Source: Clostridiales bacterium (GTDB taxonomy: Bacteria > Bacillota > Dehalobacteriia > UBA7702). Taken from it: DNA of 64,000 nucleotides. Each line of letters begins with the position of its first letter. The stretch's first letter is position 1. Position numbers and translations under genes: made by a program. Of the stretch, positions 1-64,000 are shown one piece after another. The notes under the pieces were generated by a model. That model was not told where the DNA came from, did not search any database, and worked only from the letters and a program-made list of their open reading frames with translations. The DNA is taken from contig JAXGZS010000001.1 in NCBI GenBank assembly GCA_040776805.1, forward strand, positions 621,206 through 685,205, written 5' to 3'.

Positions 1-448
1 CTACGCCGGTCTCGGTGGCATGGTCTACGGCCAGAGCCTTGATCTTCTGGGTGAGGAAAAAACGCTGACCGCGAAAGAGTTGCGGCGGATCCACTATTAT
101 AAAACCGGCGCCTTGCTGAGCCTCACTTTTGTCTGCGGCGCGGTTTTGGGCGGCGCGCCCCAAAGGGATGTAGAGGCCCTTGACCGTTTCGGCCGTTCCC
201 TCGGTTTGGCCTTTCAGATCACCGATGATATTTTGGATCACGAGGGAACCTTTGCGGAACTGGGAAAACCCATCGGCTCCGATGAAGTCAACGGCAAAAC
301 GACATACATCTCTCTCCTCGGTTTGGCGGGAGCCCGGGAAGCGGGAAAGCAGGCCGTGGCCGAAGCCGTTGGGGAGATCGCCGCTTTATCGGTGGACAGC
401 GCTGTATTAAAAGATTTGGGCAATGTGGTATTAAATCGTAAAAAATAG
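1..448 (+). CDS. ispA: Polyprenyl (farnesyl/geranyl-geranyl) diphosphate synthase, C-terminal part; gene runs off the window start
   Basis: The reading frame is open from the window edge. The second Asp-rich motif FQITDDILD is present, and the GKxxGxD C-terminal region is typical of IspA. Synteny with dxs-tlyA-nadK-argR-recN downstream matches Bacillus/Clostridia. Confidence 0.8.
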   Translation, partial: YAGLGGMVYGQSLDLLGEEKTLTAKELRRIHYYKTGALLSLTFVCGAVLGGAPQRDVEALDRFGRSLGLAFQITDDILDHEGTFAELGKPIGSDEVNGKTTYISLLGLAGAREAGKQAVAEAVGEIAALSVDSAVLKDLGNVVLNRKK

Positions 449-487
449 AATTTTTTTTTTTGATTTTTAAAATATTTGGCGGATGAC

Positions 488-516
488 TTGCAAAGGATGA
501 ATAAAAACTGTATAAT
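488..516 (+). promoter_or_regulatory. Sigma-A-like promoter (TTGCAA-17 nt-TATAAT) preceding the long non-coding region
   Basis: TTGCAA at 488-493 and TATAAT at 511-516 with a 17-nt spacer, directly downstream of the ispA stop codon. Confidence 0.5.
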
Positions 517-523
517 AATATGG

Positions 524-1120
524 AAAACAGGTGATGCGGTATTCTAGTCGGCAAAACTTTGTTTAAAGGCGGGGCTAAAAATCCGTCAAGGGCATATCGA
601 TGAAGTTTCTGGTGTTGGCTTCTTACGCCCAGTTTGGGGCTGATGCTGGAAGTTAAGAAAGAGGGGGGAATCCTCAATGGCATGAGGGCTGACCCTGCTT
701 TCGTGGAGACCCATGACTGTGGGGAACTTTTTTTGGTCGAAAAGGGAACTACGGCTTGGGAGAAGAACCTGTATTCGGGTGAACTGGGTACAGTGTAGCC
801 TGGCTTGCGTGGTTAAGGTGGAGAAGCAAACATGAAGACGCCGCAGCGGAAAGGGACCAAATTTCTGTTTCGGTATCAAAACCGGTACTGCAAAAGAGCA
901 TAGAACGAAGTGGCGTTGTTGAGGAAAACTCCTAGACCGTTTATTTTTAAGATGCAACGGGGATTAAAGTGCGGACTAAGTGGCAATCCGGTACCTGATG
1001 GATTTTCAAGTAAAGGGAAACCGCCTTTTCGGTGACGAAAAGGTTTGAAAATGGGAAAGCCTTCCGGACCAAAGCCGCAGCGTTTACCCGTTGGGTTGTC
1101 ACCTGTTTGATTCACTCTCT
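524..1120 (+). ncRNA. ole: Putative OLE (ornate large extremophilic) RNA
   Basis: A ~600 nt stretch has no coherent ORF on either strand; only short antisense or mixed-frame ORFs occur. It begins at a strong promoter and sits exactly between ispA and a small 4-TM membrane protein gene followed by dxs-tlyA. This is the characteristic ispA-ole-oapA-dxs arrangement of OLE RNA loci in anaerobic Firmicutes, and the length matches OLE (~600 nt). No primary-sequence check was possible here. Confidence 0.5.
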
Positions 1121-1125
1121 TTGAT

Positions 1126-1722
1126 TTGGAGTTTGTTTTGAAAAACAGAAAAAACGAACGAAAAAGTAAAGGTACATTGAGACACATCCTCATTGTGTTT
1201 TCAGGTACCTTTTTTTGTGCCACGCTGGTCAGCGTGGGCACCAACGCCGCGGCGGCAAGTCTGAAACCGATCTTTCTCGTGTTTCTCCTGCTGCTCACGG
1301 TCATCGCCGTCGGCGTGCTTTTTGATGTCATCGGCGTTGCCGCGGTGGGGGCGAACATCGTACCCTGTAATGCCAGAGCCGCGCGAAAAGCCCCCGGTGC
1401 CGCCGTGACCTTGAAACTATTGAAAAAAGCCAATGTCGTGGCGAATTTCTGCTGCGATGTGGTGGGTGATATTTGCGGTATTGTCTCAGGGGCTCTGGGC
1501 GCCACTTTGGTGGTGATCATCGGGGAGACCGTCCTCGATACCGTACTCATTTCGGCGCTCATGGCCGGGATGGTTTCGGCGCTGACCGTGGGGGGTAAGG
1601 CCGCCATGAAGGGGGTCGCCATCCGTTATGCCGACCGGATTATGGAAACCGTGGGGATCATCCTTGATTATAAAAACTGGAACAGGCTGTTTTCCGCGAA
1701 AAGGAAAACAGAGGGAGATTGA
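1126..1722 (+). CDS. oapA: Small integral membrane protein, OLE-associated protein A-like (4 predicted TM helices); start codon uncertain (TTG at 1126 or TTG at 1171)
   Basis: Four hydrophobic segments are present, with conserved-looking Asp-containing motifs (FDVIGVA, CCDVVGDICG). The size (~19-21 kDa) and the position between the non-coding region and dxs match oapA loci. Confidence 0.55.
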   Translation: MEFVLKNRKNERKSKGTLRHILIVFSGTFFCATLVSVGTNAAAASLKPIFLVFLLLLTVIAVGVLFDVIGVAAVGANIVPCNARAARKAPGAAVTLKLLKKANVVANFCCDVVGDICGIVSGALGATLVVIIGETVLDTVLISALMAGMVSALTVGGKAAMKGVAIRYADRIMETVGIILDYKNWNRLFSAKRKTEGD

Positions 1723-1723
1723 T

Positions 1724-3595
1724 ATGACATATTTGGAGCGCGTCAACGATCCTGCCGATATTAAAAAATTAAACGGTGACGAAGTGCTGCTCCTCGCCGA
1801 AGAAGTGCGCAGCTTTATGGTGGAACAGGTGGCGAAAACCGGCGGCCACCTCGCGCCCAGTCTCGGCGTGGTGGATTTGGTGGTGGCCATGTGCCGCGTC
1901 TTTGATTTTGCCAAAGACCGGGTTGTTTTCGATGTGGGCCATCAAAGCTACGCTTTTAAGATTCTCACCGGGCGCAAAGAAGCCTTTGCCACGCTGCGCC
2001 AATGGGGCGGACTCAGCGGTTTCCCCAAAGGTGAGGAAAGCCCTTACGATGCTTTTGACACGGGACACAGCAGCACGTCTGTTTCCGCGGCCTTGGGCCT
2101 TGCCGTGGCCAGGGACTTAAAGGGCGAGGACTATCGGGTGATTGCCGTCATCGGCGACGGCGCTTTGACCGGCGGCATGGCCTACGAGGCTATGAATAAC
2201 GCCGGCAGCCGGGAAGAGGATCTGATTGTGATTTTAAACGATAATCAGATGTCGATTTCCCGGAACGTCGGCGCCATGGCCAACTACCTGACCAGGGTCA
2301 GAACAGGGCCCAATTACAGCCGCCATAAGCAGAAAGCCAAAAAGATTTTGAAACGTACCAGCGGCGGCACGAAGCTTTTAAGCGGTCTGCGCCGAATCCG
2401 CGACAGCATCAAATACCTGATGGTGCAGGGGATGTTTTTTGAAGAAATGGGCTTTACCTATTTGGGACCCATCGACGGCCACGACATGGAAGCCATTGAG
2501 CGGCACCTGCGTTACTGTAAAAACGTGAGAGGACCGGTATTGCTTCATGTTTTGACCAAAAAGGGGAAAGGCTATTCCTATGCCGAAAGCCAACCCGACC
2601 AATTTCACGGCATCGCCCCCTTTGATCCTCAGAGCGGGAAATTGCTTTTCCCGGCCTCGGCCAAGTGTTTCAGCAAAGCCTTCGGGGAAAAACTCTGTGA
2701 TCTCGCCGCTTTGGATCAGCGTATTTTGGCCATCACCGCCGCCATGCCCGGGGGAACGGGTTTAAAACCCTTCGCGGAAAAGTACCGCGAGCGCTTTTTC
2801 GATGTCGGCATCGCCGAACCCCATGCCGTGACCTACGCGGCGGGGCTGGCGAAAAACGGCATGAAGCCGTGTTTTGCCGTGTACTCCTCTTTTTTGCAAC
2901 GGAGTATCGATCAGATCTATCATGATGTCTGCCTGCAAAAACTGCCGGTGGTTTTCGGCATTGACCGTGCCGGTGTCGTCGGCGAAGACGGCGAAACCCA
3001 TCAGGGCATTTACGACATTGCGCTCCTTCGGGAGCTGCCTTATTTGACGCTGTTGGCTCCCTCCACGGAAAAAGAACTCGGGGAAATGCTCACCTACGCC
3101 TTTGCCCTCCATGCCCCCTGCGCTTTGCGTTATCCCAAAGGCCCCATGTCCTCCTGGGATTTGGATTTCACCCATCAGCCCTTAATCGCGGGACAAGGGG
3201 AAATGGTCAAAGAAGGTAAAGACGTTTTGTTGCTGTCCCTGGGTATGATGATGGAGGAAGCGATCAAGGCCCGGGAAATTTTGAAAGATAGCGGCATCGA
3301 CGCCGGAATCTTTAATCCCCGTTTCATCAAACCCCTGAACCAAGAGGACATCCTAAAGCTTGCCCGCACCTACCCCTATTTTGTGACCATCGAAGATCAC
3401 GTTTTAAGCGGCGGTTTCGGTTCCGCCATCGGAGAAGTGCTGCACCGTGGTGACGCCGCGATCAAACTGAAAGCCATCGGTTTGCCCGACGAAGCCATTC
3501 CCCAGGGCCATCGCGACGAAGTTTTGGCTCACTACGGTCTGTCCGCCGCCGGGATTGCCGCAACGGTACTGGCCTTTGTGGGGCGGAAACCATGA
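1724..3595 (+). CDS. dxs: 1-deoxy-D-xylulose-5-phosphate synthase
   Basis: ATG at 1724 is preceded by GAGGGAG. The N-terminus MTYLERVNDPADIKKL, the TPP-binding GDGALTGGMA motif and the transketolase-like C-terminus are present. The upstream ORF extension from 1628 was rejected. Confidence 0.95.
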   Translation: MTYLERVNDPADIKKLNGDEVLLLAEEVRSFMVEQVAKTGGHLAPSLGVVDLVVAMCRVFDFAKDRVVFDVGHQSYAFKILTGRKEAFATLRQWGGLSGFPKGEESPYDAFDTGHSSTSVSAALGLAVARDLKGEDYRVIAVIGDGALTGGMAYEAMNNAGSREEDLIVILNDNQMSISRNVGAMANYLTRVRTGPNYSRHKQKAKKILKRTSGGTKLLSGLRRIRDSIKYLMVQGMFFEEMGFTYLGPIDGHDMEAIERHLRYCKNVRGPVLLHVLTKKGKGYSYAESQPDQFHGIAPFDPQSGKLLFPASAKCFSKAFGEKLCDLAALDQRILAITAAMPGGTGLKPFAEKYRERFFDVGIAEPHAVTYAAGLAKNGMKPCFAVYSSFLQRSIDQIYHDVCLQKLPVVFGIDRAGVVGEDGETHQGIYDIALLRELPYLTLLAPSTEKELGEMLTYAFALHAPCALRYPKGPMSSWDLDFTHQPLIAGQGEMVKEGKDVLLLSLGMMMEEAIKAREILKDSGIDAGIFNPRFIKPLNQEDILKLARTYPYFVTIEDHVLSGGFGSAIGEVLHRGDAAIKLKAIGLPDEAIPQGHRDEVLAHYGLSAAGIAATVLAFVGRKP

Positions 3596-4383
3596 AAAAA
3601 CGCTTGGATCTACTTTTATTGGAGCGAAACCTCTTCGCCTCCCGGGAAAAAGCCCGGACGGCGATTATGACCGGGCGCGTGATCATCGAGGGCAGAAAAG
3701 AAACGAAAGCCGGTACCATGGTGGCGGAAGACGCGAACATCGAAGTGTGCGGCCATGATTTACCTTATGTCAGCCGGGGCGGTCTCAAATTGGCAAAAGC
3801 CATCACCGCTTTCGGTCTTGCTTTCGGTGATCGGGTCATTCTCGACATCGGCGCTTCCACCGGCGGTTTTACCGACTGCGCGCTCCAGCACGGGGCACGG
3901 AAGGTCTATGCGGTGGATGTCGGTTATGCCCAGCTGGCCTGGTCTTTAAGGAGCGACGACCGAGTCGTCGTTTTGGAAAAAGTCAACGCCCGCTATCTGA
4001 CGGCGCAACAGGTGCCGGAAAAAGTGGATTTCATCACCATTGACGCTTCCTTCATTTCCCTGAAAAAGCTGATTCCTCCCTTGGCGGACTTTTTAACAGA
4101 GGACGGCGCCTTTGTGGCGTTGATCAAACCACAGTTTGAGGCAGGCAGGGAACAGGTCGGCAAAAAAGGCGTGGTGCGGGATCCCGCTGTCCACCGTGAA
4201 GTGCTGCGCGACTTATGCGCCTTTTTTCAGGAAAACGGATGGTATGTCCACGGTCTGACTTTTTCGCCGGTGAAAGGCCCCGAAGGCAACAGGGAATACC
4301 TCGTTTTGCTGAAAGCGGAAAAAAGTTCTTTTGCGGTGGTGGAAATGGATCAAATCGTGGCGGAAGCCTTCGCATGTATTTGA
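3592..4383 (+). CDS. tlyA: TlyA family rRNA 2'-O-methyltransferase (S4 domain + FtsJ fold)
   Basis: An N-terminal S4 RNA-binding region and a GASTGGFT SAM motif are present. The ATGA overlap with dxs and the conserved position after dxs support the call. Confidence 0.9.
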   Translation: MKKRLDLLLLERNLFASREKARTAIMTGRVIIEGRKETKAGTMVAEDANIEVCGHDLPYVSRGGLKLAKAITAFGLAFGDRVILDIGASTGGFTDCALQHGARKVYAVDVGYAQLAWSLRSDDRVVVLEKVNARYLTAQQVPEKVDFITIDASFISLKKLIPPLADFLTEDGAFVALIKPQFEAGREQVGKKGVVRDPAVHREVLRDLCAFFQENGWYVHGLTFSPVKGPEGNREYLVLLKAEKSSFAVVEMDQIVAEAFACI

Positions 4384-4461
4384 AAATATTGAAATAATAT
4401 ACATTTAGCTATTTACAGCAGGGCGATAATATTGTATATTTAATAATAGAGGTATTGCGAA

Positions 4462-5322
4462 ATGAAGAGAATCGGCGTGCTTGCCAATTTCAAACGTAAT
4501 GTGGAAGCGGTGCGGCAGAACGTAATTTCCTGGCTTCTCGCAGAAAATGCGGAAGTGATTACCCCCGAGGCTGCCTATAATGTGGTGGATCAGGAATTCC
4601 TCCATGATTTCCTAAGCGATAAGGGTAAGACTTGTGACGGTCTGCTTGTGCTGGGCGGCGACGGAACGATGCTTTCGGTGGCACGGCAGGCGGCTTTTTT
4701 TTCGATACCGATCATTGGCATCAATCTGGGGCACGTCGGCTTTTTGGCGGAAATCGAGCCCCACGGACAGCAGCTTTACCAATCCCTGCGCCGTCTGATC
4801 GACGACGACTTTGCCTTGGAGCACCGTATGATGCTGAAAGTCAAGGTGTTCAGAGAAGGAGATCTGTTTCAGGAATACCATTGTCTGAACGATTGTGTTG
4901 TCATTAAAAACACCAGCTACGGGCTGATCCATCTTACCGCCTATATCGATGAAAAATCGTATTTGTCCTATAAGGGCGATGGCCTGATCGTGTCCACGCC
5001 CACGGGAGCATCGGGATATTCCCTCTCGGCTGGAGGCCCCTTGGTTTCCCCGGAGATGGAGGCGATGATCTTAACACCCATTGCGGCGCACTGTTTATAC
5101 TGCCGCTCCCTTGTGATCAGCGCCGACCGCACCGTGATGATGGAAGCGGATATTTCAGAAATCGGCGGCAGCCTCTGCATTGACGGCAGAACTTCTGTTT
5201 TGAAACTTGTCGAGGGCGACCGCGTTACGATTACAAGATCGGAATTGGTGACGGACTTTATCCGTCTGAACGATAAATCTTATTTCCACGTGCTCAACGA
5301 AAAGTTGAGGGAAAGAGCGTGA
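4462..5322 (+). CDS. nadK: NAD kinase
   Basis: The GGDGTML motif is present and the protein is 286 aa, the typical PpnK length. Confidence 0.9.
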   Translation: MKRIGVLANFKRNVEAVRQNVISWLLAENAEVITPEAAYNVVDQEFLHDFLSDKGKTCDGLLVLGGDGTMLSVARQAAFFSIPIIGINLGHVGFLAEIEPHGQQLYQSLRRLIDDDFALEHRMMLKVKVFREGDLFQEYHCLNDCVVIKNTSYGLIHLTAYIDEKSYLSYKGDGLIVSTPTGASGYSLSAGGPLVSPEMEAMILTPIAAHCLYCRSLVISADRTVMMEADISEIGGSLCIDGRTSVLKLVEGDRVTITRSELVTDFIRLNDKSYFHVLNEKLRERA

Positions 5323-5945
5323 TGGAACTTGTGCGGCCTGTCTGTGCCATGATTCACGGGGAGGCAAAAAAATTGCTTTATCCCGGCGCCGTCGCCATTG
5401 ACGCGACAATGGGCAATGGGGAAGACGCGGCATTTTTGTGTGAAGCCGTCGGCGCAGACGGCAAAGTATATGCATTTGATGTACAGGACGACGCCATCGA
5501 AGAGACGCGGCGCCGTCTGGAAAAAGTGGGTCTTTTGGACCGTGTTGTGCTCATCAAAGACGGTCACGAAAACATCCGCGAATACGTAAAAGAGGCCGTC
5601 GATGTGGCCGTGTTCAACCTGGGTTACCTGCCCGGCGGCGATCATGCCATCACGACTTTGGCCACTACGACAGTGCGGGCCATGGGGGAATGCCTTGCCC
5701 TGTTGAAAGAAGAAGGCGCTGTGTTCTTAGGGCTTTATTGGGGACATCAAAACGGGGCGGAGGAGAAGAAAGCAGTCGAGACGTTTTTGACGACGCTGTC
5801 TCCTGCCCATTGGGCGATTGCGGAAACAAGGTTTCCCAACCGCGAAAAGGCGCCGCTTTTTATTGAAATTCAGAAAAAGAGGTATGGTTATGGGAACAAA
5901 AGCATCCAGACAGAAGATGATTCAGAAAATAATCGAAAAAGATGA
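5319..5945 (+). CDS. Class I SAM-dependent methyltransferase (putative rRNA methylase family)
   Basis: A Rossmann-fold methyltransferase motif (AIDATMGNGEDA) is present. The start overlaps nadK (ATGA). The 3' end overlaps argR by ~60 nt. Confidence 0.6.
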   Translation: MMELVRPVCAMIHGEAKKLLYPGAVAIDATMGNGEDAAFLCEAVGADGKVYAFDVQDDAIEETRRRLEKVGLLDRVVLIKDGHENIREYVKEAVDVAVFNLGYLPGGDHAITTLATTTVRAMGECLALLKEEGAVFLGLYWGHQNGAEEKKAVETFLTTLSPAHWAIAETRFPNREKAPLFIEIQKKRYGYGNKSIQTEDDSENNRKR

Positions 5946-6348
5946 AATCGGGACACAGTTTGAATTGGCGGAACGCCTGAAGCAGCACGGTTTTAATGTG
6001 ACCCAGGCGACGGTTTCCCGGGATATCAAAGAGATTGGCTTGATCAAAATTCCCGTTGAGGGTAATTTTTCCAAATATAGTATGCCAGTGAATATTTCCG
6101 TTGGTAATATCGCCGAGCGTATGCGCCGCATGTTTATTGATAACGCTGTATCCATTGATAACGCGGAAAATCTTGTGGTCATCAAAACCCTGCCCGGCAC
6201 GGCCCAGGGGCTTGCCGCTTGCCTGGATCAGTGCGGCTGGCAGGAACTTGTGGGCTGCATTGCCGGGGATGATACCATCTTAATTATCATCAAAGAAAAA
6301 ATGCTGGTAAACGGCATCATCTCCCGCTTTGAAGCATTAATGAACTAA
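5884..6348 (+). CDS. argR: Arginine repressor ArgR/AhrC
   Basis: The N-terminal winged-helix region (QATVSRDIKEIGLIKIP) and the C-terminal oligomerisation/arginine-binding domain (GTIAGDDTILII) are present. The RBS AAGAGG precedes ATG at 5884. The longer ORF from 5818 was rejected. Confidence 0.9.
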   Translation: MVMGTKASRQKMIQKIIEKDEIGTQFELAERLKQHGFNVTQATVSRDIKEIGLIKIPVEGNFSKYSMPVNISVGNIAERMRRMFIDNAVSIDNAENLVVIKTLPGTAQGLAACLDQCGWQELVGCIAGDDTILIIIKEKMLVNGIISRFEALMN

Positions 6349-6386
6349 AAAACTAAAGAACTGATCGCCCAAAGGATGGCTGCGAA

Positions 6387-8069
6387 ATGGAGACCGCCAT
6401 GTTAGCCGAAATTTATGTTGAGAATTTCGCTCTCATTGAGAATCTGCAAATTGAATTTCACGAAGGTCTGAATATCATCACCGGCCAAACCGGCGCCGGC
6501 AAATCGCTTCTCACCGATGCGGTAGGCCTGCTATTAGGCGGCAAAAGCGATAAAGATCTGATACGGCAGGGAACCGGGAAGGCCTTGGTGGAAGGGACGT
6601 TTTCGGGTCCTTTTTCCGCTGCAGTGCAAGACTTTTGCCGGGAAAACGACGTGATGGGCGATACCGTTGTGATCAGCCGGGAAATGAGCAGCGAGGGAAA
6701 GAATACCGTGCGCCTCAACGGCCGGCGGATCACCTTATCCCTTTTGGAAGAGCTGACGCCGCTGCTGATGAACATCCACAGCCAGACAGAGCATTTTTCC
6801 TTATTCAAAGAAGAAGCCCAATTGCAGCTTTTGGACTCCTTCGGCGGTGAAAAAATCGTTACCCAAAAGGAAAGGGTGGGGGAAGCCTTTCTTCTCTGGC
6901 AGGAACGAAAAAGCGCCTTGACAGAGCTGAAACGTAACATGAGTGACAGGGAAAGGCGTCTCGACTACCTTTGCTACCAGCAAAAAGAAATTCAGGGGTT
7001 TCACCTGATGTCCGGGGAAGAGGAAACGGTGCGAGAGACCATCGCGCTCCTTGCCAGCAGTGTGAGCCGCTACGAAGAGGCTCAACTTATTTACGCCAGC
7101 CTCCGCGGCGATGAAAACGGCAATGTGATCGACGGTCTTTACCAGGCGATGAACGCCGCCGGTCGGATCGCCCAAAATGACCAAGCCTTGGAAAAAACAG
7201 CCTCCTCTTTGCAGGATCTTTATTATACCGTCGAAGATATTTCCGAGGAGGTTTTAAATTATCGCGACACCATTGAGATGGATCCCCGGCGCCTGGAGGA
7301 TTTGGAAAACCGTTTGAGTGAAATCAGGAGAGCCGAAAAAAAGTACAACCGCGACGTCGAGGGCATTCTCAACTATTTACAGGAAATTGAGGCGGAAATC
7401 GCCGCCCTGACAGACGCCGATATCTATATGGAGCAAGCCGAAAGGGAAGAAGCCGAGGCTTACCAACGCTTTTTCGCCACCGCGGCGGAGCTCAGCAGTT
7501 TGCGCAGCCAAACCGGGAAGCGCCTTGCCGATGCCATTGAAAAGGAACTGAAAGAGCTGATGCTCCCGGATGCCCGCTTTGATGTGGTGCTCCGCGATGC
7601 TCCCGTTTCCGCCCAGGGAAAAGACAGCGTCACTTTTATGGCGACCATGAACAAAGGGGAGGATCTGCGGCCCTTGGCCAAAGTCGCCTCCGGCGGGGAA
7701 ATCTCCCGGGTGCTTCTGGGCGCCAAAATCATTCTTGCCGATCTCGACGCCATCGGAACGATGATCTTCGATGAAATCGACAGCGGCCTGGGGGGAGAAA
7801 CCGCCGCTCGCGTTGGCGAAAAGCTCAAACGACTGGGCGAAGGGATACAGGTTTTTGCCGTAACTCACTCGCCCCTCGTGGCGGCATACGCCGATCATCA
7901 TTATTATATTGAAAAGAAAGAAGAAAGCGGACGCGTGTCCGTTCATCTAAAAACCCTGTCCAAAAAGGATATTCGTCATGAAATCGCGCGGATGCTGTCA
8001 GGAGACGGAAACAGTACGATTTCCTTACATCAGGCCGACGCGTTATTGAGAGCCGCGGGCAACGGTTAA
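6387..8069 (+). CDS. recN: DNA repair protein RecN
   Basis: A Walker A motif GQTGAGKS is present, with long coiled coils and a C-terminal ABC signature region. The synteny argR-recN is conserved. Confidence 0.95.
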   Translation: METAMLAEIYVENFALIENLQIEFHEGLNIITGQTGAGKSLLTDAVGLLLGGKSDKDLIRQGTGKALVEGTFSGPFSAAVQDFCRENDVMGDTVVISREMSSEGKNTVRLNGRRITLSLLEELTPLLMNIHSQTEHFSLFKEEAQLQLLDSFGGEKIVTQKERVGEAFLLWQERKSALTELKRNMSDRERRLDYLCYQQKEIQGFHLMSGEEETVRETIALLASSVSRYEEAQLIYASLRGDENGNVIDGLYQAMNAAGRIAQNDQALEKTASSLQDLYYTVEDISEEVLNYRDTIEMDPRRLEDLENRLSEIRRAEKKYNRDVEGILNYLQEIEAEIAALTDADIYMEQAEREEAEAYQRFFATAAELSSLRSQTGKRLADAIEKELKELMLPDARFDVVLRDAPVSAQGKDSVTFMATMNKGEDLRPLAKVASGGEISRVLLGAKIILADLDAIGTMIFDEIDSGLGGETAARVGEKLKRLGEGIQVFAVTHSPLVAAYADHHYYIEKKEESGRVSVHLKTLSKKDIRHEIARMLSGDGNSTISLHQADALLRAAGNG

Positions 8070-8127
8070 ACCGACGCCTAAGCGACGTGATTGGTTTCAC
8101 CTTAGGGCAACATCTTCTTCCGCAAAG

Positions 8128-8172
8128 AAACCCTTCTGTCGTATGGCTTTTTACGGCAGAAGGGTTTTGTCT
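8128..8172. terminator. Rho-independent terminator between recN (+) and the amidohydrolase gene (-), probably bidirectional
   Basis: A hairpin forms between cccttctgtcgta and acggcagaaggg, followed by ttttgtctt. Confidence 0.6.
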
Positions 8173-8219
8173 TAAAGTTGGTCAAAAGTTTAATTTAATT
8201 GTTGTTGCAAGGATCCTCC

Positions 8220-9047
8220 TTAGGAAAAACGATCCCCGACCAAAGCGGTGAGAAGTTCGTATTCATCTTGGCTGCCGCGGCCGTGAGGCACGATGCTGCT
8301 GCCGGAATCACTGCCCAAAAGCAGGGGAACATGGAGGGCAGCCGCCTTTTTTACCATCGCGCTATGCGCTTCCACCACGGCTTTCACGATCTCTTGATCC
8401 CAGCCCGAAAGGGCCTTTCCGTAAGTCAGCACATTGGCAAAGGGCGCTAAAGTAGGAGTCCAGGCCACCTGATGTTTTGCCATCAGCTTTAAGATATCCT
8501 CGGTGATGAAATAGCCGTGTTCCACGGAATCCATACCCACTTCGACCACAGAGCGGATGACCTCGGCAAAATTGACATGAACCATGACGGGGAGGCCGCA
8601 TTCATGGGCGGTTTCCCGGATGTAGATCAACTCCCTTTCGCTGAAGCTGCCAAAGATTTCCTGGGGCTTGCCGGTAACATCCACAAGACCGGACTGGACG
8701 ACCTTGACGCAATCGACGCCGCTTTCCATGAGGAAGTGCAGCTCCCTTTTGAGATCGTCCATGGTGCTTAACGGTTTCCCCAAATGGATGCCGTAGCGGT
8801 CTTTTTTCACCAAGGCCCGCCCTGAAGCGGAGAGGTGGATGCCCATGCTCTTTGCTTCCTCCCGTAATTGAAAGGCCAGCATCTTCTTGTCACCGCCGTC
8901 TCTTAGGGCCGTGACGCCGCGGCCCGCGTATTCCAAAAGATTGTTATACGCGTTATCTAAGTCTGTGCCCGCATATTTTTGGCCTCGATTTATTTTGCGG
9001 AAATTGCCGTAAGCCAAATGGATGTGATGATCATAAAGATTCTTCAT
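8220..9047 (-). CDS. Amidohydrolase-family metal-dependent hydrolase (TIM barrel)
   Basis: An N-terminal HHIHLAYG (HxH metal-binding) motif is present, with later His/Asp ligand-like positions. The gene is monocistronic. Confidence 0.6.
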   Translation of the reverse strand: MKNLYDHHIHLAYGNFRKINRGQKYAGTDLDNAYNNLLEYAGRGVTALRDGGDKKMLAFQLREEAKSMGIHLSASGRALVKKDRYGIHLGKPLSTMDDLKRELHFLMESGVDCVKVVQSGLVDVTGKPQEIFGSFSERELIYIRETAHECGLPVMVHVNFAEVIRSVVEVGMDSVEHGYFITEDILKLMAKHQVAWTPTLAPFANVLTYGKALSGWDQEIVKAVVEAHSAMVKKAAALHVPLLLGSDSGSSIVPHGRGSQDEYELLTALVGDRFS

Positions 9048-9270
9048 GCAATCTATTATACTCTTTTTGTCATAAAAGAAAAGTTGTTGCAGCCAATTTA
9101 AGCCGTAAAATGATAAAGAAAGTAAAATAAAATAGAATAAACACGCTGTTTCTCTACTTTCTTTACAAAGTTTATATTCCTGACAAAAAACTCACCTTTT
9201 TTTTTCGACAAAATCTTTTATAATGAAAAAAATATAACAATATTTTATAAAGTAAGCTACAATGAGTTTA

Positions 9271-9395
9271 TGGAAGAGAGCAAAGCTTTCTGGAAAGAGC
9301 AACAAAGATTCATGAGCGGATTTTTAACATATTGTATGAAGCCTCGTGAATGGGTTGTGGAAAAGAGCAAAAACACGGCAGATGGAAAGAAAAAT
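9271..9395 (+). repeat. Four purine-rich direct repeats (TGGAAAGAGCAA-like) in the 5' leader of fhs
   Basis: Copies occur at 9271, 9291, 9359 and 9383: tggaagagagcaaag / tggaaagagcaacaaag / tggaaaagagcaaaaac / tggaaagaaaaa. Confidence 0.5.
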
Positions 9396-9453
9396 TAAAA
9401 GTTCTTTACAAAGGAAAGAAAAGGAAACTAAAAAACGAGAGGAGAACAAAACT

Positions 9454-11211
9454 ATGCTTGATCCTAATGTTATGAAAGACTGGCAAATTGCGGAAGCTGC
9501 GGAGAAAGAATTACCTTCTGTTGACGCATTTCGCGAAAAAATGGGGTTACTTCCCGACGAAATTATTCCCTATGGTCGCACTCCCAAGTTGAATTTTCTC
9601 AAAATCATGGATCGCGTCAAAGATCAACCTGACGGGAAGTTCATCGAAGTTACTGCCATTACCCCCACTCCTTTGGGTGAAGGGAAATCCACCACCTCTT
9701 TGGGTATCATCGAAGGTCTCGGCAAACGCGGCATGAATGTCGGCGGTTGCCTGCGTCAGCCCTCCGGCGGACCGACCATGAACATCAAAGGTACTGCTGC
9801 CGGCGGCGGCAACGCACTGTTGATTCCGATGACGGAATTTTCTTTGGGCCTTACCGGTGATATCAACGAAATCACCAACGCCCACAATCTTTCTATGGTC
9901 GCTTTGAACGCGAGAATGCAGCATGAAAACAATTATAATGATGCAGAGCTGGCGGAAAAAGGTCTGAAACGCTTGGATATTGATCCTGAACGCGTGGAAA
10001 TGGGATGGGTGATTGACTTTGCCGCCCAATGCCTGCGCAACATTGAAATCGGTCTGGGCGGCCCGAAAGACGGCTTCCAGATGAAAAGCAAATTCGGTAT
10101 CTCCGTTAGTTCCGAATTGATGGCGATTCTTGCCGTCGCTCGCGATCTTGCGGACCTTAGAGAACGCGTCGGCAATATCATCGTTGCCTACGACAAACAG
10201 GGCAATCCCGTCACCACCGCTGATTTGCAGGTGGATGGCGCGATGACCGCCTGGATGCGCAATGCCATCAACCCGACTCTCTGTTACACTTCTGAGCTGC
10301 AGCCCTGCCTCGTTCATGCCGGCCCCTTCGCCAACATCGCCATCGGTCAGTCTTCCATCATCGGCGATAGATTGGCCTTGAAGATGTTCGATTACCATGT
10401 TACGGAAAGCGGTTTTGCCGCTGACATCGGTTTCGAAAAATTCTGGAATGTCAAATCCCGTATTTCCGGTTTGACGCCCAATGTCTCGATTCTCGTCTGC
10501 ACCGTTCGCGCCCTTAAAATGCACGGCGGCGGCCCCACCGTGGTTCCCGGCCGTCCTTTACCTGAAGAATACACCAAAGAAAACATCGATCTTCTTGAAA
10601 AAGGCATGTGCAATCTGATTCATCATATCAATACCATTAAAAAGTCGGGGATCAATCCCGTTGTTTGTATCAACAGCTTCAGCAGCGATACCGATGCGGA
10701 AATCAACCTGATTCGTCAAACCTGCGATAAAATGGGCGTTCGCTGCGCGAAATCCGAACATTGGAGATATGGCGGCGAGGGTGCTTTGGATCTGGCCGAT
10801 GCAGTCATCGATGCCTGCAAAGATCCTGTGGATCTCAAATTCCTCTATGACTTGGAAGTTCCCCTGCGTCAACGCGTGGAACTCATCGCCAAAGAAGTTT
10901 ACGGCGCCGACGGCGTAGAATGGTCCGATCTTGCCACTGAAAAGGCGAAACGCTTCGAAGCGGATCCCAAGTACAAAGACTTCTCTACCATGATGGTGAA
11001 AACACATTTGAGCTTGTCTCATGATCCTACCCTGAAAGGCGTGCCCAAAAACTGGAAACTGCCTATCCGCGACGTTTTGGTTTACGGCGGTGCCAAATTC
11101 CTCTGCCCCATGGCGGGTACGATCAGCTTGATGCCCGGTACCAGTTCCCGCCCGGCCTATATGAAGGTCGATGTGGATACCGCCACCGGCGCGGTCAAAG
11201 GACTGTTTTAA
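9454..11211 (+). CDS. fhs: Formate--tetrahydrofolate ligase
   Basis: The protein is alignable to FTHFS along its full length ([12 protein letters not shown]-loop, 586-aa size). ATG at 9454 was chosen over the upstream ORF extension. Confidence 0.95.
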
Positions 11212-11232
11212 AAAAGATAGGAGGGAGCAGCG

Positions 11233-11862
11233 ATGCGATTTGCTGAAAAGACCTGTGATCAAGTGATCACGGAATTGGCTGCAAAAGCTCCCGTTCCCGG
11301 CGGCGGCGGTGCCTCAGCTCTGGTAGGGGCTGTAGGCACCGCCCTCGGCAATATGGTAGGGAGTTTCACCAAAGGAAAGAAAAAATTTGCGGACGTAGAA
11401 GAATCCATTATTTCCCTACAGGAAAAATGCGATGATCTGCAGAACAAGTTTTTAAATCTTATGGATGACGATGCAGAGAACTTTACACCGCTTTCGAAAG
11501 CCTACGGCATGAAAGAGGATACTCAAGAGCAGCGGGAGGAAAAGGCAAGAGTGATGGAGGAAGCGACCGTCAACGCCTGCCGCGTCCCGGAAAAGATTAT
11601 GGAACTATGCTGTGAAGCCATTGACGCTTTGGAGGAGTACCTGAAAATCGGGAATCCTCTCCTCGTCAGTGATGTGGGAGTCGGCGTTCTCTGCTGCAAG
11701 GCCGCCCTTTTTGGCGCGTCTTTGAATGTTTATATCAACACGAAGTCCATGCAAAACAAAGAAACCGCCTCTTCTATCAACGAGAGAACAGGGGAAATGC
11801 TGGCCGCCTACGGCAAAAAGGCGGATGACATTTACCATGCGGTGGCAAGACAGATCCAATAA
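11233..11862 (+). CDS. fchA: Methenyltetrahydrofolate cyclohydrolase (cyclodeaminase-domain protein)
   Basis: FTCD C-terminal cyclodeaminase-like fold (~209 aa, Gly-rich N-terminus VPGGGGASALVGA). It sits between fhs and folD, as in acetogens. Confidence 0.75.
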   Translation: MRFAEKTCDQVITELAAKAPVPGGGGASALVGAVGTALGNMVGSFTKGKKKFADVEESIISLQEKCDDLQNKFLNLMDDDAENFTPLSKAYGMKEDTQEQREEKARVMEEATVNACRVPEKIMELCCEAIDALEEYLKIGNPLLVSDVGVGVLCCKAALFGASLNVYINTKSMQNKETASSINERTGEMLAAYGKKADDIYHAVARQIQ

Positions 11863-11896
11863 ATATTAAACAATAAACAAAAGGAAGGGAGATATT

Positions 11897-12754
11897 ATGG
11901 CAAAGATTTTATCCGGTAAGGAAGTTGCCGCGGCTTTGAAAGAAGATCTTTTAAAACGTGTTGCGGCGTTAAAAGATAAGGGCGTCACGCCAACCTTAGC
12001 CATTGTGCGAGTGGGAGAAAAAGACAGCGACATTGCTTATGAAAAAGGCGCCATGAAAAAATCGGAAACCTTGGGCATTGCCGTGAAAAACGTCATTTTC
12101 CCGGCGGATGTGGAAGAAGCCAAACTCATTGCCGCCCTTGAAGAACTCAACGGCGCCAAGGATGTTCACGGTGTGCTGTTATTCCGTCCGTTACCCGAAC
12201 ATTTGAATTATGACCGTGTCTGCAATACGCTGATTGCGGATAAAGACGTCGACGCCATGACCACCATCAACAGCGGTTTGGTCTATGACGGCAGTGAGGA
12301 CGGGTTCCCTCCCTGCACCGCCCAGGCGGTTATGGAAATATTGGATTATTATGAGATTCCCGTTAAGAGCGCGAAAGTCGCTTTGGTGGGCTGGGGTGCC
12401 GTGGTCGGAAAACCCCTTTCCGTACTGTTGCTGAACCGCTTTGCCACCTTAACGGTGTGTCATATCTTTACAAAAGATGTCTCCACCCCCTGTCAAGACG
12501 CGGAGCTGATTATTTCTGCGGCAGGGAAAGCCAACTTGGTGGGAGAAAAACACTTGGCAAAAGGTCAGATCGTCATCGACGTGGGGATCAACGCAGACCC
12601 CAACAACCCCGGAAAAATCGTGGGGGATGTCGATTATGCTTATGCGGAAAACCTTGTTGACGCCATTACCCCGGTTCCCGGCGGCGTGGGCAGCGTTACC
12701 ACTTCCGTGTTGGCAAAACATGTGATCATGGCTGCTGAAAAAACCCTTAGATAA
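11897..12754 (+). CDS. folD: Bifunctional methylene-THF dehydrogenase / methenyl-THF cyclohydrolase
   Basis: 285 aa. Conserved FolD regions are present, including a GxGxVGKP Rossmann motif (GWGAVVGKP). Confidence 0.9.
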   Translation: MAKILSGKEVAAALKEDLLKRVAALKDKGVTPTLAIVRVGEKDSDIAYEKGAMKKSETLGIAVKNVIFPADVEEAKLIAALEELNGAKDVHGVLLFRPLPEHLNYDRVCNTLIADKDVDAMTTINSGLVYDGSEDGFPPCTAQAVMEILDYYEIPVKSAKVALVGWGAVVGKPLSVLLLNRFATLTVCHIFTKDVSTPCQDAELIISAAGKANLVGEKHLAKGQIVIDVGINADPNNPGKIVGDVDYAYAENLVDAITPVPGGVGSVTTSVLAKHVIMAAEKTLR

Positions 12755-12787
12755 TTCCTTCTAAGGCGACGAAAGGAGTTGAACCAC

Positions 12788-14377
12788 GTGACCAACAGAT
12801 TTAAGGAGTCTCTTTTGGACCCTGGTACCTTTTCGGTAACCTGGGAAATCGTCCCCGGTCGTGGCGCCAATGAAAAAGCCCAGATCGAAGCGATTGAAAC
12901 CGCCAAGGCAGGGGCGAAGGATCCCCGCATCCACGCCATCACCATTACAGACTGTCCCAGCGGGAATCCCGCGATTTTAGCGGAGAATCTGGGCAAAGAG
13001 ATTCTGGATTTGGGCATTGAGCCATTGGTTCATTTTACCTGTAAAGATAAAAACAGAACCCAAATGGAAAGCCAACTGTATGCCATGGCCAGAAGCGGTA
13101 TCCGCAACATACTGGTGATGACCGGTGACTATGTCAACGATGCCTATCAAGGCCGCGCCAAACCGGTTTTTGACATTGACCCCATTCAGTGCGGCGGCTT
13201 GATTTCCACCATGAATCAGGGCTTAGAATATCAAGTCGGTCCCAGAACCATCAAAAACCAACCCACCGATTTCTTTTACGGCTGTGCCGTATCGCCCTTC
13301 AAAAGTCAGGAATCCGAGCAGATCGGACAGTATAACAAGCTGATCAAAAAAGTGAGAGACGGCGGCGCGCAATTTGTCATTTGCCAGCTGGGCTATGATA
13401 TACGGAAATTCCATGAAACCTTCCAATTTATGGAGCAAAATGGGCTGAACGTACCTTTGGTTGGCAATATTTACATTTTGCCTTTCGGCGCAGGGAGATT
13501 GATGAACAGAAACGGGATTCCCGGCGCTGTCGTCACCGATAAGCTTCTGCACCAGCTTGAAAAAGAAAAACAGGCGGAAGATAAGGGCAAAGAAGCGAGA
13601 TTGATGCGGGCTGCAAAAATGTACGGCATCATGAAGGGCATCGGTTTTGCCGGCGCTCACATCGGCGGCCACGGCATGAGCGCCGATGATATGGATTATA
13701 TCATCGTCGAAGGCGAAAAGTACGCGGGTAACTGGAAATCCCATGTAGATGAATTCGATTATCCCATGAAAAACGGTTTCTATTATTATCAGAAGGATCC
13801 CGAAACGGGTCTGAATTCGGAAAAACGTACGGAAATCGATCCCGATAATTTGGAATTCCGCGTGGGCGGGATCTATCATATGTCCCATTTTGTCCACTGG
13901 CTGATGATGACTCCGGGGAAAAATCTTTTTAACTTTATGCGCGGTTTCTACAAACTCATCGACGATACCAAAGTGGAGCGTCCCTATCACTTCTGCGAAC
14001 ACATGGCAAAGGTTATGCTCTATGACTGCAAAGACTGCGGCGACTGCGCCATGACCCATACGGCCTACGCCTGTCCGATGTCGAAATGTCCCAAACATCA
14101 AAGGAACGGCCCCTGCGGCGGCAGCCGTGACGGCTGGTGCGAAGTATATCCCGAGAAGAAGAAATGCATCTACGTCAAAGCCTATACCCGCCTGAAAGGG
14201 TACGGCTTGGAAGAGGAATTATCTACATATTCCGTGGCGCCTTGCGACTGGAAACTTTACCAGAAGCCCTCTTGGGTCAATTATTTCCTCGGCCGCGATC
14301 ATGATGCGAAACGCTTGGGCATTCCTTATGTGCCGCCGAAAGCGGAACGCAAAGCAATGAAACGGAACGCAAAATAA
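12788..14377 (+). CDS. metF: Methylenetetrahydrofolate reductase fused to a C-terminal MetV-like Cys-rich zinc-ribbon domain
   Basis: The N-terminal ~300 aa are alignable to MTHFR (EIVPGRG, HFTCKD, ILVMTGD). The C-terminal ~230 aa carry CKDCGDCA...CPMSKCPKHQRNGPCGG, the MetV / MTHFR-C-terminal-domain signature. GTG at 12788 is preceded by AAGGAG. Confidence 0.85.
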   Translation: MTNRFKESLLDPGTFSVTWEIVPGRGANEKAQIEAIETAKAGAKDPRIHAITITDCPSGNPAILAENLGKEILDLGIEPLVHFTCKDKNRTQMESQLYAMARSGIRNILVMTGDYVNDAYQGRAKPVFDIDPIQCGGLISTMNQGLEYQVGPRTIKNQPTDFFYGCAVSPFKSQESEQIGQYNKLIKKVRDGGAQFVICQLGYDIRKFHETFQFMEQNGLNVPLVGNIYILPFGAGRLMNRNGIPGAVVTDKLLHQLEKEKQAEDKGKEARLMRAAKMYGIMKGIGFAGAHIGGHGMSADDMDYIIVEGEKYAGNWKSHVDEFDYPMKNGFYYYQKDPETGLNSEKRTEIDPDNLEFRVGGIYHMSHFVHWLMMTPGKNLFNFMRGFYKLIDDTKVERPYHFCEHMAKVMLYDCKDCGDCAMTHTAYACPMSKCPKHQRNGPCGGSRDGWCEVYPEKKKCIYVKAYTRLKGYGLEEELSTYSVAPCDWKLYQKPSWVNYFLGRDHDAKRLGIPYVPPKAERKAMKRNAK

Positions 14378-14416
14378 CGCAGTCAGCAGAAATAAGATTT
14401 CAGTTAGGGTGATTTT

Positions 14417-14785
14417 ATGTTCAACATCAGTTTTGCCGAGCTTATGGTTATTCTGCTCATCACCTTCCTGGTGTTGGGACCGAAAGAAATGGCCAAAGTC
14501 GCCCGGGGTTTGGGCAAAGCCGTCAAAAAAGCCCAAAACTTTGTGACGGATATGAAGAACTTTGTCAATGAAAGCGCGGAAGGCACCCCTTTAAACGATA
14601 TGAAGGAGGCGGTTACCGACGTCAAGGAAGCGGTCGATTCAGTAAAAGCCGAAGTTGATAAAATGAACCCTGTCAGTGATCTCAAAAAAGAGATCGAAAC
14701 GGAAATCAAACCGATACAAGACATCAAAAACTTAAAGACCAATCCTGCCAAAAAAGGAGCGGATCTTTTGCAGAAAAAAAAGTAA
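14417..14785 (+). CDS. tatB: TatA/TatB family twin-arginine translocase subunit
   Basis: An N-terminal TM helix is followed by a hinge and an amphipathic helix (FGPKEMAKVARGLGKAVKK). The acidic/charged tail is longer than in TatA. Confidence 0.75.
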   Translation: MFNISFAELMVILLITFLVLGPKEMAKVARGLGKAVKKAQNFVTDMKNFVNESAEGTPLNDMKEAVTDVKEAVDSVKAEVDKMNPVSDLKKEIETEIKPIQDIKNLKTNPAKKGADLLQKKK

Positions 14786-14815
14786 AATCCTTTTAAGAAA
14801 GGGGGAAACCTCTCA

Positions 14816-16429
14816 ATGAGTAAGGGAAATAAAAAGGAAAAAATTGATCCCAAACTAACAAGACGACAATTCTTGGGACTTACCGCCGCCGCCGGTACCA
14901 TGGCGGCGCTCACCGGTTGCGATGTTGTGGATAAAGTAGGCGGCAATGACAATTGGCTGCCCACCCAATACCGCAACAGCGGCAACTACCCGATCAACGC
15001 CAAGGGGCGCATTCCCATCGATCCCGATAATCCGTCGATCATGCGCATCGACGAGAAATGCATCCTCTGCGGGCAGTGCATTGAGGTATGCCAGAATACA
15101 CAGACCATTCACGGTTACTATAAATTGCCTGTTTTGGATACCTTTATGTGCATTAACTGCGGGCAGTGCAGTTTGTGGTGTCCCACCGGTGCCATCCAGG
15201 AAAAGCCCTATATCGACGAGGTTAATGCAGCCATCAACGATCCCGATAAGATCGTGGTGGTGGCCATCTCTCCCGGGGTGCGCATCTCCATCGGCGAAGA
15301 ATTCGGCATGGAGGCGGGGACTTGGGCCCAGGAACAAATGGTTACTGCCGTCCGCCGTCTCGGTGCGGATTACGTATTCAATATCGACTTCTCCTCAGAC
15401 TCCACCATCATGGAGGAAGGCAGCGAGTTTGTCCACCGTGTTACCAACGATGGTGTTCTGCCTCAGTTTACCTCCTGCTGTCCGGCATGGAAGAAATTTG
15501 TCGAATTATACTATCCGGAATTGATTCCCAACATCTCATCGGCAAAAAGCCCCGTGGCGGAAATGGCTGCCTTGGTAAAGACCTATTGGGCGAAGAAAAA
15601 AGGGATCGATCCCTCTAAAATCGTCTATGTGAACGTTCCGCCCTGTACCTGCAAGAAATTCGAAGCCACCACGTTCAATATCGATTCGGCAGCCCGATAT
15701 TGGGAAGAATATGAAGATATCGATTACGGTGCTATCCCCGATATCGATTATGTGCTTTCCACCAGAGAGCTGGCGAGGATGATCAAAACCGCTAATATTG
15801 ATTTTGTCAATTTGCCCGCGGGAGAATTCGACCCCATGCTCAGTGAAGGCAGCGGCGCGGCGGTGATTTTCGCCAACAACGGCGGCGTGATGGAAGCGGC
15901 GATTCGTACCGCCTATTATCTCGTCACCGGAGAGGATCCCCCGGACGACCTTTATCATTTGACGGCTGTCCGCGACAACGACCTCGACGGGTATGCCGAA
16001 GGCAGCCTTGAGGTTCCCGGTTTCGGCACCCTCAATGTGGCGGTTTGCAACGGGTTACACGCCGCCCGTACCCTCTGTGAAGAGATCAAACAGGGCAAAC
16101 GCCCTGAATTGCATTTCCTGGAAGTCATGGCCTGTCCCGGCGGTTGTATCGGCGGCGGCGGCCAGGCCAGAAAAACAGTGCCTCCTACGGACGCTCTGCG
16201 GAAAGCCCGTATTGATTCCATTTACGCTGCCGATGAGGCCATGAATAAAGCGGACAGAGTCAGCTACAAGAATGCTGAAATCGCCACTTTATACAAAGAA
16301 TTCCTCGGTGAGCCTTTGAGCGAACTGTCGGAGTTACTCCTGCATATGCACTACATCGACAGAAGTAAGTCGGTCCATCCGAAAGATACCTCGGATTACG
16401 TCGATACTTACTTCTCCGGTTTGGAATAG
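14816..16429 (+). CDS. hydA: [FeFe]-hydrogenase catalytic subunit with Tat signal peptide and lipobox (exported, membrane-anchored)
   Basis: The N-terminus carries an RRQFLG twin-arginine motif followed by a lipobox LTGC. There are two ferredoxin-like CxxCxxCxxxCP motifs. All three H-cluster signatures are present: TSCCPAW (L1), PPCTCKKFE (L2) and MACPGGCIGGGGQ (L3). Confidence 0.9.
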   Translation: MSKGNKKEKIDPKLTRRQFLGLTAAAGTMAALTGCDVVDKVGGNDNWLPTQYRNSGNYPINAKGRIPIDPDNPSIMRIDEKCILCGQCIEVCQNTQTIHGYYKLPVLDTFMCINCGQCSLWCPTGAIQEKPYIDEVNAAINDPDKIVVVAISPGVRISIGEEFGMEAGTWAQEQMVTAVRRLGADYVFNIDFSSDSTIMEEGSEFVHRVTNDGVLPQFTSCCPAWKKFVELYYPELIPNISSAKSPVAEMAALVKTYWAKKKGIDPSKIVYVNVPPCTCKKFEATTFNIDSAARYWEEYEDIDYGAIPDIDYVLSTRELARMIKTANIDFVNLPAGEFDPMLSEGSGAAVIFANNGGVMEAAIRTAYYLVTGEDPPDDLYHLTAVRDNDLDGYAEGSLEVPGFGTLNVAVCNGLHAARTLCEEIKQGKRPELHFLEVMACPGGCIGGGGQARKTVPPTDALRKARIDSIYAADEAMNKADRVSYKNAEIATLYKEFLGEPLSELSELLLHMHYIDRSKSVHPKDTSDYVDTYFSGLE

Positions 16430-16442
16430 GAGGTGAGCATTG

Positions 16443-17267
16443 ATGAGTAGTAATAGTGCTGTTTTATTCAACGTTGCCAAATGCATTGGCTGCGGCAGCT
16501 GTACCGTTGCCTGCAAACTATGGAACGACCTTGAATTCGGGGATAGCAATGCTCACGGATTTGACGCGGCATTGGCCGCGGATAACTGGACCGTTGTTCA
16601 GTATCACGCCATTAAAAACAAAGAGGATCAAAGCGTATTCCGTTTTGCCAAACGCCAATGTATGCACTGCCTGGAACCTTCTTGCGCTTCCGTTTGTTTC
16701 GCCAACGCCATTACCGTGGACGAAAGCGGCGCCGTGGTTTACAGCCCCAAAAAATGTGTGGGTTGCCGCTATTGCCTGATTGCCTGTCCCTTTGACGTGC
16801 CGAAATACGAGTGGAATAAGGTCTTCCCTTCGGTGATGAAATGCCAGCTTTGCAATGATAAATTGGCGGAAGGCGAAATTCCTTCCTGCGTTTCGGTTTG
16901 TCCCACCGGCGCCCTTATTTTCGGCGACCGCGACAAACTGCTGGAAAAAGCCCATGCCATCATCGCCACTTCCGCGGCCACGGAAAATATGGAAGCAACC
17001 CATTACGTCAATGAGGTCTACGGTGAAAAACAGGCGGGGGGTACCCGTTGGCTGTATATCTCCGACGTTCCTTTCACGGAATTGGGCTTCCCCGCTTCCG
17101 TGCCGAAGAAGAGCATACCGGGAATTGTCCAAGATTACACCAAGTGGAAACCGGGGGTATTTCTGGGAGCCGCCGCGGCCTTTGGCGCCATCGGCATCTA
17201 TACCAAACGCAGACTGAAAATTGAAGAAGAAAAAGCCGGTGAGAATGGAGGCGAAAATAATGTTTGA
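16443..17267 (+). CDS. Four-cluster [4Fe-4S] electron-transfer subunit (FdnH/HybA/PsrB-like) with C-terminal TM anchor
   Basis: Four Cys clusters are present (CIGCGSCTVAC, CMHCLEPSCASVC, CVGCRYCLIACP, CQLC...CVSVCP). There is no signal peptide. A C-terminal hydrophobic helix GVFLGAAAAFGAIGIY is followed by KRRLK. Confidence 0.85.
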   Translation: MSSNSAVLFNVAKCIGCGSCTVACKLWNDLEFGDSNAHGFDAALAADNWTVVQYHAIKNKEDQSVFRFAKRQCMHCLEPSCASVCFANAITVDESGAVVYSPKKCVGCRYCLIACPFDVPKYEWNKVFPSVMKCQLCNDKLAEGEIPSCVSVCPTGALIFGDRDKLLEKAHAIIATSAATENMEATHYVNEVYGEKQAGGTRWLYISDVPFTELGFPASVPKKSIPGIVQDYTKWKPGVFLGAAAAFGAIGIYTKRRLKIEEEKAGENGGENNV

Positions 17268-18471
17268 TTATACTCTCAAGATCAATAAAAAAGCAAGTTT
17301 TCGCTTTACACTGACGCGTTGGATCCTTTTGCTTTTGGCCGCGTTCGGCATCTTCATTTTGATCTACCGCCTCATCAACGGCTTGGGGGCCACCACGAAT
17401 TTGTCTGACGAATGGCCCTGGGGCTTTTGGATCTATATGGATTTGATCTTAAGCGCCTTGGGCGCCTGCGGTTTCGCCGTCGCCATTCTAACCCACATTT
17501 TCCATGTGGAAAAATTCAAACCGTTGGCCCGCAGAGCCTTGCTGATGTCATTTTGCTGTTATGTCCTCGTATTCCTGATTCTCTTTATTGAAATCGGGCG
17601 TTGGGATAACTTCTACTGGTTCTTTATTTCGGGAGCTTTTACTTCACCCCTTTATGAAGTGGCCATTTGTATCACCCTCTACATCATCGTGCAGGTATTT
17701 GAACTTTTGGAAGTTTGGGGCGACCGTTATAAATCCTGGGTGAAACATATTACCCGGTTTTTCCTGCCCTTCTTTGTCCTCTTGGCCTGTATCATTCCCT
17801 TTGGTCAAGAAGCGGCATACGGCGCGCTTTACCTGGCGATGCCGGCGAAACTCAGCACGATTTGGTACTCGCAATTCCTGCCTTGGGCTTGTTTGATCAC
17901 TTCGTTTTCCGGTGGTCTCTGTTTTGTGGCTGCGGAATATTACGCCCACAACCGTCACTATAAAAAGACCTCCGACGACGCCATGATCAAGAGCTTGCTG
18001 CGGGTTGCCGGTGCCTTCATCCTCATCTACATCGTACTGAAATTCGTCGATCTTTCCGTGCGCGGCGCCTGGACCGAAGTGTTCTCCGGCTCTGCTTCCG
18101 GAAATATGTTCCTCGTAGAATTCATTGTGGGTTCCATTGTTCCTGCGGTGCTGATTTTCAGCCCCATGATCAAGAACTCAATGTGTCAGCTGATTGCCGC
18201 CATTTGCGGTATATTGGGTGTATTAATCAATCGTTTTGATTTCGTTTTTGTCGGCATGGCAGGCTACACCGACGTATCCTATTTCCCCAAATGGACAGAA
18301 ATTTGGCTGGTCATCGGCCTTACCGCGCTGGTGGCGCTAGTCTATATCTTCGCCGTTGAAAACCTTCCCGTCAACCAGGGGAAACACGACGAAAAACCGG
18401 ACATCGTCAGCCGTCCGCCGGCAGGGATCATCCATGTATCCAAAAATGAACAAAACAGTGTTTCTGAATAA
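17260..18471 (+). CDS. NrfD/PsrC/HybB-family integral membrane (quinone-interacting) subunit
   Basis: ~400 aa with 8-10 hydrophobic helices. The typical NrfD-like N-terminal region is present. ATG at 17260 is preceded by GGAGG and overlaps the upstream gene by 8 nt. Confidence 0.8.
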   Translation: MFDYTLKINKKASFRFTLTRWILLLLAAFGIFILIYRLINGLGATTNLSDEWPWGFWIYMDLILSALGACGFAVAILTHIFHVEKFKPLARRALLMSFCCYVLVFLILFIEIGRWDNFYWFFISGAFTSPLYEVAICITLYIIVQVFELLEVWGDRYKSWVKHITRFFLPFFVLLACIIPFGQEAAYGALYLAMPAKLSTIWYSQFLPWACLITSFSGGLCFVAAEYYAHNRHYKKTSDDAMIKSLLRVAGAFILIYIVLKFVDLSVRGAWTEVFSGSASGNMFLVEFIVGSIVPAVLIFSPMIKNSMCQLIAAICGILGVLINRFDFVFVGMAGYTDVSYFPKWTEIWLVIGLTALVALVYIFAVENLPVNQGKHDEKPDIVSRPPAGIIHVSKNEQNSVSE

Positions 18472-18515
18472 ACACGTTATTCTTGCCGAGAAGTAGGCAG
18501 AAGGGGGATGCTCTT

Positions 18516-18752
18516 ATGAGAATTGGTGTATGGGAAATACTTCTGATCATCGTTTTGGTGCTTATCCTTTTTGGTGGCGCCAAGTTAGCCGGGGTCGGCA
18601 AAAACTTGGGACGCGGCATCAAAGAGTTTAAAGAAGAGGTTAAAGACACCGGCGAATCCTCTCCACAGGTTGCGGAAGCGTCTGCGGAAGAAACCAAAAA
18701 AGCGGAAGATACCGAAAAAAAGGAAGCTAAAAATTCCGAGCCCGACGCATAA
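18516..18752 (+). CDS. tatA: Twin-arginine translocase subunit TatA
   Basis: ILLIIVLVLILFGGAKLAGVGKNLGRGIKEFK is a canonical TatA TM-hinge-amphipathic-helix region. Confidence 0.9.
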   Translation: MRIGVWEILLIIVLVLILFGGAKLAGVGKNLGRGIKEFKEEVKDTGESSPQVAEASAEETKKAEDTEKKEAKNSEPDA

Positions 18753-18778
18753 TAAGTTTATCATTTCGTAAGAAGAAG

Positions 18779-19570
18779 GTGAGGCCATTGGCTGATACGA
18801 AGCAGGCGCTGATAGAGCATTTGAATGAGTTGCGCAAAACCTTGATGTATTGCGTGATTGTCTTAGCTGTTAGCTTTGTGCTTGTATTCGCGTTGTTTTG
18901 CGATCCGCTGATGGAGATACTCTTGGCGCCGATCCGCAAGCTCGGTGTGGAATTGGTCTATACGACCTTGACCGAAGTTTGGGTGGTGAAAATGAAAGTC
19001 TCCTTTATTGCGGGGTTTGTGCTTTCTTTTCCCGTCATTTCTTTCTTTTTCTGGCGCTTTCTGCGCCCGGCCTTGTATGCCAGTGAAAAAAGAATGTTTG
19101 CCGTGATGTATTTTTCCTCCCTTTTTCTTTTTATTCTCGGTGTTTGCTTCGCTTTTGTCGCCGTATTGGGTCTAAGCATCAATTTCTTTATTTCCTTTGG
19201 CAGCGGCACTGCTGAACCCATGCTCTCCATCAGCAAGGTGGTCAGCTATATGATGAGCTTCATCATTCCTTTCGGCTTAGTATTCTTGCTGCCTTTGGTG
19301 GTGTATATCCTTACTAAAATCGGCGTCTTGTCTCCCGCGTTATTGGTGAAATCGCGGAAGTATGTCATCGTGATTCTGTCTGTTTTGGCGGCGATTTTGA
19401 CACCTCCGGATATCATTTCACAAATTTTGCTCCTCATTCCTATGCTTCTTTTGTGGGAAATCAGCGTGTTCATCGCGAAACGCGTAAAAGTGAACAAAGA
19501 CCGGCGTGAGGCCAGAGAAAGCCTCGACGCCGGCATAAAAAAGGATGAATCAAAGAGTACAACGGAATAA
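18779..19570 (+). CDS. tatC: Twin-arginine translocase subunit TatC
   Basis: Six TM helices are predicted, with the N-terminal LIEHLNELRKTL signature and the size typical of TatC. Confidence 0.9.
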   Translation: MRPLADTKQALIEHLNELRKTLMYCVIVLAVSFVLVFALFCDPLMEILLAPIRKLGVELVYTTLTEVWVVKMKVSFIAGFVLSFPVISFFFWRFLRPALYASEKRMFAVMYFSSLFLFILGVCFAFVAVLGLSINFFISFGSGTAEPMLSISKVVSYMMSFIIPFGLVFLLPLVVYILTKIGVLSPALLVKSRKYVIVILSVLAAILTPPDIISQILLLIPMLLLWEISVFIAKRVKVNKDRREARESLDAGIKKDESKSTTE

Positions 19571-19706
19571 CGGTCTACTGTAAGCCTTGGTACTGAAGGT
19601 ACTTCTGTCCATTGAAAAGACGCTTTACAAAAATCGTTCGCAACCGCAAAGGGCATCTTCGCGATTGCCGTTGTTTCGCCTTGATACACGAAAGAAGGAG
19701 AATATT

Positions 19707-20528
19707 ATGAGTTTTTTAGCTCCCAATGAAATTGCGAAGGCAGTTTCAACCCTTGGCGAAAAGAAGGGGAAAATGTCTGTCGGCAAACTGATTCTGCCCG
19801 GCCTCCTCGCCGGTGCGTATATTGCTTTGGCCGCAGTGGCCTGTATCACCATAGGCGCCGGCTGGGTCGGCGACTGGGCGGCTTCCGGCTTGAATAAGGC
19901 CGCCGGCGCCGCCGCCTTTACCGTCGGCCTCATGCTTGTGGTGGTTGCCGGCGCCGAATTGTTTACCGGTGACAATATGTATTGCGCCGTTTCTTACCTG
20001 GATAAAAAATCCACCCTTGGTGAGTTGGTGAGAAACTGGGTCACGGTTTACTTCACCAACTTCATCGGCGCCCTGGTCGTGGTATCCATGATCTATTTGG
20101 GCGGTTTCCTCCTAGCCAACGGTGAGCCTTCGGCTTTCGCGACCAAAGCCATTGCCATCGCCACGGCAAAATCCTCCCTCACCTGGGGGCAGGCATTCTT
20201 CCGCGGTATTTTCTGTAACTGGCTGGTTTGCCTCGCCGTCTGGATGGCCGTGGGCTCCCAGGATATTATCAGCAAGATCTTTGCTTGCTTTTTCCCCATC
20301 TTCACCTTCGTACTTTGCGGTTTTGAACACAGTGTCGCCAATATGTTCTTCATTCCCATGGGGATCATCGCGGCCAACGGTTCCGTGGATGTTCTCACCG
20401 TCAGCAACTTTTTAGTGGGCAACCTGATCCCCGTTACCCTCGGCAACATTGTCGGCGGCGGTATTTTCGTGGGTCTCGTTTACTACCTCATGTACCTCAA
20501 AGGCGCGGATGTCAAATTGAAAGCCTAA
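19707..20528 (+). CDS. focA: Formate/nitrite transporter family channel (FocA-like)
   Basis: FNT signature motifs ELFTGDNMY and FEHSVANM are present, with six TM segments. ATG at 19707 is preceded by AAGGAG. Confidence 0.85.
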   Translation: MSFLAPNEIAKAVSTLGEKKGKMSVGKLILPGLLAGAYIALAAVACITIGAGWVGDWAASGLNKAAGAAAFTVGLMLVVVAGAELFTGDNMYCAVSYLDKKSTLGELVRNWVTVYFTNFIGALVVVSMIYLGGFLLANGEPSAFATKAIAIATAKSSLTWGQAFFRGIFCNWLVCLAVWMAVGSQDIISKIFACFFPIFTFVLCGFEHSVANMFFIPMGIIAANGSVDVLTVSNFLVGNLIPVTLGNIVGGGIFVGLVYYLMYLKGADVKLKA

Positions 20529-20635
20529 AGACGGTCTGATTGATTGTCGGATCCCTTGGCGGTGATGCCGCGTGTAGATTTATTTTAATTTTGTGAAACC
20601 TTTTAACCTGTTATACCTGTTAATTTTGTCCTTTC

Positions 20636-20675
20636 ACCTCTGTGCTTTGATGGCACAGAGGTTCTTTTTTGGCTC
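20636..20675. terminator. Rho-independent terminator after focA
   Basis: cctctgtgc tttgatg gcacagagg, followed by ttcttttttgg. Confidence 0.75.
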
Positions 20676-20737
20676 TATAGGAAAGGCTTTTGCTTCTTTT
20701 ACCGTATCGGTTTCCCTGCAAAGAGAGGCCGGTATCC

Positions 20738-21154
20738 CTATTTTACAACCAGCACGGAACAGGGCGCCAAGCGCACAAGGCTTGCGCAGGTGCTGCCCAT
20801 GATCCTTTCATAAATTGCCGATACGCCCAAAAAGCCGATGATCAAGAGATCGATGTCTTGCTCCATGATAAACTCAATTATCGCCTTTACCTCATGTCCA
20901 AATAAGATATGAGGGATAATGGCGCCGCCCTCCGCGGCGGCGACGGCTTGCGCTTCCTCGATAATTTTTTTGTATTTGCTGTCTTCGTAATCCTTTTCAT
21001 CCATCACTTCGCTGATGGTTTCCGGAAAGCGCAGCATGGCCTCCACGGATACGGTATGCAATGGGGCGTCATAAAAACGTGCAAGCCGTATGCCCTCCGC
21101 CAACGCCTTAAAGGCGTTTTTTGAACCATCAAGACCTACCAGTATCTTGTTCAT
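20738..21154 (-). CDS. uspA: Universal stress protein (UspA family)
   Basis: 138 aa with USP-fold ATP-binding motifs (VGLDGS near the N-terminus, GSTCASL near the C-terminus). Co-operonic with the antiporter. Confidence 0.8.
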   Translation of the reverse strand: MNKILVGLDGSKNAFKALAEGIRLARFYDAPLHTVSVEAMLRFPETISEVMDEKDYEDSKYKKIIEEAQAVAAAEGGAIIPHILFGHEVKAIIEFIMEQDIDLLIIGFLGVSAIYERIMGSTCASLVRLAPCSVLVVK

Positions 21155-22361
21155 GGTGATGCTCCTCTCTTTTTACAGAATAACTGATTTTGTTTGACTT
21201 TGCCTTTCCCCAATCGTTCATCTCCTCCGCCGAAGGTTCAAAAAACCGCTGAGCGATCAAAGTTGGTATGATTGCGGTCAGGATAATGACGGTAACCAGC
21301 ACAGAATATTGGTCTTGCCCGATGATATGATGGGAAAGCCCAAATTGCGCTGAAATGGTACCGAAGGTAAGCCCGGTGGACATCAGCAGCGTTGTATAAT
21401 TGGCTTGTTTGAGCCCCATCTGAAACCCCCTTGCCGCCGGCCAGACGCCGATCATTTTGCAGAGGACTTTCATCAAGAATAAAGCGGCGATCACCCCAAA
21501 GGATAGCCAAACGGCATGCAAGGACACATGCAAGCCCGCTTTCATAAAGTAGAAAGGGGTGAAAACCGCGAAGGTGATGGTACGCATCCGGCTGATGAGG
21601 GTTTTATTTTTAACGAATACCCCCGCAACCACAAGACCGATGAGATAAGCGGGAAGCACCGCCTCGCTGCCGGCAAGGGTGGCAAGTCCCGCTAAAAGGA
21701 AGAGGACGAAAAAGATGAATTTTACTTCCGGTTCGCTGACCCTTTGTTCTCCGCATTTGGCAAGGATAAATCTTGTGAGGCGAGGCATCAAAAACATCAC
21801 GATGGCCGTGAGCACAATAAAAACAAGCAGATACAAATTGAATCCGGCAAAGAGTACACCGAGAGCGATGACAGTGGCCAAGTCGTTGACGAAACAGGCC
21901 GCCAGGATCATCTTGCCGAGGCTGGTGTTGGCTTTACCCGTTTCGATCATCACCGCATATACCACCGCCACCGAAGTCGTGGAAAGAGCGAGTCCGGCGA
22001 TTTGCGCCTGCTGGAGATCCCAGCCAAGCACAAATTGGGTAAAAAGCCAGACGCCGCCAAAGGGAAAAATGAATGCCGCGATACCGATGGTGAGACTGCT
22101 TTTTAAATTGGCGCGTAAGGAAACCGGGTCAATTTCCGCGCCGGACAGGAAGGTCAAGACGACGCTTCCCAAAGCGGCTAAAAAATCAATCCATTCATTG
22201 GTTTGGTGAAGACCCAAGAAATTTCCCGCAATCACGCCGACGATGATTTCGATCAAAGCCACAGAAATACCAAGACGTATGGAGATCAGGCTGGCGAAAA
22301 AGGCGAGGCCGATCCAGATGGCGGCGATGACCCAGGTGTTGTTCAAAATCGTTGATAACAA
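21129..22361 (-). CDS. Cation:proton antiporter (CPA family Na+/H+ or K+/H+ exchanger), fluoride-riboswitch controlled
   Basis: 410 aa with ~11-12 TM helices and Na_H_Exchanger-like topology. The gene lies immediately downstream (minus strand) of two crcB-motif riboswitches. Confidence 0.8.
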   Translation of the reverse strand: MLSTILNNTWVIAAIWIGLAFFASLISIRLGISVALIEIIVGVIAGNFLGLHQTNEWIDFLAALGSVVLTFLSGAEIDPVSLRANLKSSLTIGIAAFIFPFGGVWLFTQFVLGWDLQQAQIAGLALSTTSVAVVYAVMIETGKANTSLGKMILAACFVNDLATVIALGVLFAGFNLYLLVFIVLTAIVMFLMPRLTRFILAKCGEQRVSEPEVKFIFFVLFLLAGLATLAGSEAVLPAYLIGLVVAGVFVKNKTLISRMRTITFAVFTPFYFMKAGLHVSLHAVWLSFGVIAALFLMKVLCKMIGVWPAARGFQMGLKQANYTTLLMSTGLTFGTISAQFGLSHHIIGQDQYSVLVTVIILTAIIPTLIAQRFFEPSAEEMNDWGKAKSNKISYSVKREEHHHEQDTGRS

Positions 22362-22412
22362 AATAGAATCTCCTTTGCAAATTTAAAGTTGATATATCAT
22401 TGCGGGAGCAAT

Positions 22413-22494
22413 AAAAAACTCCTACAAATGACGCAAAGCCGCGTATCTGTAGGAGTCATTAGCTAAAAAGCGATTCAGTGAACTCCATCACTAT
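22413..22494 (-). promoter_or_regulatory. Fluoride riboswitch (crcB motif), copy 2 (gene-proximal), with intrinsic terminator
   Basis: Minus-strand RNA: AGUGAUGGAGUUCACU-GAAUCGC-...-GCUAAUGACUCCUAC. It has a P1 helix, an AUGGAGUU loop, an AAAC-like joint and the conserved 3' AAUGACUCCUAC pseudoknot strand. The terminator hairpin at 22419-22455 (ctcctaca...tgtaggag plus U-run) overlaps the 3' aptamer strand. Confidence 0.8.
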
Positions 22495-22523
22495 CGTGGA
22501 TATTGGATTTTTTAAATTTGACC

Positions 22524-22606
22524 ATAAAAAAACACCTACTTCAAATTCATGAAAGTAGGAGCCATTAGCAATTTTCATTGCGTTTCGGTGAGCCCCATCA
22601 CCATAA
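22524..22606 (-). promoter_or_regulatory. Fluoride riboswitch (crcB motif), copy 1 (promoter-proximal), with intrinsic terminator
   Basis: Minus-strand RNA: GGUGAUGGGGCUCACC-GAAACGCAAUGAAAAUUGC-UAAUGGCUCCUAC. It is near-colinear with the Thermotoga petrophila fluoride aptamer (GGCGAUGAGGCCCGCC-CAAACUGCCCUGAAAAGGGC-UGAUGGCCUCUAC). The terminator hairpin at 22533-22559 plus a U7 run overlaps the pseudoknot strand. Confidence 0.85.
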
Positions 22607-22610
22607 CGAG

Positions 22611-22639
22611 ATTATAGCACGTTGCTTTTTCTTTGTAAA
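22611..22639 (-). promoter_or_regulatory. Promoter (TTTACA-17 nt-TATAAT, minus strand) for the riboswitch-antiporter-usp operon
   Basis: Reverse complement reads ctcTTTACAaagaaaaagcaacgtgcTATAATctcg, directly 5' of aptamer 1. Confidence 0.6.
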
Positions 22640-22753
22640 GAGAAAATTTTCGGGGAAGCAACGTCTTTTGTCAAAAAAAAGGGAATCAGCTTGACAAAAG
22701 GACGCTAAAATCAGTATGATATAGCAAGAGATACGAAAAGAAGAGGTGATCAT

Positions 22754-23446
22754 ATGAATCATGATAATGTGAAGAATGCTTTTTGGGGTCATATTTCCTG
22801 TGTTGTGACAAAAGAAGAAGTTTTAAAAAGAATGGGTATGCCCGTTGATCATATGTACGGTAAGTATATTGATGAAATGATCGAGGCTTCCAAAGACATT
22901 GTCAACCCCAAAGCCGTTTGCCGGATATATACCGTTGAGCATAAAACCGAGGATGGCGTGACCGTCGGCGGCAAAGTTTTCACCAGCAAAACCCTGGCGG
23001 ATAAGCTGAAAAACATCGATCAAGTTTATGCATATCTTTGCACCTGCGGCAAGGAAATTGCCGATTTCAGCGAAGCTCAGGGTGATATCATCAAGGAGCT
23101 TGCCCTTGACGGCATCATGAATATTTATCTGCGGAAAGCCGCGATCTATATGACCGAACAGCTGGATAACGCCTTGGGCGGCCAAACCGCCTGTGTTTCT
23201 CCGGGCTCTTTCGAGGATTGGCCCCTTGCCGCGCAGCATGATCTCTTCGCGCTGATCGGTGACGATGTGGCGAAAACCGGAATCGAGCTCACGGAAAGCG
23301 GCATCATGTATCCGGTGAAGAGCGTCTCCGGGTTCCGTTTTAAGGTGACCCGGGATGATCACGATTGCCGCCTCTGTCTAAAGCGGGACTGTGCTGAGCG
23401 CAGCGGTGATTTTGATCCTGAATGCTACGAAGCCGGCCTCTGCTGA
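22754..23446 (+). CDS. Standalone vitamin-B12-dependent methionine synthase activation-domain (AdoMet-binding reactivation domain) protein with extra C-terminal Cys-rich tail
   Basis: TGIELTESGIMYPVKSVSGFRF aligns with the E. coli MetH reactivation-domain segment TGMKLTESFAMWPGASVSGWYF. The ~230 aa length fits the family. The C-terminal C-x2-C-x4-C...C-x7-C tail is additional. Confidence 0.65.
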   Translation: MNHDNVKNAFWGHISCVVTKEEVLKRMGMPVDHMYGKYIDEMIEASKDIVNPKAVCRIYTVEHKTEDGVTVGGKVFTSKTLADKLKNIDQVYAYLCTCGKEIADFSEAQGDIIKELALDGIMNIYLRKAAIYMTEQLDNALGGQTACVSPGSFEDWPLAAQHDLFALIGDDVAKTGIELTESGIMYPVKSVSGFRFKVTRDDHDCRLCLKRDCAERSGDFDPECYEAGLC

Positions 23447-23475
23447 GTAAATGATCATAAGATGAAAAGTGGCCT

Positions 23476-23505
23476 GCCGGATAAACCGCCAGGCCATTTT
23501 CTATG
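23476..23505. terminator. Bidirectional rho-independent terminator between convergent genes
   Basis: ggcctgccggataaaccgccaggcc hairpin, followed by attttcta. Confidence 0.6.
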
Positions 23506-23520
23506 ATGTTTCTTTTATGG

Positions 23521-25656
23521 TTATCCTTGCCCGGTTTCGGCGATTTTCCATCCTGTCTCAGGGGATTCAAAGACCATGGTAAAATTGGAAGATTGGTATC
23601 CGCTCTCCGTGGTGACGGTTTGCTTGTATTCCATCTCCGCCGTGACCCCGTAAACATCGCTGCTGTAGGAGGACGGCTCTATTTCGATCAGCCTGGCGGA
23701 TTTCAGATTTTCAAGGGGGTCTTTGGCGTTGATATCAGCGTCCGTCAAAGGCAGATAGACCATCTCTGAAAAGAGACTTTGATTCAACATGTTGGTGGAC
23801 AACTGTTCCAGCAGGGTTCTTTTGGCAATGCAGATTGCCGCCGCATGGGAATCTCGGTCAGAGAGGGCCTTGAAATACGTTTCGATGACCTCTTCCGGTG
23901 AAAGCTTAGACATTTCCTTTTCCGTGGCGTCCGCTTTTACACTGTGGGAAAGCCAATCGTCAACGGTTTCTCCCGCCGCTGTTTCAAAGCTCTTACCCTT
24001 TAGGCTGCAAGCAGAGAAGGTATTGTGACGCCCGGCGCTGATGAACGCGGCCACGGTTTTGTTACCGCTCTTTACGACGATGCCCCGGCAGCTTTTGATC
24101 GGGCTAAATTCCGCCGGCATGCTTTCGTGAATGCGGTAGATGGCGACAGTGACGTTTTTGCCGCCGTATGCGCTCATGTCGAGGCCGATGTCTTTAGAAA
24201 GGACGTTGTGGTAGGCAAAATAGTAGGTGTTGGCGTCGAAGCTTGACAGTGCATTGATATCGCCCAGTTTCAGCTTCTTTTCGCTGATCTCATAATCCAG
24301 GGTCCAGCCGTATTCCTGAAACAGCGCCGCGTCGTCTTTGTTCAACTGAAAATCCATGCCGGTGTTTTCAAAAAGGGCGTCGACATAACGGCCAAAGTCT
24401 TCCCCTGTTTCATAGAGGCCGCCGTCTTTTTCGATGAAAGCCTCATCGTAAAGGTCGTCATAATAAAGGGTGCAGTTGGTTTTGTCGCCGTTGCCCGATA
24501 GGGTGATGGCGTAGGACTGAAAGGTGTTGCTGTCTAATGCGGGAGTTTTTGCTGTTTCTGCCGCGGTGCTTGTTCTTATTGTTGTATCAATGTAGCTGAC
24601 GGCCTGGGGGGCGTCGCTTTGAAATTGGTCCGTGGATTTGAAGCCCATCATATCGGAGCGGTCGGTAACGCTTACGCTGTCATAGGAGCTGGTATACGCC
24701 GTTTCGGCGCTATGCTCCGTCTCCTTGCCGGCGACCAGGAAGAAGGTTCCCGCGGCGACCACAAGAAGGGCCGCAATGCTGACCCAAACGGCGGGTTTTC
24801 GATAACGCAGCACGTTTTTGACCCGATCTTTGACCCCGATTTCGCCGAAGGCGAGGGGGGTAAAAAAGCCGCGTCCTTTTACTGCCAAAGATAAAAGAGA
24901 ACCGGCATATGCTGTTCGGATATCCCCGGGATAGCGTTTCATGACGCTTTCATCCGCCGATAGCTCCATGTCCCGGATCATCAGGGCGTAGCATAGCCAC
25001 ACCAGAGGATTAAACCAATGGATTGCGGTGATGAAAAACGTCAGGGGCTTGATGAGATGATCAAAGCGGCGGATATGTGTCTCTTCGTGGGCTGTAACGT
25101 ATGTTAGCTCCATCGGTTCAAGCCCGGTGGGCACGTAGATGCGGGGACGGAAAAAGCCCAGGACGAAAGGGGTTTTGATGCGGTCGGTCTCGTAGACGCG
25201 GCCTCCCCGGCGCACCGCGGTTCTTACCCTGTATTTTAAGCGCAGATAACCGGTAATGCCATAGGCGGTGAGGACAAGGACGATGCCAAACCAAAGGTAG
25301 GCCCCGACGGTAACAGCGGTTTTCATGGGAGTTGCGCTATTTCCCACGGTGGCCGCCGGCAGGGAGCGGACCATCATATCGTTGACGGTGTCGTCAAGGA
25401 CAGGGATGCCGCTGGCAATGGCAGGATTCTCGGCATAGGCGATGTTTTGCGGTATGGTCTGAGAATCAACGGGAACGGCGCTCACCGGTAAGGCGACGGT
25501 AAAGGGGCAGATCAGTCGGAAAAATACCACAGCCCAAAGGGCGTATGAGTAGATCTTTGGCGCTTTGGTCAAGGGCAGGCGGAGCGCGATGACAATCAAG
25601 GCGACGAAGCTCGCGCTGAGGCTGATATTTAAAATGCCAATCCATAAATCAGTCAT
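23521..25656 (-). CDS. BlaR1/MecR1-like M56 peptidase-family membrane sensor/antirepressor with a ~400-aa non-PBP extracytoplasmic C-terminal domain
   Basis: Four N-terminal TM helices are predicted, with the HEETH zinc-metalloprotease motif and a further TM helix. The long C-terminal domain lacks a penicillin-binding SxxK signature. The gene overlaps blaI-like by 4 nt. Confidence 0.8.
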   Translation of the reverse strand: MTDLWIGILNISLSASFVALIVIALRLPLTKAPKIYSYALWAVVFFRLICPFTVALPVSAVPVDSQTIPQNIAYAENPAIASGIPVLDDTVNDMMVRSLPAATVGNSATPMKTAVTVGAYLWFGIVLVLTAYGITGYLRLKYRVRTAVRRGGRVYETDRIKTPFVLGFFRPRIYVPTGLEPMELTYVTAHEETHIRRFDHLIKPLTFFITAIHWFNPLVWLCYALMIRDMELSADESVMKRYPGDIRTAYAGSLLSLAVKGRGFFTPLAFGEIGVKDRVKNVLRYRKPAVWVSIAALLVVAAGTFFLVAGKETEHSAETAYTSSYDSVSVTDRSDMMGFKSTDQFQSDAPQAVSYIDTTIRTSTAAETAKTPALDSNTFQSYAITLSGNGDKTNCTLYYDDLYDEAFIEKDGGLYETGEDFGRYVDALFENTGMDFQLNKDDAALFQEYGWTLDYEISEKKLKLGDINALSSFDANTYYFAYHNVLSKDIGLDMSAYGGKNVTVAIYRIHESMPAEFSPIKSCRGIVVKSGNKTVAAFISAGRHNTFSACSLKGKSFETAAGETVDDWLSHSVKADATEKEMSKLSPEEVIETYFKALSDRDSHAAAICIAKRTLLEQLSTNMLNQSLFSEMVYLPLTDADINAKDPLENLKSARLIEIEPSSYSSDVYGVTAEMEYKQTVTTESGYQSSNFTMVFESPETGWKIAETGQG

Positions 25657-26012
25657 TTTGCCGCCTCCTCAATCATCTTCTTTATCTGCTCCGCTTCTTC
25701 CCGGGAAAGTTTTTTGTCCTGGAGAAAGGCGGCGACGAAGGTGGGTAGAGAATTGTCAAAGCTCTTTTCCATGATTTGTTCGCTCTCGTATTTTTGCACT
25801 TGAAGGCGTTTGATGAGAGAACTGACGACGGCCTCTTCGTTTTTTAAGATGCCCCGCGCCGAAAGGCGTTTCAGCACCGAGTAGGTGGTGGATTTTTTCC
25901 AGCCCAACTCCTTTTGGCAGAGCTTGACCAATTCCGTGGAATTGACGGGCTCCTTTTCCCAAACAATTTCCATGAGGCGGTATTCTGCGTCGAATATTTT
26001 GATCTCCTTCAT
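25653..26012 (-). CDS. BlaI/MecI/CopY family transcriptional repressor
   Basis: 119 aa with a winged-helix N-terminus (STELVKLCQKELGWKKSTTYSVLKRLSARG) typical of penicillinase-repressor-family proteins. The operon partner is the M56 sensor. Confidence 0.85.
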   Translation of the reverse strand: MKEIKIFDAEYRLMEIVWEKEPVNSTELVKLCQKELGWKKSTTYSVLKRLSARGILKNEEAVVSSLIKRLQVQKYESEQIMEKSFDNSLPTFVAAFLQDKKLSREEAEQIKKMIEEAAK

Positions 26013-26044
26013 GGCGATCCCCCTTCCCGTGAAGTCTAAAGTAG

Positions 26045-26076
26045 TAGACCTTACTGTGAGTCTAACACGTTAGACC
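26045..26076. promoter_or_regulatory. Candidate BlaI-family operator (TAGAC/GTCTA palindromes) overlapping the blaI promoter
   Basis: Perfect palindrome GTCTAACACGTTAGAC at 26060-26075, plus an upstream TAGACC half-site. On the minus strand it overlaps a TTGACA-17-TAGACT promoter-like sequence ~50 nt upstream of the blaI start. Confidence 0.5.
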
Positions 26077-26100
26077 TTTCGTGTCAATCAATAATTGCCT

Positions 26101-26150
26101 AAAAAACAGAACCGCAGGAGGCGTTATCCCGCGGTTCTGTCATTCTTTTA
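26101..26150. terminator. Bidirectional rho-independent terminator
   Basis: aaaaaacagaaccgc...gcggttctgt hairpin, flanked by an A-run on one side and cattctttt on the other. Confidence 0.65.
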
Positions 26151-29100
26151 GGGCTGTTTTTTGTTTAGCTTTTTTTTGGCCACGGCCATCATCAGCTTAA
26201 TGCGGTTGAGCTGATTGGATTCACTGGCGCCGGGGTCGTAGTCCACGGCGATGATGTTGCTTTGGGGGAACTGTCGCCGCAGTTCCTTTAGAGCGCCCCG
26301 GCCTGTAATGTGGTTGGGCAGGCAGGCGAAAGGCTGCATGCAGACGATGTTCTCAACGCCGCTTTCGATTAGCTCAATCATTTCGCCGGTTAAGAACCAA
26401 CCCTCCCCGGCCTGGTGGCCTAAGGACACGACACCTTTGGTTTTTTCCGCTATTTTGTCAATAAAACTCGGCGGGTCAAAACGTTTGCTTTGTTTCAAGG
26501 CCTCCCGCAAAGTTTTTCGGGAGCGCTCCAAAACGGCGATGAGCAATTTACCCCAATAGTAGCCGGAGCGTTTGCCCTTTAAATAGAGGCTTTTGTACTT
26601 GGCGTTATAGGCGCAATAGAGGAAAAAATCGAGGAGGGAAGGCATCTTAGCTTCGCCACCCTCTCTTTCGATCAACTCCACAATATGGTTGTTGGCGTCA
26701 GGAGAAAACTTCACTAAGATTTCGCCCACCAGCCCGACTCGGGGTTTCGTTTCATCGTTGAGGGCTAAACAGTCAAAATCTTTGACGATGGTGAACATTT
26801 CTTTTTTATATTGGCGTACACCGCCCTTCGCCACCGTGACTTTGCCCTTCGCCACCCATTTTTCGTAAAGTTCCATGGCGCTCCCTGTGACTTTTTCATA
26901 GGGGCGTGTGCGGTAGAGGACGTTCATTAGGAGATCACCGTAGTTGATCGCCATAAAAGCGCGTTTGAGCAGTGTGGGCGTCCACTTCATGCCCGGATTG
27001 CTTTCCAGTCCTTGGGCGGAAAGGGCGATTACGGGAATCTGTGCCATACGGCATCTTGCAGCGCTTTTCTGATAAAGGCAACGTAGTTGGTGGCTCGGCA
27101 CTGGCCCCGGTCTGGGACATCATGAGGGAGATGTTATCGAGATCGTATTTGCCACTCTTGAGGGCGTTCATCAGTTGGCCCGTCGTTAGAATACAGGGGT
27201 AACAGGCGTCGTTGTGGACGTGGCGCAAACCCTCTTCCATGTCTTCGGCGGTCACCTCGGGAATCACTTCCAGATTATAGCCGCAGGCGTCAAAGGCCAC
27301 CTGCAAAAACTGAAAGTGGATCGGGGACATCTGAGGAGCTAAAATCGTATGCCGCTTCTTCATTTCCTTGGTGAAGACGGCTTTCGGCGGCGGGACAAAG
27401 GGAACAAAAGGCGTTGTTTCGCGGTTTTGCTCTTTCTGTTCATCAATGGTGACCTTGAGGGAGCGCACGCGGATGCGGGCGGCGCCGAGATTGTCGCCTT
27501 CGTCAATTTTGATGTTCGTATAGACTTTATTGTGGCGTTCCAATATTTCAGCGATCTGATCACTGGTGACGGCGTCGAGGCCGCAGCCGAAGGAGGTCAG
27601 CTGAATCAGATCAATATCATCTCTGGTGGCGGCGAAGGTCGCGGCGGCATAGAGCCGTGAATGGAAAGCCCACTGGTCCAGGACGCGCAAGGGGCGCTCC
27701 GGCGCCGTCAGGTGAGAAACGCTGTCCTCCGTAAAAACCGCCATGCCTTGATGGGTGATGATATTGGGTAACCCGTGATTGATTTCCGGGTCGATGTGGT
27801 AGGGGCGGCCCGCCAGAATAATCCCGTGCAGATCATGGGCTTCGATAAAGTGAAGGGCTTCCTCGCCTTTTTGACGCAGATCCGCTTTGAAGGCGTCGTC
27901 CTCCCGGTAAGCCTGCTCCACGGCGTCGCCGATTTCTTTGGCCGTGATGCCGAAGTCCCGGAAGGCTTTGATTAAGCCCTCTTCAAGACGGCTCTTATCC
28001 TCTAAAGTGATGATCGGATGCAGGAATTTGATGGCATGATCCCTGATCTGTTCCACGTTGTTTTTGATGACTTCGGGATAACCGGAAACCACGGGGCAGT
28101 TGAAGTTGTTGTCGCAGTTTTCATCCTCAATCTGCTCGTAGATGGTGCCGGGGTAGAAAATCGTCTCAATGCCCCGATTGATCAAAGACACGATATGGCC
28201 GTGGACGAGTTTGGCGGGATAGCAGACGGCTTCGGAAGGAATCGTTTCCATGCCCAGCTCAAACATTTTTTTATCGCTCTTCCCCGAAAGCACGACGCGA
28301 AAACCGAGGGCTGTTAAAAACGTGTGCCAGAAGGGATAGTTCTCATAGAGGTTGAGCACCCGGGGAATGCCGATTTCGCCCCGGGGCGCGTCTTCTTTTT
28401 TCAGAGAAGCATAGGAAAACAGCCGCTTGTATTTGTAGTTGAAAAGGTTTGGGATGTCGCTTTTCTTGATTTCGATATCGGCCCCGCGTTCACAACGGTT
28501 ACCGGAGATGAACTGTCTGTTGTCGGTAAATTTCATCACCGTCAGCAAACAGCGGTTGGGGCACTTGTCGCAGTGGCGGAAGGTCTTTTCGTAGCGGAAA
28601 TTTTGCAGTTCTTTTTGGCGCATAAGCGTTGTTTGGCGACCCGGTTGATACCGTTCCTTGGCGATGATGGCGGCGCCGTAAGCCCCCATCAGGCCGGCGA
28701 TATCGGGACGTACGATTTCCCTGCCGGTTTCCAGCTCAAAGCAGCGCAGAATGGCCTCGTTGTAGAAGGTACCGCCTTGGGCCAAAATCTTTTCGCCGTA
28801 TTCCTCGGGACGGCGGATCTTAATGACCTTATACAAAGCGTTTTTAATCACGGAGTAGGAAAGGCCGGCGGAGATATCCTCAATGGTAGCGCCTTCCTTT
28901 TGCGCCTGTTTGACCTTGGAGTTCATAAAGACGGTGCAGCGGTTGCCGAGATCTGCGGGAGAGTTGGAATCAATGGCCCGGGCGGCGAATTGATCTACGC
29001 TCATGCTGAGGCTGCGGGCAAAGGTATCAATGAATGAACCGCACCCGGAGGAGCAGGCTTCGTTTAAGATGATGCTCTCAATGACGTCGTTTTTGATGTG

Positions 29101-30411
29101 GATGGCTTTCATGTCCTGACCGCCGATGTCGAGGATAAAGTCCACGCCGGGCAAAAAGTGGCTGGCGGCTTTGTAGTGGGCCATGGTTTCCACTTCGCCG
29201 ATATCCACTTTGAGGGCAGCCTTGATCAGGTCTTCCCCGTAACCCGTGACCGTGGCGTTGACGATTTTCGCGTCCGCGGGGAGGGTTTGATAGATTTCGG
29301 AAAGAATCTTTACGCAGAGATCCAGAGGTTCCCCTCTGTTGCTTTCGTAGTGGGAATAGACAATGTTTTTGGCGTCGTCCATCAGCACCGTTTTCGAGGT
29401 GGTGGAGCCGGCGTCGATGCCGAGATAGAGGTTACCTTTTGCTTCGGACAGCGGTTTTTGGCCTGCTTTCGCCCGACTGTGACGTTCTCTGAAAGCGGCG
29501 AGTTCCGCTTTGTCGGTAAAGAGCGGTTTTAAACCTTGCTTTTCCGTAATATCGGTGAGATTCAAGGCTTCAACGCGCTGAATCAGGGCGGACAGGGGCA
29601 GCTCTTCCCCGCTGCCTTCTTCTCTGGCCACCAAAGCGCAGCCGTTGGATACGTAATAGTGAGCGTTTTCCGGCAGAATCGCCGTTTCTTCCGTAAGATT
29701 CAGCGTGCGGATAAAGGCTTTGCGCAGCTCCGGCAGAAAGTGAAGGGGTCCGCCTAAAAAGGCGATGTTGCCGCGAATCGGCTTGCCGCAGGCCAAGCCG
29801 CTGATGGTCTGGTTTACCACCGCCTGAAAAATGGACGCCGCAAGGTCTTCCCGGGCAGCACCTTGATTTAGAAGGGGTTGGATATCGGTCTTCGCGAAGA
29901 CGCCGCAGCGGGAGGCGATGGGGTAAATGATCTTATAGTATTTGGCCATATCATCCAAACCCTTGGCGTTGGTGTGCAATAGCAAGGCCATTTGGTCAAT
30001 GAAGGCGCCGGTACCGCCGGCGCAAGCCCCGTTCATGCGCTGCTCCATCACTTGTCCGAAATAGGTGATCTTGGCATCCTCGCCGCCAAGCTCAATGACG
30101 ACGTCGGTTTGGGGAATGAAGTACTCCACCGCTTTGGTGCAGGCAATGACCTCCTGTACGAAGTCCACGCCAATATGCCCGGAAAGACTGAGTCCTCCCG
30201 AGCCGGTAATGGCCATTTTGACCTTGATATCACCAAGGGCGTTTTTGGTTTGTTTCAATACATCTTCAACTGTGGCGCGAATATCAGAGTAATGCCGCTG
30301 ATAACAGCGGAAAAGGCAATTATTTTGCTCATCCAGTACAGTTACTTTGACAGTGGTGGATCCGATATCGAGACCGAGTACAGTTTGGGGAAATATTCTG
30401 CTCAAACGCAT
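26148..30411 (-). CDS. Giant CoA-substrate-specific enzyme activase (tandem BadF/BcrA/HgdC-type ATPase domains) fused to 2-hydroxyacyl-CoA dehydratase HgdB/D-component-like domains; reading frame interrupted by two apparent 1-nt deletions near 27035-27085
   Basis: Two acetate/sugar-kinase-fold activase domains begin LGLDIGSTTVKV and LYLGIDAGSTTSK, followed by dehydratase-component-like domains. The ORF from 30411 to 26935 and the ORF from 27101 to 26148 overlap by 167 nt in different frames. The third frame reads ATNYVAFIRKALQDA between them, so a continuous protein is restored by adding one G at each of two GG sites. Confidence 0.7.
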
Positions 30412-30597
30412 GCTCCCTTTCTTATACGGTTGAAAGTGCTACCTATATTATATTACTAATGATACAATAAAAAGCGGGAAAAAGCCATAATAACTTTTGG
30501 TAAAACTGTCGCTTTTTGTCAAAGGGAAAAACAAATGTGAAAGTTTCTCTTTCCAACGTCAAAGACATTTGCTATAATATTATTTTAAGGAGAGAAC

Positions 30598-33228
30598 ATG
30601 AAAGCGATCATATCCCATCCCAATCTCGATTTTGACGCCCTGGCTTCTATGGTCGCGGCGCAGAAGCTTTATCCCGACGCGGTCTTGGTCACCGTGGGCA
30701 AACCGGCGACGAAAGTAAGAGACTTTATCGTGCTCTACGGTAATTTTATCGAAATCAAAAATTACATTGATAAAAAAGATATCGATACGTTGATCATGGT
30801 CGATACCCGTTCAAAAAAGCGTCTGCTTGAATTTGGCCGGGTTTTGGAAAACGAAAATATAGATGTGATCGTTTACGATCACCACGAAAACAGCGATGAC
30901 GATATTGTCAACGCAAAGATCCACCATGAAGCCTTAGGCGCCAACGTGACCCAACTCATCGAATTGATCCGGGAGCGTAAGCTTGCCGTCACGCCTCAGG
31001 AAGCCACTGTTTTTGCCCTCGGTATTTACGACGACACCGGTTCCCTGCGCTTTTCTTCGACGACCGAAAGGGATCTAACGGCTGCGGCCTGGCTGCTGTC
31101 ACAAGGCGCGAATCTCGACGTGATTTCGGAATTCACAGAGCTTTCTCTCACCGCGGAACAAAGCGAACTCTTTACCGAACTGCTCAACCACAGCGAAATC
31201 CGCACGATCCATAAGAAAGACGTTTTGATCGCCACGGCGGAAACGGAGCGGTTCATCAATGACCTTGCTTCCCTTACCATGAAGGTGAAGGAGGTTTATG
31301 CCGTCGATGCCATCTGCGCCGTGGTACGCATGGAAAACCGCATTCACATCGTGGGCAGAAGCGCGACCAAGGAAATCAATATCAAGGAAATCCTCGCCGA
31401 TTACGGCGGCAGAGGCCACATCATGGCCGCCTCCGCCATGCTGAAGGATGCTTCCCTTAACCTTCCTGATCTCGCCGAAGCTCTTTTTAAAGCCTTTGCA
31501 GAGCGTATTCCATCGCCCCTCACGGTGAAGGAGCTGATGTCGACGCCGGTGAAAACCATCAGTCCCCATATCACCGTTTACGAAGTGGGGGAATACATGC
31601 TGCGCTACGGCCATTCCGCTTATCCTGTGGTGGAAAACGACCGCCTGATCGGCATGATCTCCCGGCGTGACGTCGATAAATGCAAATATCACGGCTTGGG
31701 GAACGTTCCCGTCAAAGGCTATATGTCCCATCATGTGATCACCGTGTCCCCGGATACCTTAGCGGAAGACGCCAGGGAACTGCTGATTAAAAAGAATATC
31801 GGTCACCTGCCGGTGGTGGAAAACGCTACCTTAATCGGTATCGTAACCCGTACAGATTTACTGCGGACGTTTTACGGTCAACAGATCGTCGGCGGTCATC
31901 AACTGACTTATACGAAAAATTCCACAGGGGAAGAGCGCGTCAATTTATTTCATGCCTTGAAAAAAGCGCTGCCCGGGGAAATGTTTCAGATTTTGGGCAA
32001 GATCTCCGCTTTGGCGGACCGGGAAGGCATCCGGGTTTTTCTCGTGGGCGGCCTTGTCCGCGATTTGCTGCTGGGGGAAAACAGCGTGGATTTCGATATC
32101 GTGGTAGAAGGTGACGGCATTGCCTTTGCCGAAGATATCGCTGTGATGCTCTCGGGGACGATTTCCGCCTATCCCAAGTTCGGCACCGCCACGGTGCTCT
32201 TGAACGGTGTGATCAAAATTGATGTGGCCGGTGCGCGCACGGAGTTTTACGAATACCCCGCCGCCGCTCCCAAAGTGGAGCAGGGTTCTTTGAAGCAGGA
32301 TTTGTTCCGCCGGGATTTCACCGTCAATGCCATGGCTCTATCGCTGAATTTTGAAACCTTCGGTCAACTGATCGATTACTATAACGGCAGAGAAGATCTG
32401 CAAAACAAAAAAATCAGGGTGCTGCATAACCTCAGTTTTGTGGAGGACCCTACCCGTATTTTCCGGGCCCTTCGTTTTGAAGCCCGCTACGGTTTTACCA
32501 TGACCGAGGAAACCCAAGGTTTTGCCCTGAAAGCCATCGAAGACGGCGTTTTGGCAAACCTCTCCCGCCGGCGTATCTGGCATGAGACCGACCTTGCCCT
32601 ACAGGAGGACTGCGCCTTTCAGATTTTGGCAAAGATGGAGCAATTTTGTATTTGGCCGTATCTGTTCCCCGGTTATGCTTTCGACGCTTCCCTGAAAGAC
32701 AGCTTCGAAAAAATTGTCGGCGGCAATCCCCTGTTCCAAAAGGTCTTGCGCAAGCCCAACCTGCCTTTGCTCCGGTTTTTACTGCTTGTTTTTCCCCAGA
32801 AACGGGAAGATCTCAACACCTTTTTTGAAGAAGCGCAGCTTCCCCGGGCCTACCGGGACGCGGTGTGGAGCTTGCAAGACCAGGCCGCCGGGATGACCGA
32901 AGAAGACGAGGATTTTTCCGAGCTTACCTGGTATACGTTGATGGCGGAAACCGCAGCCGAGGTGTTGATTGCCTTGTACGCGAAAGTTTCGCCCCTTTGG
33001 CAGAGGCGGCTGCTGGAAGCGTTTTCCTTTTTCCGCGAACATCGGATTTTCTGTACGAAACAGGATATTCGCGCACTTGAAGGTTATGAACGGGGAACCA
33101 TTGAAAACATCCTGACGGATCTTTTGGCGGAAAAGAAAAAAGGAAACGTGCCTACGAAAGAACAAGAGCTGGCGTATATTCGTGAAAATTTGAAAAACGG
33201 GAAATATAAAGGAGAAATTGATGTTTGA
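30598..33228 (+). CDS. Multidomain DHH/DHHA1 phosphoesterase - CBS pair - tRNA nucleotidyltransferase/poly(A) polymerase (CCA-adding enzyme-like) protein
   Basis: The N-terminus has DHH motifs (ISHPNLDFDALAS, DHHENSD). There are two CBS segments. The polymerase-beta nucleotidyltransferase motif GGLVRDLLLGENSVDFDIVVEGD is followed by an HD-like C-terminal tail. Confidence 0.8.
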   Translation: MKAIISHPNLDFDALASMVAAQKLYPDAVLVTVGKPATKVRDFIVLYGNFIEIKNYIDKKDIDTLIMVDTRSKKRLLEFGRVLENENIDVIVYDHHENSDDDIVNAKIHHEALGANVTQLIELIRERKLAVTPQEATVFALGIYDDTGSLRFSSTTERDLTAAAWLLSQGANLDVISEFTELSLTAEQSELFTELLNHSEIRTIHKKDVLIATAETERFINDLASLTMKVKEVYAVDAICAVVRMENRIHIVGRSATKEINIKEILADYGGRGHIMAASAMLKDASLNLPDLAEALFKAFAERIPSPLTVKELMSTPVKTISPHITVYEVGEYMLRYGHSAYPVVENDRLIGMISRRDVDKCKYHGLGNVPVKGYMSHHVITVSPDTLAEDARELLIKKNIGHLPVVENATLIGIVTRTDLLRTFYGQQIVGGHQLTYTKNSTGEERVNLFHALKKALPGEMFQILGKISALADREGIRVFLVGGLVRDLLLGENSVDFDIVVEGDGIAFAEDIAVMLSGTISAYPKFGTATVLLNGVIKIDVAGARTEFYEYPAAAPKVEQGSLKQDLFRRDFTVNAMALSLNFETFGQLIDYYNGREDLQNKKIRVLHNLSFVEDPTRIFRALRFEARYGFTMTEETQGFALKAIEDGVLANLSRRRIWHETDLALQEDCAFQILAKMEQFCIWPYLFPGYAFDASLKDSFEKIVGGNPLFQKVLRKPNLPLLRFLLLVFPQKREDLNTFFEEAQLPRAYRDAVWSLQDQAAGMTEEDEDFSELTWYTLMAETAAEVLIALYAKVSPLWQRRLLEAFSFFREHRIFCTKQDIRALEGYERGTIENILTDLLAEKKKGNVPTKEQELAYIRENLKNGKYKGEIDV

Positions 33229-33901
33229 TTTTAGCATGGGTTGGGTCTTCCAGAAGCTGGCCTTGATCCCCGCCATTTTGGTCGCCCTGACCTTACATGA
33301 GTTGTGCCACGGTTTTGTGGCTTACCGCCTCGGTGATCACACCGCCAAAAGCCAGGGACGATTGAGCCTAAACCCCTTAAAACACCTGGATCCTATGGGT
33401 ACTCTCTGTTTGATCTTCGTCGGTTTCGGCTGGGCGAAACCGGTACCGGTGAATCCCTATGCCCTGACCAAAAAACCCAAAACCGGCATGGCCTGGGTGG
33501 CCGCGGCGGGGCCTGCCTCCAACCTCTTTTTGGCGTTCCTCGGCGGGATTTTTCTCCTGCTCTACGTACATGTTGTGGGTTACGCTTGGCTAAGCGGCAG
33601 TGAATACAACGCGACCTATTATTTCGGTCTCTTCTTTTTCTATTTTATCCAAATCAATGTTGTCCTGATGATTTTCAACCTAATCCCGCTGCCGCCTTTG
33701 GACGGTTCCCGGATCGTTTCGGCGTTTCTCAGTCCCGCGCTGCGTTACCGCTATAATTTGATCGAACAATACGGCATTTTCATTCTATTGTTACTTTGTA
33801 TCTTTCCCTTGAACAAGCCACTCATCAGCTATATTTTAACGACGCCGGTGAGTTTTTTGACCAACCTGATCTGCTCGCTGGCAGGCATCACGATTTACTA
33901 A
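33218..33901 (+). CDS. Site-2 protease (M50) family membrane metalloprotease
   Basis: An HELCH (HExxH) motif sits within a TM helix, with multiple TM segments and an LDGS-type motif near the C-terminus. Confidence 0.8.
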   Translation: MMFDFSMGWVFQKLALIPAILVALTLHELCHGFVAYRLGDHTAKSQGRLSLNPLKHLDPMGTLCLIFVGFGWAKPVPVNPYALTKKPKTGMAWVAAAGPASNLFLAFLGGIFLLLYVHVVGYAWLSGSEYNATYYFGLFFFYFIQINVVLMIFNLIPLPPLDGSRIVSAFLSPALRYRYNLIEQYGIFILLLLCIFPLNKPLISYILTTPVSFLTNLICSLAGITIY

Positions 33902-33916
33902 TCGAAGGAGAATACC

Positions 33917-34903
33917 ATGACAAAAGAAGTGATTTTAAGCGGTATGCGGCCCACTGGAAAGCTGCACCTCGGGCATTTGAGCGTCTTGGAAAACTGGGCC
34001 GCGCTGCAAGAGGGAAACGAAAATTATTATATGATCGCCGATTGGCATACCTTGACCACCGGTTTTTCCGATACGTTGCAAATCAGGGAAAATATCAGGG
34101 AAATGGCCTTAGACTTTCTGGCGGCGGGGATCGATCCCGACCACAGCGCGATTTTTGTGCAGAGCCACGTCAAAGAACATGCCGAGCTTGATTTGCTGCT
34201 TTCGATGATTACCCCCATAAGCTGGCTGGAACGGGTGCCAACCTTCAAGGATCAGATCGTTCAATTCGGCAAAGAAGGGAAGGATATCTCCACCCACGGC
34301 TTTTTGGGGTATCCCTTGCTGATGTCCGCGGATATCATGGTCTATCGCGGTACCGGGGTGCCCGTGGGCGAAGATCAGCTGCCCCACCTGGAATTTACCC
34401 GTGAACTGGTGCGGCGGTTCAATTACCTCTATGAAACGGAAGTTTTTCCCGAACCGAAAGCGCTTATGGCAAAAATCAAGCTGCTGCCGGGAACCGATAA
34501 CCGCAAGATGAGCAAAAGCTACGGCAACGATATCCCCTTAGACGCCGATCCGAAACTCATCGGCCAGCGGGTTAGCCAGATGGTGACGGATCCCGCCCGG
34601 ATCAAAAAGGACGATCTCGGTCATCCTGATGTTTGTACCGTCTACACCTACCATACGTTTTACAATAAGGCGGAAGCCGCCGATATCGAGGAACGCTGCA
34701 AAGCGGGGACCATTGGCTGTGTGGCCTGTAAAAAGCGGCTGGCAAACGTTCTCGAGGCCTTTATGTCGCCGATGCGGGAGCGACGAAACGCTTTGGCGGC
34801 GGATCCGGCCCGGCTTCAGGATATTCTGGCCGACGGTGAAGAACGCGCCCGTCAAACAGCGTCTAAAACATTGACCATGGTCAGGGAGGCTATGCGTATC
34901 TGA
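33917..34903 (+). CDS. trpS: Tryptophan--tRNA ligase
   Basis: HIGH-type motif TGKLHLGHL and KMSKS motif are present. 328 aa. Confidence 0.95.
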   Translation: MTKEVILSGMRPTGKLHLGHLSVLENWAALQEGNENYYMIADWHTLTTGFSDTLQIRENIREMALDFLAAGIDPDHSAIFVQSHVKEHAELDLLLSMITPISWLERVPTFKDQIVQFGKEGKDISTHGFLGYPLLMSADIMVYRGTGVPVGEDQLPHLEFTRELVRRFNYLYETEVFPEPKALMAKIKLLPGTDNRKMSKSYGNDIPLDADPKLIGQRVSQMVTDPARIKKDDLGHPDVCTVYTYHTFYNKAEAADIEERCKAGTIGCVACKKRLANVLEAFMSPMRERRNALAADPARLQDILADGEERARQTASKTLTMVREAMRI

Positions 34904-35664
34904 TGTCCATCTCGATCCGCTTGGATAATTTTGAAGGCCCTTTTGATCTGCTGTGCCATCTTCTTGATGAAAACCAGGTGGATATTTACGATATTCCCAT
35001 CGCCGAAATTACCAGACAATATCTCTCCTACCTCAACGCCATGAGCAGTCTTGATCTTGAGGTTGCCAGCGAATTTCTCGTTCTGGCGGCGACGCTCATC
35101 GCCATCAAGACCAAAATGCTGCTGCCCGCGGCCCATAAGGACGACGGCGCTTCGTTTCCCGAAGGGTATTATGAGGAGGAGGATGACCCCAGAAACGATT
35201 TGGTGCGGCAGATTCTGGAATATAAGAAATATCGGGAATTGGCGGATTCCTTTTCCGCCCTGGCGGAGAAGCGCAACCGGCAGATCGTGCGTCCCGATGA
35301 AACGGAGATGTATATTTCTCTCTTTCATGAGCACGATATCTTTCACGGCTTTTCTTTGGATAATCTAAACGCGGCCATGGAAACGATCCTGGAGCGCCTG
35401 GGGGAAAAGGAACTTTTTCACCGGGTAAAGCGGGAAAATATCACCGTAGATCAGCAGATTCACCTTATCGAGCTGCGTTTGAGAGAATTTCCCGCGGGGA
35501 TTCGCTTCGCCGAGCTTTGCGACGCCTGCGACGGTAAAATCCGCGTGATCGTGCTCTTTTTGGCGTTGCTGGAAATGATTCGCCGCCGCAGCATCGTTAT
35601 TTTACAAAAAGTCAATTACGGGGAGATCATGATCTTTCCCGCAGAAAGTGTGAGCAGGATTTAA
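34903..35664 (+). CDS. scpA: Segregation and condensation protein A
   Basis: The N-terminus FEGPFDLLCHLLDENQVDIYDIPIAEIT is canonical ScpA. Confidence 0.9.
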   Translation: MSISIRLDNFEGPFDLLCHLLDENQVDIYDIPIAEITRQYLSYLNAMSSLDLEVASEFLVLAATLIAIKTKMLLPAAHKDDGASFPEGYYEEEDDPRNDLVRQILEYKKYRELADSFSALAEKRNRQIVRPDETEMYISLFHEHDIFHGFSLDNLNAAMETILERLGEKELFHRVKRENITVDQQIHLIELRLREFPAGIRFAELCDACDGKIRVIVLFLALLEMIRRRSIVILQKVNYGEIMIFPAESVSRI

Positions 35665-36206
35665 TGGAACCTCTTTTCAGTACAGAAATCAGACAAGCCA
35701 TCGAAGCGCTGCTGTTTTCCTCACCGGAACCGCTGAAACGGAAGGAAATCGCCGCCTGCGCCCAATGCAGCGAAGAGACGGCGAAAGAAATATTGGATGA
35801 GCTCATCGATTTTTATCAGGACCGTGGCTTTCATTTGCAGGAAGTCGCCGGCGGTTATCAATTCGTTACCGAGGAAGCGGTCTACCCCTATTTGGAAAAA
35901 CTATATCAACCGAAGGTGCACCGCCTGAGCAAAGCCGCCTTGGAGACGTTGGCGATCATCGCTTACTGTCAGCCGGTCACCCGCGGTGAAATCGAAAATA
36001 TTCGCGGCGTCAATGCCGATTCCCTGGTGGCAAGTCTCTACGAAAAAGGCTTGCTGAAAGAAATGGGCAGAAAGGATACGCCGGGCAAACCCGTTTTGTA
36101 TGGCACTTCTGAAAAGTTCTTGGCGCTTTTGGGGATCAACTCCCTTGAGGAGCTTCCCGCAGTGAACAGAAAGGATGCCGCTGAAAAAGAAGAGGGTATG
36201 ATATGA
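35664..36206 (+). CDS. scpB: Segregation and condensation protein B
   Basis: Winged-helix ScpB motifs are present (IEALLFSSPEPL, TRGEIENIRGV), immediately following scpA. Confidence 0.9.
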   Translation: MEPLFSTEIRQAIEALLFSSPEPLKRKEIAACAQCSEETAKEILDELIDFYQDRGFHLQEVAGGYQFVTEEAVYPYLEKLYQPKVHRLSKAALETLAIIAYCQPVTRGEIENIRGVNADSLVASLYEKGLLKEMGRKDTPGKPVLYGTSEKFLALLGINSLEELPAVNRKDAAEKEEGMI

Positions 36207-36817
36207 CGCTCCTGATCGTCCTCCTGATCGTTCTCCTGTTTCTGCTGCTTTTGCTGTTTTATCCCCTTCGGATCACGTTACATATTTCCTACCTGGACGG
36301 GAAGGATACCGAAAGAGTCATTCTGCACCCGGTGCTGAACATCAAGAAGATCGGTATCACGGTGTACGACAGCGAGCACCCCAAAACGAAAAAGGAGAAA
36401 AAGGGCGCAAAAGCCAAAACAAAAAAGAAGGAAGAAGCCAAAGTAAAGGCGAAAAAGCAATGGAAACCCTTAAACGAGCTGATTCCCAAAATCCTCGGGC
36501 TGATGAAACGTTTCAAAAAAGGTCTCAAACGCTTTAGAGTGCGCCTGCGCGTTGTTTACGGTTTTCCTGATCCCGCTGTTACCGGCGAGGTCAGCGGAGC
36601 GATCTATGCTGCTTTGCCCCTGATTTTCGGCGATCTGCGCCATTGCCGCTGGCGCATCGGTCTTTATCCCGCCTGGTGTACACAATCCATGATGGCGGCG
36701 GTGGATGGCGATATCCGCGTCTGTGTTTTTGACCTGATTTTAGCTTTTGGCAGTATGCTGCCGAGCGTATTAAAAATACTACCCAAAAAGAAGAAAAAAA
36801 CGGAGGAAGAAAAATGA
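36203..36817 (+). CDS. ytfI: Sporulation-associated protein of the YtfI/DUF2953 type with Lys-rich linker
   Basis: An N-terminal TM helix is followed by a KKEKKGAKAKTKKKEEAKVKAKK low-complexity linker. It lies upstream of a gerW/ytfJ-like gene, as in Bacilli and Clostridia. Confidence 0.5.
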   Translation: MTLLIVLLIVLLFLLLLLFYPLRITLHISYLDGKDTERVILHPVLNIKKIGITVYDSEHPKTKKEKKGAKAKTKKKEEAKVKAKKQWKPLNELIPKILGLMKRFKKGLKRFRVRLRVVYGFPDPAVTGEVSGAIYAALPLIFGDLRHCRWRIGLYPAWCTQSMMAAVDGDIRVCVFDLILAFGSMLPSVLKILPKKKKKTEEEK

Positions 36818-37263
36818 GCGAACATCCGATTGAAGCATTGATGACCAGTGTATTGGAAAATCTAAAAAAAGTGGTGGACGCCAATACCGTGATCGGCGAT
36901 CCCATGAATTTGCCCAACGGCACGTCTATCATCCCCGTAACAAAACTGGCCTGCGGTTTCGGTTGCGGCGGCGGTGAATACGGCAAGCCGGAAGCAAACG
37001 CGAAGATGCCCTTTGGCGGTGGTACCGGCGGCGGCATCAGCGTGCAACCCTTAGGCTTTATTGCCGTCACCGCCGACGATGTGAAATTCATCCATATCGA
37101 CGACGCCAGCATTGGCGGCAACATCGATTCCGTGGTGGAAAGCATTGTGAAACTCGTGAAAAACCTGGGCAAAAAGAAGGGGAGAGAAGAAGCTGCTGCG
37201 GAAGAAGGAATCGAAGAAGAAATTATTGTAGAATTCAGTGAGACGGAAGAATCACCGAAATAA
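36814..37263 (+). CDS. gerW: Spore germination protein GerW/YtfJ family
   Basis: The conserved core PMNLPNGTSIIPVTKLACGFGCGGGEYG, typical of YtfJ/GerW, is present. Confidence 0.8.
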   Translation: MSEHPIEALMTSVLENLKKVVDANTVIGDPMNLPNGTSIIPVTKLACGFGCGGGEYGKPEANAKMPFGGGTGGGISVQPLGFIAVTADDVKFIHIDDASIGGNIDSVVESIVKLVKNLGKKKGREEAAAEEGIEEEIIVEFSETEESPK

Positions 37264-37282
37264 GGGATCATAAAGAGTAGCA

Positions 37283-37310
37283 TCGCCCGGCCTAGGCCGG
37301 GCGATTTTTA
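37283..37310 (+). terminator. Rho-independent terminator after gerW
   Basis: tcgcccggcctaggccgggcga hairpin, followed by ttttta. Confidence 0.85.
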
Positions 37311-37455
37311 TATGGGAGTTTTGGGACGAGATTCACAAAACGGGACAAAGCCGCATATCTTTTAAATTAAAGAAGATTCACCCTTTATGGTAACGGTGCC
37401 CCCCGGTTTGACCACCATTACGGTGGCCGGCACCATCTAATCGATATGACGGAAT

Positions 37456-37486
37456 GAAAAAAGCACTTGCCGCACAAGTGCTTTTT
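37456..37486. terminator. Bidirectional rho-independent terminator (serves minus-strand mttB-like gene)
   Basis: aaaaa-agcacttgccgcacaagtgct-tttttt. Confidence 0.8.
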
Positions 37487-37494
37487 TGTTGGTT

Positions 37495-38904
37495 TTAAAA
37501 TTTACACATCGAAGGTAAATGAGGTTGCAGTAATTTGATTTGTCTTTCGTCGCGTTTGGGCTGTTCGTAAGCGGCGATCCTTGCTTTTATGTCTCTATCC
37601 ACGGTATCGAGGAGTTCCGTTTTGTTTTCCGTGTTGGCCATGGCGATGCCCTGTTTGTTGAAAACATTGGTTAAATAATAATCCCGTCGGTACGTTTCCA
37701 TAAAACCCACGCCTAAAAAACTGCCGGCGGTCAAGCCTGCGGCAAGATGTTCGGGTAAGTAGGGGTCGATCGTCATATCCAAAGCCCGGAGCGCGCGATT
37801 GGTGTAACGCATGGTTTCTTCATCAAGAAGCGCTTTGCGAAAGCTGCCGCAGGCAAAGCCGGAGAGAATGCCGGGGTAGCACCATACTTCGCTAACTTCT
37901 GTCAATTGGAAGGGGAGCATCATGGTGAGCAGGGCCTCGACACCGGCCTGATAATCAACGGAGGTGCCGTCGCCGTAGCTGCCGCAAATCACGCAGGGGA
38001 TTTCCAGATACTTGGCAAGTTCGTAAAAAAGTACCTGTGTGATCATACATTCCGGTGTTCCGTATGTCGGTTGTAATGTTTTGATATCGCTCATGGAAGA
38101 AAATTCACATATGGAGACGCTGTGTCCCGGTGATTTTAATTGAACATAGGCCAATCCCGCCAAAGAAAGGGCGAAATCATGGATGACGAGTCCCATGATG
38201 CTTTCCGGGCCCGTCATAAAGGATAAGCTGCAAGGGAAAATGGAGATGGCCTGTCCTTCATCGATGGCGGCGTCGAGGTTGGCGAGGCCTTCCTGGTCGT
38301 ATGCCATTGGCGGGTTGGGACAGATTCCCTGGGTCATTACGGGTTCATCCCAGATGTCATGAAATTCACGTACCAGGCGAAACGCTTTTCGCGCGCTTTG
38401 ATAGACATTGCCGTCTTTTGCGTTGCTGCCGGTGGCGCGCAACCCGATACTGAGGTACTTTTCGGAGTATTTTAACGCCATTGCCATTTGGGCGACGAAT
38501 TGATCCGGCGCGTCGTTGCCCACAGGGTCGGCGCAGCCGGGGTTCGCGCATTCATAGAGCTCGGAGGTTTCGTTGATTTGATAGAGTTTTATGGCGTCTT
38601 CCAGATTGCAGCGGCGAATTTTTCCCGTTTCATCATCGAGCAAAAAGGGAGCGTTGCTAAAAGGCGTCGCGGCAACCACCCGTTTTTTGGAGGATGGGGT
38701 GTAATCTTGTTTCGGCGTGGACGCAAGGATTCGCTCTATGAGCGGACGGGGAAAAAGAACCAGGTCTTCCTTGATCACAGCACCCTGTTGTTGGCATAAT
38801 TCTCGGGCTTCCCGGCTTTCAAAACGGATACCGACCTTCTCCAAAACAGTCAGAACCTGCTCATAGATATTCTCGATTTTTGTTTTATCTGCGAATTTGT
38901 TCAT
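37495..38904 (-). CDS. Trimethylamine methyltransferase (MttB) superfamily protein, non-pyrrolysine type (e.g. glycine-betaine/quaternary-amine:corrinoid methyltransferase-like)
   Basis: 469 aa, the full-length MttB-family size with a TIM-barrel-type sequence throughout. There is no in-frame amber codon. Confidence 0.7.
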   Translation of the reverse strand: MNKFADKTKIENIYEQVLTVLEKVGIRFESREARELCQQQGAVIKEDLVLFPRPLIERILASTPKQDYTPSSKKRVVAATPFSNAPFLLDDETGKIRRCNLEDAIKLYQINETSELYECANPGCADPVGNDAPDQFVAQMAMALKYSEKYLSIGLRATGSNAKDGNVYQSARKAFRLVREFHDIWDEPVMTQGICPNPPMAYDQEGLANLDAAIDEGQAISIFPCSLSFMTGPESIMGLVIHDFALSLAGLAYVQLKSPGHSVSICEFSSMSDIKTLQPTYGTPECMITQVLFYELAKYLEIPCVICGSYGDGTSVDYQAGVEALLTMMLPFQLTEVSEVWCYPGILSGFACGSFRKALLDEETMRYTNRALRALDMTIDPYLPEHLAAGLTAGSFLGVGFMETYRRDYYLTNVFNKQGIAMANTENKTELLDTVDRDIKARIAAYEQPKRDERQIKLLQPHLPSMCKF

Positions 38905-38961
38905 CGTTTTAACCTCTCTGGTTTTTATTTCATTTGTGATACGAAAGAAGCGTGATGTTTT

Positions 38962-39555
38962 TCAGCTTGGCTGATTTTTTAGCGCGTCCCAGTAAAAGGC
39001 CCAAAGCAGCTTGACTTTTTCTTGGTATCTGGCTTCTTGAGAATAGTATATCTCATTGAATAAGGCGTCGATGATACCAAAAAAGGCCACCACTCCGATT
39101 TCGGGATCTTGGGATTTCAATTCACCCGTTCGGATGCCCCCTTCGATCACCGGCCGCAGTGTTTCATCCACGAATTTATGTTGGTAGCCGACGAGATCCT
39201 CGTGAATCTTTTCACGGAGAAAGGCGGGAGGAAACAGGGTGCATCTTTTCCAAAAGAGCTCTTCCGCATTGTTTTTATAATTACGTGCGGAAAAAAAATG
39301 ATAAAGCTCGTAAAGCTGCCTTTTTGCGGAATCGACAGAGTTCACTTTTTTGTGGAGGAGATTGAGCTTCGTGAATCTCCGCTCTTTCACATCATCAAAC
39401 AATTCAACGAACAGCTGTTCCTTGCTTTCGAAATGAAAATAGAGGGACGCTGCTTTCATGTTGACCGATTTCGCGATATCCGCCAACCGGGCGCCTTCGT
39501 AGCCGTTTTGGGCAAAAAGAGCCAAAGCGGCGTTTTTAATGTTTTCTTTTGCCAT
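38962..39555 (-). CDS. TetR/AcrR family transcriptional regulator
   Basis: The N-terminal HTH region is AALALFAQNGYEGARLADIAKSVNMKAASLYFHF. Confidence 0.9.
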   Translation of the reverse strand: MAKENIKNAALALFAQNGYEGARLADIAKSVNMKAASLYFHFESKEQLFVELFDDVKERRFTKLNLLHKKVNSVDSAKRQLYELYHFFSARNYKNNAEELFWKRCTLFPPAFLREKIHEDLVGYQHKFVDETLRPVIEGGIRTGELKSQDPEIGVVAFFGIIDALFNEIYYSQEARYQEKVKLLWAFYWDALKNQPS

Positions 39556-39575
39556 AAGCCACCTACCTAATATTA

Positions 39576-39585
39576 GTTAGGTTCA
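39576..39585. promoter_or_regulatory. Candidate TetR operator palindrome
   Basis: Perfect 10-bp palindrome CTAATATTAG (within ACCTAATATTAGTTAGGT), 20 nt upstream of the tetR start codon. Confidence 0.4.
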
Positions 39586-39640
39586 TTATAGCAAAAAAAT
39601 ATTTTTTGTCAAGAGGGATGAGGGAAATAGGGGTAAGTCA

Positions 39641-40475
39641 ATGAGCGCATACCAAACCATAGACGATAAAAAGGCTTTCATCGATGAAAAACGCCCGGAG
39701 CTGTTGAAGCAATTAAAGCAATACTATAAAATCGGTCTGACCTACTCCAGCAACGCCTTGGAAGGGAACTCTTTGACCATAAGTGAAACCAAAGTGATTC
39801 TGGAGGATGGTTTTACCGTCGGAGGCAAGCCGTTGAGGGATACATCGGAAACTGTGGGGCCTGGAGAAAAGCCTATGATTACATGTTTTCTCTTATCCAC
39901 AGTGGGGGTATTGATTTAGAAGCCATTAAAAAGATGCGTCGCCTTTTTTACCAAAATATCGACTCAGATCATACTGGAACATGGCGTAATGAAAGTGTGA
40001 TTGTTTCGGGCAGCGATGATGAGTTTCCCGAACCCCAAGAGATTGATAAGAAGATGCAGGAGCTTGAAAAGTGGATCACGGAAACCCGGAGCGGATTTCA
40101 TCCCGTGGAATTTGCCGCCCTTCTTCATCTTAAAATTGTTATGATCCACCCTTTATAGATGGGAACGGCAGAACGGTGCGGCTCCTCATGAATCTTGCCT
40201 TGATTCAAAACGGCTACCAATTAGCAGTAATCTCCCCAATATGCCGCGCGGAGTATAACGGTTTTATTAATATAAAAAGAAACACCAGTGTAACGGTTGA
40301 CCCTTCCAAATGGCAAAAAGCCATTTCAGGGATCGGAAACACTGGTGTCACTAAAGACATTATATGCGGAGATTCCAAAGGCGTCAAGGGAAAGGACCGG
40401 CAGCGGCTGAAATATTTCATTTCAGAAAAATACGACAAAAAGAAAGCTCGCCGGTCTCTTCCATTCTTTTTACCG
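39641..40475 (+). pseudogene. Fic/Doc family (Fido domain) gene disrupted by two frameshifts
   Basis: Three consecutive ORFs at 39641, 39883 and 40176 lie in three different frames. The Fic core motif HPFxDGNGR is split: ...MIHPL-stop, then DGNGRTVRLLMNLALIQNGY in the next frame. Local GC is ~43%. Confidence 0.75.
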
Positions 40476-40512
40476 CTGAACGGATTCGAACCGTTAATCG
40501 GCGCATTACGAG
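40476..40512 (-). other. Fragment of a tRNA-Thr gene (T-arm to anticodon arm), possibly the distal attachment-site repeat of a decayed islet
   Basis: 21/21 and 12/12 nt identity to the T-arm/variable region and anticodon arm of the intact tRNA-Thr at 42024-42099. The two matches are separated by a 5-nt divergent patch. Confidence 0.6.
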
Positions 40513-40664
40513 CCTTCGTTGGTTTTGAATCAGCTGTTTTCGGCTGAATCATCCCCGGATATGGATGTAAAAAAACCGGAGCAATCCGACATTTCTCTTT
40601 ACCAAGGGTTATTTATGTGTTATTATGATGTCAAATAAATGATAATAACCGAGAAAGAAGAGCA

Positions 40665-40799
40665 ATGGATTTTGTCAGTAATCGGACAAAAACCGGTTTG
40701 AATATCCGGGTATTGACCATCGTTGATGAAGTCACCGGAGAGTGTTTGGCGTTTGAGGCAGACATTTGCTTACGAGCAGAAGAGTCACCACTGTCCTAA
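40665..40799 (+). mobile_element. IS3-family transposase (OrfB integrase-core) remnant
   Basis: The 44-aa ORF MDFVSNRTKTGLNIRVLTIVDEVTGECLAFEAD... matches the IS3-family OrfB motif DFVxD...GR.FR.LtvvDdftREcLa.e. It is truncated on both sides. Confidence 0.55.
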
Positions 40800-40909
40800 A
40801 CAGGATTGCTCTTTTTGTGGTTTACCAAAAGTCAGCGCAAAAGGCCGGTTGTGGTACAACTTATGAGTTCGCTGAGTACCTTGATGTCTTGAAGAGGTGT
40901 TGGTCTCTG

Positions 40910-40933
40910 CCTTAGAATAGGATCGTTCTAAGG
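40910..40933. repeat. Perfect 8-bp inverted repeat CCTTAGAA-n8-TTCTAAGG just upstream of a TATAAT box
   Basis: ccttagaataggatcgttctaagg, then ggctgTATAAT at 40939-40944. Confidence 0.5.
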
Positions 40934-40969
40934 GGCTGTATAATTAAATGCATTAAGGAGGAAATAACA

Positions 40970-41338
40970 ATGAGCGAGGTTAGCAATGTTACAATGTGGA
41001 ATTTTATGAGTGAATGTCCTGTACCGCAAGACGCTACTGCTCTCTTGACTGAGGGGGAGTCCGCTGTTGCCGCGTATAAAACGATTCGCGATTCAGCGAT
41101 TTTTACAAACAAGCGCCTTATCGTCAGGGATGCACAGGGGCTGACGGGGAAAAAGGTAGAAATCTACTCATTGCCGTACTCTTCCATCAATATGTGGTCA
41201 ACAGAAAATGCAGGCACGCTTGATCTTAGCGCGGAGGTTGAACTGTGGACGAAAGCAGGGCATATTAAAATAAAACTTGGCAAAAAAGTTGATGTTCGTG
41301 TTTTTGACAAACTGATCGCGAATCTCATTTTGAAATAA
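40970..41338 (+). CDS. Hypothetical small protein (possible bacterial PH-like domain)
   Basis: 122 aa with a strong RBS AAGGAGGAA. Composition is beta-rich. This is a guess without homology evidence. Confidence 0.4.
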   Translation: MSEVSNVTMWNFMSECPVPQDATALLTEGESAVAAYKTIRDSAIFTNKRLIVRDAQGLTGKKVEIYSLPYSSINMWSTENAGTLDLSAEVELWTKAGHIKIKLGKKVDVRVFDKLIANLILK

Positions 41339-41374
41339 AATATTCCATCTATATGCATTAAGGAGGAATTAACG

Positions 41375-41815
41375 ATGAAAAAGTTACTCGGTATTATTTC
41401 TGTTTTGGTACTTATGTTCGCCCTCGCTGCCTGTGAAGGATCAAAGGATGACCAGGGATTAACAGAAACAACGGAAGACAATGCCACAACGGAAGCTAAC
41501 GCGACTTACGAAAGCATCTTGGAGGAATACTCTCAGAAAATTATAGATGCTACACCGGGTCTTGTAGAAGAGTATAACGCAGAAGCTGCAGAAAAAGCAG
41601 GTGATATTAACGCTCTTGCCGAGCTTTCCAGCGCAAAAATAGAGAAACTTGCACAAATCAGCGTTGAAGGTACAGAAAAAATGGCTGCATTGATGCTGGA
41701 AAACGGGGATTCCGAAGATGTATACATGGAGTGGGCAGGAAAACTAAATGATGTGTATATGGAACAAGCAGAACAGATCACAGACGCATATATGAACTCC
41801 GCAACAGGTCAGTAA
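41375..41815 (+). CDS. Putative secreted lipoprotein
   Basis: Signal peptide with lipobox LAAC (MKKLLGIISVLVLMFALAAC), followed by an acidic low-complexity mature region. Confidence 0.6.
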   Translation: MKKLLGIISVLVLMFALAACEGSKDDQGLTETTEDNATTEANATYESILEEYSQKIIDATPGLVEEYNAEAAEKAGDINALAELSSAKIEKLAQISVEGTEKMAALMLENGDSEDVYMEWAGKLNDVYMEQAEQITDAYMNSATGQ

Positions 41816-42023
41816 CAGATCGTGATGCCAACGCATCGACGACAGCGAAAATATATGCCCATGCAATCAGATCGGCTGACGCCGCGGCGGATGAGTTAAT
41901 CGGCGATATATTGACCCAAGTCCAATCTAAGTAAGCACCAAGTAAACACCAGAACCAAAAAAGCGCCTATTTCAAGGCAAAATAAAACCCCCTGGGATAC
42001 ATCAGTATACCAGGGGATTTTTA

Positions 42024-42099
42024 TGGAGCTGCTGAACGGATTCGAACCGTTGACCTGCGCATTACGAGTGCGCTGCTCTACCAGCTGAGCCACAGCAGC
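42024..42099 (-). tRNA. trnT: tRNA-Thr (anticodon CGU)
   Basis: Minus-strand sequence GCTGCTGTGGCTCAGCTGGTAGAGCAGCGCACTCGTAATGCGCAGGTCAACGGTTCGAATCCGTTCAGCAGCTCCA. The cloverleaf folds with a 7-bp acceptor stem, GTTCGAATC T-loop and encoded CCA. The anticodon loop is CT-CGT-AA. Confidence 0.9.
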
Positions 42100-42201
42100 A
42101 TCGCGTACTTAAATATTCTACCATATTATTTGATTTCGTCAAGAGGGGATTTCCTTGACAGCAGCGTTTTATCTTTTATAATGGGAGACAGAGGTAAAAC
42201 A

Positions 42202-43302
42202 ATGGTGATTAAGACAGTGATGCTTTGGCTTGTGGCGGCAGGGGTGGTCATCGGCGGCATTGATTATATTCTCGGCAACAAGCTCGGCGCCGGGGCAAAG
42301 TTTTACGAAGGCTTTACGCTGATGGGCAAAACCGCCTTAGGCATTGTGGGGATTATTTGTTTGGCGCCCGTTTTCGGCCAGGTTCTCGGCAATTTTCTGT
42401 CCCCGCTTTATGGGCTGATCGGCGCGGACCCCGCCATGTTTGGTTCCATCCTCGCCATCGATATGGGCGGCTATTCCTTGGCGGTTTCCATGGCCAAGGA
42501 CGCTACTTTGGGTCTTTACGGCGGTGTCGTTATGGCCTCTCTGTTGGGGCCGGTCCTTGTTTATTATTTGCCCATCGGTTTTCAGCTCACCGACGGAGAG
42601 GATCATCAACTTTTCGCCAGGGGCAATGTCATCGGTTTGAGCGTGATGCCTTTGGGCTGTATTGCCGGAGGTCTCACCATGGGACTGTCCTTCGGCGTGA
42701 TCATCATCAACAGCTTGCCGGTGATTTTCATGAGCGCCCTCCTCGTATGCGGTATGCTCTTTTTCAGAAAAGCGGTGATTACCGCCTGTCTTTGGTATGC
42801 CCGTCTGATCAGCGCCATCGGTGTGATCGGTATTATCCTCGCCTTTCTGCGTTTTCTGACCGGCGTGACCTTGTTAAAGGGTATGGACGAGGTTACCGTG
42901 GGCTTTCTGATCGTCGGTTATATCTCCATCTCCGTCATCGGCTTTTTATCCCTTGTAGGCTTGCTGCTCCACTTTGCTGGGAAAACCCTGGATCAAGTAG
43001 GCCGCGCCGTCGGCCTCGACGGCGTGGGTATTTCTGCTTTGGTGCTGACCACAGCCTCGGCGACGCCGGTCTTCGCCCTGATCAAGGATATGTCGCCCCG
43101 GAGCAAGGTGGTGGTGAGCGCCTTTCTCGTTTACGGTTCTTTTGCCGCCCACGTGGGCTTCACGGCGGGGGTCGCCCCGGATCTGATCCCGGCACTCATC
43201 GCCGGAAAATTCGTCTCTGCTGTGGCCTCCGTCGTTTTGGCGCTGTTATTAACAAGAAAAGATAAGATGAAACATAAGGAGGAAGTTTATGAAAACCAAT
43301 GA
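42202..43302 (+). CDS. eutH: EutH-family (ethanolamine-utilisation-type) membrane permease
   Basis: FYEGFTLMGKTALGIVGIICLAPVFGQVLG...GADPAMFGSILAIDMGGYSLA is colinear with E. coli EutH (FEEGFMAMGALGLAMVGMTALAPVLAHVLG...GANPSMFAGTLLACDMGGFFLA). There are ~10 TM helices. The promoter TTGACA-17-TATAAT lies at 42155-42185. Confidence 0.75.
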   Translation: MVIKTVMLWLVAAGVVIGGIDYILGNKLGAGAKFYEGFTLMGKTALGIVGIICLAPVFGQVLGNFLSPLYGLIGADPAMFGSILAIDMGGYSLAVSMAKDATLGLYGGVVMASLLGPVLVYYLPIGFQLTDGEDHQLFARGNVIGLSVMPLGCIAGGLTMGLSFGVIIINSLPVIFMSALLVCGMLFFRKAVITACLWYARLISAIGVIGIILAFLRFLTGVTLLKGMDEVTVGFLIVGYISISVIGFLSLVGLLLHFAGKTLDQVGRAVGLDGVGISALVLTTASATPVFALIKDMSPRSKVVVSAFLVYGSFAAHVGFTAGVAPDLIPALIAGKFVSAVASVVLALLLTRKDKMKHKEEVYENQ

Positions 43303-43807
43303 TGTTTTGGTCGTAGTCGATATGCAAAACGATTTTATTGACGGCGCACTCGGTACCGCGGAAGCGCGCAACATCCTGCAGGGCGTGATTGATAAAATCA
43401 CCCATTTCGGCGGGGAAGTCGTTTTTACCAGGGATACCCACGGGGAAAACTATCTTGAAACCCAAGAGGGGCAAAAACTTCCCGTCAGGCACTGCATCAA
43501 AGATACCGACGGCTGGCAGCTGCATCGCAATATCCGGGAGCTGGCGGAAGGGAAGACGGTCATCGAAAAGCCCGCCTTTGGTTCCCTGGCCCTGGCCCAC
43601 TACTTGAAGCAGAAGGGGGACCTTGATTCTATCGTGCTGGTGGGGCTTTGCACCGATATCTGCGTGATCAGCAACGCTCTGATCTTAAAAGCGGCTTTTC
43701 CGGAAACGGAAGTTATCGTGGACAGAGATTGCTGCGCCGGGGTGACGCCGGAAAGCCATGAGAACGCTTTAAAGGCAATGGAAAGGTGTCAGGTCAAGAT
43801 TATTTAG
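43289..43807 (+). CDS. Isochorismatase-family cysteine hydrolase (nicotinamidase/PncA-like)
   Basis: 172 aa with VVVDMQNDF at the N-terminus, a catalytic-Cys region LVGLCTDICV and Lys in a TRD-type context. It overlaps the eutH-like gene by 14 nt. Confidence 0.75.
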   Translation: MKTNDVLVVVDMQNDFIDGALGTAEARNILQGVIDKITHFGGEVVFTRDTHGENYLETQEGQKLPVRHCIKDTDGWQLHRNIRELAEGKTVIEKPAFGSLALAHYLKQKGDLDSIVLVGLCTDICVISNALILKAAFPETEVIVDRDCCAGVTPESHENALKAMERCQVKII

Positions 43808-43820
43808 CAGAGAATGCTAT

Positions 43821-43883
43821 AAAAAGGGGCTTACGCAAAATAGCTTTTAAGAAAGAAAGCCGTTTTACGTAAGCCCCTTTTTA
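43821..43883. terminator. Long-stem bidirectional rho-independent terminator between isochorismatase gene (+) and hlyIII (-)
   Basis: aaaaaggggcttacg....cgtaagccccttttt. Confidence 0.75.
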
Positions 43884-43891
43884 TGACGGTA

Positions 43892-44533
43892 TCAGACCAA
43901 AACCACGCCCCAGAGGATGGCGAAAAAGTGCAGGATGCTGCCGGCCAAAACAAAGAGGTGCCAAATGGCGTGCATGTATTTTTTTCGTAAGACGAAGAAA
44001 AGGACGCCGACGGTATAGGATACGCCGCCGGCGATGAGCAGGATCACGCTTTCCAGGCCCAGCGCTGTTTTCAGCGAGGAGAAGGTGAAAATGATCGCCC
44101 AGCCCATGAGTATATAGAGGAGCAGGGAACTTTTCGCGTAGCGCTGCAGATCCACGGCGTTCAGCACCATGCCAAAGGCCGCCACGGCCCAGATCAGGCC
44201 GAAAACCGTCCAGCCGTAAGCGCCGCCGATCCCGCTTAAAACGATGGGCGTGTAGGTGCCGGCGATCAGTAAAAAGATGTTGCAGTGATCGAAGACGCGA
44301 AAGATAAATTTTGCTTTTTCACCTTTGATGGCGTGATATAAGGTGGAGGAAAGATAAAGAACCAACAGTGTGGCGCCGTAGACGCTGACGGAAACAACCG
44401 TCAGCGCGCTGCCGTATAGGGTGGAAAAGATCGACAGTACGGCAATGGCGGCCAGGGCGCAAAGGGTTCCTATGCCATGGGTAACGGCATTGGCGACTTC
44501 CTCCCCCGGCGTATAAAATGCTTGTGACATCAT
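43892..44533 (-). CDS. Hemolysin-III / PAQR family channel protein
   Basis: Seven TM helices, with the N-terminal EEVANAVTHGIG motif typical of HlyIII/YqfA. Confidence 0.8.
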   Translation of the reverse strand: MMSQAFYTPGEEVANAVTHGIGTLCALAAIAVLSIFSTLYGSALTVVSVSVYGATLLVLYLSSTLYHAIKGEKAKFIFRVFDHCNIFLLIAGTYTPIVLSGIGGAYGWTVFGLIWAVAAFGMVLNAVDLQRYAKSSLLLYILMGWAIIFTFSSLKTALGLESVILLIAGGVSYTVGVLFFVLRKKYMHAIWHLFVLAGSILHFFAILWGVVLV

Positions 44534-44677
44534 ACGTCTCCTTTTGTAAAGTAGTAATCAATACTATATTATGCAAATTATGATACGACAATACATCCTT
44601 TTTGTCAAGAGGGTGTTATTTTCTGTTCTCTTGTAACTTTTTGAGAAATCATGTATAATACATTATTGGGTGATTTT

Positions 44678-45157
44678 ATGATTATTTTAGGCATCGATCC
44701 CGGTACGGCCATTTGTGGCTTCGGGATTGTGGAGAAAAACAATTATCAATTCAAACTCATTGATTACGGCGCCGTCAATACCCCCGCCACCATGTCGCTG
44801 GAAGAGCGTTTGGTGCGGATTTATGACGGCATTTGCCTTTTGATTGACCGCCATCCTCCCGATGAGATGGCCGTAGAAGAATTGTTTTTCAACAATAACG
44901 CCAAAACAGCCCTTTCCGTGGGACAGGCCCGAGGGGTCATCCTGCTGGCCGGTGCCCATAAGCAGGTTCCCCTTTATGAATATACGCCCCTCCAGGTGAA
45001 GCAGGGGATCGTCGGCTACGGCCGCGCCGATAAAAAGCAGATTCAATTCATGGTGAAAACCATGCTCAAGATGAAAGAAACCCCCAAGCCCGACGATGCC
45101 GCCGATGCTTTGGCCATCGCCATCTGCCACGGGCAATGGAACAAGAATATGAGTTAG
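44678..45157 (+). CDS. ruvC: Holliday junction resolvase RuvC
   Basis: MIILGIDPGTAICGFGIV is the canonical RuvC N-terminus. The promoter TATAAT at 44654-44659 overlaps the upstream in-frame ATG, so the 44651 start was rejected. Confidence 0.9.
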   Translation: MIILGIDPGTAICGFGIVEKNNYQFKLIDYGAVNTPATMSLEERLVRIYDGICLLIDRHPPDEMAVEELFFNNNAKTALSVGQARGVILLAGAHKQVPLYEYTPLQVKQGIVGYGRADKKQIQFMVKTMLKMKETPKPDDAADALAIAICHGQWNKNMS

Positions 45158-45165
45158 GAGGCGCT

Positions 45166-45774
45166 ATGATCGCATCAGTTCGCGGAGAAGTTATTTTGAT
45201 TGAAGAGGATTACCTGGTGGTGGACGTCAACGGCCTTGGTATGCAAATCTTCGCGCCCCTCAACCGCATGGAGGGACTTTACCGTCTGCATGAGGAAATC
45301 TTTTTGTATACCCAGCTCATCGTCAGGGAAGACCTCTGGACCCTCTTCGGCTTTGCCGATACCGAGGAATTGAGTTTATTCAAACAGATTTTGAATATCA
45401 GCGGCATTGGCGGCAAAAGCGCCTTGGGTATCGTCAACCGCCTTGCTCCCGCCGAAATTGCCGGCGCCGTGCTGAACGGCGATAGCAAGCCATTTCAAAG
45501 CGTGCCCGGTATCGGAAAAAAGACCGCCCAGCGCATTGTTTTGGAACTAAAAGACAAAGTGGAAAAAATGGGCATTGCCGGGATTGCCGAGGTGTCCCGT
45601 TCTGTCGCCGCTCAGTCCCAGGTCGGGGATAACGACGCCATCGCCGCCCTTTGCCAGCTGGGCTACAGCGCTGCCGAGGCAAAAAAGGCCGTCGTCGCGG
45701 TGCTTGCCGAAGACCCGCTTCTTGACAGTGACGCGCTGCTGCGCAAGGCGTTGCTGCGCTTGAGTAAATTTTAG
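45166..45774 (+). CDS. ruvA: Holliday junction DNA helicase RuvA
   Basis: MIASVRGEV, with the HhH motifs GIGKKTAQRIVLELK. The RBS AGGAGG is present. Confidence 0.9.
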   Translation: MIASVRGEVILIEEDYLVVDVNGLGMQIFAPLNRMEGLYRLHEEIFLYTQLIVREDLWTLFGFADTEELSLFKQILNISGIGGKSALGIVNRLAPAEIAGAVLNGDSKPFQSVPGIGKKTAQRIVLELKDKVEKMGIAGIAEVSRSVAAQSQVGDNDAIAALCQLGYSAAEAKKAVVAVLAEDPLLDSDALLRKALLRLSKF

Positions 45775-45789
45775 AATTGAGGTAATATT

Positions 45790-46851
45790 TTGCCGATACA
45801 AGACGATCGAATCATCAGCTCCTCCTTAAAACAGGAGGATGCGGCCACGGAAGCCGGTATCCGGCCCATGACCCTCGCGGAATATACGGGACAGGACAAG
45901 GTCAAAGAAAATATGGCGATCTTCATTGAGGCTGCCAAAAATAGAGGCAACGCCCTGGATCACGTTCTTTTATATGGCCCCCCGGGATTGGGCAAAACGA
46001 CTTTGGCCAATATCATCGCCAACGAGATGAATGTGCACATCCGCACCACGGCAGGGCCCGCCATTGAGCGGGCAGGGGATTTGGCGGCGATTTTGACTTC
46101 GCTGGAACCCCACGACGTGCTGTTTGTCGATGAAATCCACCGCTTAAGCCGCACCGTGGAGGAGATTCTCTATCCGGCCATGGAGGATTTCTGTATCGAT
46201 ATCGTGATTGGCAAAGGCCCCGCCGCCCGCACCATGCGTTTGGACATTCCCCCCTTTACTTTGGTGGGAGCCACCACCAGGGCGGGGATGCTCTCGTCTC
46301 CTTTGAGAGACCGCTTTGGCGTCATCAGCCGCCTGGACTATTATGAAATCAAGGATCTCATCACCATTTTAAAACGAGCGGCGGTAATTTTAAACGTACC
46401 TCTTTCCCAGGAAGGCGCCGCGGAAATCGCCCGGCGTTCCCGGGGCACGCCGAGAATCGCCAACCGCCTGTTGCGCCGCATCCGCGATTACGCCGAAGTC
46501 AAAGCCGACGGTTATATCGACGAAAAAGTGGCCCTGGCCGGTCTTGATATGCTGGAAGTCGATCCTATGGGCCTTGACAGCATCGATAAAAAGGTGATTT
46601 GCGCGATCATCGAAAAATTCGACGGCGGCCCCGTGGGTCTGGAAACCATCGCCGCCACCATCAATGAAAGCGCCGACACGGTGGAAGACGTGTACGAACC
46701 CTATCTGATGCAACTGGGCTTCTTGAGCCGCACCTTAAGGGGACGCATGGCGACGCCGGCGGCCTACCGTTACCTCGGCTATCAGACGCCGGCCAATAAA
46801 GGCGGCAAGCAGGAGGGGAGCCTTTTCGGAGAGGATGAAACAACATCATGA
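45790..46851 (+). CDS. ruvB: Holliday junction DNA helicase RuvB
   Basis: AAA+ Walker A motif [11 protein letters not shown] and sensor motifs are present. Confidence 0.95.
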
Positions 46852-47402
46852 AGATCTTATATCACGCCTGTTGCGGCGTGTGTTCCCTCTATCCCATCAA
46901 GTTGATGCGGGAGGAGGGGATCGACTTCGCTCTTTATTACGCCAATCCCAATATCCACCCCTATCAAGAATGGAAAGAGCGGAAGAAAACTTTCGTTGCT
47001 GTGGCGGAAAGCAATCGCGTGCCTTATTTTATCGATAAAGACTACCCTCTGGAAGATTTTTTGCGGGAGCAGCTGACCTACGAAAACCGTTGTGCTTATT
47101 GTTATCAAACCAGGCTGACTTTGGCGGCGCGGAAAGCGGCAGAGGAAGGGTACGATGCCTTTTCCACCACGCTTTTGATCAGCCCCTATCAGAACAGGGA
47201 ACTGATCGTGGCCACCGGCGAAAAAATCGCCAAAGAGTACGGCTTGCGGTTTTATGACCGTGATTTTCGGGAAGGTTTTCAATACGCCCAGGATACCGCC
47301 GTGGAACAGGGTCTCTATCGGCAAAAGTACTGCGGCTGCATTTTCAGCGAACGTGACCGCCATCAAAAGCGGAAAAAGAAGGAGGTGGCAGAGGATGCGT
47401 AA
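46848..47402 (+). CDS. queH: Epoxyqueuosine reductase QueH (DUF208)
   Basis: Begins [14 protein letters not shown] with a conserved Cys pattern. It lies in the queuosine gene neighbourhood (queA, tgt). Confidence 0.8.
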
Positions 47403-48633
47403 ATATTACCTGCTGTCGGCCCTTGTTTTGATTCTCGGGCTGATCTTCTGCCTTGGCGGCAACGCTTTGGCCTATGACGGCTATCAAAATGCGATCCGCG
47501 TCTATTTGAATGAAACAAGTACCGCGCCCGGGGCGACGGTGACTTATGGCACGTATCAAGTATTGAACAGCGGCGGCGCCGTAACAAAGACGGTGAACGC
47601 CGGTTCTGCCGTGACTTTGGCGGCAGGAGAGAGACTTTCCTCGGTGAACGGCTACGGCAGATTCAGCTACGGCAGCTACGAATACCGCGGCGACCTTATC
47701 TATCGTGGCGGCTACGTGGTGAATACCGTCGGTCTGGAGCAGTATCTCTACAGCGTGGTGATGCTGGAAATTGGGGGTTACGCACCGGGGGACGAAGCGT
47801 TGAAGGCCCAAGCGCTGGCTTCGCGGAATTATGCCTGTCTAAAACTGAAAACACCGCGCAATGCCGCTTATTACGATATTTTAAACAGTACCTCCGATCA
47901 AGCGTACCAGGGCTATAGCGGGGAAAGCTACAGCTCTGCCGTGGCTGCTCGGGTGCGCTCTGCTGTGGACGCCACCGCCGGCCTCGTGATGTATTACGAC
48001 GGGACCCTCATCAACGCGATCTATATGGCCAACGGTGGCGGCTGCACCGAAAACGCCAATAATGTATGGGGTGGTACCTACCCCTATTTGCAGGGGATTT
48101 CCTGCCCCTGGGACGCGCTGCCCTTTGAGGGGGATGCCGGTTCCTACAAATCAATGAAAATGCCCACGGGCTATGAGTGGACGGTGACCCTGTCCTTTGC
48201 CGACCTCGCCGCGAAATTAGGCTATGGCGGCACGATTACCGATGTCACGGTGAGCCATGGAGACTGCGTTTCCGGTTACGCGAAAACGGTGACGGTAACG
48301 GGGACAGCCGGTTCCGCCTCCTATTCCGGCACGAACTTTCGCGGGAAGCTCGGCTTGAGAAGCGCCAACCTTGATCTCGTGGTGGGCAAAAGCGTCGCCG
48401 CCTATAAAACCCTTTCTCTCCAGTATGTCACATCTTCGTCTTTTGCCGCGACCTTTGCCGCTTCCGGCAAAATGATTACCATCAACGGCAGGGGTTACGG
48501 CCACAGCGTCGGCATGAGCCAGTGGAGCGCCTGCGTCATGGCGTATGAGGGGAAAGATTACCGCTATATTCTGAATTATTTTTACAATCAGAACCAAAAT
48601 AACGGCAAGCTGACCTTTGAAACATACCATTGA
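47395..48633 (+). CDS. spoIID: SpoIID/LytB-domain protein (stage II sporulation protein D-like, peptidoglycan lytic-enzyme enhancer)
   Basis: A signal/anchor is present, with SpoIID-domain motifs (LEQYLYSVVMLEIGGYAPGDEALKAQALASRNYA, LINAIYMANGGGCTEN). Confidence 0.8.
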   Translation: MRKYYLLSALVLILGLIFCLGGNALAYDGYQNAIRVYLNETSTAPGATVTYGTYQVLNSGGAVTKTVNAGSAVTLAAGERLSSVNGYGRFSYGSYEYRGDLIYRGGYVVNTVGLEQYLYSVVMLEIGGYAPGDEALKAQALASRNYACLKLKTPRNAAYYDILNSTSDQAYQGYSGESYSSAVAARVRSAVDATAGLVMYYDGTLINAIYMANGGGCTENANNVWGGTYPYLQGISCPWDALPFEGDAGSYKSMKMPTGYEWTVTLSFADLAAKLGYGGTITDVTVSHGDCVSGYAKTVTVTGTAGSASYSGTNFRGKLGLRSANLDLVVGKSVAAYKTLSLQYVTSSSFAATFAASGKMITINGRGYGHSVGMSQWSACVMAYEGKDYRYILNYFYNQNQNNGKLTFETYH

Positions 48634-48655
48634 AAGCGGGAAAGACTGATAAATC

Positions 48656-49678
48656 ATGAGATTAGAAGAATTTGATTACCACTTGCCCAAGGAGCTGATT
48701 GCCCAGTGTCCCGCGGCAAATCGCGATAAAAGCCGGCTGCTTCATGTTTCTCTAACGGACGATAGGTTAGAGGACCGTGTTTTTTCCGATATTGTCGATT
48801 ACCTTGATGAAAAAGACGTTCTGGTTCTCAACGAAACAAAGGTGATACCCGCCCGGCTCTTCGGATACAAGGAAACCGGCGCCAAAGTCGAGCTATTCCT
48901 GTTAAAACGGCTTCACGGCAACACCTGGGAAACCCTGGTGAAACCGGGCCGCAAGATCCACGTCGGCGACACCATTCTTTTTTCCGTGCCGGAAATCAAG
49001 GCGGAGATTGTGGATAAAACGGCCAGCGGCGGCAGAGTCGTCACCTTCGTCTATGACGGCATTTGGGAGGAGCTTTTGGATCGCGTCGGCACCATGCCGC
49101 TGCCCCCTTATATCAAGGAGTATTGCGGCGACCCGGAACGCTATCAGACGGTTTACGCCGAAATCCCCGGCTCCGTGGCGGCGCCCACGGCGGGGCTGCA
49201 CTTTACGGCGGAGCTTTTAAAGCAGATCGAAGCCAAAGGCGTGAAGATTGTCAAGGTCAATCTAAACGTTGGCTTGGGGACCTTTCGTCCCCTAGAAGAA
49301 GAGTATATCGAAGACCATAAAATGCACGAAGAATATTACGAGGTGAGCGAGGAAGCCGCCGCCACCGTCAACGCGGCGCGTAGCGCCGGGGGGCGGGTGA
49401 TCGCCGTGGGTACGACGTCTACTCGAACGTTGGAAACCGTTGCCGATGAAAACGGCATGCTAAGAGCGGCAGCGGGCTGGACGAATGCTTATATTTACCC
49501 CGGCTACCGCTTTAAAATCGTCGATGGCTTGATCACCAATTTTCATCTCCCCAAAAGCAGCCTTTTGCTGCTGGTTTCCGCTTTGGCGGGGAGGGACAAG
49601 ATTTTTCGCGGTTACGAACACGCCGTCGCCGAAAAATACCGCTTCTTCAGCTTCGGCGACGCGATGCTGATCCTATAA
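48656..49678 (+). CDS. queA: S-adenosylmethionine:tRNA ribosyltransferase-isomerase
   Basis: MRLEEFDYHLPKELIAQ is the canonical QueA N-terminus. 340 aa. Confidence 0.95.
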   Translation: MRLEEFDYHLPKELIAQCPAANRDKSRLLHVSLTDDRLEDRVFSDIVDYLDEKDVLVLNETKVIPARLFGYKETGAKVELFLLKRLHGNTWETLVKPGRKIHVGDTILFSVPEIKAEIVDKTASGGRVVTFVYDGIWEELLDRVGTMPLPPYIKEYCGDPERYQTVYAEIPGSVAAPTAGLHFTAELLKQIEAKGVKIVKVNLNVGLGTFRPLEEEYIEDHKMHEEYYEVSEEAAATVNAARSAGGRVIAVGTTSTRTLETVADENGMLRAAAGWTNAYIYPGYRFKIVDGLITNFHLPKSSLLLLVSALAGRDKIFRGYEHAVAEKYRFFSFGDAMLIL

Positions 49679-50797
<1,119 letters not shown>

Positions 50798-50869
50798 TTA
50801 CGATAAATAACTGGACAAGAACCGTAAAATCTAATATAATAGATGTTATCTAAGTAGCAAAGGAGTGTT

Positions 50870-51139
50870 TTGCCGGTGTCAAACAGTGTACTCTGGACAG
50901 TCGTCTATATGGTGGCAATCGTTGCGATCATTTATCTTTTGATCATTCGCCCCCAAAAAAAGAGACAGAAAGATCATGAGAAACTGATCAATGAGATTTC
51001 ACTAGGTGTTGAAATCGTCACGATTGGCGGTATTCATGGTGAAGTTACCCGCATCAAGGATGATACGCTTTGGATCAAAGTCAGCAATAATGTTGAAATA
51101 GAAATCGAAAAAAGCGCTGTTAACAGATGTGTGAACTAA
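50870..51139 (+). CDS. yajC: Preprotein translocase subunit YajC
   Basis: A single TM helix is followed by the conserved RPQKKRQKDHEKL region. It precedes secD/secF. Confidence 0.85.
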   Translation: MPVSNSVLWTVVYMVAIVAIIYLLIIRPQKKRQKDHEKLINEISLGVEIVTIGGIHGEVTRIKDDTLWIKVSNNVEIEIEKSAVNRCVN

Positions 51140-51257
51140 AGATTTTTTAGGGGAAGGGAGATCTTCTCTCCCTTCCCGGATTTACAATTCGTGTGCTACG
51201 GGGCCTAAAAGGCCTTTTTATTTTGGAATAAGCAGACGCATACAAGGAGTTGAAAAA

Positions 51258-52472
51258 ATGAAATCAAACGGACGCTTAAAGCTGATGTTAATCAGCGCGT
51301 TGGTGATTTGTGCCGTTGTTCTTTCCGTCTACCTTGTGAAAGAGTTTCCCAACTTACTGAAACTTGGTCTCGATTTACAAGGCGGCGTCAGCGTGACACT
51401 TCAGGCAGAACCGGAAGACGGCAAAACCGTTTCCTCTGACGACTTGAAAAATCTTACCGATATTATGACCAAGAGGGTCGATGAGTTCGGTGTCGCCGAA
51501 CCGTTGATCCAGATCGAAGGCGACGACCGCATCATCGTGGAACTGGCGGGCCTAAGTGATATCGAAGAAGCCGTCGACATGCTCGGTACCACCGCGAAAC
51601 TGGAATTTCGGGATCCCAAGGGTAATGTGATCTTAGATGGCACCGATCTTAAAAACGCTTATGTTACCCAGAGCGGCACCGGTACTTACGAAGTTGCCTT
51701 GGAGTTTTCCTCCGCAGGGAAAGAAGCCTTTGCCAATGCCACCACTGAATTTGTAAATCAAGCGATCAGCATCGTCCTCGATGAAAAAACGATTTCGTCC
51801 CCCACGGTGAATGAGCCCATCAAAGACGGCAAAGCGGTCATCGAAGGCATCGGTGATTATGACAAATGCGCCGAACTGGCTTCCCTGCTCCGCGGCGGCG
51901 CGCTGCCGGTGGATGTGAAAATCATCGAAGAACGGGTTGTCGGTCCCCAGCTGGGTAGCGACTCCTTGCAAAAAAGCTATATCGCGATTATCTACGGCAT
52001 TGCCGCAATCTTTATTTTCATGATTATTTATTATAAACTGCCGGGTTTATTGACCTGCATATCGCTGCTCTTATATGGCATCATTGTGTTTTGGTTGCAA
52101 TGCGCGATCAATGTTACCTGGACGTTACCTGGGATCGCCGGCTTTTTGCTCTCCCTGGGGATGGCGGTGGACGCCAACATCATCATCTTTGAGCGACTGA
52201 AAGATGAATTGAGGAAAGGCAGATCCATGAGCGCCGCCATGAGCGCGGGTTTCCGCCGGGCCATGAACGCGATCATCGACTCCAACGTGACAACGCTGAT
52301 TGCCACCACCGTGCTTTTCTTCTTCGGCGTCAGCTCCATCAAAGGCTTTGCCATTACCCTCAGTATCGGTATTGTCGTCAGCATGTTTACGGCCATCGTG
52401 TTCACCCGTTACCTGCTGAAATTCTGCACCAACGATCCTCTGCTCAGCAAACGCAGTCTGTATCGGTCGTAA
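51258..52472 (+). CDS. secD: Protein translocase subunit SecD
   Basis: An N-terminal TM helix and periplasmic domain are followed by six C-terminal TM helices with SecD/SecF-family motifs. Confidence 0.9.
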   Translation: MKSNGRLKLMLISALVICAVVLSVYLVKEFPNLLKLGLDLQGGVSVTLQAEPEDGKTVSSDDLKNLTDIMTKRVDEFGVAEPLIQIEGDDRIIVELAGLSDIEEAVDMLGTTAKLEFRDPKGNVILDGTDLKNAYVTQSGTGTYEVALEFSSAGKEAFANATTEFVNQAISIVLDEKTISSPTVNEPIKDGKAVIEGIGDYDKCAELASLLRGGALPVDVKIIEERVVGPQLGSDSLQKSYIAIIYGIAAIFIFMIIYYKLPGLLTCISLLLYGIIVFWLQCAINVTWTLPGIAGFLLSLGMAVDANIIIFERLKDELRKGRSMSAAMSAGFRRAMNAIIDSNVTTLIATTVLFFFGVSSIKGFAITLSIGIVVSMFTAIVFTRYLLKFCTNDPLLSKRSLYRS

Positions 52473-52484
52473 GGGGGTAGAATA

Positions 52485-53513
52485 ATGAAACTTAAAATAA
52501 ACGATCTTCATATTATCAGTAAAAGAGGGATTTGGTACGCCTGTTCGCTGCTGATCATCTTTGGCGGTCTCGTATCCTTCTTTATACAGGGTTTTAACTT
52601 TGGCATTGATTTTACCGGCGGCTCCTATCTGCAGCTGACCTTTTATGAAAAAGCAGTTGAAGCCGGTAGTGAGGACGCCGCTTCCGCAGTAGAAGATACT
52701 GAAGGAGCAGCAACAGAGGATGAAACCGCCACTGCCGACGTTGAGGGGATCAAGGTATCCATGGAGGGTCTCCGCAGTGTCGTCAACGACTATGTCAGCC
52801 ATACGCCGACCATTCAGTATGACCAGACCAATAAAGCTTATATCATCCGCACGGATATCAACGAGAAAGAAGATGTTGATGCGCTGTTAACGGCCATTGA
52901 AACGGAAATCGGCCCCTTTGAAGTTGACCGGAATGAAGTGATTGGGCCCACCATTGGGCAGGAGTTGACGCAAAAAGCGCTTATGGCTTTGGCCATCGCG
53001 TCGGTGCTGATGCTGATTTATATCACCATTCGTTTCCAGGTGTTTTATGGAATCGCTTCCATTATCACGCTGGTTCACGATGCCTTGATTGTTTTGGCGG
53101 TGTTCAGTATTTTTCAACTGGAGATTTCCAGCTCATTCATTGCGGCGATTTTAACAGTCATCGGCTATTCGATTAACGCGACGATCATTGTTTTTGACCG
53201 GGTCAGAGAAAACAGGCCCAATTATAAACAAAACGATTTGGCAATGCTATTGAATCACAGTATCAGCCAAACCTTTGCCCGTTGTATCAATACCACCTTA
53301 ACGGTATTGATGACCTTATTCGCCTTGCTGATCTTTGGCGGTGACACGACGAAGATTTTTGTGCTAGCCATGATCATCGGCACCGCCGCCGGTCTCTATT
53401 CCAGTATCTGCCTTTCCGGTTCTCTCTACTTTGATTTACTTTCGCGTTTTGGCGGTAAAAAGAATGATGCCAAAGAGAGCGATAAAAAGCAGAAGAAGGA
53501 ACAGACCGCATAA
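52485..53513 (+). CDS. secF: Protein translocase subunit SecF (with an acidic Glu/Asp/Thr-rich insertion in the first periplasmic loop)
   Basis: FNFGIDFTGG and the C-terminal 6-TM SecF region are present. An acidic insert, AGSEDAASAVEDTEGAATEDETATAD, lies in the periplasmic loop. Confidence 0.9.
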   Translation: MKLKINDLHIISKRGIWYACSLLIIFGGLVSFFIQGFNFGIDFTGGSYLQLTFYEKAVEAGSEDAASAVEDTEGAATEDETATADVEGIKVSMEGLRSVVNDYVSHTPTIQYDQTNKAYIIRTDINEKEDVDALLTAIETEIGPFEVDRNEVIGPTIGQELTQKALMALAIASVLMLIYITIRFQVFYGIASIITLVHDALIVLAVFSIFQLEISSSFIAAILTVIGYSINATIIVFDRVRENRPNYKQNDLAMLLNHSISQTFARCINTTLTVLMTLFALLIFGGDTTKIFVLAMIIGTAAGLYSSICLSGSLYFDLLSRFGGKKNDAKESDKKQKKEQTA

Positions 53514-53533
53514 AATAATTTCATCGAATGATT

Positions 53534-53593
53534 GCGAGGGTGTCCCAAACGTTACGTTTATGCTGTGATCAGCCGGGGACACCCTCGCTTTTT
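53534..53593 (+). terminator. Rho-independent terminator after secF
   Basis: gcgagggtgtccc ... ggggacaccctcgc, followed by ttttt. Confidence 0.7.
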
Positions 53594-53670
53594 GGCTATT
53601 TTCGGAAAAACTATTCTCAAAAGCTCTTTTTTGTGCTATAATTTTAGACTATATTGGGAGGATAGGGCTT

Positions 53671-55830
53671 ATGACCACACCGCCGGAATTAAACAGCCTG
53701 AAAGATAAAATCGCGCAATACAATCCCGACTGTGATTGGGATCAGATTGTGGCGGCTTATCTTTTTGCCAGAGACGCCCACGTGGGTCAGGTGCGTCATT
53801 CCGGTGAACCCTACATCAGCCATCCTTTGGCCGTGGCCGAAATTCTCACCAGTGTCGAAGCCGACGATAAGACGATCATCGCCGGCATCCTCCACGATGT
53901 TGTCGAAGATACCGAGCATACCATTGAAGAAATCGAAACACTCTTCGACAAAGATGTCGCCGTGCTCACAGAGGGCGTGACGAAGCTGGGCCAAGTCAAA
54001 GGCCGCACCAAGTCGGAACAGAAGATGGAGAACATCCGCAAGATGATTTTTGCCATGGCCACGGATATCCGCGTGATCATCGTGAAACTGGCGGACAGGC
54101 TCCATAATATGCGGACCCTTGATTACCATACCTCTGATGTAAAGAAGCGGCAGATTGCCCAGGAAACATTGGATATCTATTCGCCCCTGGCCAATCGTTT
54201 GGGGGTTTTCCAGTTTAAATGGGAGCTGGAGGATCTGTCTTTAAAAGCCTTGGAACCGGAAAAATACGCCGCTTTGGCCAAGGAACTCGCTTCAACCCGC
54301 GCTTCCCGGCAGACGTATATTGATTCGGTGATCAAAATCCTCGGCGAGAAACTCCAGGAAGCCTATATTCATTATAGTGATATTTACGGCAGACCGAAAA
54401 ATATATACAGCATCTACAAAAAGATGCTGACCCAGAATAAGGATTTAAGCCAAATTTACGACGTTCTGGCCGTTCGCGTCATCGTCAAGACCGTCGCGGA
54501 ATGCTACGGCGTTTTAGGCATCGTGCACAGTCTTTGGGTGCCGGTACCCGGCCGCTTCAAAGACTATATCGCCATGCCTAAGCAGAACATGTATCAGTCC
54601 ATTCATACGACAGTCATCAGCCCCAACGGCAAGCCCCTGGAAGTGCAGATCCGCACGGAAGAAATGCATCAGGTGGCGGAATATGGGATTGCCGCCCACT
54701 GGCAATACAAAGAGGGGATGAGCAAGGGCCGGCAGGATCAGAAACTGAGCTGGCTCAGACAGATGTTGGACTGGCAGAAAGAAGTCAAAGACGCCGATGA
54801 ATTCATGGCGTCGATGAAATATGATCTCGAATATGAACTGGTCTACGTTTTTACCCCCAAAGGTGACGTTTACGAGTTGCCCCGAGGCTCCGTACCCCTG
54901 GATTTCGCCTATCGCGTCCATACCGAAGTGGGACATAAGGCCATCGGCGCCCGGTGCAACGGCAAAATGGTCACCTTTGATTACGTACTCCGCAACGGGG
55001 ATATTATGGAGATCATCACCTCGAAATCGGGGAAACCCAGCCGCGATTGGCTGAAAATCGTCAAAACCCCCCAGGCGAGAAATAAAATCCGCAGCTGGTT
55101 TCGGAAGGAACAGCGGGATACCAGCATCGCCAAGGGGAAAGATAGCTACGAACGGGAAGTCAGAGCCTACGGCGAGCTCATGGCCGAGTATTTAAAGGGA
55201 GATCGTTTGGCGGAGCTGGTAAAACGCTATAACTTCGCTTCCCTGGAAAATTTTTACCTGGCCATCGGCGAGAATCACCTGACGGTCAACGCCGTGATCA
55301 ACGGCATCAAAGAGGAAATCAAATACGAAGACCCGAAAAAAACCGCGCCGGAAGTAAAGCCTTTCGTGGAAAAGCGGGGGCACCACGGCATCGTGGTCAA
55401 AGGGGCCGACAATGTGATGATCAAATTCGCCCATTGCTGTAACCCTTTGCCGGGAGATCCCATCATCGGCTACATCACCAGGGGCGCTGGCATCACGGTG
55501 CACCGCAGGGATTGCGGCAATGTCAAGGGGTTCGATGAAAACCGCCTCATCGCCGTGGAATGGGAGGACGTTTACAGCACGAATTTCCAGGCGGAAATCG
55601 AGGTTCTCGCTTACGATCGGGATCATCTCACCATGGATATCATGTCGGCGATTGCCGATACGAAAACCACGATCAACGCGGTTTACGGCCGCTCCACCAA
55701 AGACGGTATGGCCGTGGTCAGCGTTAAAATGGAGGTCAAAAGCAATAGTCATTTTGACTTTATCTGTAATAAAATTCGCCGGATCAAGGACGTCGTCGAA
55801 GTGAGAAGAGTGATCCACGGCAAGCATTGA
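53671..55830 (+). CDS. relA: Bifunctional (p)ppGpp synthetase/hydrolase Rel
   Basis: HD-domain hydrolase motifs (HDVVEDT), a synthetase domain, and TGS and ACT C-terminal domains are present. 719 aa. Confidence 0.95.
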   Translation: MTTPPELNSLKDKIAQYNPDCDWDQIVAAYLFARDAHVGQVRHSGEPYISHPLAVAEILTSVEADDKTIIAGILHDVVEDTEHTIEEIETLFDKDVAVLTEGVTKLGQVKGRTKSEQKMENIRKMIFAMATDIRVIIVKLADRLHNMRTLDYHTSDVKKRQIAQETLDIYSPLANRLGVFQFKWELEDLSLKALEPEKYAALAKELASTRASRQTYIDSVIKILGEKLQEAYIHYSDIYGRPKNIYSIYKKMLTQNKDLSQIYDVLAVRVIVKTVAECYGVLGIVHSLWVPVPGRFKDYIAMPKQNMYQSIHTTVISPNGKPLEVQIRTEEMHQVAEYGIAAHWQYKEGMSKGRQDQKLSWLRQMLDWQKEVKDADEFMASMKYDLEYELVYVFTPKGDVYELPRGSVPLDFAYRVHTEVGHKAIGARCNGKMVTFDYVLRNGDIMEIITSKSGKPSRDWLKIVKTPQARNKIRSWFRKEQRDTSIAKGKDSYEREVRAYGELMAEYLKGDRLAELVKRYNFASLENFYLAIGENHLTVNAVINGIKEEIKYEDPKKTAPEVKPFVEKRGHHGIVVKGADNVMIKFAHCCNPLPGDPIIGYITRGAGITVHRRDCGNVKGFDENRLIAVEWEDVYSTNFQAEIEVLAYDRDHLTMDIMSAIADTKTTINAVYGRSTKDGMAVVSVKMEVKSNSHFDFICNKIRRIKDVVEVRRVIHGKH

Positions 55831-55841
55831 AAGGCGGCAAA

Positions 55842-56288
55842 ATGAGAGTTCTATCGCAAAGAGTGAAATCAGCGTCGGTGACCGTGGAGGGCAGTCTTAC
55901 CGGGGAAATCAGTACGGGACTTCTCCTTTATATCGGTGTCGGGGTTGATGATGGTGAAGCGGATTTATCCTTTATCGCCGGAAAAATTCCTCATTTACGG
56001 ATATTTCCTGACGAAAACGATAAAATGAATTTATCCCTGCATGATATCGGCGGCGAAATTTTAGCGGTTTCCCAGTTTACGTTGATGGGGGATTGCGCTC
56101 ACGGACGGCGTCCCGGTTTTTCCGGCGCCATGGCGCCAAAGGAAGCCAAAGAAATGTATGAGCGCTTGGTGGCGCTTTGGCGGCAACAGGGCATCCCGGT
56201 AGCTTGCGGCGTATTTCAAGGGGACATGCTGGTCGCCTCGGTGAACTGGGGCCCGGTGACATTTATGTTGGACAGTAAAGTAAGGTAA
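55842..56288 (+). CDS. dtd: D-aminoacyl-tRNA deacylase
   Basis: MRVLSQRVK at the N-terminus, with the SQFTLMGD motif. Confidence 0.9.
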   Translation: MRVLSQRVKSASVTVEGSLTGEISTGLLLYIGVGVDDGEADLSFIAGKIPHLRIFPDENDKMNLSLHDIGGEILAVSQFTLMGDCAHGRRPGFSGAMAPKEAKEMYERLVALWRQQGIPVACGVFQGDMLVASVNWGPVTFMLDSKVR

Positions 56289-56305
56289 AGAGAGCGGAGG
56301 CAACC

Positions 56306-56926
56306 ATGGAAATAGTTCGAATCGAAGTCATGCCCATCGGCACCAACTGCTATATTGTTTATGATCAAGAGACGAAAGAGGGCATCGTCATTGATCCCGG
56401 CGGCAGCCCGGAGCTGATCGAGAAAGCCCTGGATCAGCTCGCCGTGAAGATCAGGGTCATCATCAATACCCATGGTCACTGGGATCACATCAGCGCCAAC
56501 CGGGCGATCAAGGAAAAAACCGGTGCGCCGGTTTACATTCACGGGGCGGATCAAAGCTATCTTACCGACCCCAACTATAATATGAGCTGCATCATGGGGA
56601 CAAAGACGGCGACAGACCCCGCCGACGGCCTGCTGAACGAAGGCGATCAGGTCTGTTTCGGCAACTGTACCTTAAAAGTACTTCATACGCCAGGGCATAC
56701 CCCGGGGGGAATCTCCCTTTACGGTCACGGCGCGGTCTTTTGCGGGGATACGCTGTTTTACCGTTCCATCGGCAGAACGGATCTGCCCGGCGGCAATTAC
56801 CAACAATTGACGGAAAGCATCAGGGAAAAGCTCTTTTCCTTGCCGGAGGAGACCACGGTTTGCTCCGGTCACGGCAGCATGAGCCGGATCGGCGAAGAGA
56901 AGAGCGGCAACCCCTTTGTACGATAG
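56306..56926 (+). CDS. MBL-fold metallo-hydrolase (glyoxalase II-like)
   Basis: THGHWDHI metal-binding motif (HxHxDH). 206 aa. Confidence 0.85.
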   Translation: MEIVRIEVMPIGTNCYIVYDQETKEGIVIDPGGSPELIEKALDQLAVKIRVIINTHGHWDHISANRAIKEKTGAPVYIHGADQSYLTDPNYNMSCIMGTKTATDPADGLLNEGDQVCFGNCTLKVLHTPGHTPGGISLYGHGAVFCGDTLFYRSIGRTDLPGGNYQQLTESIREKLFSLPEETTVCSGHGSMSRIGEEKSGNPFVR

Positions 56927-56934
56927 GAGGAAAA

Positions 56935-58227
56935 ATGGCAACAGCACGGCCGAAAGGCACCAACGACTTTCTGCCCGCGGATACGGTAAAGTGGCATTAC
57001 GTGGAAGGCATCTTGCGGGATTTGGCGGATCAGTACGGCTTTGCGGAGATCAGAACGCCGATTTTTGAAGCCACGGAACTGTTTCTGCGCGGCGTCGGCG
57101 AAACCACCGACATCGTCAACAAGGAAATGTATACCTTTACCGACAAGGGGGAGCGCAGCATCACGCTTCGCCCGGAAAACACGGCTTCCACGGCGCGGGC
57201 CTTCATTGAACATAAAATGTATGGCTTGCCCCAGCCGGTGAAACTTTACTATATGGGCCCCATGTTCCGCTATGAACGGCCCCAGAAGGGGCGCTTTCGC
57301 CAATTTCATCAATTCGGCGTCGAGGCCTTCGGCTCCCTGGATCCGGCTCTGGACAGCGAGGTCATCGCCTTGGCCATGGAATTTTATAAAAAACTCGCCC
57401 TCACCGATTTGCAGGTGCGTCTCAACAGCGTCGGCTGTCCCCTATGCCGCGGGGAACATAAGGCGAAGCTGCAGGAAATGTTGCGCCCCCATCTCGATGA
57501 ACTCTGCGCTGACTGTCAAAGCCGTTTTGAACGGAATCCCCTGCGCATCTTTGACTGCAAGAATGAAACGTGCCAAACCTTGATCAAGGATGCCCCCACC
57601 ATCGCCCAGTGCCTTTGCGACGAATGCCGCGATCATTTTGAAAAAGTCAAAACGTACCTCACCGCGGCGGGCATTCCCTTTGCCGTCGATACCAAACTCG
57701 TGCGGGGCCTTGATTACTACACGAAAACCGCCTTTGAGATCATCTTAACGGAAATCGGCGCTCAAAGCGCCGTCTGCGGCGGCGGCCGCTATGACGGCCT
57801 GATCAAGGATATCGGCGGTGAAGCCACCCCCGGCGTCGGTTTTGCCTTGGGCATGGAGCGGATCTTTGCCGCCCTCGACGCCAATCATATTGAAATACCG
57901 GTGGAAAACGCCTCCGACGTCTATTTTGTCGCCCTCGGTGAAAAAGCCCGGGAAAAAGCCTTTTCCTGGCTGATCCAATTGCGCCGCCGGGGAATCAAAG
58001 GCGATATGGACTACATGGGCAGGAGTTTTAAGGCCCAGATGAAAGCCGCTGACCGAATCAACGCCAAATACGCGCTGATCATCGGTGAAAACGAGCTGCA
58101 AAACAATGAAATCATCGTGAAGAATATGGCCGATTCTGGCCAGGAAACCATCAAAGCGGAAAACATGACAGAAGCTACGGATGTTATAGATGTGATTGAA
58201 GAGTTGATCAGGAGGATTCAGAAATGA
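56935..58227 (+). CDS. hisS: Histidine--tRNA ligase
   Basis: Class II aaRS motifs are present. ATG at 56935 is preceded by GGAGG. The long upstream ORF extension from 56740 was rejected. Confidence 0.95.
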   Translation: MATARPKGTNDFLPADTVKWHYVEGILRDLADQYGFAEIRTPIFEATELFLRGVGETTDIVNKEMYTFTDKGERSITLRPENTASTARAFIEHKMYGLPQPVKLYYMGPMFRYERPQKGRFRQFHQFGVEAFGSLDPALDSEVIALAMEFYKKLALTDLQVRLNSVGCPLCRGEHKAKLQEMLRPHLDELCADCQSRFERNPLRIFDCKNETCQTLIKDAPTIAQCLCDECRDHFEKVKTYLTAAGIPFAVDTKLVRGLDYYTKTAFEIILTEIGAQSAVCGGGRYDGLIKDIGGEATPGVGFALGMERIFAALDANHIEIPVENASDVYFVALGEKAREKAFSWLIQLRRRGIKGDMDYMGRSFKAQMKAADRINAKYALIIGENELQNNEIIVKNMADSGQETIKAENMTEATDVIDVIEELIRRIQK

Positions 58228-59990
58228 AAAGAACCCATTATTGCGCCGCATTCAGGAAGGAAAACGCCGGAGAAACGGTTTCGGTCTGTGGTTGGATTCA
58301 AAGAAGGCGTGACCACGGCGGCGTGATCTTTATCGATTTGCGGGATAGAAGCGGTATGGTACAGTTGGTTTTCGACCCGGAAGTCGCCAAAGAATATTTC
58401 CCCGTTGCCGAAAAAGTGCGTCCGGAATATGTGCTTTCCGCCACCGGCAGGGTTTCCCTGCGCCCGGCAGGACAGGATAATCCCGCTATGGAAACGGGAA
58501 AAATCGAAATTTACATTGAAGAAGTGGAAATTTTGAATGATTCCAAAACACCACCCTTCCTCATTGAGGACGACGTTGACTGCGACGAAATGATTCGTTT
58601 GAAATACCGTTATCTTGATCTCAGAAGACCGCAAATACAAAAGAATTTTCAATTGCGCCATAAGCTCACCATGGCCATGCGGAGCTTTCTCGACGCCAAG
58701 GATTTTTGGGAAATCGAAACCCCTATGCTGACGGCATCCACCCCCGAAGGAGCTAGGGACTATCTTGTACCATCCCGGGTGCATCCCGGCAATTTCTTCG
58801 CGCTGCCCCAGTCGCCCCAACTTTTCAAACAGCTTTTGATGGTCTCCGGCATGGAACGCTATTTCCAGATCGTCCGCTGCTTCCGGGACGAAGATTTGAG
58901 AGCCGACCGTCAGCCGGAATTTACCCAGCTGGACATTGAAATGTCCTTTGTTGATCAGGATACCATTATGGGGCTGATGGAAGAAATGATGAAAAAGATT
59001 TATAAGGATCTTTTGGCCATCGATATTGAAACGCCGTTTTTGCGGCTGCCTTACGACGAAGCCATGAACCGTTTCGGTTCCGAAAAACCCGACCTCCGCT
59101 TTGCCATGGAAATCAAAGACTTGAGCGATCTTGTGAAAGACGCCGATTTCAAAGTCTTTGCCGACGTGGTCAAAAAAGGCGGTTGCGTCAAGAGCATCAA
59201 CGCCAAAGGCTGCGCCAAATATTCAAGAAGAGACTTTGACGCTCTCGTGAAATTGGCCGGCGTTTACGGCGCCAAAGGTATGGCCTGGATCCAGGTGGAG
59301 GAAGACGGCGTCAAATCGCCCATCGCCAAATTCTTTACGGAAGAGCAGCTGGCGGCCATCGTCAAAGCCATGGACGGCGAAGTCGGCGACGCCCTTCTCT
59401 TCATCGCCGATCAGTGGGAAACGACCTGCGTTGTTTTGGGGAATCTGCGTTTGGAAATCGCCCGCAGAGAAGGGCTCTTAGACGGCGACAAACAGGCCTT
59501 CCTCTGGGTGGTGGATTTCCCGATGTTTGAATACAGCGCGGAAGAGCAGCGTTATGTGGCCAAGCACCATCCCTTTACCAGCCCGAAAACGGCGGATTTG
59601 ACGCTTTTGGCGGAAGCGCCAGAAAAAGTCAGGGCCGACGCTTACGATATGATTTTAAACGGCGTGGAAATCGGCGGCGGCAGCCTCCGTATTCACGACG
59701 GCGCGACCCAGGCCAAGGTGTTCGAGCTTTTAAAGCTCAGCGAGGAAGAAGTGGAGAGCAAATTCGGCTGGTTCCTGCGGGCCTTTGAATACGGCGCGCC
59801 GCCCCACGGCGGCCTGGCTTTCGGTGTTGACCGCATGGTGATGCTGATGCGGCAATGCGCTTCGATCAGGGACGTGATCGCGTTCCCCAAAACCCAAAGC
59901 GCTACCTGCCTTGTTTCCGACGCTCCCGGCGCGGTTTCTCCGAAACAACTGCGCGAACTCAGCATCGAAGTGAGGTTGACCGAAGAATAG
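58224..59990 (+). CDS. aspS: Aspartate--tRNA ligase
   Basis: An OB-fold N-terminus and a class II catalytic core with a GAD insertion are present. 588 aa. Confidence 0.95.
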   Translation: MKRTHYCAAFRKENAGETVSVCGWIQRRRDHGGVIFIDLRDRSGMVQLVFDPEVAKEYFPVAEKVRPEYVLSATGRVSLRPAGQDNPAMETGKIEIYIEEVEILNDSKTPPFLIEDDVDCDEMIRLKYRYLDLRRPQIQKNFQLRHKLTMAMRSFLDAKDFWEIETPMLTASTPEGARDYLVPSRVHPGNFFALPQSPQLFKQLLMVSGMERYFQIVRCFRDEDLRADRQPEFTQLDIEMSFVDQDTIMGLMEEMMKKIYKDLLAIDIETPFLRLPYDEAMNRFGSEKPDLRFAMEIKDLSDLVKDADFKVFADVVKKGGCVKSINAKGCAKYSRRDFDALVKLAGVYGAKGMAWIQVEEDGVKSPIAKFFTEEQLAAIVKAMDGEVGDALLFIADQWETTCVVLGNLRLEIARREGLLDGDKQAFLWVVDFPMFEYSAEEQRYVAKHHPFTSPKTADLTLLAEAPEKVRADAYDMILNGVEIGGGSLRIHDGATQAKVFELLKLSEEEVESKFGWFLRAFEYGAPPHGGLAFGVDRMVMLMRQCASIRDVIAFPKTQSATCLVSDAPGAVSPKQLRELSIEVRLTEE

Positions 59991-60268
59991 GAGCAAGACA
60001 ACACCGCAATCGGTGTCGAATATTTCCAAAATAAAGTTGATGAATAGCATTGAAAAACCGTCGGGCATGGTGTATACTAAAGAAAAATCCCTGCATTGTT
60101 CGTGACAGCCATCGTTTTGAACCAACACATTTTTTAAGGGAATTTCTCTCTTTCCGCGGCCCTCGCGCCCCGATTTATCGGGGATCTGGAAAACGGGAAG
60201 GAAAATACCCACCTGTCAAGGACAGGTACAAAACCCGGCGGCACGGCAACAGCGGGGATCTTTTTGCA

Positions 60269-61004
60269 ATGAAGACCGAGCGTTTTATGCGGTTTTCCGC
60301 CCTGGTCGGCGAGGAAACCTTTGAAACCCTTACCAAAAGCCATATTTTGATTTTCGGAATCGGCGGCGTCGGTTCCTATCTCACAGAAGCCCTCGCCCGC
60401 TGCGGCGTGGGCAAATTGACTTTGGTGGATTTCGATACCGTCGCCGTCCATAATATCAACCGGCAGATTCATGCCCTGACCTCGACAATCGGGCAAAGGA
60501 AAGTCGATTTGATGAAAGCCCGCATCGCCGATATCAACCCCCAATGCGACGTACGCGTTTTTGCAGAGCGGGTCACGGCGGCAGAGGTGTCCTCCTTTTT
60601 TACGGAGCGCCTCGATTATGTCTGCGACGCCATCGACGATGTGGCGGCGAAAATCGCCGTCATCATGCACTGTCGGGAGCAGGGGATTCCCTTGATTTCC
60701 GCCATGGGTACCGGGAATAAGCTCCAGCCCCAGCTGCTGACCGTGACCGATATCAGTAAGACTCGGTTTGTCCGTTGAGCCGGATGGTGCGAGGAAATTG
60801 CGGGAACAGGGAGTGGAAAAGGGCGTTACGGTGGTTTACTCCCCGGAAATCCCCGTGAAAAGCGGTCTTTACGACGACGGAAAACCGGTCCCCGCCAGCT
60901 CCTGTCTGGTGCCGCCGGCAGCCGGTATTCTGATGGCGTCTCATATCATCAACGACTTTGTGCAACATAAAAGCGAAGAGCATAAAATCAATAAAATCAA
61001 TTAG
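60269..61004 (+). CDS. tcdA: tRNA threonylcarbamoyladenosine dehydratase (ThiF/MoeB-like E1, TcdA/CsdL), reading frame interrupted by an apparent frameshift near 60755-60780
   Basis: The Rossmann motif ILIFGIGGVGSY is present in the ORF ending at 60778. The expected C-terminal part (KLREQGVEKGVTVVYSPEIP...) continues in the +1 frame (ORF 60768-61004). Confidence 0.75.
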
Positions 61005-61057
61005 AACACTAATAACAAGAAGGATAATCAGAAGAATAAAGAAAATGAAGGAGGAAA

Positions 61058-61381
61058 ATGATGGCGAGTGTAAATACGTTGGACGAGAAAACCTATTCTT
61101 CCTTTATTGCCGAAGCCCCCTGCGCCCTGGTGGAATTTTGGGCGGCTTGGTGCGGACCGTGTAAGATGATGTCGCCGGTCCTTGATGAAATCGCCGAGGC
61201 TTACGAGGGAACCATCGCCGTGGGGAAAATCAATGTTGATGATTGCGGCGATATCGCGAAGAATTGCCATGTCTTGAATATTCCCACCGTGATCCTGATG
61301 AAAAACGGAGAGGAAACCGGTCGGATCGTCGGCTATCTGAACCGGGACGCGCTCATGGCCAAGATTGAAGAGATAAAATAA
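61058..61381 (+). CDS. trxA: Thioredoxin
   Basis: WCGPC active-site motif. 107 aa. Confidence 0.95.
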   Translation: MMASVNTLDEKTYSSFIAEAPCALVEFWAAWCGPCKMMSPVLDEIAEAYEGTIAVGKINVDDCGDIAKNCHVLNIPTVILMKNGEETGRIVGYLNRDALMAKIEEIK

Positions 61382-61383
61382 AA

Positions 61384-61410
61384 GAACCGGCGCTGACGCC
61401 GGTTTTTTTG
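61384..61410 (+). terminator. Rho-independent terminator after trxA
   Basis: gaaccggcgctgacgccggttc hairpin, followed by ttttttg. Confidence 0.85.
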
Positions 61411-61426
61411 AAAGTTAGATGACGCT

Positions 61427-62752
61427 ATGGAACATCATTTATTTACCGCGGATACAACAAAATATATGCCTTTGGCTGCCCGGATGCGGCCGCGAACCCT
61501 CTATGAATTCATCGGTCAGAAGGAAATTTTAGGGGAAGGTTCCCTATTGAAAAAAGCCATCGAGGAAGATAAAATCGGTTCCTTGATTCTTTTCGGCCCC
61601 CCGGGTTCCGGCAAAACCACCCTGGCGGAGATCATTGCCACGGTGACAAAAGCCGTTTACGTGCCGATGAGCGCCATTTCCGCCGGGAAGGCGGACATTA
61701 TGAAAGTCGTGTCCCAAGCCGAGGATACTTTGGCTTATGACGACAGAAAGACGATTTTATTCATCGATGAAATCCACCGCTTTAACAAGAGCCAGCAGGA
61801 TGCGCTGCTGCCTGCCGTGGAACGGGGGATCATCACCTTCATCGGCGCCACCACGGAAAATCCTTATTTCGAGGTCAACCAGGCGCTGCTGTCCCGCTCC
61901 CGGATCTACCCGCTGCAACCTCTGACAAAGGAAAATATCAAGGATATTTTAATCGCCGCCCTGGAAGATCAAGAGCGGGGCCTCGGCGGTTTTCAGGTGG
62001 AATACGGCGAAGAGCCCCTAAACGCTTTGGCCCAGCTTTGTAACGGCGACGCCAGAGTGGCCTTGAATACCTTGGAAACCGTCGTGACTTTGGCCGTTCC
62101 CGAAGAGGACGGAAAAATACGCCTTACCACCGCCATGATCGAAGAGGCGCTCCAGAAAAAGCAGGTGCGCTACGATAAAAACGGCGACCAGCACTACGAC
62201 GTGATCTCCGCTTTCATCAAGAGTATGCGGGGGAGCGACCCCGATGCCGCCATCCATTACCTTGCCCGGATGATCGCGGCGGGGGAAGATATGGAATTTG
62301 TGGCCCGGCGCATCATGATCTGCGCTGCCGAAGATGTGGGGCTGGCGGATGCCAACGCCCTGACCGTGGCGGTTTCCGCCTTTCGCGCCTTGCGTGCCTT
62401 GGGTTTGCCCGAAGCCCGGATTCCCTTGGCCGAAGCCGTCCTTTACGTGGCTTGCGCGCCCAAAAGTAATGCCGCGGTGGTAGCCATTGACAGCGCCCTT
62501 CATGATATCCAAACGAAAGACATCGGCGCCGTGCCGCCTCACCTCCGCGACGCCCACCACAGCGCCGTGAAAGAGGGGTTGGGATACGGCGTCGGCTATC
62601 AATATCCCCACGCTTTTCCCGGCGGTCATGTGCGGCAGCAGTATTTGCCCGACGCCTTGAAGAACGCTGTTTATTATCGGCCCACTGACTACGGCGCTGA
62701 AAAAGACATCAAAGAACAGCAGGCAAAGCTCAAAAAGGATAAAAAATCATGA
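61427..62752 (+). CDS. rarA: Replication-associated recombination protein A (AAA+ ATPase RarA/MgsA)
   Basis: Walker A motif [11 protein letters not shown] and Walker B motif [11 protein letters not shown] are present, with a MgsA C-terminal domain. Confidence 0.9.
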
Positions 62753-63774
62753 AAAAGATTGTTTTGGCTTTAAGCGGCGGCGTCGATTCCGCCGTGGCCG
62801 TTCATCTATTGCAAGAAAAGGGATATGAAGTCTACGGTTATACCTTTTTAACCGGGGATGACCCGGAAAAGCGGCGGATCATCGCGGAGGATGCCGCCGC
62901 TGTCGCCGCTCATTTCGGCATATCCCATAAAATTGACGATATTGCCGCGGAATTCGACGCTGCCGTCGTCTCCTATTTCGCGGACAAGTATTTTTACGGC
63001 GAAACCCCCAATCCCTGTGTCTTCTGTAACAGGACGATAAAGTTTCCGAAACTTTTGGCCTATGCCGATTCCCTGGGCATCGAAAAGGTCGCCACCGGCC
63101 ATTATGCCAGGATGGCACAGGGGAGAATCCTCCGGGGGAAGGATCATAAAAAAGATCAAAGCTATGTCCTCTGCCTGTTGCCGGAAAGCTGGTATGGGCG
63201 GCTGGTTTTCCCTCTCGGCGATTATGAAAAAGAACAAATCCGGGCTTTCGCCGCGCACCTCGGTTTGCCGGTGGCGGAAAAAGCCGAAAGCCAGGAAAAC
63301 TGTTTTGTGCCCAACGACGACTACAAGACGTTTTTGCGCCGGTACCCCGGCCGCTTTCAGCAAGGCGATTTCCTCGATGGGGAAGGGCGTGTTTTGGGAC
63401 GCCACAACGGTTTGCCCTTTTATACCGTGGGCCAGCGCCGCGGCATCGGCCTGGCTTTTGGCAGCCCCAAATATGTGGTGAAACTTGACGCGGCAAATAA
63501 CGTCGTGATCATCGGCGACGAAGAGGAGCTGTTCACCGCTTCCTGTCTGGTGAAGAAGGTCAATCTCATTGGCAGGAAAGAGGACGAAAGTTTTTCCTGC
63601 GCCGTGAAGATCCGCTATCAGAGCGAACCCGCCGCCGCCGCCCTGCAACCGCGGGGAAACGGTGTCTTTGCGGTGAAATTTGAAAAGCCCCTGAAATCCG
63701 TTACACCGGGACAGTACGCCGTGTTTTATGATGGGGATATGCTCCTCGGCGGCGGCGAAATCACTTCAGGTTGA
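62749..63774 (+). CDS. mnmA: tRNA-specific 2-thiouridylase
   Basis: The PP-loop SGGVDS is present, with conserved Cys (CVFCN) and the C-terminal domain. 341 aa. Confidence 0.95.
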   Translation: MKKIVLALSGGVDSAVAVHLLQEKGYEVYGYTFLTGDDPEKRRIIAEDAAAVAAHFGISHKIDDIAAEFDAAVVSYFADKYFYGETPNPCVFCNRTIKFPKLLAYADSLGIEKVATGHYARMAQGRILRGKDHKKDQSYVLCLLPESWYGRLVFPLGDYEKEQIRAFAAHLGLPVAEKAESQENCFVPNDDYKTFLRRYPGRFQQGDFLDGEGRVLGRHNGLPFYTVGQRRGIGLAFGSPKYVVKLDAANNVVIIGDEEELFTASCLVKKVNLIGRKEDESFSCAVKIRYQSEPAAAALQPRGNGVFAVKFEKPLKSVTPGQYAVFYDGDMLLGGGEITSG

Positions 63775-64000
63775 CGAGAAAGGCTGATATTTATGCTCTT
63801 TAGAGTACGCGGCGAACCCCTTGGCCTACGACAGCACGCTTAACCTTAGGAAATGCGGCAGCATTTGCCCGAAAAGACGAAGCCTTACGCGGCAACCTGT
63901 CGATCGCCGATAAATCACAAAACCGCATATCGCGGTGATACAGTCTGATGTTCAACCTTAGGAAAGATCAAAATAACCATTGAAAAGTCAATGGTTATTT

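Follow-up and report, generated by a model that had tools for sequence, protein, structure and literature searches.

A putative outward-facing, membrane-bound [FeFe]-hydrogenase encoded with Tat and one-carbon genes in a member of the Dehalobacteriia

What an [FeFe]-hydrogenase with a predicted export signal does among genes for folate one-carbon metabolism is the question raised by this locus, whose source organism is placed in Dehalobacteriia order UBA7702. In the window, the 64,000-nucleotide stretch that we analyzed, positions 14417–18471 contain four same-strand genes: a TatA/B-family gene, hydA, an FeS gene, and nrfD. The initial annotation of this region described its features accurately but left unnamed the TatA/B-family gene with which it opens, hydA starting at 14816. 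Also overlooked were the tat genes on either side (tatB-like, tatA, and tatC) and, further upstream, fhs-fchA-folD-metFV. Together these form an apparent 11-gene operon, fhs-fchA-folD-metFV-(tatB-like, hydA, FeS, nrfD, tatA, tatC)-focA:

9454..11211, + strand: fhs, formate-tetrahydrofolate ligase, first gene of the apparent operon (Pfam FTHFS E 1.5e-215, match from ORF residue 44; ORF opens at 9346, likely start Met37)
11233..11862, + strand: fchA, methenyl-THF cyclohydrolase (Pfam FTCD_C E 8.3e-63)
11897..12754, + strand: folD, methylene-THF dehydrogenase/cyclohydrolase (Pfam THF_DHG_CYH_C E 2.1e-47, THF_DHG_CYH E 1.4e-29)
12779..14377, + strand: metF-metV fusion (metFV), methylene-THF reductase with a C-terminal Cys-rich MetV-like domain (Pfam MTHFR E 3.2e-18; DUF5981 "MTHFR C terminal" E 1.1e-26)
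14417..14785, + strand: tatB-like gene, TatA/B-family translocase component, 122 aa (Pfam TatA_B_E E 1.1e-08)
14816..14920, + strand: HydA signal peptide (TRRQFLG, A/G/T-rich h-region, lipobox LTGC with Cys35)
14816..16429, + strand: hydA, [FeFe]-hydrogenase catalytic subunit, 537 aa (Pfam, NCBIfam, motifs)
16440..17267, + strand: HybA/HmcB-like four-[4Fe-4S] electron-transfer subunit, 275 aa (Pfam Fer4_11 E 2e-23)
17245..18471, + strand: nrfD, HybB/HmcC-like NrfD-family integral membrane subunit (Pfam NrfD E 4.2e-16; ORF opens at 17221)
18516..18752, + strand: tatA (Pfam TatA_B_E E 1.6e-13; NCBIfam tatAE E 2.5e-14; one TM helix; ORF opens at 18483, likely start Met12)
18779..19570, + strand: tatC (Pfam TatC E 2.7e-60; TIGR00945 181.2 bits, above the cut-off of 132.7; 6 TM helices)
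19707..20528, + strand: focA-type formate/nitrite transporter (Pfam Form_Nir_trans E 2e-82; TIGR00790 235.8 bits, above the cut-off of 232.3; ORF opens at 19587)
20636..20672, + strand: intrinsic-terminator-like hairpin with T-run (11-bp stem, 6 GC pairs)

Genes of the operon are separated by 10–44 nt or overlap: 39 nt lie between metFV and the tatB-like gene, the FeS gene starts 10 nt past the hydA stop, and nrfD overlaps the FeS gene. The hairpin closes the operon 3' of focA, and no other strong one occurs on the + strand from fhs to the following gene, a Usp gene (20738–21154) on the opposite strand; a terminator scan gave no convincing candidate inside the cluster. The tight gaps and the lack of a convincing internal terminator point to co-transcription, as initially supposed, and, with hydA, the FeS gene, and nrfD adjacent in all ten genomic contexts surveyed, they argue against assigning the last two genes to another complex. 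The initial annotation placed focA next to the hydrogenase; focA is present, but tatA and tatC lie between it and nrfD. Genes for the HydEFG maturases were not found within the window, which counts against the explanation favored below.

HydA consists of two F-cluster motifs (CILCGQCIEVC, residues 82–92, and CINCGQCSLWC, 112–122), an H-domain, and a fused small-subunit-like C-terminal domain. It matches Pfam Fe_hyd_lg_C (E 1.6e-79), Fe_hyd_SSU (E 2.2e-15), and two Fer4 motifs, and passes the cut-off of TIGR02512, "[FeFe] hydrogenase, group A" (418.4 bits against 405.95). Its best solved match is 8ryh_A, a Desulfovibrio periplasmic HydAB fusion (E 1.4e-104). All three H-cluster motifs noted at the outset are in place (TSCCPAW, 219–225; PPCTCKKFE, 275–283; EVMACPGGCIGGGGQ, 436–450), and a motif search found the H-cluster ligands intact. 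In the P2 motif, Pro replaces the conserved Met, a point against the explanation that we favor below.

The Cys residues of the FeS protein number exactly 16 and fall into four cluster motifs; at the C-terminus a hydrophobic stretch, GVFLGAAAAFGAIGIY, precedes KRRLK. Among NCBIfam models the protein matches HmcB (E 5e-70) and HybA (E 5.5e-66), and it is 33% identical to E. coli HybA (E 4e-50); because the alignment begins only at HybA residue 39, the Tat signal of HybA is absent, in agreement with the original description of a signal-less four-cluster subunit with a C-terminal TM anchor. Among solved structures, FdnH (1kqf_B, E 1.6e-37) matches it best. All FeS homologues are 261–273 aa long, and each of their genes either overlaps the hydA stop or begins within 20 nt of it.

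The NrfD-type membrane protein reported after the FeS gene is likewise borne out, and Pfam models matched all three domain types expected here (Fe_hyd_lg_C, NrfD, and 4Fe-4S). The protein has 10 predicted TM helices with N-in topology, a haem ligand pattern was not found in it, and its AF2 model (pLDDT 87) most resembles ActC of alternative complex III and PsrC. It matches NCBIfam HybB (E 4.7e-59) and is 28% identical to E. coli HybB (E 1e-38). Compared with the HybB quinone-site residues and Hyd-2 mutational data in PMC8076601, D58, S129, and E133 of the proposed site are kept, and are invariant or nearly so among 62 family members, and D109 is replaced by Glu; three of four positions at which mutations impair Hyd-2 are also kept (R89, Y99, and E148). 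HybB His184 is replaced by Gln, as in 21 of the 62 family members, the other 41 having His. This residue is functionally important in E. coli, and the Gln counts against our favored explanation.

NCBIfam ranks HmcB/HybA first for the FeS protein and HybB/HmcC first for the NrfD-family protein, and sequence comparison puts the scaffold nearest to HybA/HybB of E. coli [NiFe] hydrogenase-2 (Hyd-2) and to HmcB/HmcC. The scaffold originally proposed, of FdnH/PsrB and NrfD/PsrC type, thus stands as to its FeS and NrfD subunits but not as to closest kinship, and we rejected FdnH/PsrC as nearest kin; formate dehydrogenase-N, moreover, has a cytochrome b anchor rather than an NrfD protein. Similarly, the stated difference from Hyb-type enzymes applies to the catalytic head but not to the scaffold.

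The HydA N-terminus carries TRRQFL at residues 15–20 and LTGC at 32–35, the Tat signal and lipobox first noted. In the 120 best HydA homologues these features are family-wide: 116 have the RR motif, which places the signal far beyond chance, and the remaining four are N-terminally truncated. Among the 116 N-termini, the lipobox is strict in 111 and [GAS]-C in 114, and the median RR-to-Cys distance is 22 residues. The tatB-like protein has one predicted N-terminal TM helix, and its best NCBIfam match is TatB (TIGR01410, E 4e-13, below cut-off). The KO table of UBA7702 itself, a MAG recovered from an anode biofilm fed with methanol, has a single tatC and a single tatA entry for the entire genome (PMC10327494 supplement).

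The hydA-FeS-nrfD module is of a known kind, annotated in Desulfotomaculum and Desulforamulus genomes as "membrane-associated Tat [FeFe] hydrogenase" with HydA about 51% identical and the gene order unchanged. Syntrophomonas wolfei Hyd2, to which the locus had been likened, is linked via a b-type cytochrome (PMC3582634), and Desru_3431-3433 and Desgi_0926-0928 are nearer described relatives (PMC3569383, PMC4148979). The tatB-like, hydA, FeS, nrfD, tatA, and tatC genes form a conserved cassette. Genes for tat components lie beside the hydrogenase in seven of ten lineage contexts, and the tatB-like gene is kept upstream of hydA in L005, L087, L088, L090, and L091. Linkage to Wood-Ljungdahl pathway (WLP) genes occurs in only three of the ten, two further divergent loci sharing the arrangement. 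The 11-gene order recurs in L091, L002, and L001, whose contig stops about 310 nt past tatC, before focA; L006 has the operon order minus tatB and tatC, with a cytoplasmic HydABC next door. Here an enzyme type predicted earlier in other genomes is encoded in a single apparent operon together with the machinery for its export, enzymes of folate one-carbon metabolism, and a formate channel.

From these features we infer a three-subunit complex. HydA and the signal-less FeS subunit would fold and load cofactors in the cytoplasm and be exported jointly by the co-encoded TatA, TatB-like, and TatC proteins through HydA's twin-arginine signal, "hitch-hiking" as in FdnGH. HydA would then be lipidated at Cys35, the FeS subunit held in the membrane by its C-terminal helix, and both docked on the 10-helix NrfD/HybB-like subunit. 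Judged by homology, electrons may run from the H-cluster through the two HydA F-clusters and the four FeS-subunit clusters to a quinone site that the NrfD-like subunit would hold close to its outer face. HybB-like proton half-channels would join quinone protonation to the cytoplasm, so the reaction would be reversible, with coupling to the proton-motive force (pmf), as reported for E. coli Hyd-2; PMC5902676 treats Hyd-2 as a pmf-generating periplasmic complex. The enzyme is thus most likely a reversible, pmf-coupled, outward-facing H2:quinone oxidoreductase serving methyl-branch C1 metabolism, co-expressed, we suggest, with fhs, fchA, folD, metFV, and focA. The direction of catalysis is beyond what sequence can tell. 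We think it somewhat probable that the complex, on its HybA/HybB-type anchor, mainly vents electrons of methyl-THF oxidation (about −200 mV) as external H2, driven by the pmf, with formate leaving through FocA and the enzyme switching to uptake at high H2. A precedent is Thermacetogenium phaeum, which pairs a quinone-dependent MTHFR with an outward-facing FDH or hydrogenase for reverse electron transport (PMC6895022); for Pelotomaculum, HybAB modules are proposed to carry out pmf-consuming transfer from menaquinol to H2 or formate (preprint 10.64898/2026.06.25.734252).

Should the same complex instead take up H2, external H2 would be oxidized, protons released outside, the quinone pool reduced, and energy conserved, with reducing power going to formate/CO2 assimilation via the methyl branch and FocA importing formate. 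The Desulfovibrio periplasmic enzyme as nearest solved relative, the fhs-first, focA-last order, which suits formate import followed by activation, and the H2 cycling that HydABC would permit in L006 all fit this reading, which we nonetheless judge unlikely. Menaquinol, at about −74 mV, could not reduce methylene-THF without energy input. The potential of methylene-THF is −200 mV (PMC6895022), so that a route from H2 through quinone to MetFV is thermodynamically awkward; H2-dependent lithotrophic growth is excluded in both cultured Dehalobacteriia (PMC10327494), and the habitats of close relatives, a methanol-fed anode biofilm and the rumen, are methyl-rich and H2-consuming. Quinone use is a separate matter. 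The UBA7702 KO table contains menA and the heptaprenyl-diphosphate synthase gene hepS and lacks menB/C/D/E/F, the mqn genes, and ubiE (PMC10327494 supplement), so quinone supply is uncertain. The NrfD-like subunit could then be a scaffold or proton path only, with HydA and the FeS subunit passing electrons to another outer-face protein, as proposed for the organohalide-respiration complex of quinone-free Dehalococcoides, which is discussed alongside HybA and HybB in PMC10772276; the comparative paper on Dehalobacteriia, too, leaves menaquinone unmentioned. We consider this improbable given menA and hepS, the conserved D58, S129, and E133, and an operon without a candidate gene for an extracytoplasmic acceptor. 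That these are mere neighbor genes, with the RR motif a relic and HydA cytoplasmic, is very improbable indeed: the Pfam TAT_signal match falls below cut-off (18.0 bits against 22.7), but over 95% of homologues retain the RR motif, h-region, lipobox, and spacing, the hydrogenase has dedicated tat genes on its flanks, and its partners are a tail-anchored FeS protein and an invariably adjacent membrane subunit.

We give an even chance to a purely regulatory link with the WLP genes, whereby in one lineage the cassette landed behind a C1 operon with strong expression and MetFV is fed by ferredoxin or NAD(P)H like other MetFV types. The cassette stands alone, without WLP genes, in L005, L087, L088, L090, and GCA_016648615, and neither tat nor WLP genes adjoin the hydrogenase in D. 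ruminis (L003) or L092. MetFV has no predicted TM helix and is soluble, and an Hdr-, CCG-, or Rnf-like connector to quinone was not found in the operon, which weighs against the H2-venting explanation as well. The three WLP-linked lineages may be one clade, since their NrfD proteins are 69–73% and their MetFV proteins 79–80% identical. However, gene order held while FchA fell to 67% and HydA to 54–69% identity, the L091 catalytic subunit belongs to a different sub-clade (MPC for PPC) in the same operon slot, and L002, L006, and L091 still have focA as the last gene on the 3' side. Genes for MTTB-family methyltransferases lie nearby.

The hydrogenase locus at 14417-18471 was initially annotated as three genes; these genes are present there, but ORF calling finds four co-directional ORFs in the interval, not three. 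The locus and the genes immediately downstream comprise the following features.

Features of the hydrogenase locus and its downstream genes (window coordinates)
14417-14785, + strand: TatA/B-family protein of 122 aa (Pfam TatA_B_E, E 1.1e-08; best NCBIfam match TatB)
14816-16429, + strand: hydA (Pfam, NCBIfam and motifs)
16440-17267, + strand: FeS protein (16 Cys; Pfam Fer4_11, E 2e-23)
17221 (or 17245)-18471, + strand: NrfD-family protein (Pfam NrfD, E 4.2e-16)
18516-18752, + strand: tatA, downstream of nrfD
18779-19570, + strand: tatC (TIGR00945, above cut-off)
19707-20528, + strand: FocA-type channel, downstream of tatC

HydA matches the Pfam models Fe_hyd_lg_C (E 1.6e-79) and Fe_hyd_SSU (E 2.2e-15) and exceeds the threshold of the NCBIfam model for [FeFe] hydrogenase, group A (TIGR02512, 418.4 bits with a cut-off of 405.95). 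All of the motifs reported in the initial annotation are found: TRRQFL (residues 15-20), LTGC (32-35), TSCCPAW, PPCTCKKFE and EVMACPGGCIGGGGQ. The protein also contains two CxxCxxCxxxC F-cluster motifs and the proton-path elements MEExxExxxR and AKSP. In a comparison with the group A motifs (P1 TSCCPxW, P2 MPCxxKxxE and P3 ExMxCxxGCxxGxGQ), the H-domain set, including the four Cys ligands, is complete, the sole deviation being a Met-to-Pro replacement in P2. The replaced Met is located beside the H-cluster, and the motif (residues 275-277, window 15638-15646) reads PPC where MPC is canonical. PPC-type P2 motifs occur in 18 of the 120 listed HydA homologues, which form the clade of the window protein; a second clade has TPC, and MPC is retained in the Desulfotomaculum clade and in L091, a genomic locus described below. 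The closest solved structure for HydA residues 68-525 is the Desulfovibrio periplasmic HydAB in the form of an engineered large-small fusion (8ryh_A, E 1.4e-104), which confirms that the small-subunit element is fused C-terminally in HydA and that the export signal is at the N-terminus of the one polypeptide. Profile searches of the 64-kb window identified no hydE, hydF or hydG maturase genes.

HydA conforms to the Tat-substrate pattern of an S/T-R-R-x-F-L-K motif, a weakly hydrophobic h-region and a passenger that contains cofactors. Its signal is composed of TRRQFLG at residues 15-21, an A/G/T-rich h-region and the lipobox LTGC with Cys35; the match to the Pfam TAT_signal model is below threshold (18.0 versus 22.7). 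We surveyed the 120 best HydA homologues (48-88% identity), a set spanning the named isolates Desulforamulus ruminis, Desulfotomaculum nigrificans, Syntrophobotulus glycolicus, Pelotomaculum and Ammonifex, for a signal peptide ending in the lipobox pattern [LVI][ASTVI][GAS]-C. Of the 120 sequences, 116 have the RR motif, and the remaining four are N-terminally truncated. A strict lipobox is found in 111 of the 116 homologues with RR and [GAS]-Cys in 114, with a median RR-to-Cys distance of 22 residues, and a conserved GWxPxQY motif lies shortly after the Cys in 117/120. The D. ruminis genome paper took the signal to be an uncleaved membrane (TM) anchor based on SignalP 4 (PMC3569383). Given that the lipobox is family-wide, we favor a Tat-exported lipoprotein over an uncleaved anchor; the entire HydA family looks like Tat-exported lipoproteins, and the Tat signal and lipobox first noted in the window HydA are borne out by its motifs and by their conservation across the family. 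Our literature search for a lipobox in conjunction with an [FeFe] hydrogenase returned no relevant paper. A family-specific linker (residues 36-75, window 14921-15040) connects the lipobox Cys to the first F-cluster and has the invariant residues W47, P49, Q51, Y52, G64, R65, P67 and D69 (GWLPxQY ... GR.PID). This linker sequence is missing from Desulfovibrio HydA and may be the surface on which the FeS or NrfD subunits dock.

The FeS subunit has exactly 16 Cys residues in four cluster motifs and ends in a moderately hydrophobic helix followed by KRRLK. Its start is 10 nt past the hydA stop and therefore leaves no room for a signal peptide. Alignment with E. coli HybA (33% identity, E 4e-50) pairs its residue 7 with HybA residue 39, just past the Tat signal of HybA, and with the alignment starting at that residue the FeS subunit has no Tat signal of its own. 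The Cys motifs, tail helix and HybA alignment confirm the previous description of a signal-less, four-cluster subunit with a C-terminal TM anchor. The best NCBIfam matches are HmcB (E 5e-70) and HybA (E 5.5e-66), ahead of FDH-beta, DmsB, TtrB and NrfC, and the closest solved structure, tail anchor included, is FdnH (1kqf_B, E 1.6e-37). The NrfD subunit (59.9 bits to Pfam NrfD, cut-off 25.8) has HybB as its first NCBIfam match (E 4.7e-59), followed by HmcC and QrcD, and aligns with E. coli HybB over 361 residues at 28% identity (E 1e-38). A hydropathy scan identifies 10 helices, and the Lys/Arg-rich odd loops indicate an N-in, C-in topology. This agrees with the 10-helix HybB/HmcC subgroup of the NrfD family, in which the fold comprises two bundles of four helices and two additional helices and binds no haem. 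A phmmer search with the NrfD subunit against PDB sequences gave no match. The nearest folds to its AlphaFold2 model (62 homologues, pLDDT 87, pTM 0.88) in a Foldseek comparison are those of the 10-helix ActC of alternative complex III (TM-score 0.64-0.72), and the model also matches PsrC with bound menaquinone (2vpw_C).

Based on the NCBIfam, alignment and fold matches, the scaffold is the HybA/HybB (equivalently HmcB/HmcC) flavor of the FeS plus NrfD module. The scores of both subunits are below the equivalog cut-offs (NF008134, 222.9 versus 263, and HmcB, 236 versus 420, for the FeS subunit; NF008133 for HybB, 200.8 versus 450, for the NrfD subunit), so that they count as homologues of the E. 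coli proteins but not as their orthologues. The scaffold was originally described as FdnH/PsrB plus NrfD/PsrC; this stands insofar as it is an FeS plus NrfD-family module, but it is of neither the Fdh-N type, which has a cytochrome b, nor the 8-helix Psr type. We reject membership in the complex iron-sulfur molybdoenzymes (Fdh-N/Psr), the catalytic subunit being an [FeFe] HydA and the cluster encoding no molybdopterin domain.

Tat "hitch-hiker" export (FdnGH, HybOC) and Tat-inserted tail anchors are established and fit a signal-less, tail-anchored FeS subunit. We posit that HydA and the FeS subunit would be assembled in the cytoplasm and exported jointly via the co-encoded Tat system, that HydA would be lipidated at Cys35, and that the pair would dock onto the NrfD-like subunit, with electrons passing from the H-cluster through the two F-clusters and then the four clusters of the FeS subunit to a quinone site located close to the outer face. 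The HybB residue list of Calisto and Pereira (PMC8076601) was mapped onto 62 family members. Of the residues proposed to form the quinone site, D58, S129 and E133 vary little or not at all among these members, and the position of D109 holds E or D. Of the channel, R89, Y99, Y141, E148, E291, K198 and R329 are retained in the NrfD subunit, which differs from HybB by the conservative substitutions D109E, E155D, R265K and E268D and by S105I, S190A, H184Q and H200S. The position of HybB His184, a Gln in the window protein, is His in 41/62 family members; mutating R89, Y99, E148 or H184 lowers Hyd-2 activity in a manner relieved by protonophores (PMC8076601). By homology, the window enzyme should be a reversible H2:quinone oxidoreductase coupled to the proton-motive force (pmf).

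E. coli [NiFe] hydrogenase-2 (HybOABC) is outward-facing and Tat-exported, as predicted for the window enzyme, and its HybA and HybB are homologous to the window FeS and NrfD subunits, with 10 TM helices and no haem. Its head consists of HybO and HybC, whereas that of the window enzyme is the single HydA, and HybA carries its own Tat signal, unlike the window FeS subunit. The proposed distinction from Hyb-type [NiFe] enzymes is thus correct for the catalytic head but does not extend to the FeS and membrane subunits. FdnH resembles the window FeS subunit in lacking a signal and being exported alongside its catalytic partner; FdnGHI and PsrABC have a Mo-bisPGD subunit, which the window complex lacks, the Fdh-N anchor is a di-haem cytochrome b, and PsrC shares the NrfD fold with 8 helices versus 10. 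The Desulfovibrio enzyme DdH has, like the window HydA, two F-clusters and a small-subunit element, but it is a soluble two-subunit enzyme with the Tat signal on the small subunit, whereas in the window protein this domain is fused C-terminally. The contrast drawn with Desulfovibrio HydAB is upheld by the position of the signal and lipobox at the HydA N-terminus. DdH also lacks the conserved linker of 30 residues (GWLPxQY...) and the membrane module of the window enzyme. Hyd2 of Syntrophomonas wolfei (Swol_1925-1927), to which the enzyme had been likened, is also external and membrane-bound, with a Tat-signal [FeFe] HydA and a co-encoded FeS subunit, and has been proposed to be menaquinone-linked (PMC3582634). 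The likeness holds for a Tat-exported membrane [FeFe] enzyme but not for the anchor, which is described as a b-type cytochrome in S. wolfei and belongs to the NrfD family in the window (PMC3582634).

Clostridial sulfate reducers have a close counterpart, a Tat [FeFe]-hydrogenase described as "membrane-associated" (D. ruminis Desru_3431-3433 and 0447-0445; Desulfotomaculum gibsoniae Desgi_0926-0928). As in the window, the D. ruminis locus encodes an RR-signal HydA, a Fer4_11 FeS protein and an NrfD protein in identical order (51%, 50% and 38% identity, respectively), and the Desulfotomaculum-type N-terminus shares the RR motif and lipobox. Unlike the window, the D. ruminis locus has no flanking tat genes, Wood-Ljungdahl pathway (WLP) genes or focA, and its P2 motif is the canonical MPC, not PPC. 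Pereira et al. 2011, a comparative genomics study of sulfate reducers, is likely the earliest account of the hydA(RR)-FeS-NrfD enzyme type and is cited by the Desulfotomaculum genome papers. Models of syntrophy and of sulfate reduction in Gram-positive bacteria repeatedly include outward-facing membrane-bound [FeFe]-hydrogenases, and we know of none that has been purified or solved. In the Desulfotomaculum group the triplet, known there from genome descriptions alone (PMC3569383, PMC4148979), has been noted as a "membrane-associated [FeFe] hydrogenase with a Tat motif", so that the hydrogenase belongs to a known, uncharacterized kind. A 2021 survey of NrfD-like complexes distinguishes fifteen complex types, none with an [FeFe] head, and reports no HybB in Firmicutes (PMC8076601). 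The hydA-FeS-nrfD triplet is already known, and what our analysis adds is the family-wide lipobox, the Tat cassette that travels with the triplet and the predicted operon in which methyl-branch genes and focA are joined to it. The locus offers three testable points: predicted lipoprotein export throughout the family, accompanying Tat machinery, and the putative methyl-branch/formate-channel fusion.

We compared gene order in ten lineage contexts, every one of which has hydA, the FeS gene and nrfD side by side. The window lineage (the loci L001 and L002, the latter from the MAG UBA7702) carries the six-gene cassette tatB-like-hydA-FeS-nrfD-tatA-tatC, as do the loci L005, L087, L088, L090 and L091 and GCA_016648615; D. 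ruminis (L003) and the locus L092 have the bare triplet. The full order fhs-fchA-folD-metFV-cassette-focA is found again in L002 (HydA 98% identity) and L091 (54%), and the same order from fchA to tatC occupies the full span of the 9.4-kb contig of L001 (87%). L006 (69%) has the fhs-to-focA arrangement without tatB and tatC. Its flanking genes (283-3210 and 14764-18229) include, upstream, a TM1266-like gene, a Radical_SAM plus BATS (HydG-like) gene and hydF and, downstream, a cytoplasmic NuoE/NuoF/HydA (HydABC-type) hydrogenase, placing maturases and inward- and outward-facing [FeFe] enzymes in one neighborhood. In L091, the genes neighboring hydA encode proteins 65-89% identical to those of the window (Fhs 89%, MetFV 80%, NrfD 73%), yet HydA (10001-11560) is only 54% identical, and its P2 motif is MPC versus PPC in the window. 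The slot is therefore conserved and the catalytic subunit different, which suggests that, in an operon whose other genes are conserved, HydA was replaced or evolves at a much higher rate. Because the three WLP-linked lineages probably make up a single broader clade, this conservation evidence is of limited independence. A metagenome scan with the HydA clade alignment relied on generic H-domain motifs and yielded no useful synteny statistics: 78/80 loci are ordinary cytoplasmic HydAs without an N-terminal match, and L008 and L009, the only scan loci covering the HydA N-terminus, have no detectable FeS or NrfD neighbors.

Upstream of the cassette are fhs, fchA, folD and a metF-metV fusion. The product of the latter (window 12779-14377) is a soluble protein of 532 aa in which MetF is joined to a MetV-like Cys-rich domain; the fusion is kept, at 79-95% identity, in L001, L002, L006 and L091, and the hydrogenase cassette always follows it immediately. 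The neighborhood of MetFV encodes no Hdr, MvhD or RnfC partner. The focA gene initially annotated as adjacent is located downstream, but tatA and tatC stand between it and nrfD. Two TatA-family genes, one TatB-like with a long charged tail, and tatC thus bracket the hydrogenase (14417-14785, 18516-18752 and 18779-19570); a TatB-like component is unusual for Firmicutes. Given the gaps of 10-44 nt, or overlaps, from metFV to tatC, a single strong terminator-like + strand hairpin 3' of focA (20636-20662) and the opposite orientation of the next gene, we infer that 9454-20528 is one 11-gene operon. Promoter and terminator counts equal those in shuffled sequences, and the 20636 hairpin alone is convincing. 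One promoter-like site (19681-19708) overlaps the start of focA and is not trusted, and Rfam models gave no leader or riboswitch within 8000-21000 and so none inside the cluster. We also reject a lateral-transfer island, GC being flat at about 0.50, and regard minus-strand ORFs over the cluster (e.g., 14404-14985 and 16518-17132) as shadows of the coding strand without independent support.

L002 is named "Peptococcaceae bacterium UBA7702" and has a genome of 2.6 Mb with a GC content of 49.5%, which the composition of the window resembles; it is the type genome of GTDB order UBA7702, class Dehalobacteriia (PMC10327494). The UBA7702 KO table lists one tatC, one tatA, menA, one heptaprenyl-diphosphate synthase and an F-type ATPase, and does not list menB-F, mqn or ubiE (PMC10327494). 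In many lineages the hydrogenase travels with its own Tat machinery; given the single tatC, apparently the sole one in the MAG, and the single tatA, the Tat system of the operon may be the only one of the organism. The comparative study of Dehalobacteriia covers cytoplasmic HydABC, Hnd and Stn complexes and makes no mention of Tat, menaquinone or a membrane-bound [FeFe]-hydrogenase (PMC10327494), so that the complex appears to have been overlooked for that class. The window also contains an MTTB-family (trimethylamine/glycine-betaine-type) methyltransferase gene (37495-38904, - strand) and a TetR gene (38962-39555). MTTB-family genes are found less than 20 kb from the cassette in three loci, namely the window, L005 (17936-19357) and the 3' end of L091, and their recurrence is consistent with a methylotrophic lifestyle.

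In Dehalobacteriia-like organisms, the hydrogenase would share a single predicted operon with the WLP methyl branch and a formate channel. Menaquinone has a potential of about -74 mV and H+/H2 of -414 mV. Given these values and the methylene-/methyl-THF couple at about -200 mV (as cited in PMC6895022), electron flow from H2 via menaquinol to MetFV would be uphill in its second step, and flow from methyl-THF via quinone to external H2 would need pmf input only at the hydrogenase. The latter route is exactly what has been put forward for Thermacetogenium phaeum and S. wolfei (PMC6895022, PMC3582634). In T. phaeum, methyl-THF oxidation by MTHFR (-200 mV) has been proposed to supply, via menaquinone and driven by pmf, an external Tat-exported enzyme that forms H2 or formate, either a hydrogenase or an FDH, but the components are dispersed, the hydrogenase is a [NiFeSe] enzyme with cytochrome b, and MetFV has Hdr/MvhD partners (PMC6895022); in the window, MetFV and the hydrogenase are in one operon and the connector is not encoded. 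A 2026 preprint on Pelotomaculum argues that in HybAB modules pmf drives menaquinol-to-H2 or menaquinol-to-formate transfer (10.64898/2026.06.25.734252). Based on the energetics, the origin of UBA7702 from a methanol-fed anode biofilm, the MTTB genes and the presence of a formate channel, we favor release of H2 (and formate) during methyl oxidation and uptake when H2 is plentiful.

The direction and the link to C1 metabolism are the weakest part of this argument, since MetFV is a soluble protein, the operon lacks a gene for a quinone connector and the MAG has an incomplete quinone pathway; a purely regulatory linkage between the hydrogenase and the WLP is at least as likely. We are doubtful that the 11-gene operon is a self-contained chemiosmotic module in which the MetFV couple (about -200 mV) exchanges electrons with external H2 via quinone and a HybB-like proton path. 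Such a module would act in one direction as an H2:methylene-THF oxidoreductase and in the other as a pmf-driven methyl-THF:H+ oxidoreductase, and FocA would serve for formate exchange. If real, the MetFV link would bear on membrane coupling of the -200 mV methylene-THF reductase (MTHFR) step, and the module would provide the long-sought membrane link of that step, in a single transcript, in quinone-containing acetogens, methylotrophs and syntrophic acetate oxidizers.

Two further features of the window are located beyond focA. Tandem fluoride riboswitch aptamers (RF01734; 22443-22501 and 22549-22611, - strand), scoring 45.6 and 44.1 bits and both over the gathering score, immediately precede a Na_H_Exchanger-family gene (21129-22361, - strand). 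The arrangement suggests that this gene encodes a cation/proton antiporter induced by fluoride through the two riboswitches. A fused BcrAD_BadFG plus DUF2229 "CoA-enzyme activase" of 1158 aa is encoded at 26935-30411 (- strand), and a similar fusion of 1445 aa is found near the cassette in L090 (4365-8702), the two loci being unrelated.

Follow-up and report, generated by a model that had tools for sequence, protein, structure and literature searches.

The antiporter-Usp operon and its leader

The analysed window, the whole stretch of 64 kb, carries on its minus strand a cation:proton antiporter gene (PF00999) and a universal stress protein (Usp) gene (PF00582), which lie directly downstream of a leader with a promoter, two matches to the Fluoride riboswitch family and two terminators (Table 1). 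An earlier note on this DNA had assigned these riboswitches to the leader of an operon for a cation:proton antiporter and a Usp, and this was borne out.

Table 1. Features of the tandem fluoride riboswitch leader and of the operon behind it, in the order of transcription.
Feature	Position in the window	Strand	Characteristics
Sigma-70-type promoter	22639-22611	minus	TTTACA, 17 nt, TG-n-TATAAT; 11/12 matches
Fluoride aptamer 1 (A1)	22611-22549, core 22602-22555	minus	RF01734, 44.1 bits, E 6.2e-9
Terminator 1 (T1)	22562-22524; hairpin ~22562-22532 + U7	minus	About -11 kcal/mol, z -2.3
Spacer between riboswitch units	22523-22502	minus	A/U-rich, poorly conserved, no ORF, mean identity 0.32
Fluoride aptamer 2 (A2)	22501-22443, core 22492-22449	minus	RF01734, 45.6 bits, E 1.9e-9
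Terminator 2 (T2)	22457-22411; hairpin ~22457-22417 + U6	minus	-23.5 to -23.8 kcal/mol, z -6.0
Ribosome-binding site AAAGGAG; TTG start	22376-22370; 22361-22359	minus	Both kept in relatives
Cation:proton antiporter, 410 aa	22361-21129	minus	PF00999 Na_H_Exchanger, 150.8 bits (cutoff 26.2)
Universal stress protein (Usp), 138 aa	21154-20738	minus	PF00582, 89.5 bits (cutoff 24), full length

The antiporter is a CPA2-like protein consisting of the membrane domain only, and the solved structures closest to it are NapA (4BWZ) and KefC. Its score against the NCBIfam CPA2 subfamily TIGR00932 was 128.9 bits, below the curated cutoff of 238.3. An Asp-Asp pair at the ion-binding site is the defining mark of CPA2 antiporters. 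At the position of NapA D156-D157 the protein of the window carries N-D in place of this pair, and among its 120 closest homologues the same position is occupied by ND in 23 and by TD in 95 proteins. The Usp gene, second and last in the operon, overlaps the stop codon of the antiporter gene by 26 nt and is therefore probably translationally coupled to it; speculatively, the conserved overlapping Usp may act as a regulatory partner of the antiporter. Among the loci compared in this work (labelled L001-L097), the pair of antiporter and 138-aa Usp is kept in L001, L088-L093 and L095, and in L097 a Usp of 146 aa follows the antiporter, the pair being located there within a crcB-DUF190-dynamin-antiporter-Usp cluster adjoining MutS-like genes.

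The operon converges on genes assigned by Pfam to a FocA-like formate channel, a TatC/TatA pair and a Tat-exported [FeFe]-hydrogenase complex. A hairpin at 20636-20662 was considered as terminator of the usp operon and did not prove a clear one; its U-tract is present on the plus strand only, which assigns it to FocA. A small divergently transcribed ORF lies upstream of the leader. No CrcB (PF02537) or CLC domain was detected by Pfam in the scanned ORFs of the 64-kb window, in agreement with the earlier observation that crcB and eriC are absent from it. The scan covered every non-overlapping ORF of at least 80 aa, the longest being kept greedily, with three exceptions: a TatA-like ORF of 89 aa, a spurious one overlying the OLE RNA, and that at 26935-30411, named BcrAD/DUF2229 by synteny with L001.

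A pair of complete fluoride aptamers with separate terminators

Scanning of the whole window against Rfam with curated thresholds revealed five matches, exactly two of which belong to the Fluoride family (RF01734, gathering cutoff 34 bits), both on the minus strand. They bracket the minus-strand positions at which the earlier note had predicted two complete aptamers (~22555-22606 and ~22449-22494). In the Rfam alignments A1 and A2 each extend over the full model (1-64 of 64) without non-canonical pairs. The elements of A1 are P1 GGUG/CACC, P3 GCAA/UUGC and the pseudoknot GGGGCU/GGCUCC, those of A2 are P1 AGUG/CACU, P3 GCU/AGC and the pseudoknot GGAGUU/GACUCC, and a per-sequence tabulation of pairing found all four P1 pairs and all six pairs of the loop-to-tail pseudoknot formed in both. 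The core nucleotides GAUGG.G..C ... AUG.CUCCUAC were invariant across the 14 aptamers and 8 leaders compared, and a composite two-aptamer pattern matched once in the window versus not at all in 100 dinucleotide shuffles. The leader thus contains two complete aptamers of a class whose members sense fluoride, and both would be expected, as judged from their sequence, to bind this ion.

The two copies are about 25% divergent and differ additionally by an indel in P3. They correspond to a tandem as defined by Sherlock et al. (2022), being of the same class, sharing one 5' leader, having no ORF between them and lying within 300 nt of each other (47 nt between the two Rfam matches), each with an expression platform of its own.

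The promoter precedes A1 immediately, with the -35 hexamer TTTACA at 22639-22634 and an extended -10 element comprising the TG motif and the hexamer at 22616-22611; the predicted transcription start at ~22604-22602 coincides with the 5' foot of A1 P1. Little or no variation in TTTACA and TGnTAT.AT is seen among the eight aligned leaders.

A hairpin of its own, followed by a U-tract, overlaps the 3' part of each aptamer, which is the platform of an ON-type switch. The 5' arm of T1, whose hairpin core CCUACUU / AAGUAGG is followed by UUUUUUUAU, is the 3' pseudoknot strand of A1 and takes in four of its six pseudoknot nucleotides. In T2, UUUUUUAUU comes after a long hairpin, ACUCCUACAGAU...AUUUGUAGGAGU, which absorbs all six pseudoknot-strand nucleotides of A2. 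The claim that each aptamer has its own terminator sequestering the 3' pseudoknot strand was therefore confirmed, completely for T2 and for four of the six nucleotides for T1. T1 is weak in the source genome due to a U-U mismatch, with an energy of -10.9 to -11.6 kcal/mol that 5-6 of 200 shuffles equalled, and the first checkpoint may for this reason leak there. The minimum free energy fold of the whole 208-nt leader pairs the P3 region of A1 long-range with the U-tract of T2; this pairing was judged a thermodynamic artefact and set aside as irrelevant to co-transcriptional folding.

Conservation of the tandem in relatives

The order promoter-A1-T1-A2-T2-SD-TTG recurs in six or more further independent assemblies, in which the antiporters are 75-87% identical to that of the window. 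The nearest relative found, Peptococcaceae bacterium UBA7702 (L001/L002, antiporter 87% identical), has the same gene order and both aptamers. Two Rfam matches each, 50-70 nt apart, were present in L088, L095 (85%), L089 (79%) and L090 (76%), which originate from unrelated samples. Two further loci carry less perfect copies. In L092 (75%) A2 scores over the cutoff, and the A1 copy, which has a strong terminator and an AUG to ACG change at a conserved position, remains just under it at 32.5 bits. Pelotomaculum terephthalicicum JT keeps the tandem, both copies scoring only 35-37 bits, and its antiporter ORF ends after ~50 codons, with an IS21-like transposase behind it.

Sequence comparison of eight leaders showed that conservation is concentrated in the riboswitch units. 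Mean pairwise identity was 0.75 in the A1 core and 0.76 in the A2 core, against 0.32 in the spacer between the units and 0.44 between T2 and the SD sequence. The pseudoknot reads GGRGCU/GGCUCC in every A1 copy and GGRGUU/GACUCC in every A2 copy, a compensatory difference of C-G versus U-A that marks A1 and A2 as distinct orthologous lineages. In every orthologous copy captured the pseudoknot is paired at six of six and P1 at four of four positions, the A1 of L090 having been missed by the search pattern. Compensatory changes also occur in the terminator stems, from CCUAC/GUAGG to CCUGC/GCAGG among the T1 orthologues and, for T2 of L088/L095, CCUGC/GCGGG and an inner CAC/GUG versus CGC/GCG. The T1 orthologues retain the U-tract and fold at -17 to -31 kcal/mol. 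As the MAFFT alignments are off by one column between sequences at the 5' arm of P3 and in the terminators at their 3' arms, the pairing of P1, pseudoknot and terminators was tabulated per sequence by script.

Some tandems in databases can be assembly duplications, as Sherlock et al. (2022) warn (PMC9481103). That the present one stems from faulty assembly, or from a neutral duplication of very recent date, is effectively refuted by the recurrence of the arrangement in seven or more independent assemblies, which come from different samples, together with the compensatory changes and the ~25% difference and P3 indel that separate two copies with orthologues of their own.

The same data bear on the question whether both units are at work. 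Close relatives L094 (79%) and L096 (74%) have a single aptamer, and its pseudoknot, like that of the proximal copy of L008, is of the A2 type (GGAGU/ACUCC), so that the proximal unit seems ancestral; this suggests that the distal unit may have been gained in the clade of the window. One could accordingly suppose that only A2-T2 regulates the operon and that A1-T1 is a weak or decaying duplicate contributing little, a supposition with which the weakness of T1 in the window (-10.9 kcal/mol, z -2.3), the substituted AUG and sub-threshold score of A1 in L092 and the A2-type pseudoknots of the single-aptamer loci are all consistent. We nevertheless regard it as unlikely, because the A1 core has been conserved to the same degree as that of A2 while the spacers diverged, all A1 copies tested (that of L090 not being captured) retain complete P1 and pseudoknot pairing, and T1 in the relatives keeps its U-tract, compensated stems and considerably stronger folds. 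Taken together, the comparison argues for purifying selection acting on the A1 unit and the A2 unit alike.

The poorly conserved spacer is informative in another respect. A1 and A2, being members of one class no more than 110 nt apart, might in principle form one cooperative sensor sharing a single expression platform in the manner of the glycine riboswitch. We give this arrangement hardly any credence: A1 and A2 each possess a terminator and a U-tract, the linker is unconserved in length as well as in sequence, and no conserved pairing between the aptamers was seen.

Fluoride aptamers and tandems in other genomes

Fluoride aptamers are a regular companion of this antiporter. Rfam scans of 60 loci with metagenomic homologues (62-78% identity) detected one upstream and on the same strand in 46 of them, and several of the aptamer-less loci comprise very little upstream sequence. 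Rfam was employed for this count, a simple regular expression having missed most metagenomic copies, which contain long P3 inserts; loci L068-L087 were left out of the scanning. Two aptamers less than 300 nt apart were found at none of the 60 loci; L008 (78%) has two aptamers separated by 348 nt.

When one representative genome from each of 185,579 species was scanned with a strict pattern, six loci were returned, four of which are true same-strand tandems; as the pattern allowed gaps of 40-70 nt only, four species is a lower bound. These tandems precede the antiporter-usp operon of UBA7702, the disrupted antiporter gene of Pelotomaculum terephthalicicum JT, a different Na_H_Exchanger-type gene in the Bacillota MAG McBI.64 and a formate-hydrogenlyase-like operon in the Bacillota MAG HSP1.bin40. 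The last of these has three aptamers, with a strong terminator at each of the two proximal units. The two remaining loci were rejected as tandems: the aptamers of L003 lie on opposite strands and diverge, and only one is present at L005, before two crcB genes.

These occurrences allow a broader reading, which we put forward tentatively and consider rather doubtful. It would combine a recurrent tandem, and once apparently triple, architecture with a dedicated fluoride-stress transporter, the cost of whose leaky expression would select for double gating. Tandems would then have arisen at least three times independently and always before ion- or proton-translocating machinery, namely the N/T-D antiporter-Usp pair, the antiporter of McBI.64 and the formate-hydrogenlyase/hydrogenase-4 of HSP1.bin40; the antiporter-Usp module, 62-87% identical across phyla and devoid of the Asp-Asp pair, would be no ordinary Na+/H+ exchanger.

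Proposed mode of regulation

The evidence assembled here makes it probable that two independent ON fluoride riboswitches in series control the antiporter-usp operon. When fluoride is lacking, the 3' pseudoknot strand of each aptamer (..CUCC..) would pair into the intrinsic terminator and RNA polymerase would halt after ~80 nt at T1 or after ~190 nt at T2. Upon binding of Mg2+-fluoride the pseudoknot would retain this strand, the terminator would be blocked and transcription would go on. Full-length mRNA requires read-through at T1 and at T2, and the output should therefore approximate the product of two binding curves. For identical, non-interacting sites the basal leak would be squared, the response to low fluoride would be of second order, and the ligand span from 10 to 90% of the response would narrow from 81-fold to ~40-fold by simple algebra. 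Fluoride riboswitches are kinetically controlled, and hence an equilibrium product model can be only approximate.

A steeper and more digital response, which the earlier note had anticipated for the tandem, would be expected by analogy, such pseudo-cooperative behaviour being ascribed to same-ligand tandems in general (PMC9481103). The products, a CPA2-like cation/proton exchanger and a Usp, would serve fluoride defence as a standard arm for the homeostasis of pH and ions, and double gating would plausibly spare the cell the cost of a leaky exchanger dissipating its ion gradient. This reading has to accommodate the weak T1 of the window, the decay of A1 in L092, the low-scoring Pelotomaculum copies and the single aptamers of L094 and L096.

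Termination by default from a strong promoter would also yield abundant short RNAs of ~80 nt (A1-T1) and ~190 nt (A1-A2-T2). These might themselves be functional, as a fluoride buffer or as trans-acting small RNAs, in which case the tandem would exist for their production and not for sharper control of the operon. The idea that riboswitch RNA could buffer fluoride has been raised for engineering purposes (PMC11777429). Nevertheless, conservation in the leader is confined to aptamer and terminator elements, and we consider such a function speculative and very improbable.

Known and new in the tandem locus

The genes under control belong to the ordinary equipment of fluoride defence, and it is their tandem control that is unusual. 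The earlier note had called the antiporter and the Usp non-canonical and had presented a role of pH or ion homeostasis as a new implication, neither of which can be maintained. According to an account that cites Baker, Na+/H+ antiporters rank second among the genes associated with fluoride riboswitches (PMC11139923), the same source explaining this established link by the acidification of the cytoplasm through HF influx. Usp is likewise known in this context, a 120-fold induction of uspA having been recorded in E. cloacae FRM within an operon under riboswitch control (PMC5533749), and the aptamers upstream of most metagenomic homologues of the antiporter point in the same direction.

The main point, on the other hand, had been under-rated. 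By 2017 the number of known fluoride riboswitches exceeded 2,500 (PMC5473149), and the survey of tandem riboswitches in RefSeq 80 and environmental sequence lists Fluoride among the classes not found in tandem (Sherlock et al. 2022, PMC9481103 Table 3). A 2025 survey of contiguous riboswitches contains no fluoride case in its text, and the available part of its supplement names fluoride only in lists of families and models (PMC12452182). We found no earlier report of a tandem fluoride riboswitch in open-access full text, an unindexed one still being possible, so that the architecture is conserved and apparently unreported so far. It was probably missed because its carriers are MAGs or recently sequenced isolates.

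The locus and its relatives fill a gap in the 2022 census with an example that is conserved and permits a direct comparison of its two units. They provide a natural test of what a second copy adds to an ON switch that responds to a toxic ion, a lower leak or a steeper threshold, which is of relevance to fluoride biosensors and fluoride-gated expression systems that use the fluoride riboswitch. In addition, they draw attention to a very conserved antiporter-Usp module that is almost always linked to a riboswitch. The general picture of fluoride defence is unchanged.

Comparison with known systems

The tandem is a conserved variant of two known things, the fluoride riboswitch and the pseudo-cooperative tandem riboswitch. 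Its aptamers belong to the same family as the single fluoride riboswitches, e.g., the crcB ON switch of Bacillus cereus and the aptamer of Thermotoga petrophila with known structure, and share with them P1, P3, the loop-to-tail pseudoknot and the core GAUGGNGYUC...AUGNCUCCUAC, as well as the ON logic by which a terminator competes for the 3' pseudoknot strand. Unlike these, the leader in the window has two complete units in series.

As to the genes, an antiporter is placed under a fluoride riboswitch also in C. difficile, where the riboswitch precedes CD0656-7, encoding a CLC protein and an NhaP-type antiporter (PMC11477304), and a Usp in the ppaC-uspA-eno-gpmA-crcB operon of E. cloacae FRM. 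Both of these operons combine a single riboswitch with an exporter, whereas the operon of the window has two riboswitches and no exporter was found in it or in the scanned ORFs of the 64-kb window.

The glycine tandem riboswitch likewise holds two homologous aptamers in one leader. Its aptamers dock mutually and share one expression platform, in contrast to those of the window, which have their own terminators and an unconserved linker. Closest in organization are the same-ligand tandems described by Sherlock et al. (2022) for TPP, SAM-I, SAM-II, ZTP, c-di-GMP-I, c-di-AMP and glycine, which also consist of two independent units and have in common with the present one a terminator per unit, the lack of an ORF between the units, a gap of less than 300 nt and the expectation of a steeper response. 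The tandem of the window differs from them in its presumed ligand, a toxic inorganic anion, and in being made up of two ON switches; hence its main gain may be a lower leak in the OFF state and not a sharper metabolite feedback.

Multiple fluoride aptamers at other loci

The association of more than one fluoride aptamer with a single operon recurs in loci retrieved from other genomes and metagenomes (Table). The tandem of the Bacillota MAG McBI.64 (L006), located upstream of a Na_H_Exchanger-type antiporter different from that of the window, is independent of the window's tandem; its second unit, in which no U-tract is clearly present, may work at the level of translation. In the Bacillota MAG HSP1.bin40 (L007), the three aptamers precede a hyfC/hycD-like formate hydrogenlyase/hydrogenase-4 operon, each of the two proximal units bearing a strong terminator with a U-tract, and a promoter-like TTGACA lies between aptamers 1 and 2.

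Other layouts were found next to homologues of the window's antiporter. In L008, the gap between the two aptamers may encode a short ORF of 27 codons, for which a good Shine-Dalgarno sequence is present. Since the pseudoknot of the distal aptamer differs (GAAGU/ACUUC), this unit was, judging from its sequence, probably acquired separately. In L092, whose antiporter is 75% identical to that of the window, the extra aptamer lies on the strand opposite to the tandem-controlled antiporter operon, from which it diverges; that operon also includes DUF190, QueT and an N-terminal piece of enolase. The Pelotomaculum antiporter ORF (L004) breaks off at about codon 50, and an IS21-like transposase comes next; this copy looks like a recent inactivation.

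Features of the window and of the retrieved loci (Rfam scores in bits)
Feature	Location	Strand	Score	Remark
OLE (ornate large extremophilic) RNA, full-length	window 515-1118	+	419.9	Rfam match
Strong hairpin between usp and focA	window 20636-20662			U-tract on + strand only
BlaR1-like M56 peptidase sensor with DUF4830 and DUF4829 domains, plus BlaI/Penicillinase_R repressor	window 23521-26012	-		
tRNA	window 42027-42099	-	72	
6S RNA	window 60085-60262	+	77.9	
Tandem fluoride leader	L004 1-1041		35-37 (kept)	Pelotomaculum terephthalicicum JT, NZ_JAKNBL010000018.1
Two fluoride aptamers in tandem	L006 1200-1369		55.5 each	Bacillota MAG McBI.64
Three fluoride aptamers	L007 1866-2170		36.6, 56.9, 56.8	Bacillota MAG HSP1.bin40
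Two fluoride aptamers 348 nt apart, each with own terminator	L008 180-659			78%-identical antiporter homologue
Extra fluoride aptamer	L092 1927-1986	-		faces P-type cation ATPase gene

Genomic context in the window

The pair of BlaR1-like sensor and BlaI/Penicillinase_R repressor lies directly upstream of the riboswitch locus, and its synteny is kept in the closest retrievable relative, UBA7702. On the other side, the region 9346-20528 (+) contains a cluster for the methyl branch of the Wood-Ljungdahl pathway (fhs, fchA, folD, metF-like), followed on the same strand by genes for TatA, a twin-arginine [FeFe]-hydrogenase, a 4Fe-4S protein, an NrfD-like membrane protein, TatA, TatC and, at its end and convergent with usp, the formate channel FocA. 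Formate hydrogenlyase genes are common targets of fluoride riboswitches elsewhere; in the window, such genes lie outside the control of the switch. The hairpin between usp and focA is the focA terminator, and no obvious intrinsic terminator of the usp operon's own was found.

The OLE RNA, which marks the source organism as an anaerobic member of Bacillota, has a polyprenyl synthetase fragment (20-448) on one side and dxs (1628-3595) on the other; a neighbourhood of isoprenoid genes is the typical setting of this RNA. The 6S RNA is overlapped by a called ThiF-family ORF (60050-60778), and the true start of this ORF is therefore probably further downstream than 60050.

The antiporter family

Identity within the antiporter family reaches 62-87% across Bacillota, Ignavibacteria and Thioploca. 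Conservation of this order is unusually high and suggests a specialised module that spread horizontally. In NapA the ion-binding pair is Asp156-Asp157, whereas the window antiporter (21129-22361, -) carries Asn-Asp at the same place, within the motif FVNDLA; among its 120 closest homologues, the matching position reads ND in 23 and TD in 95.
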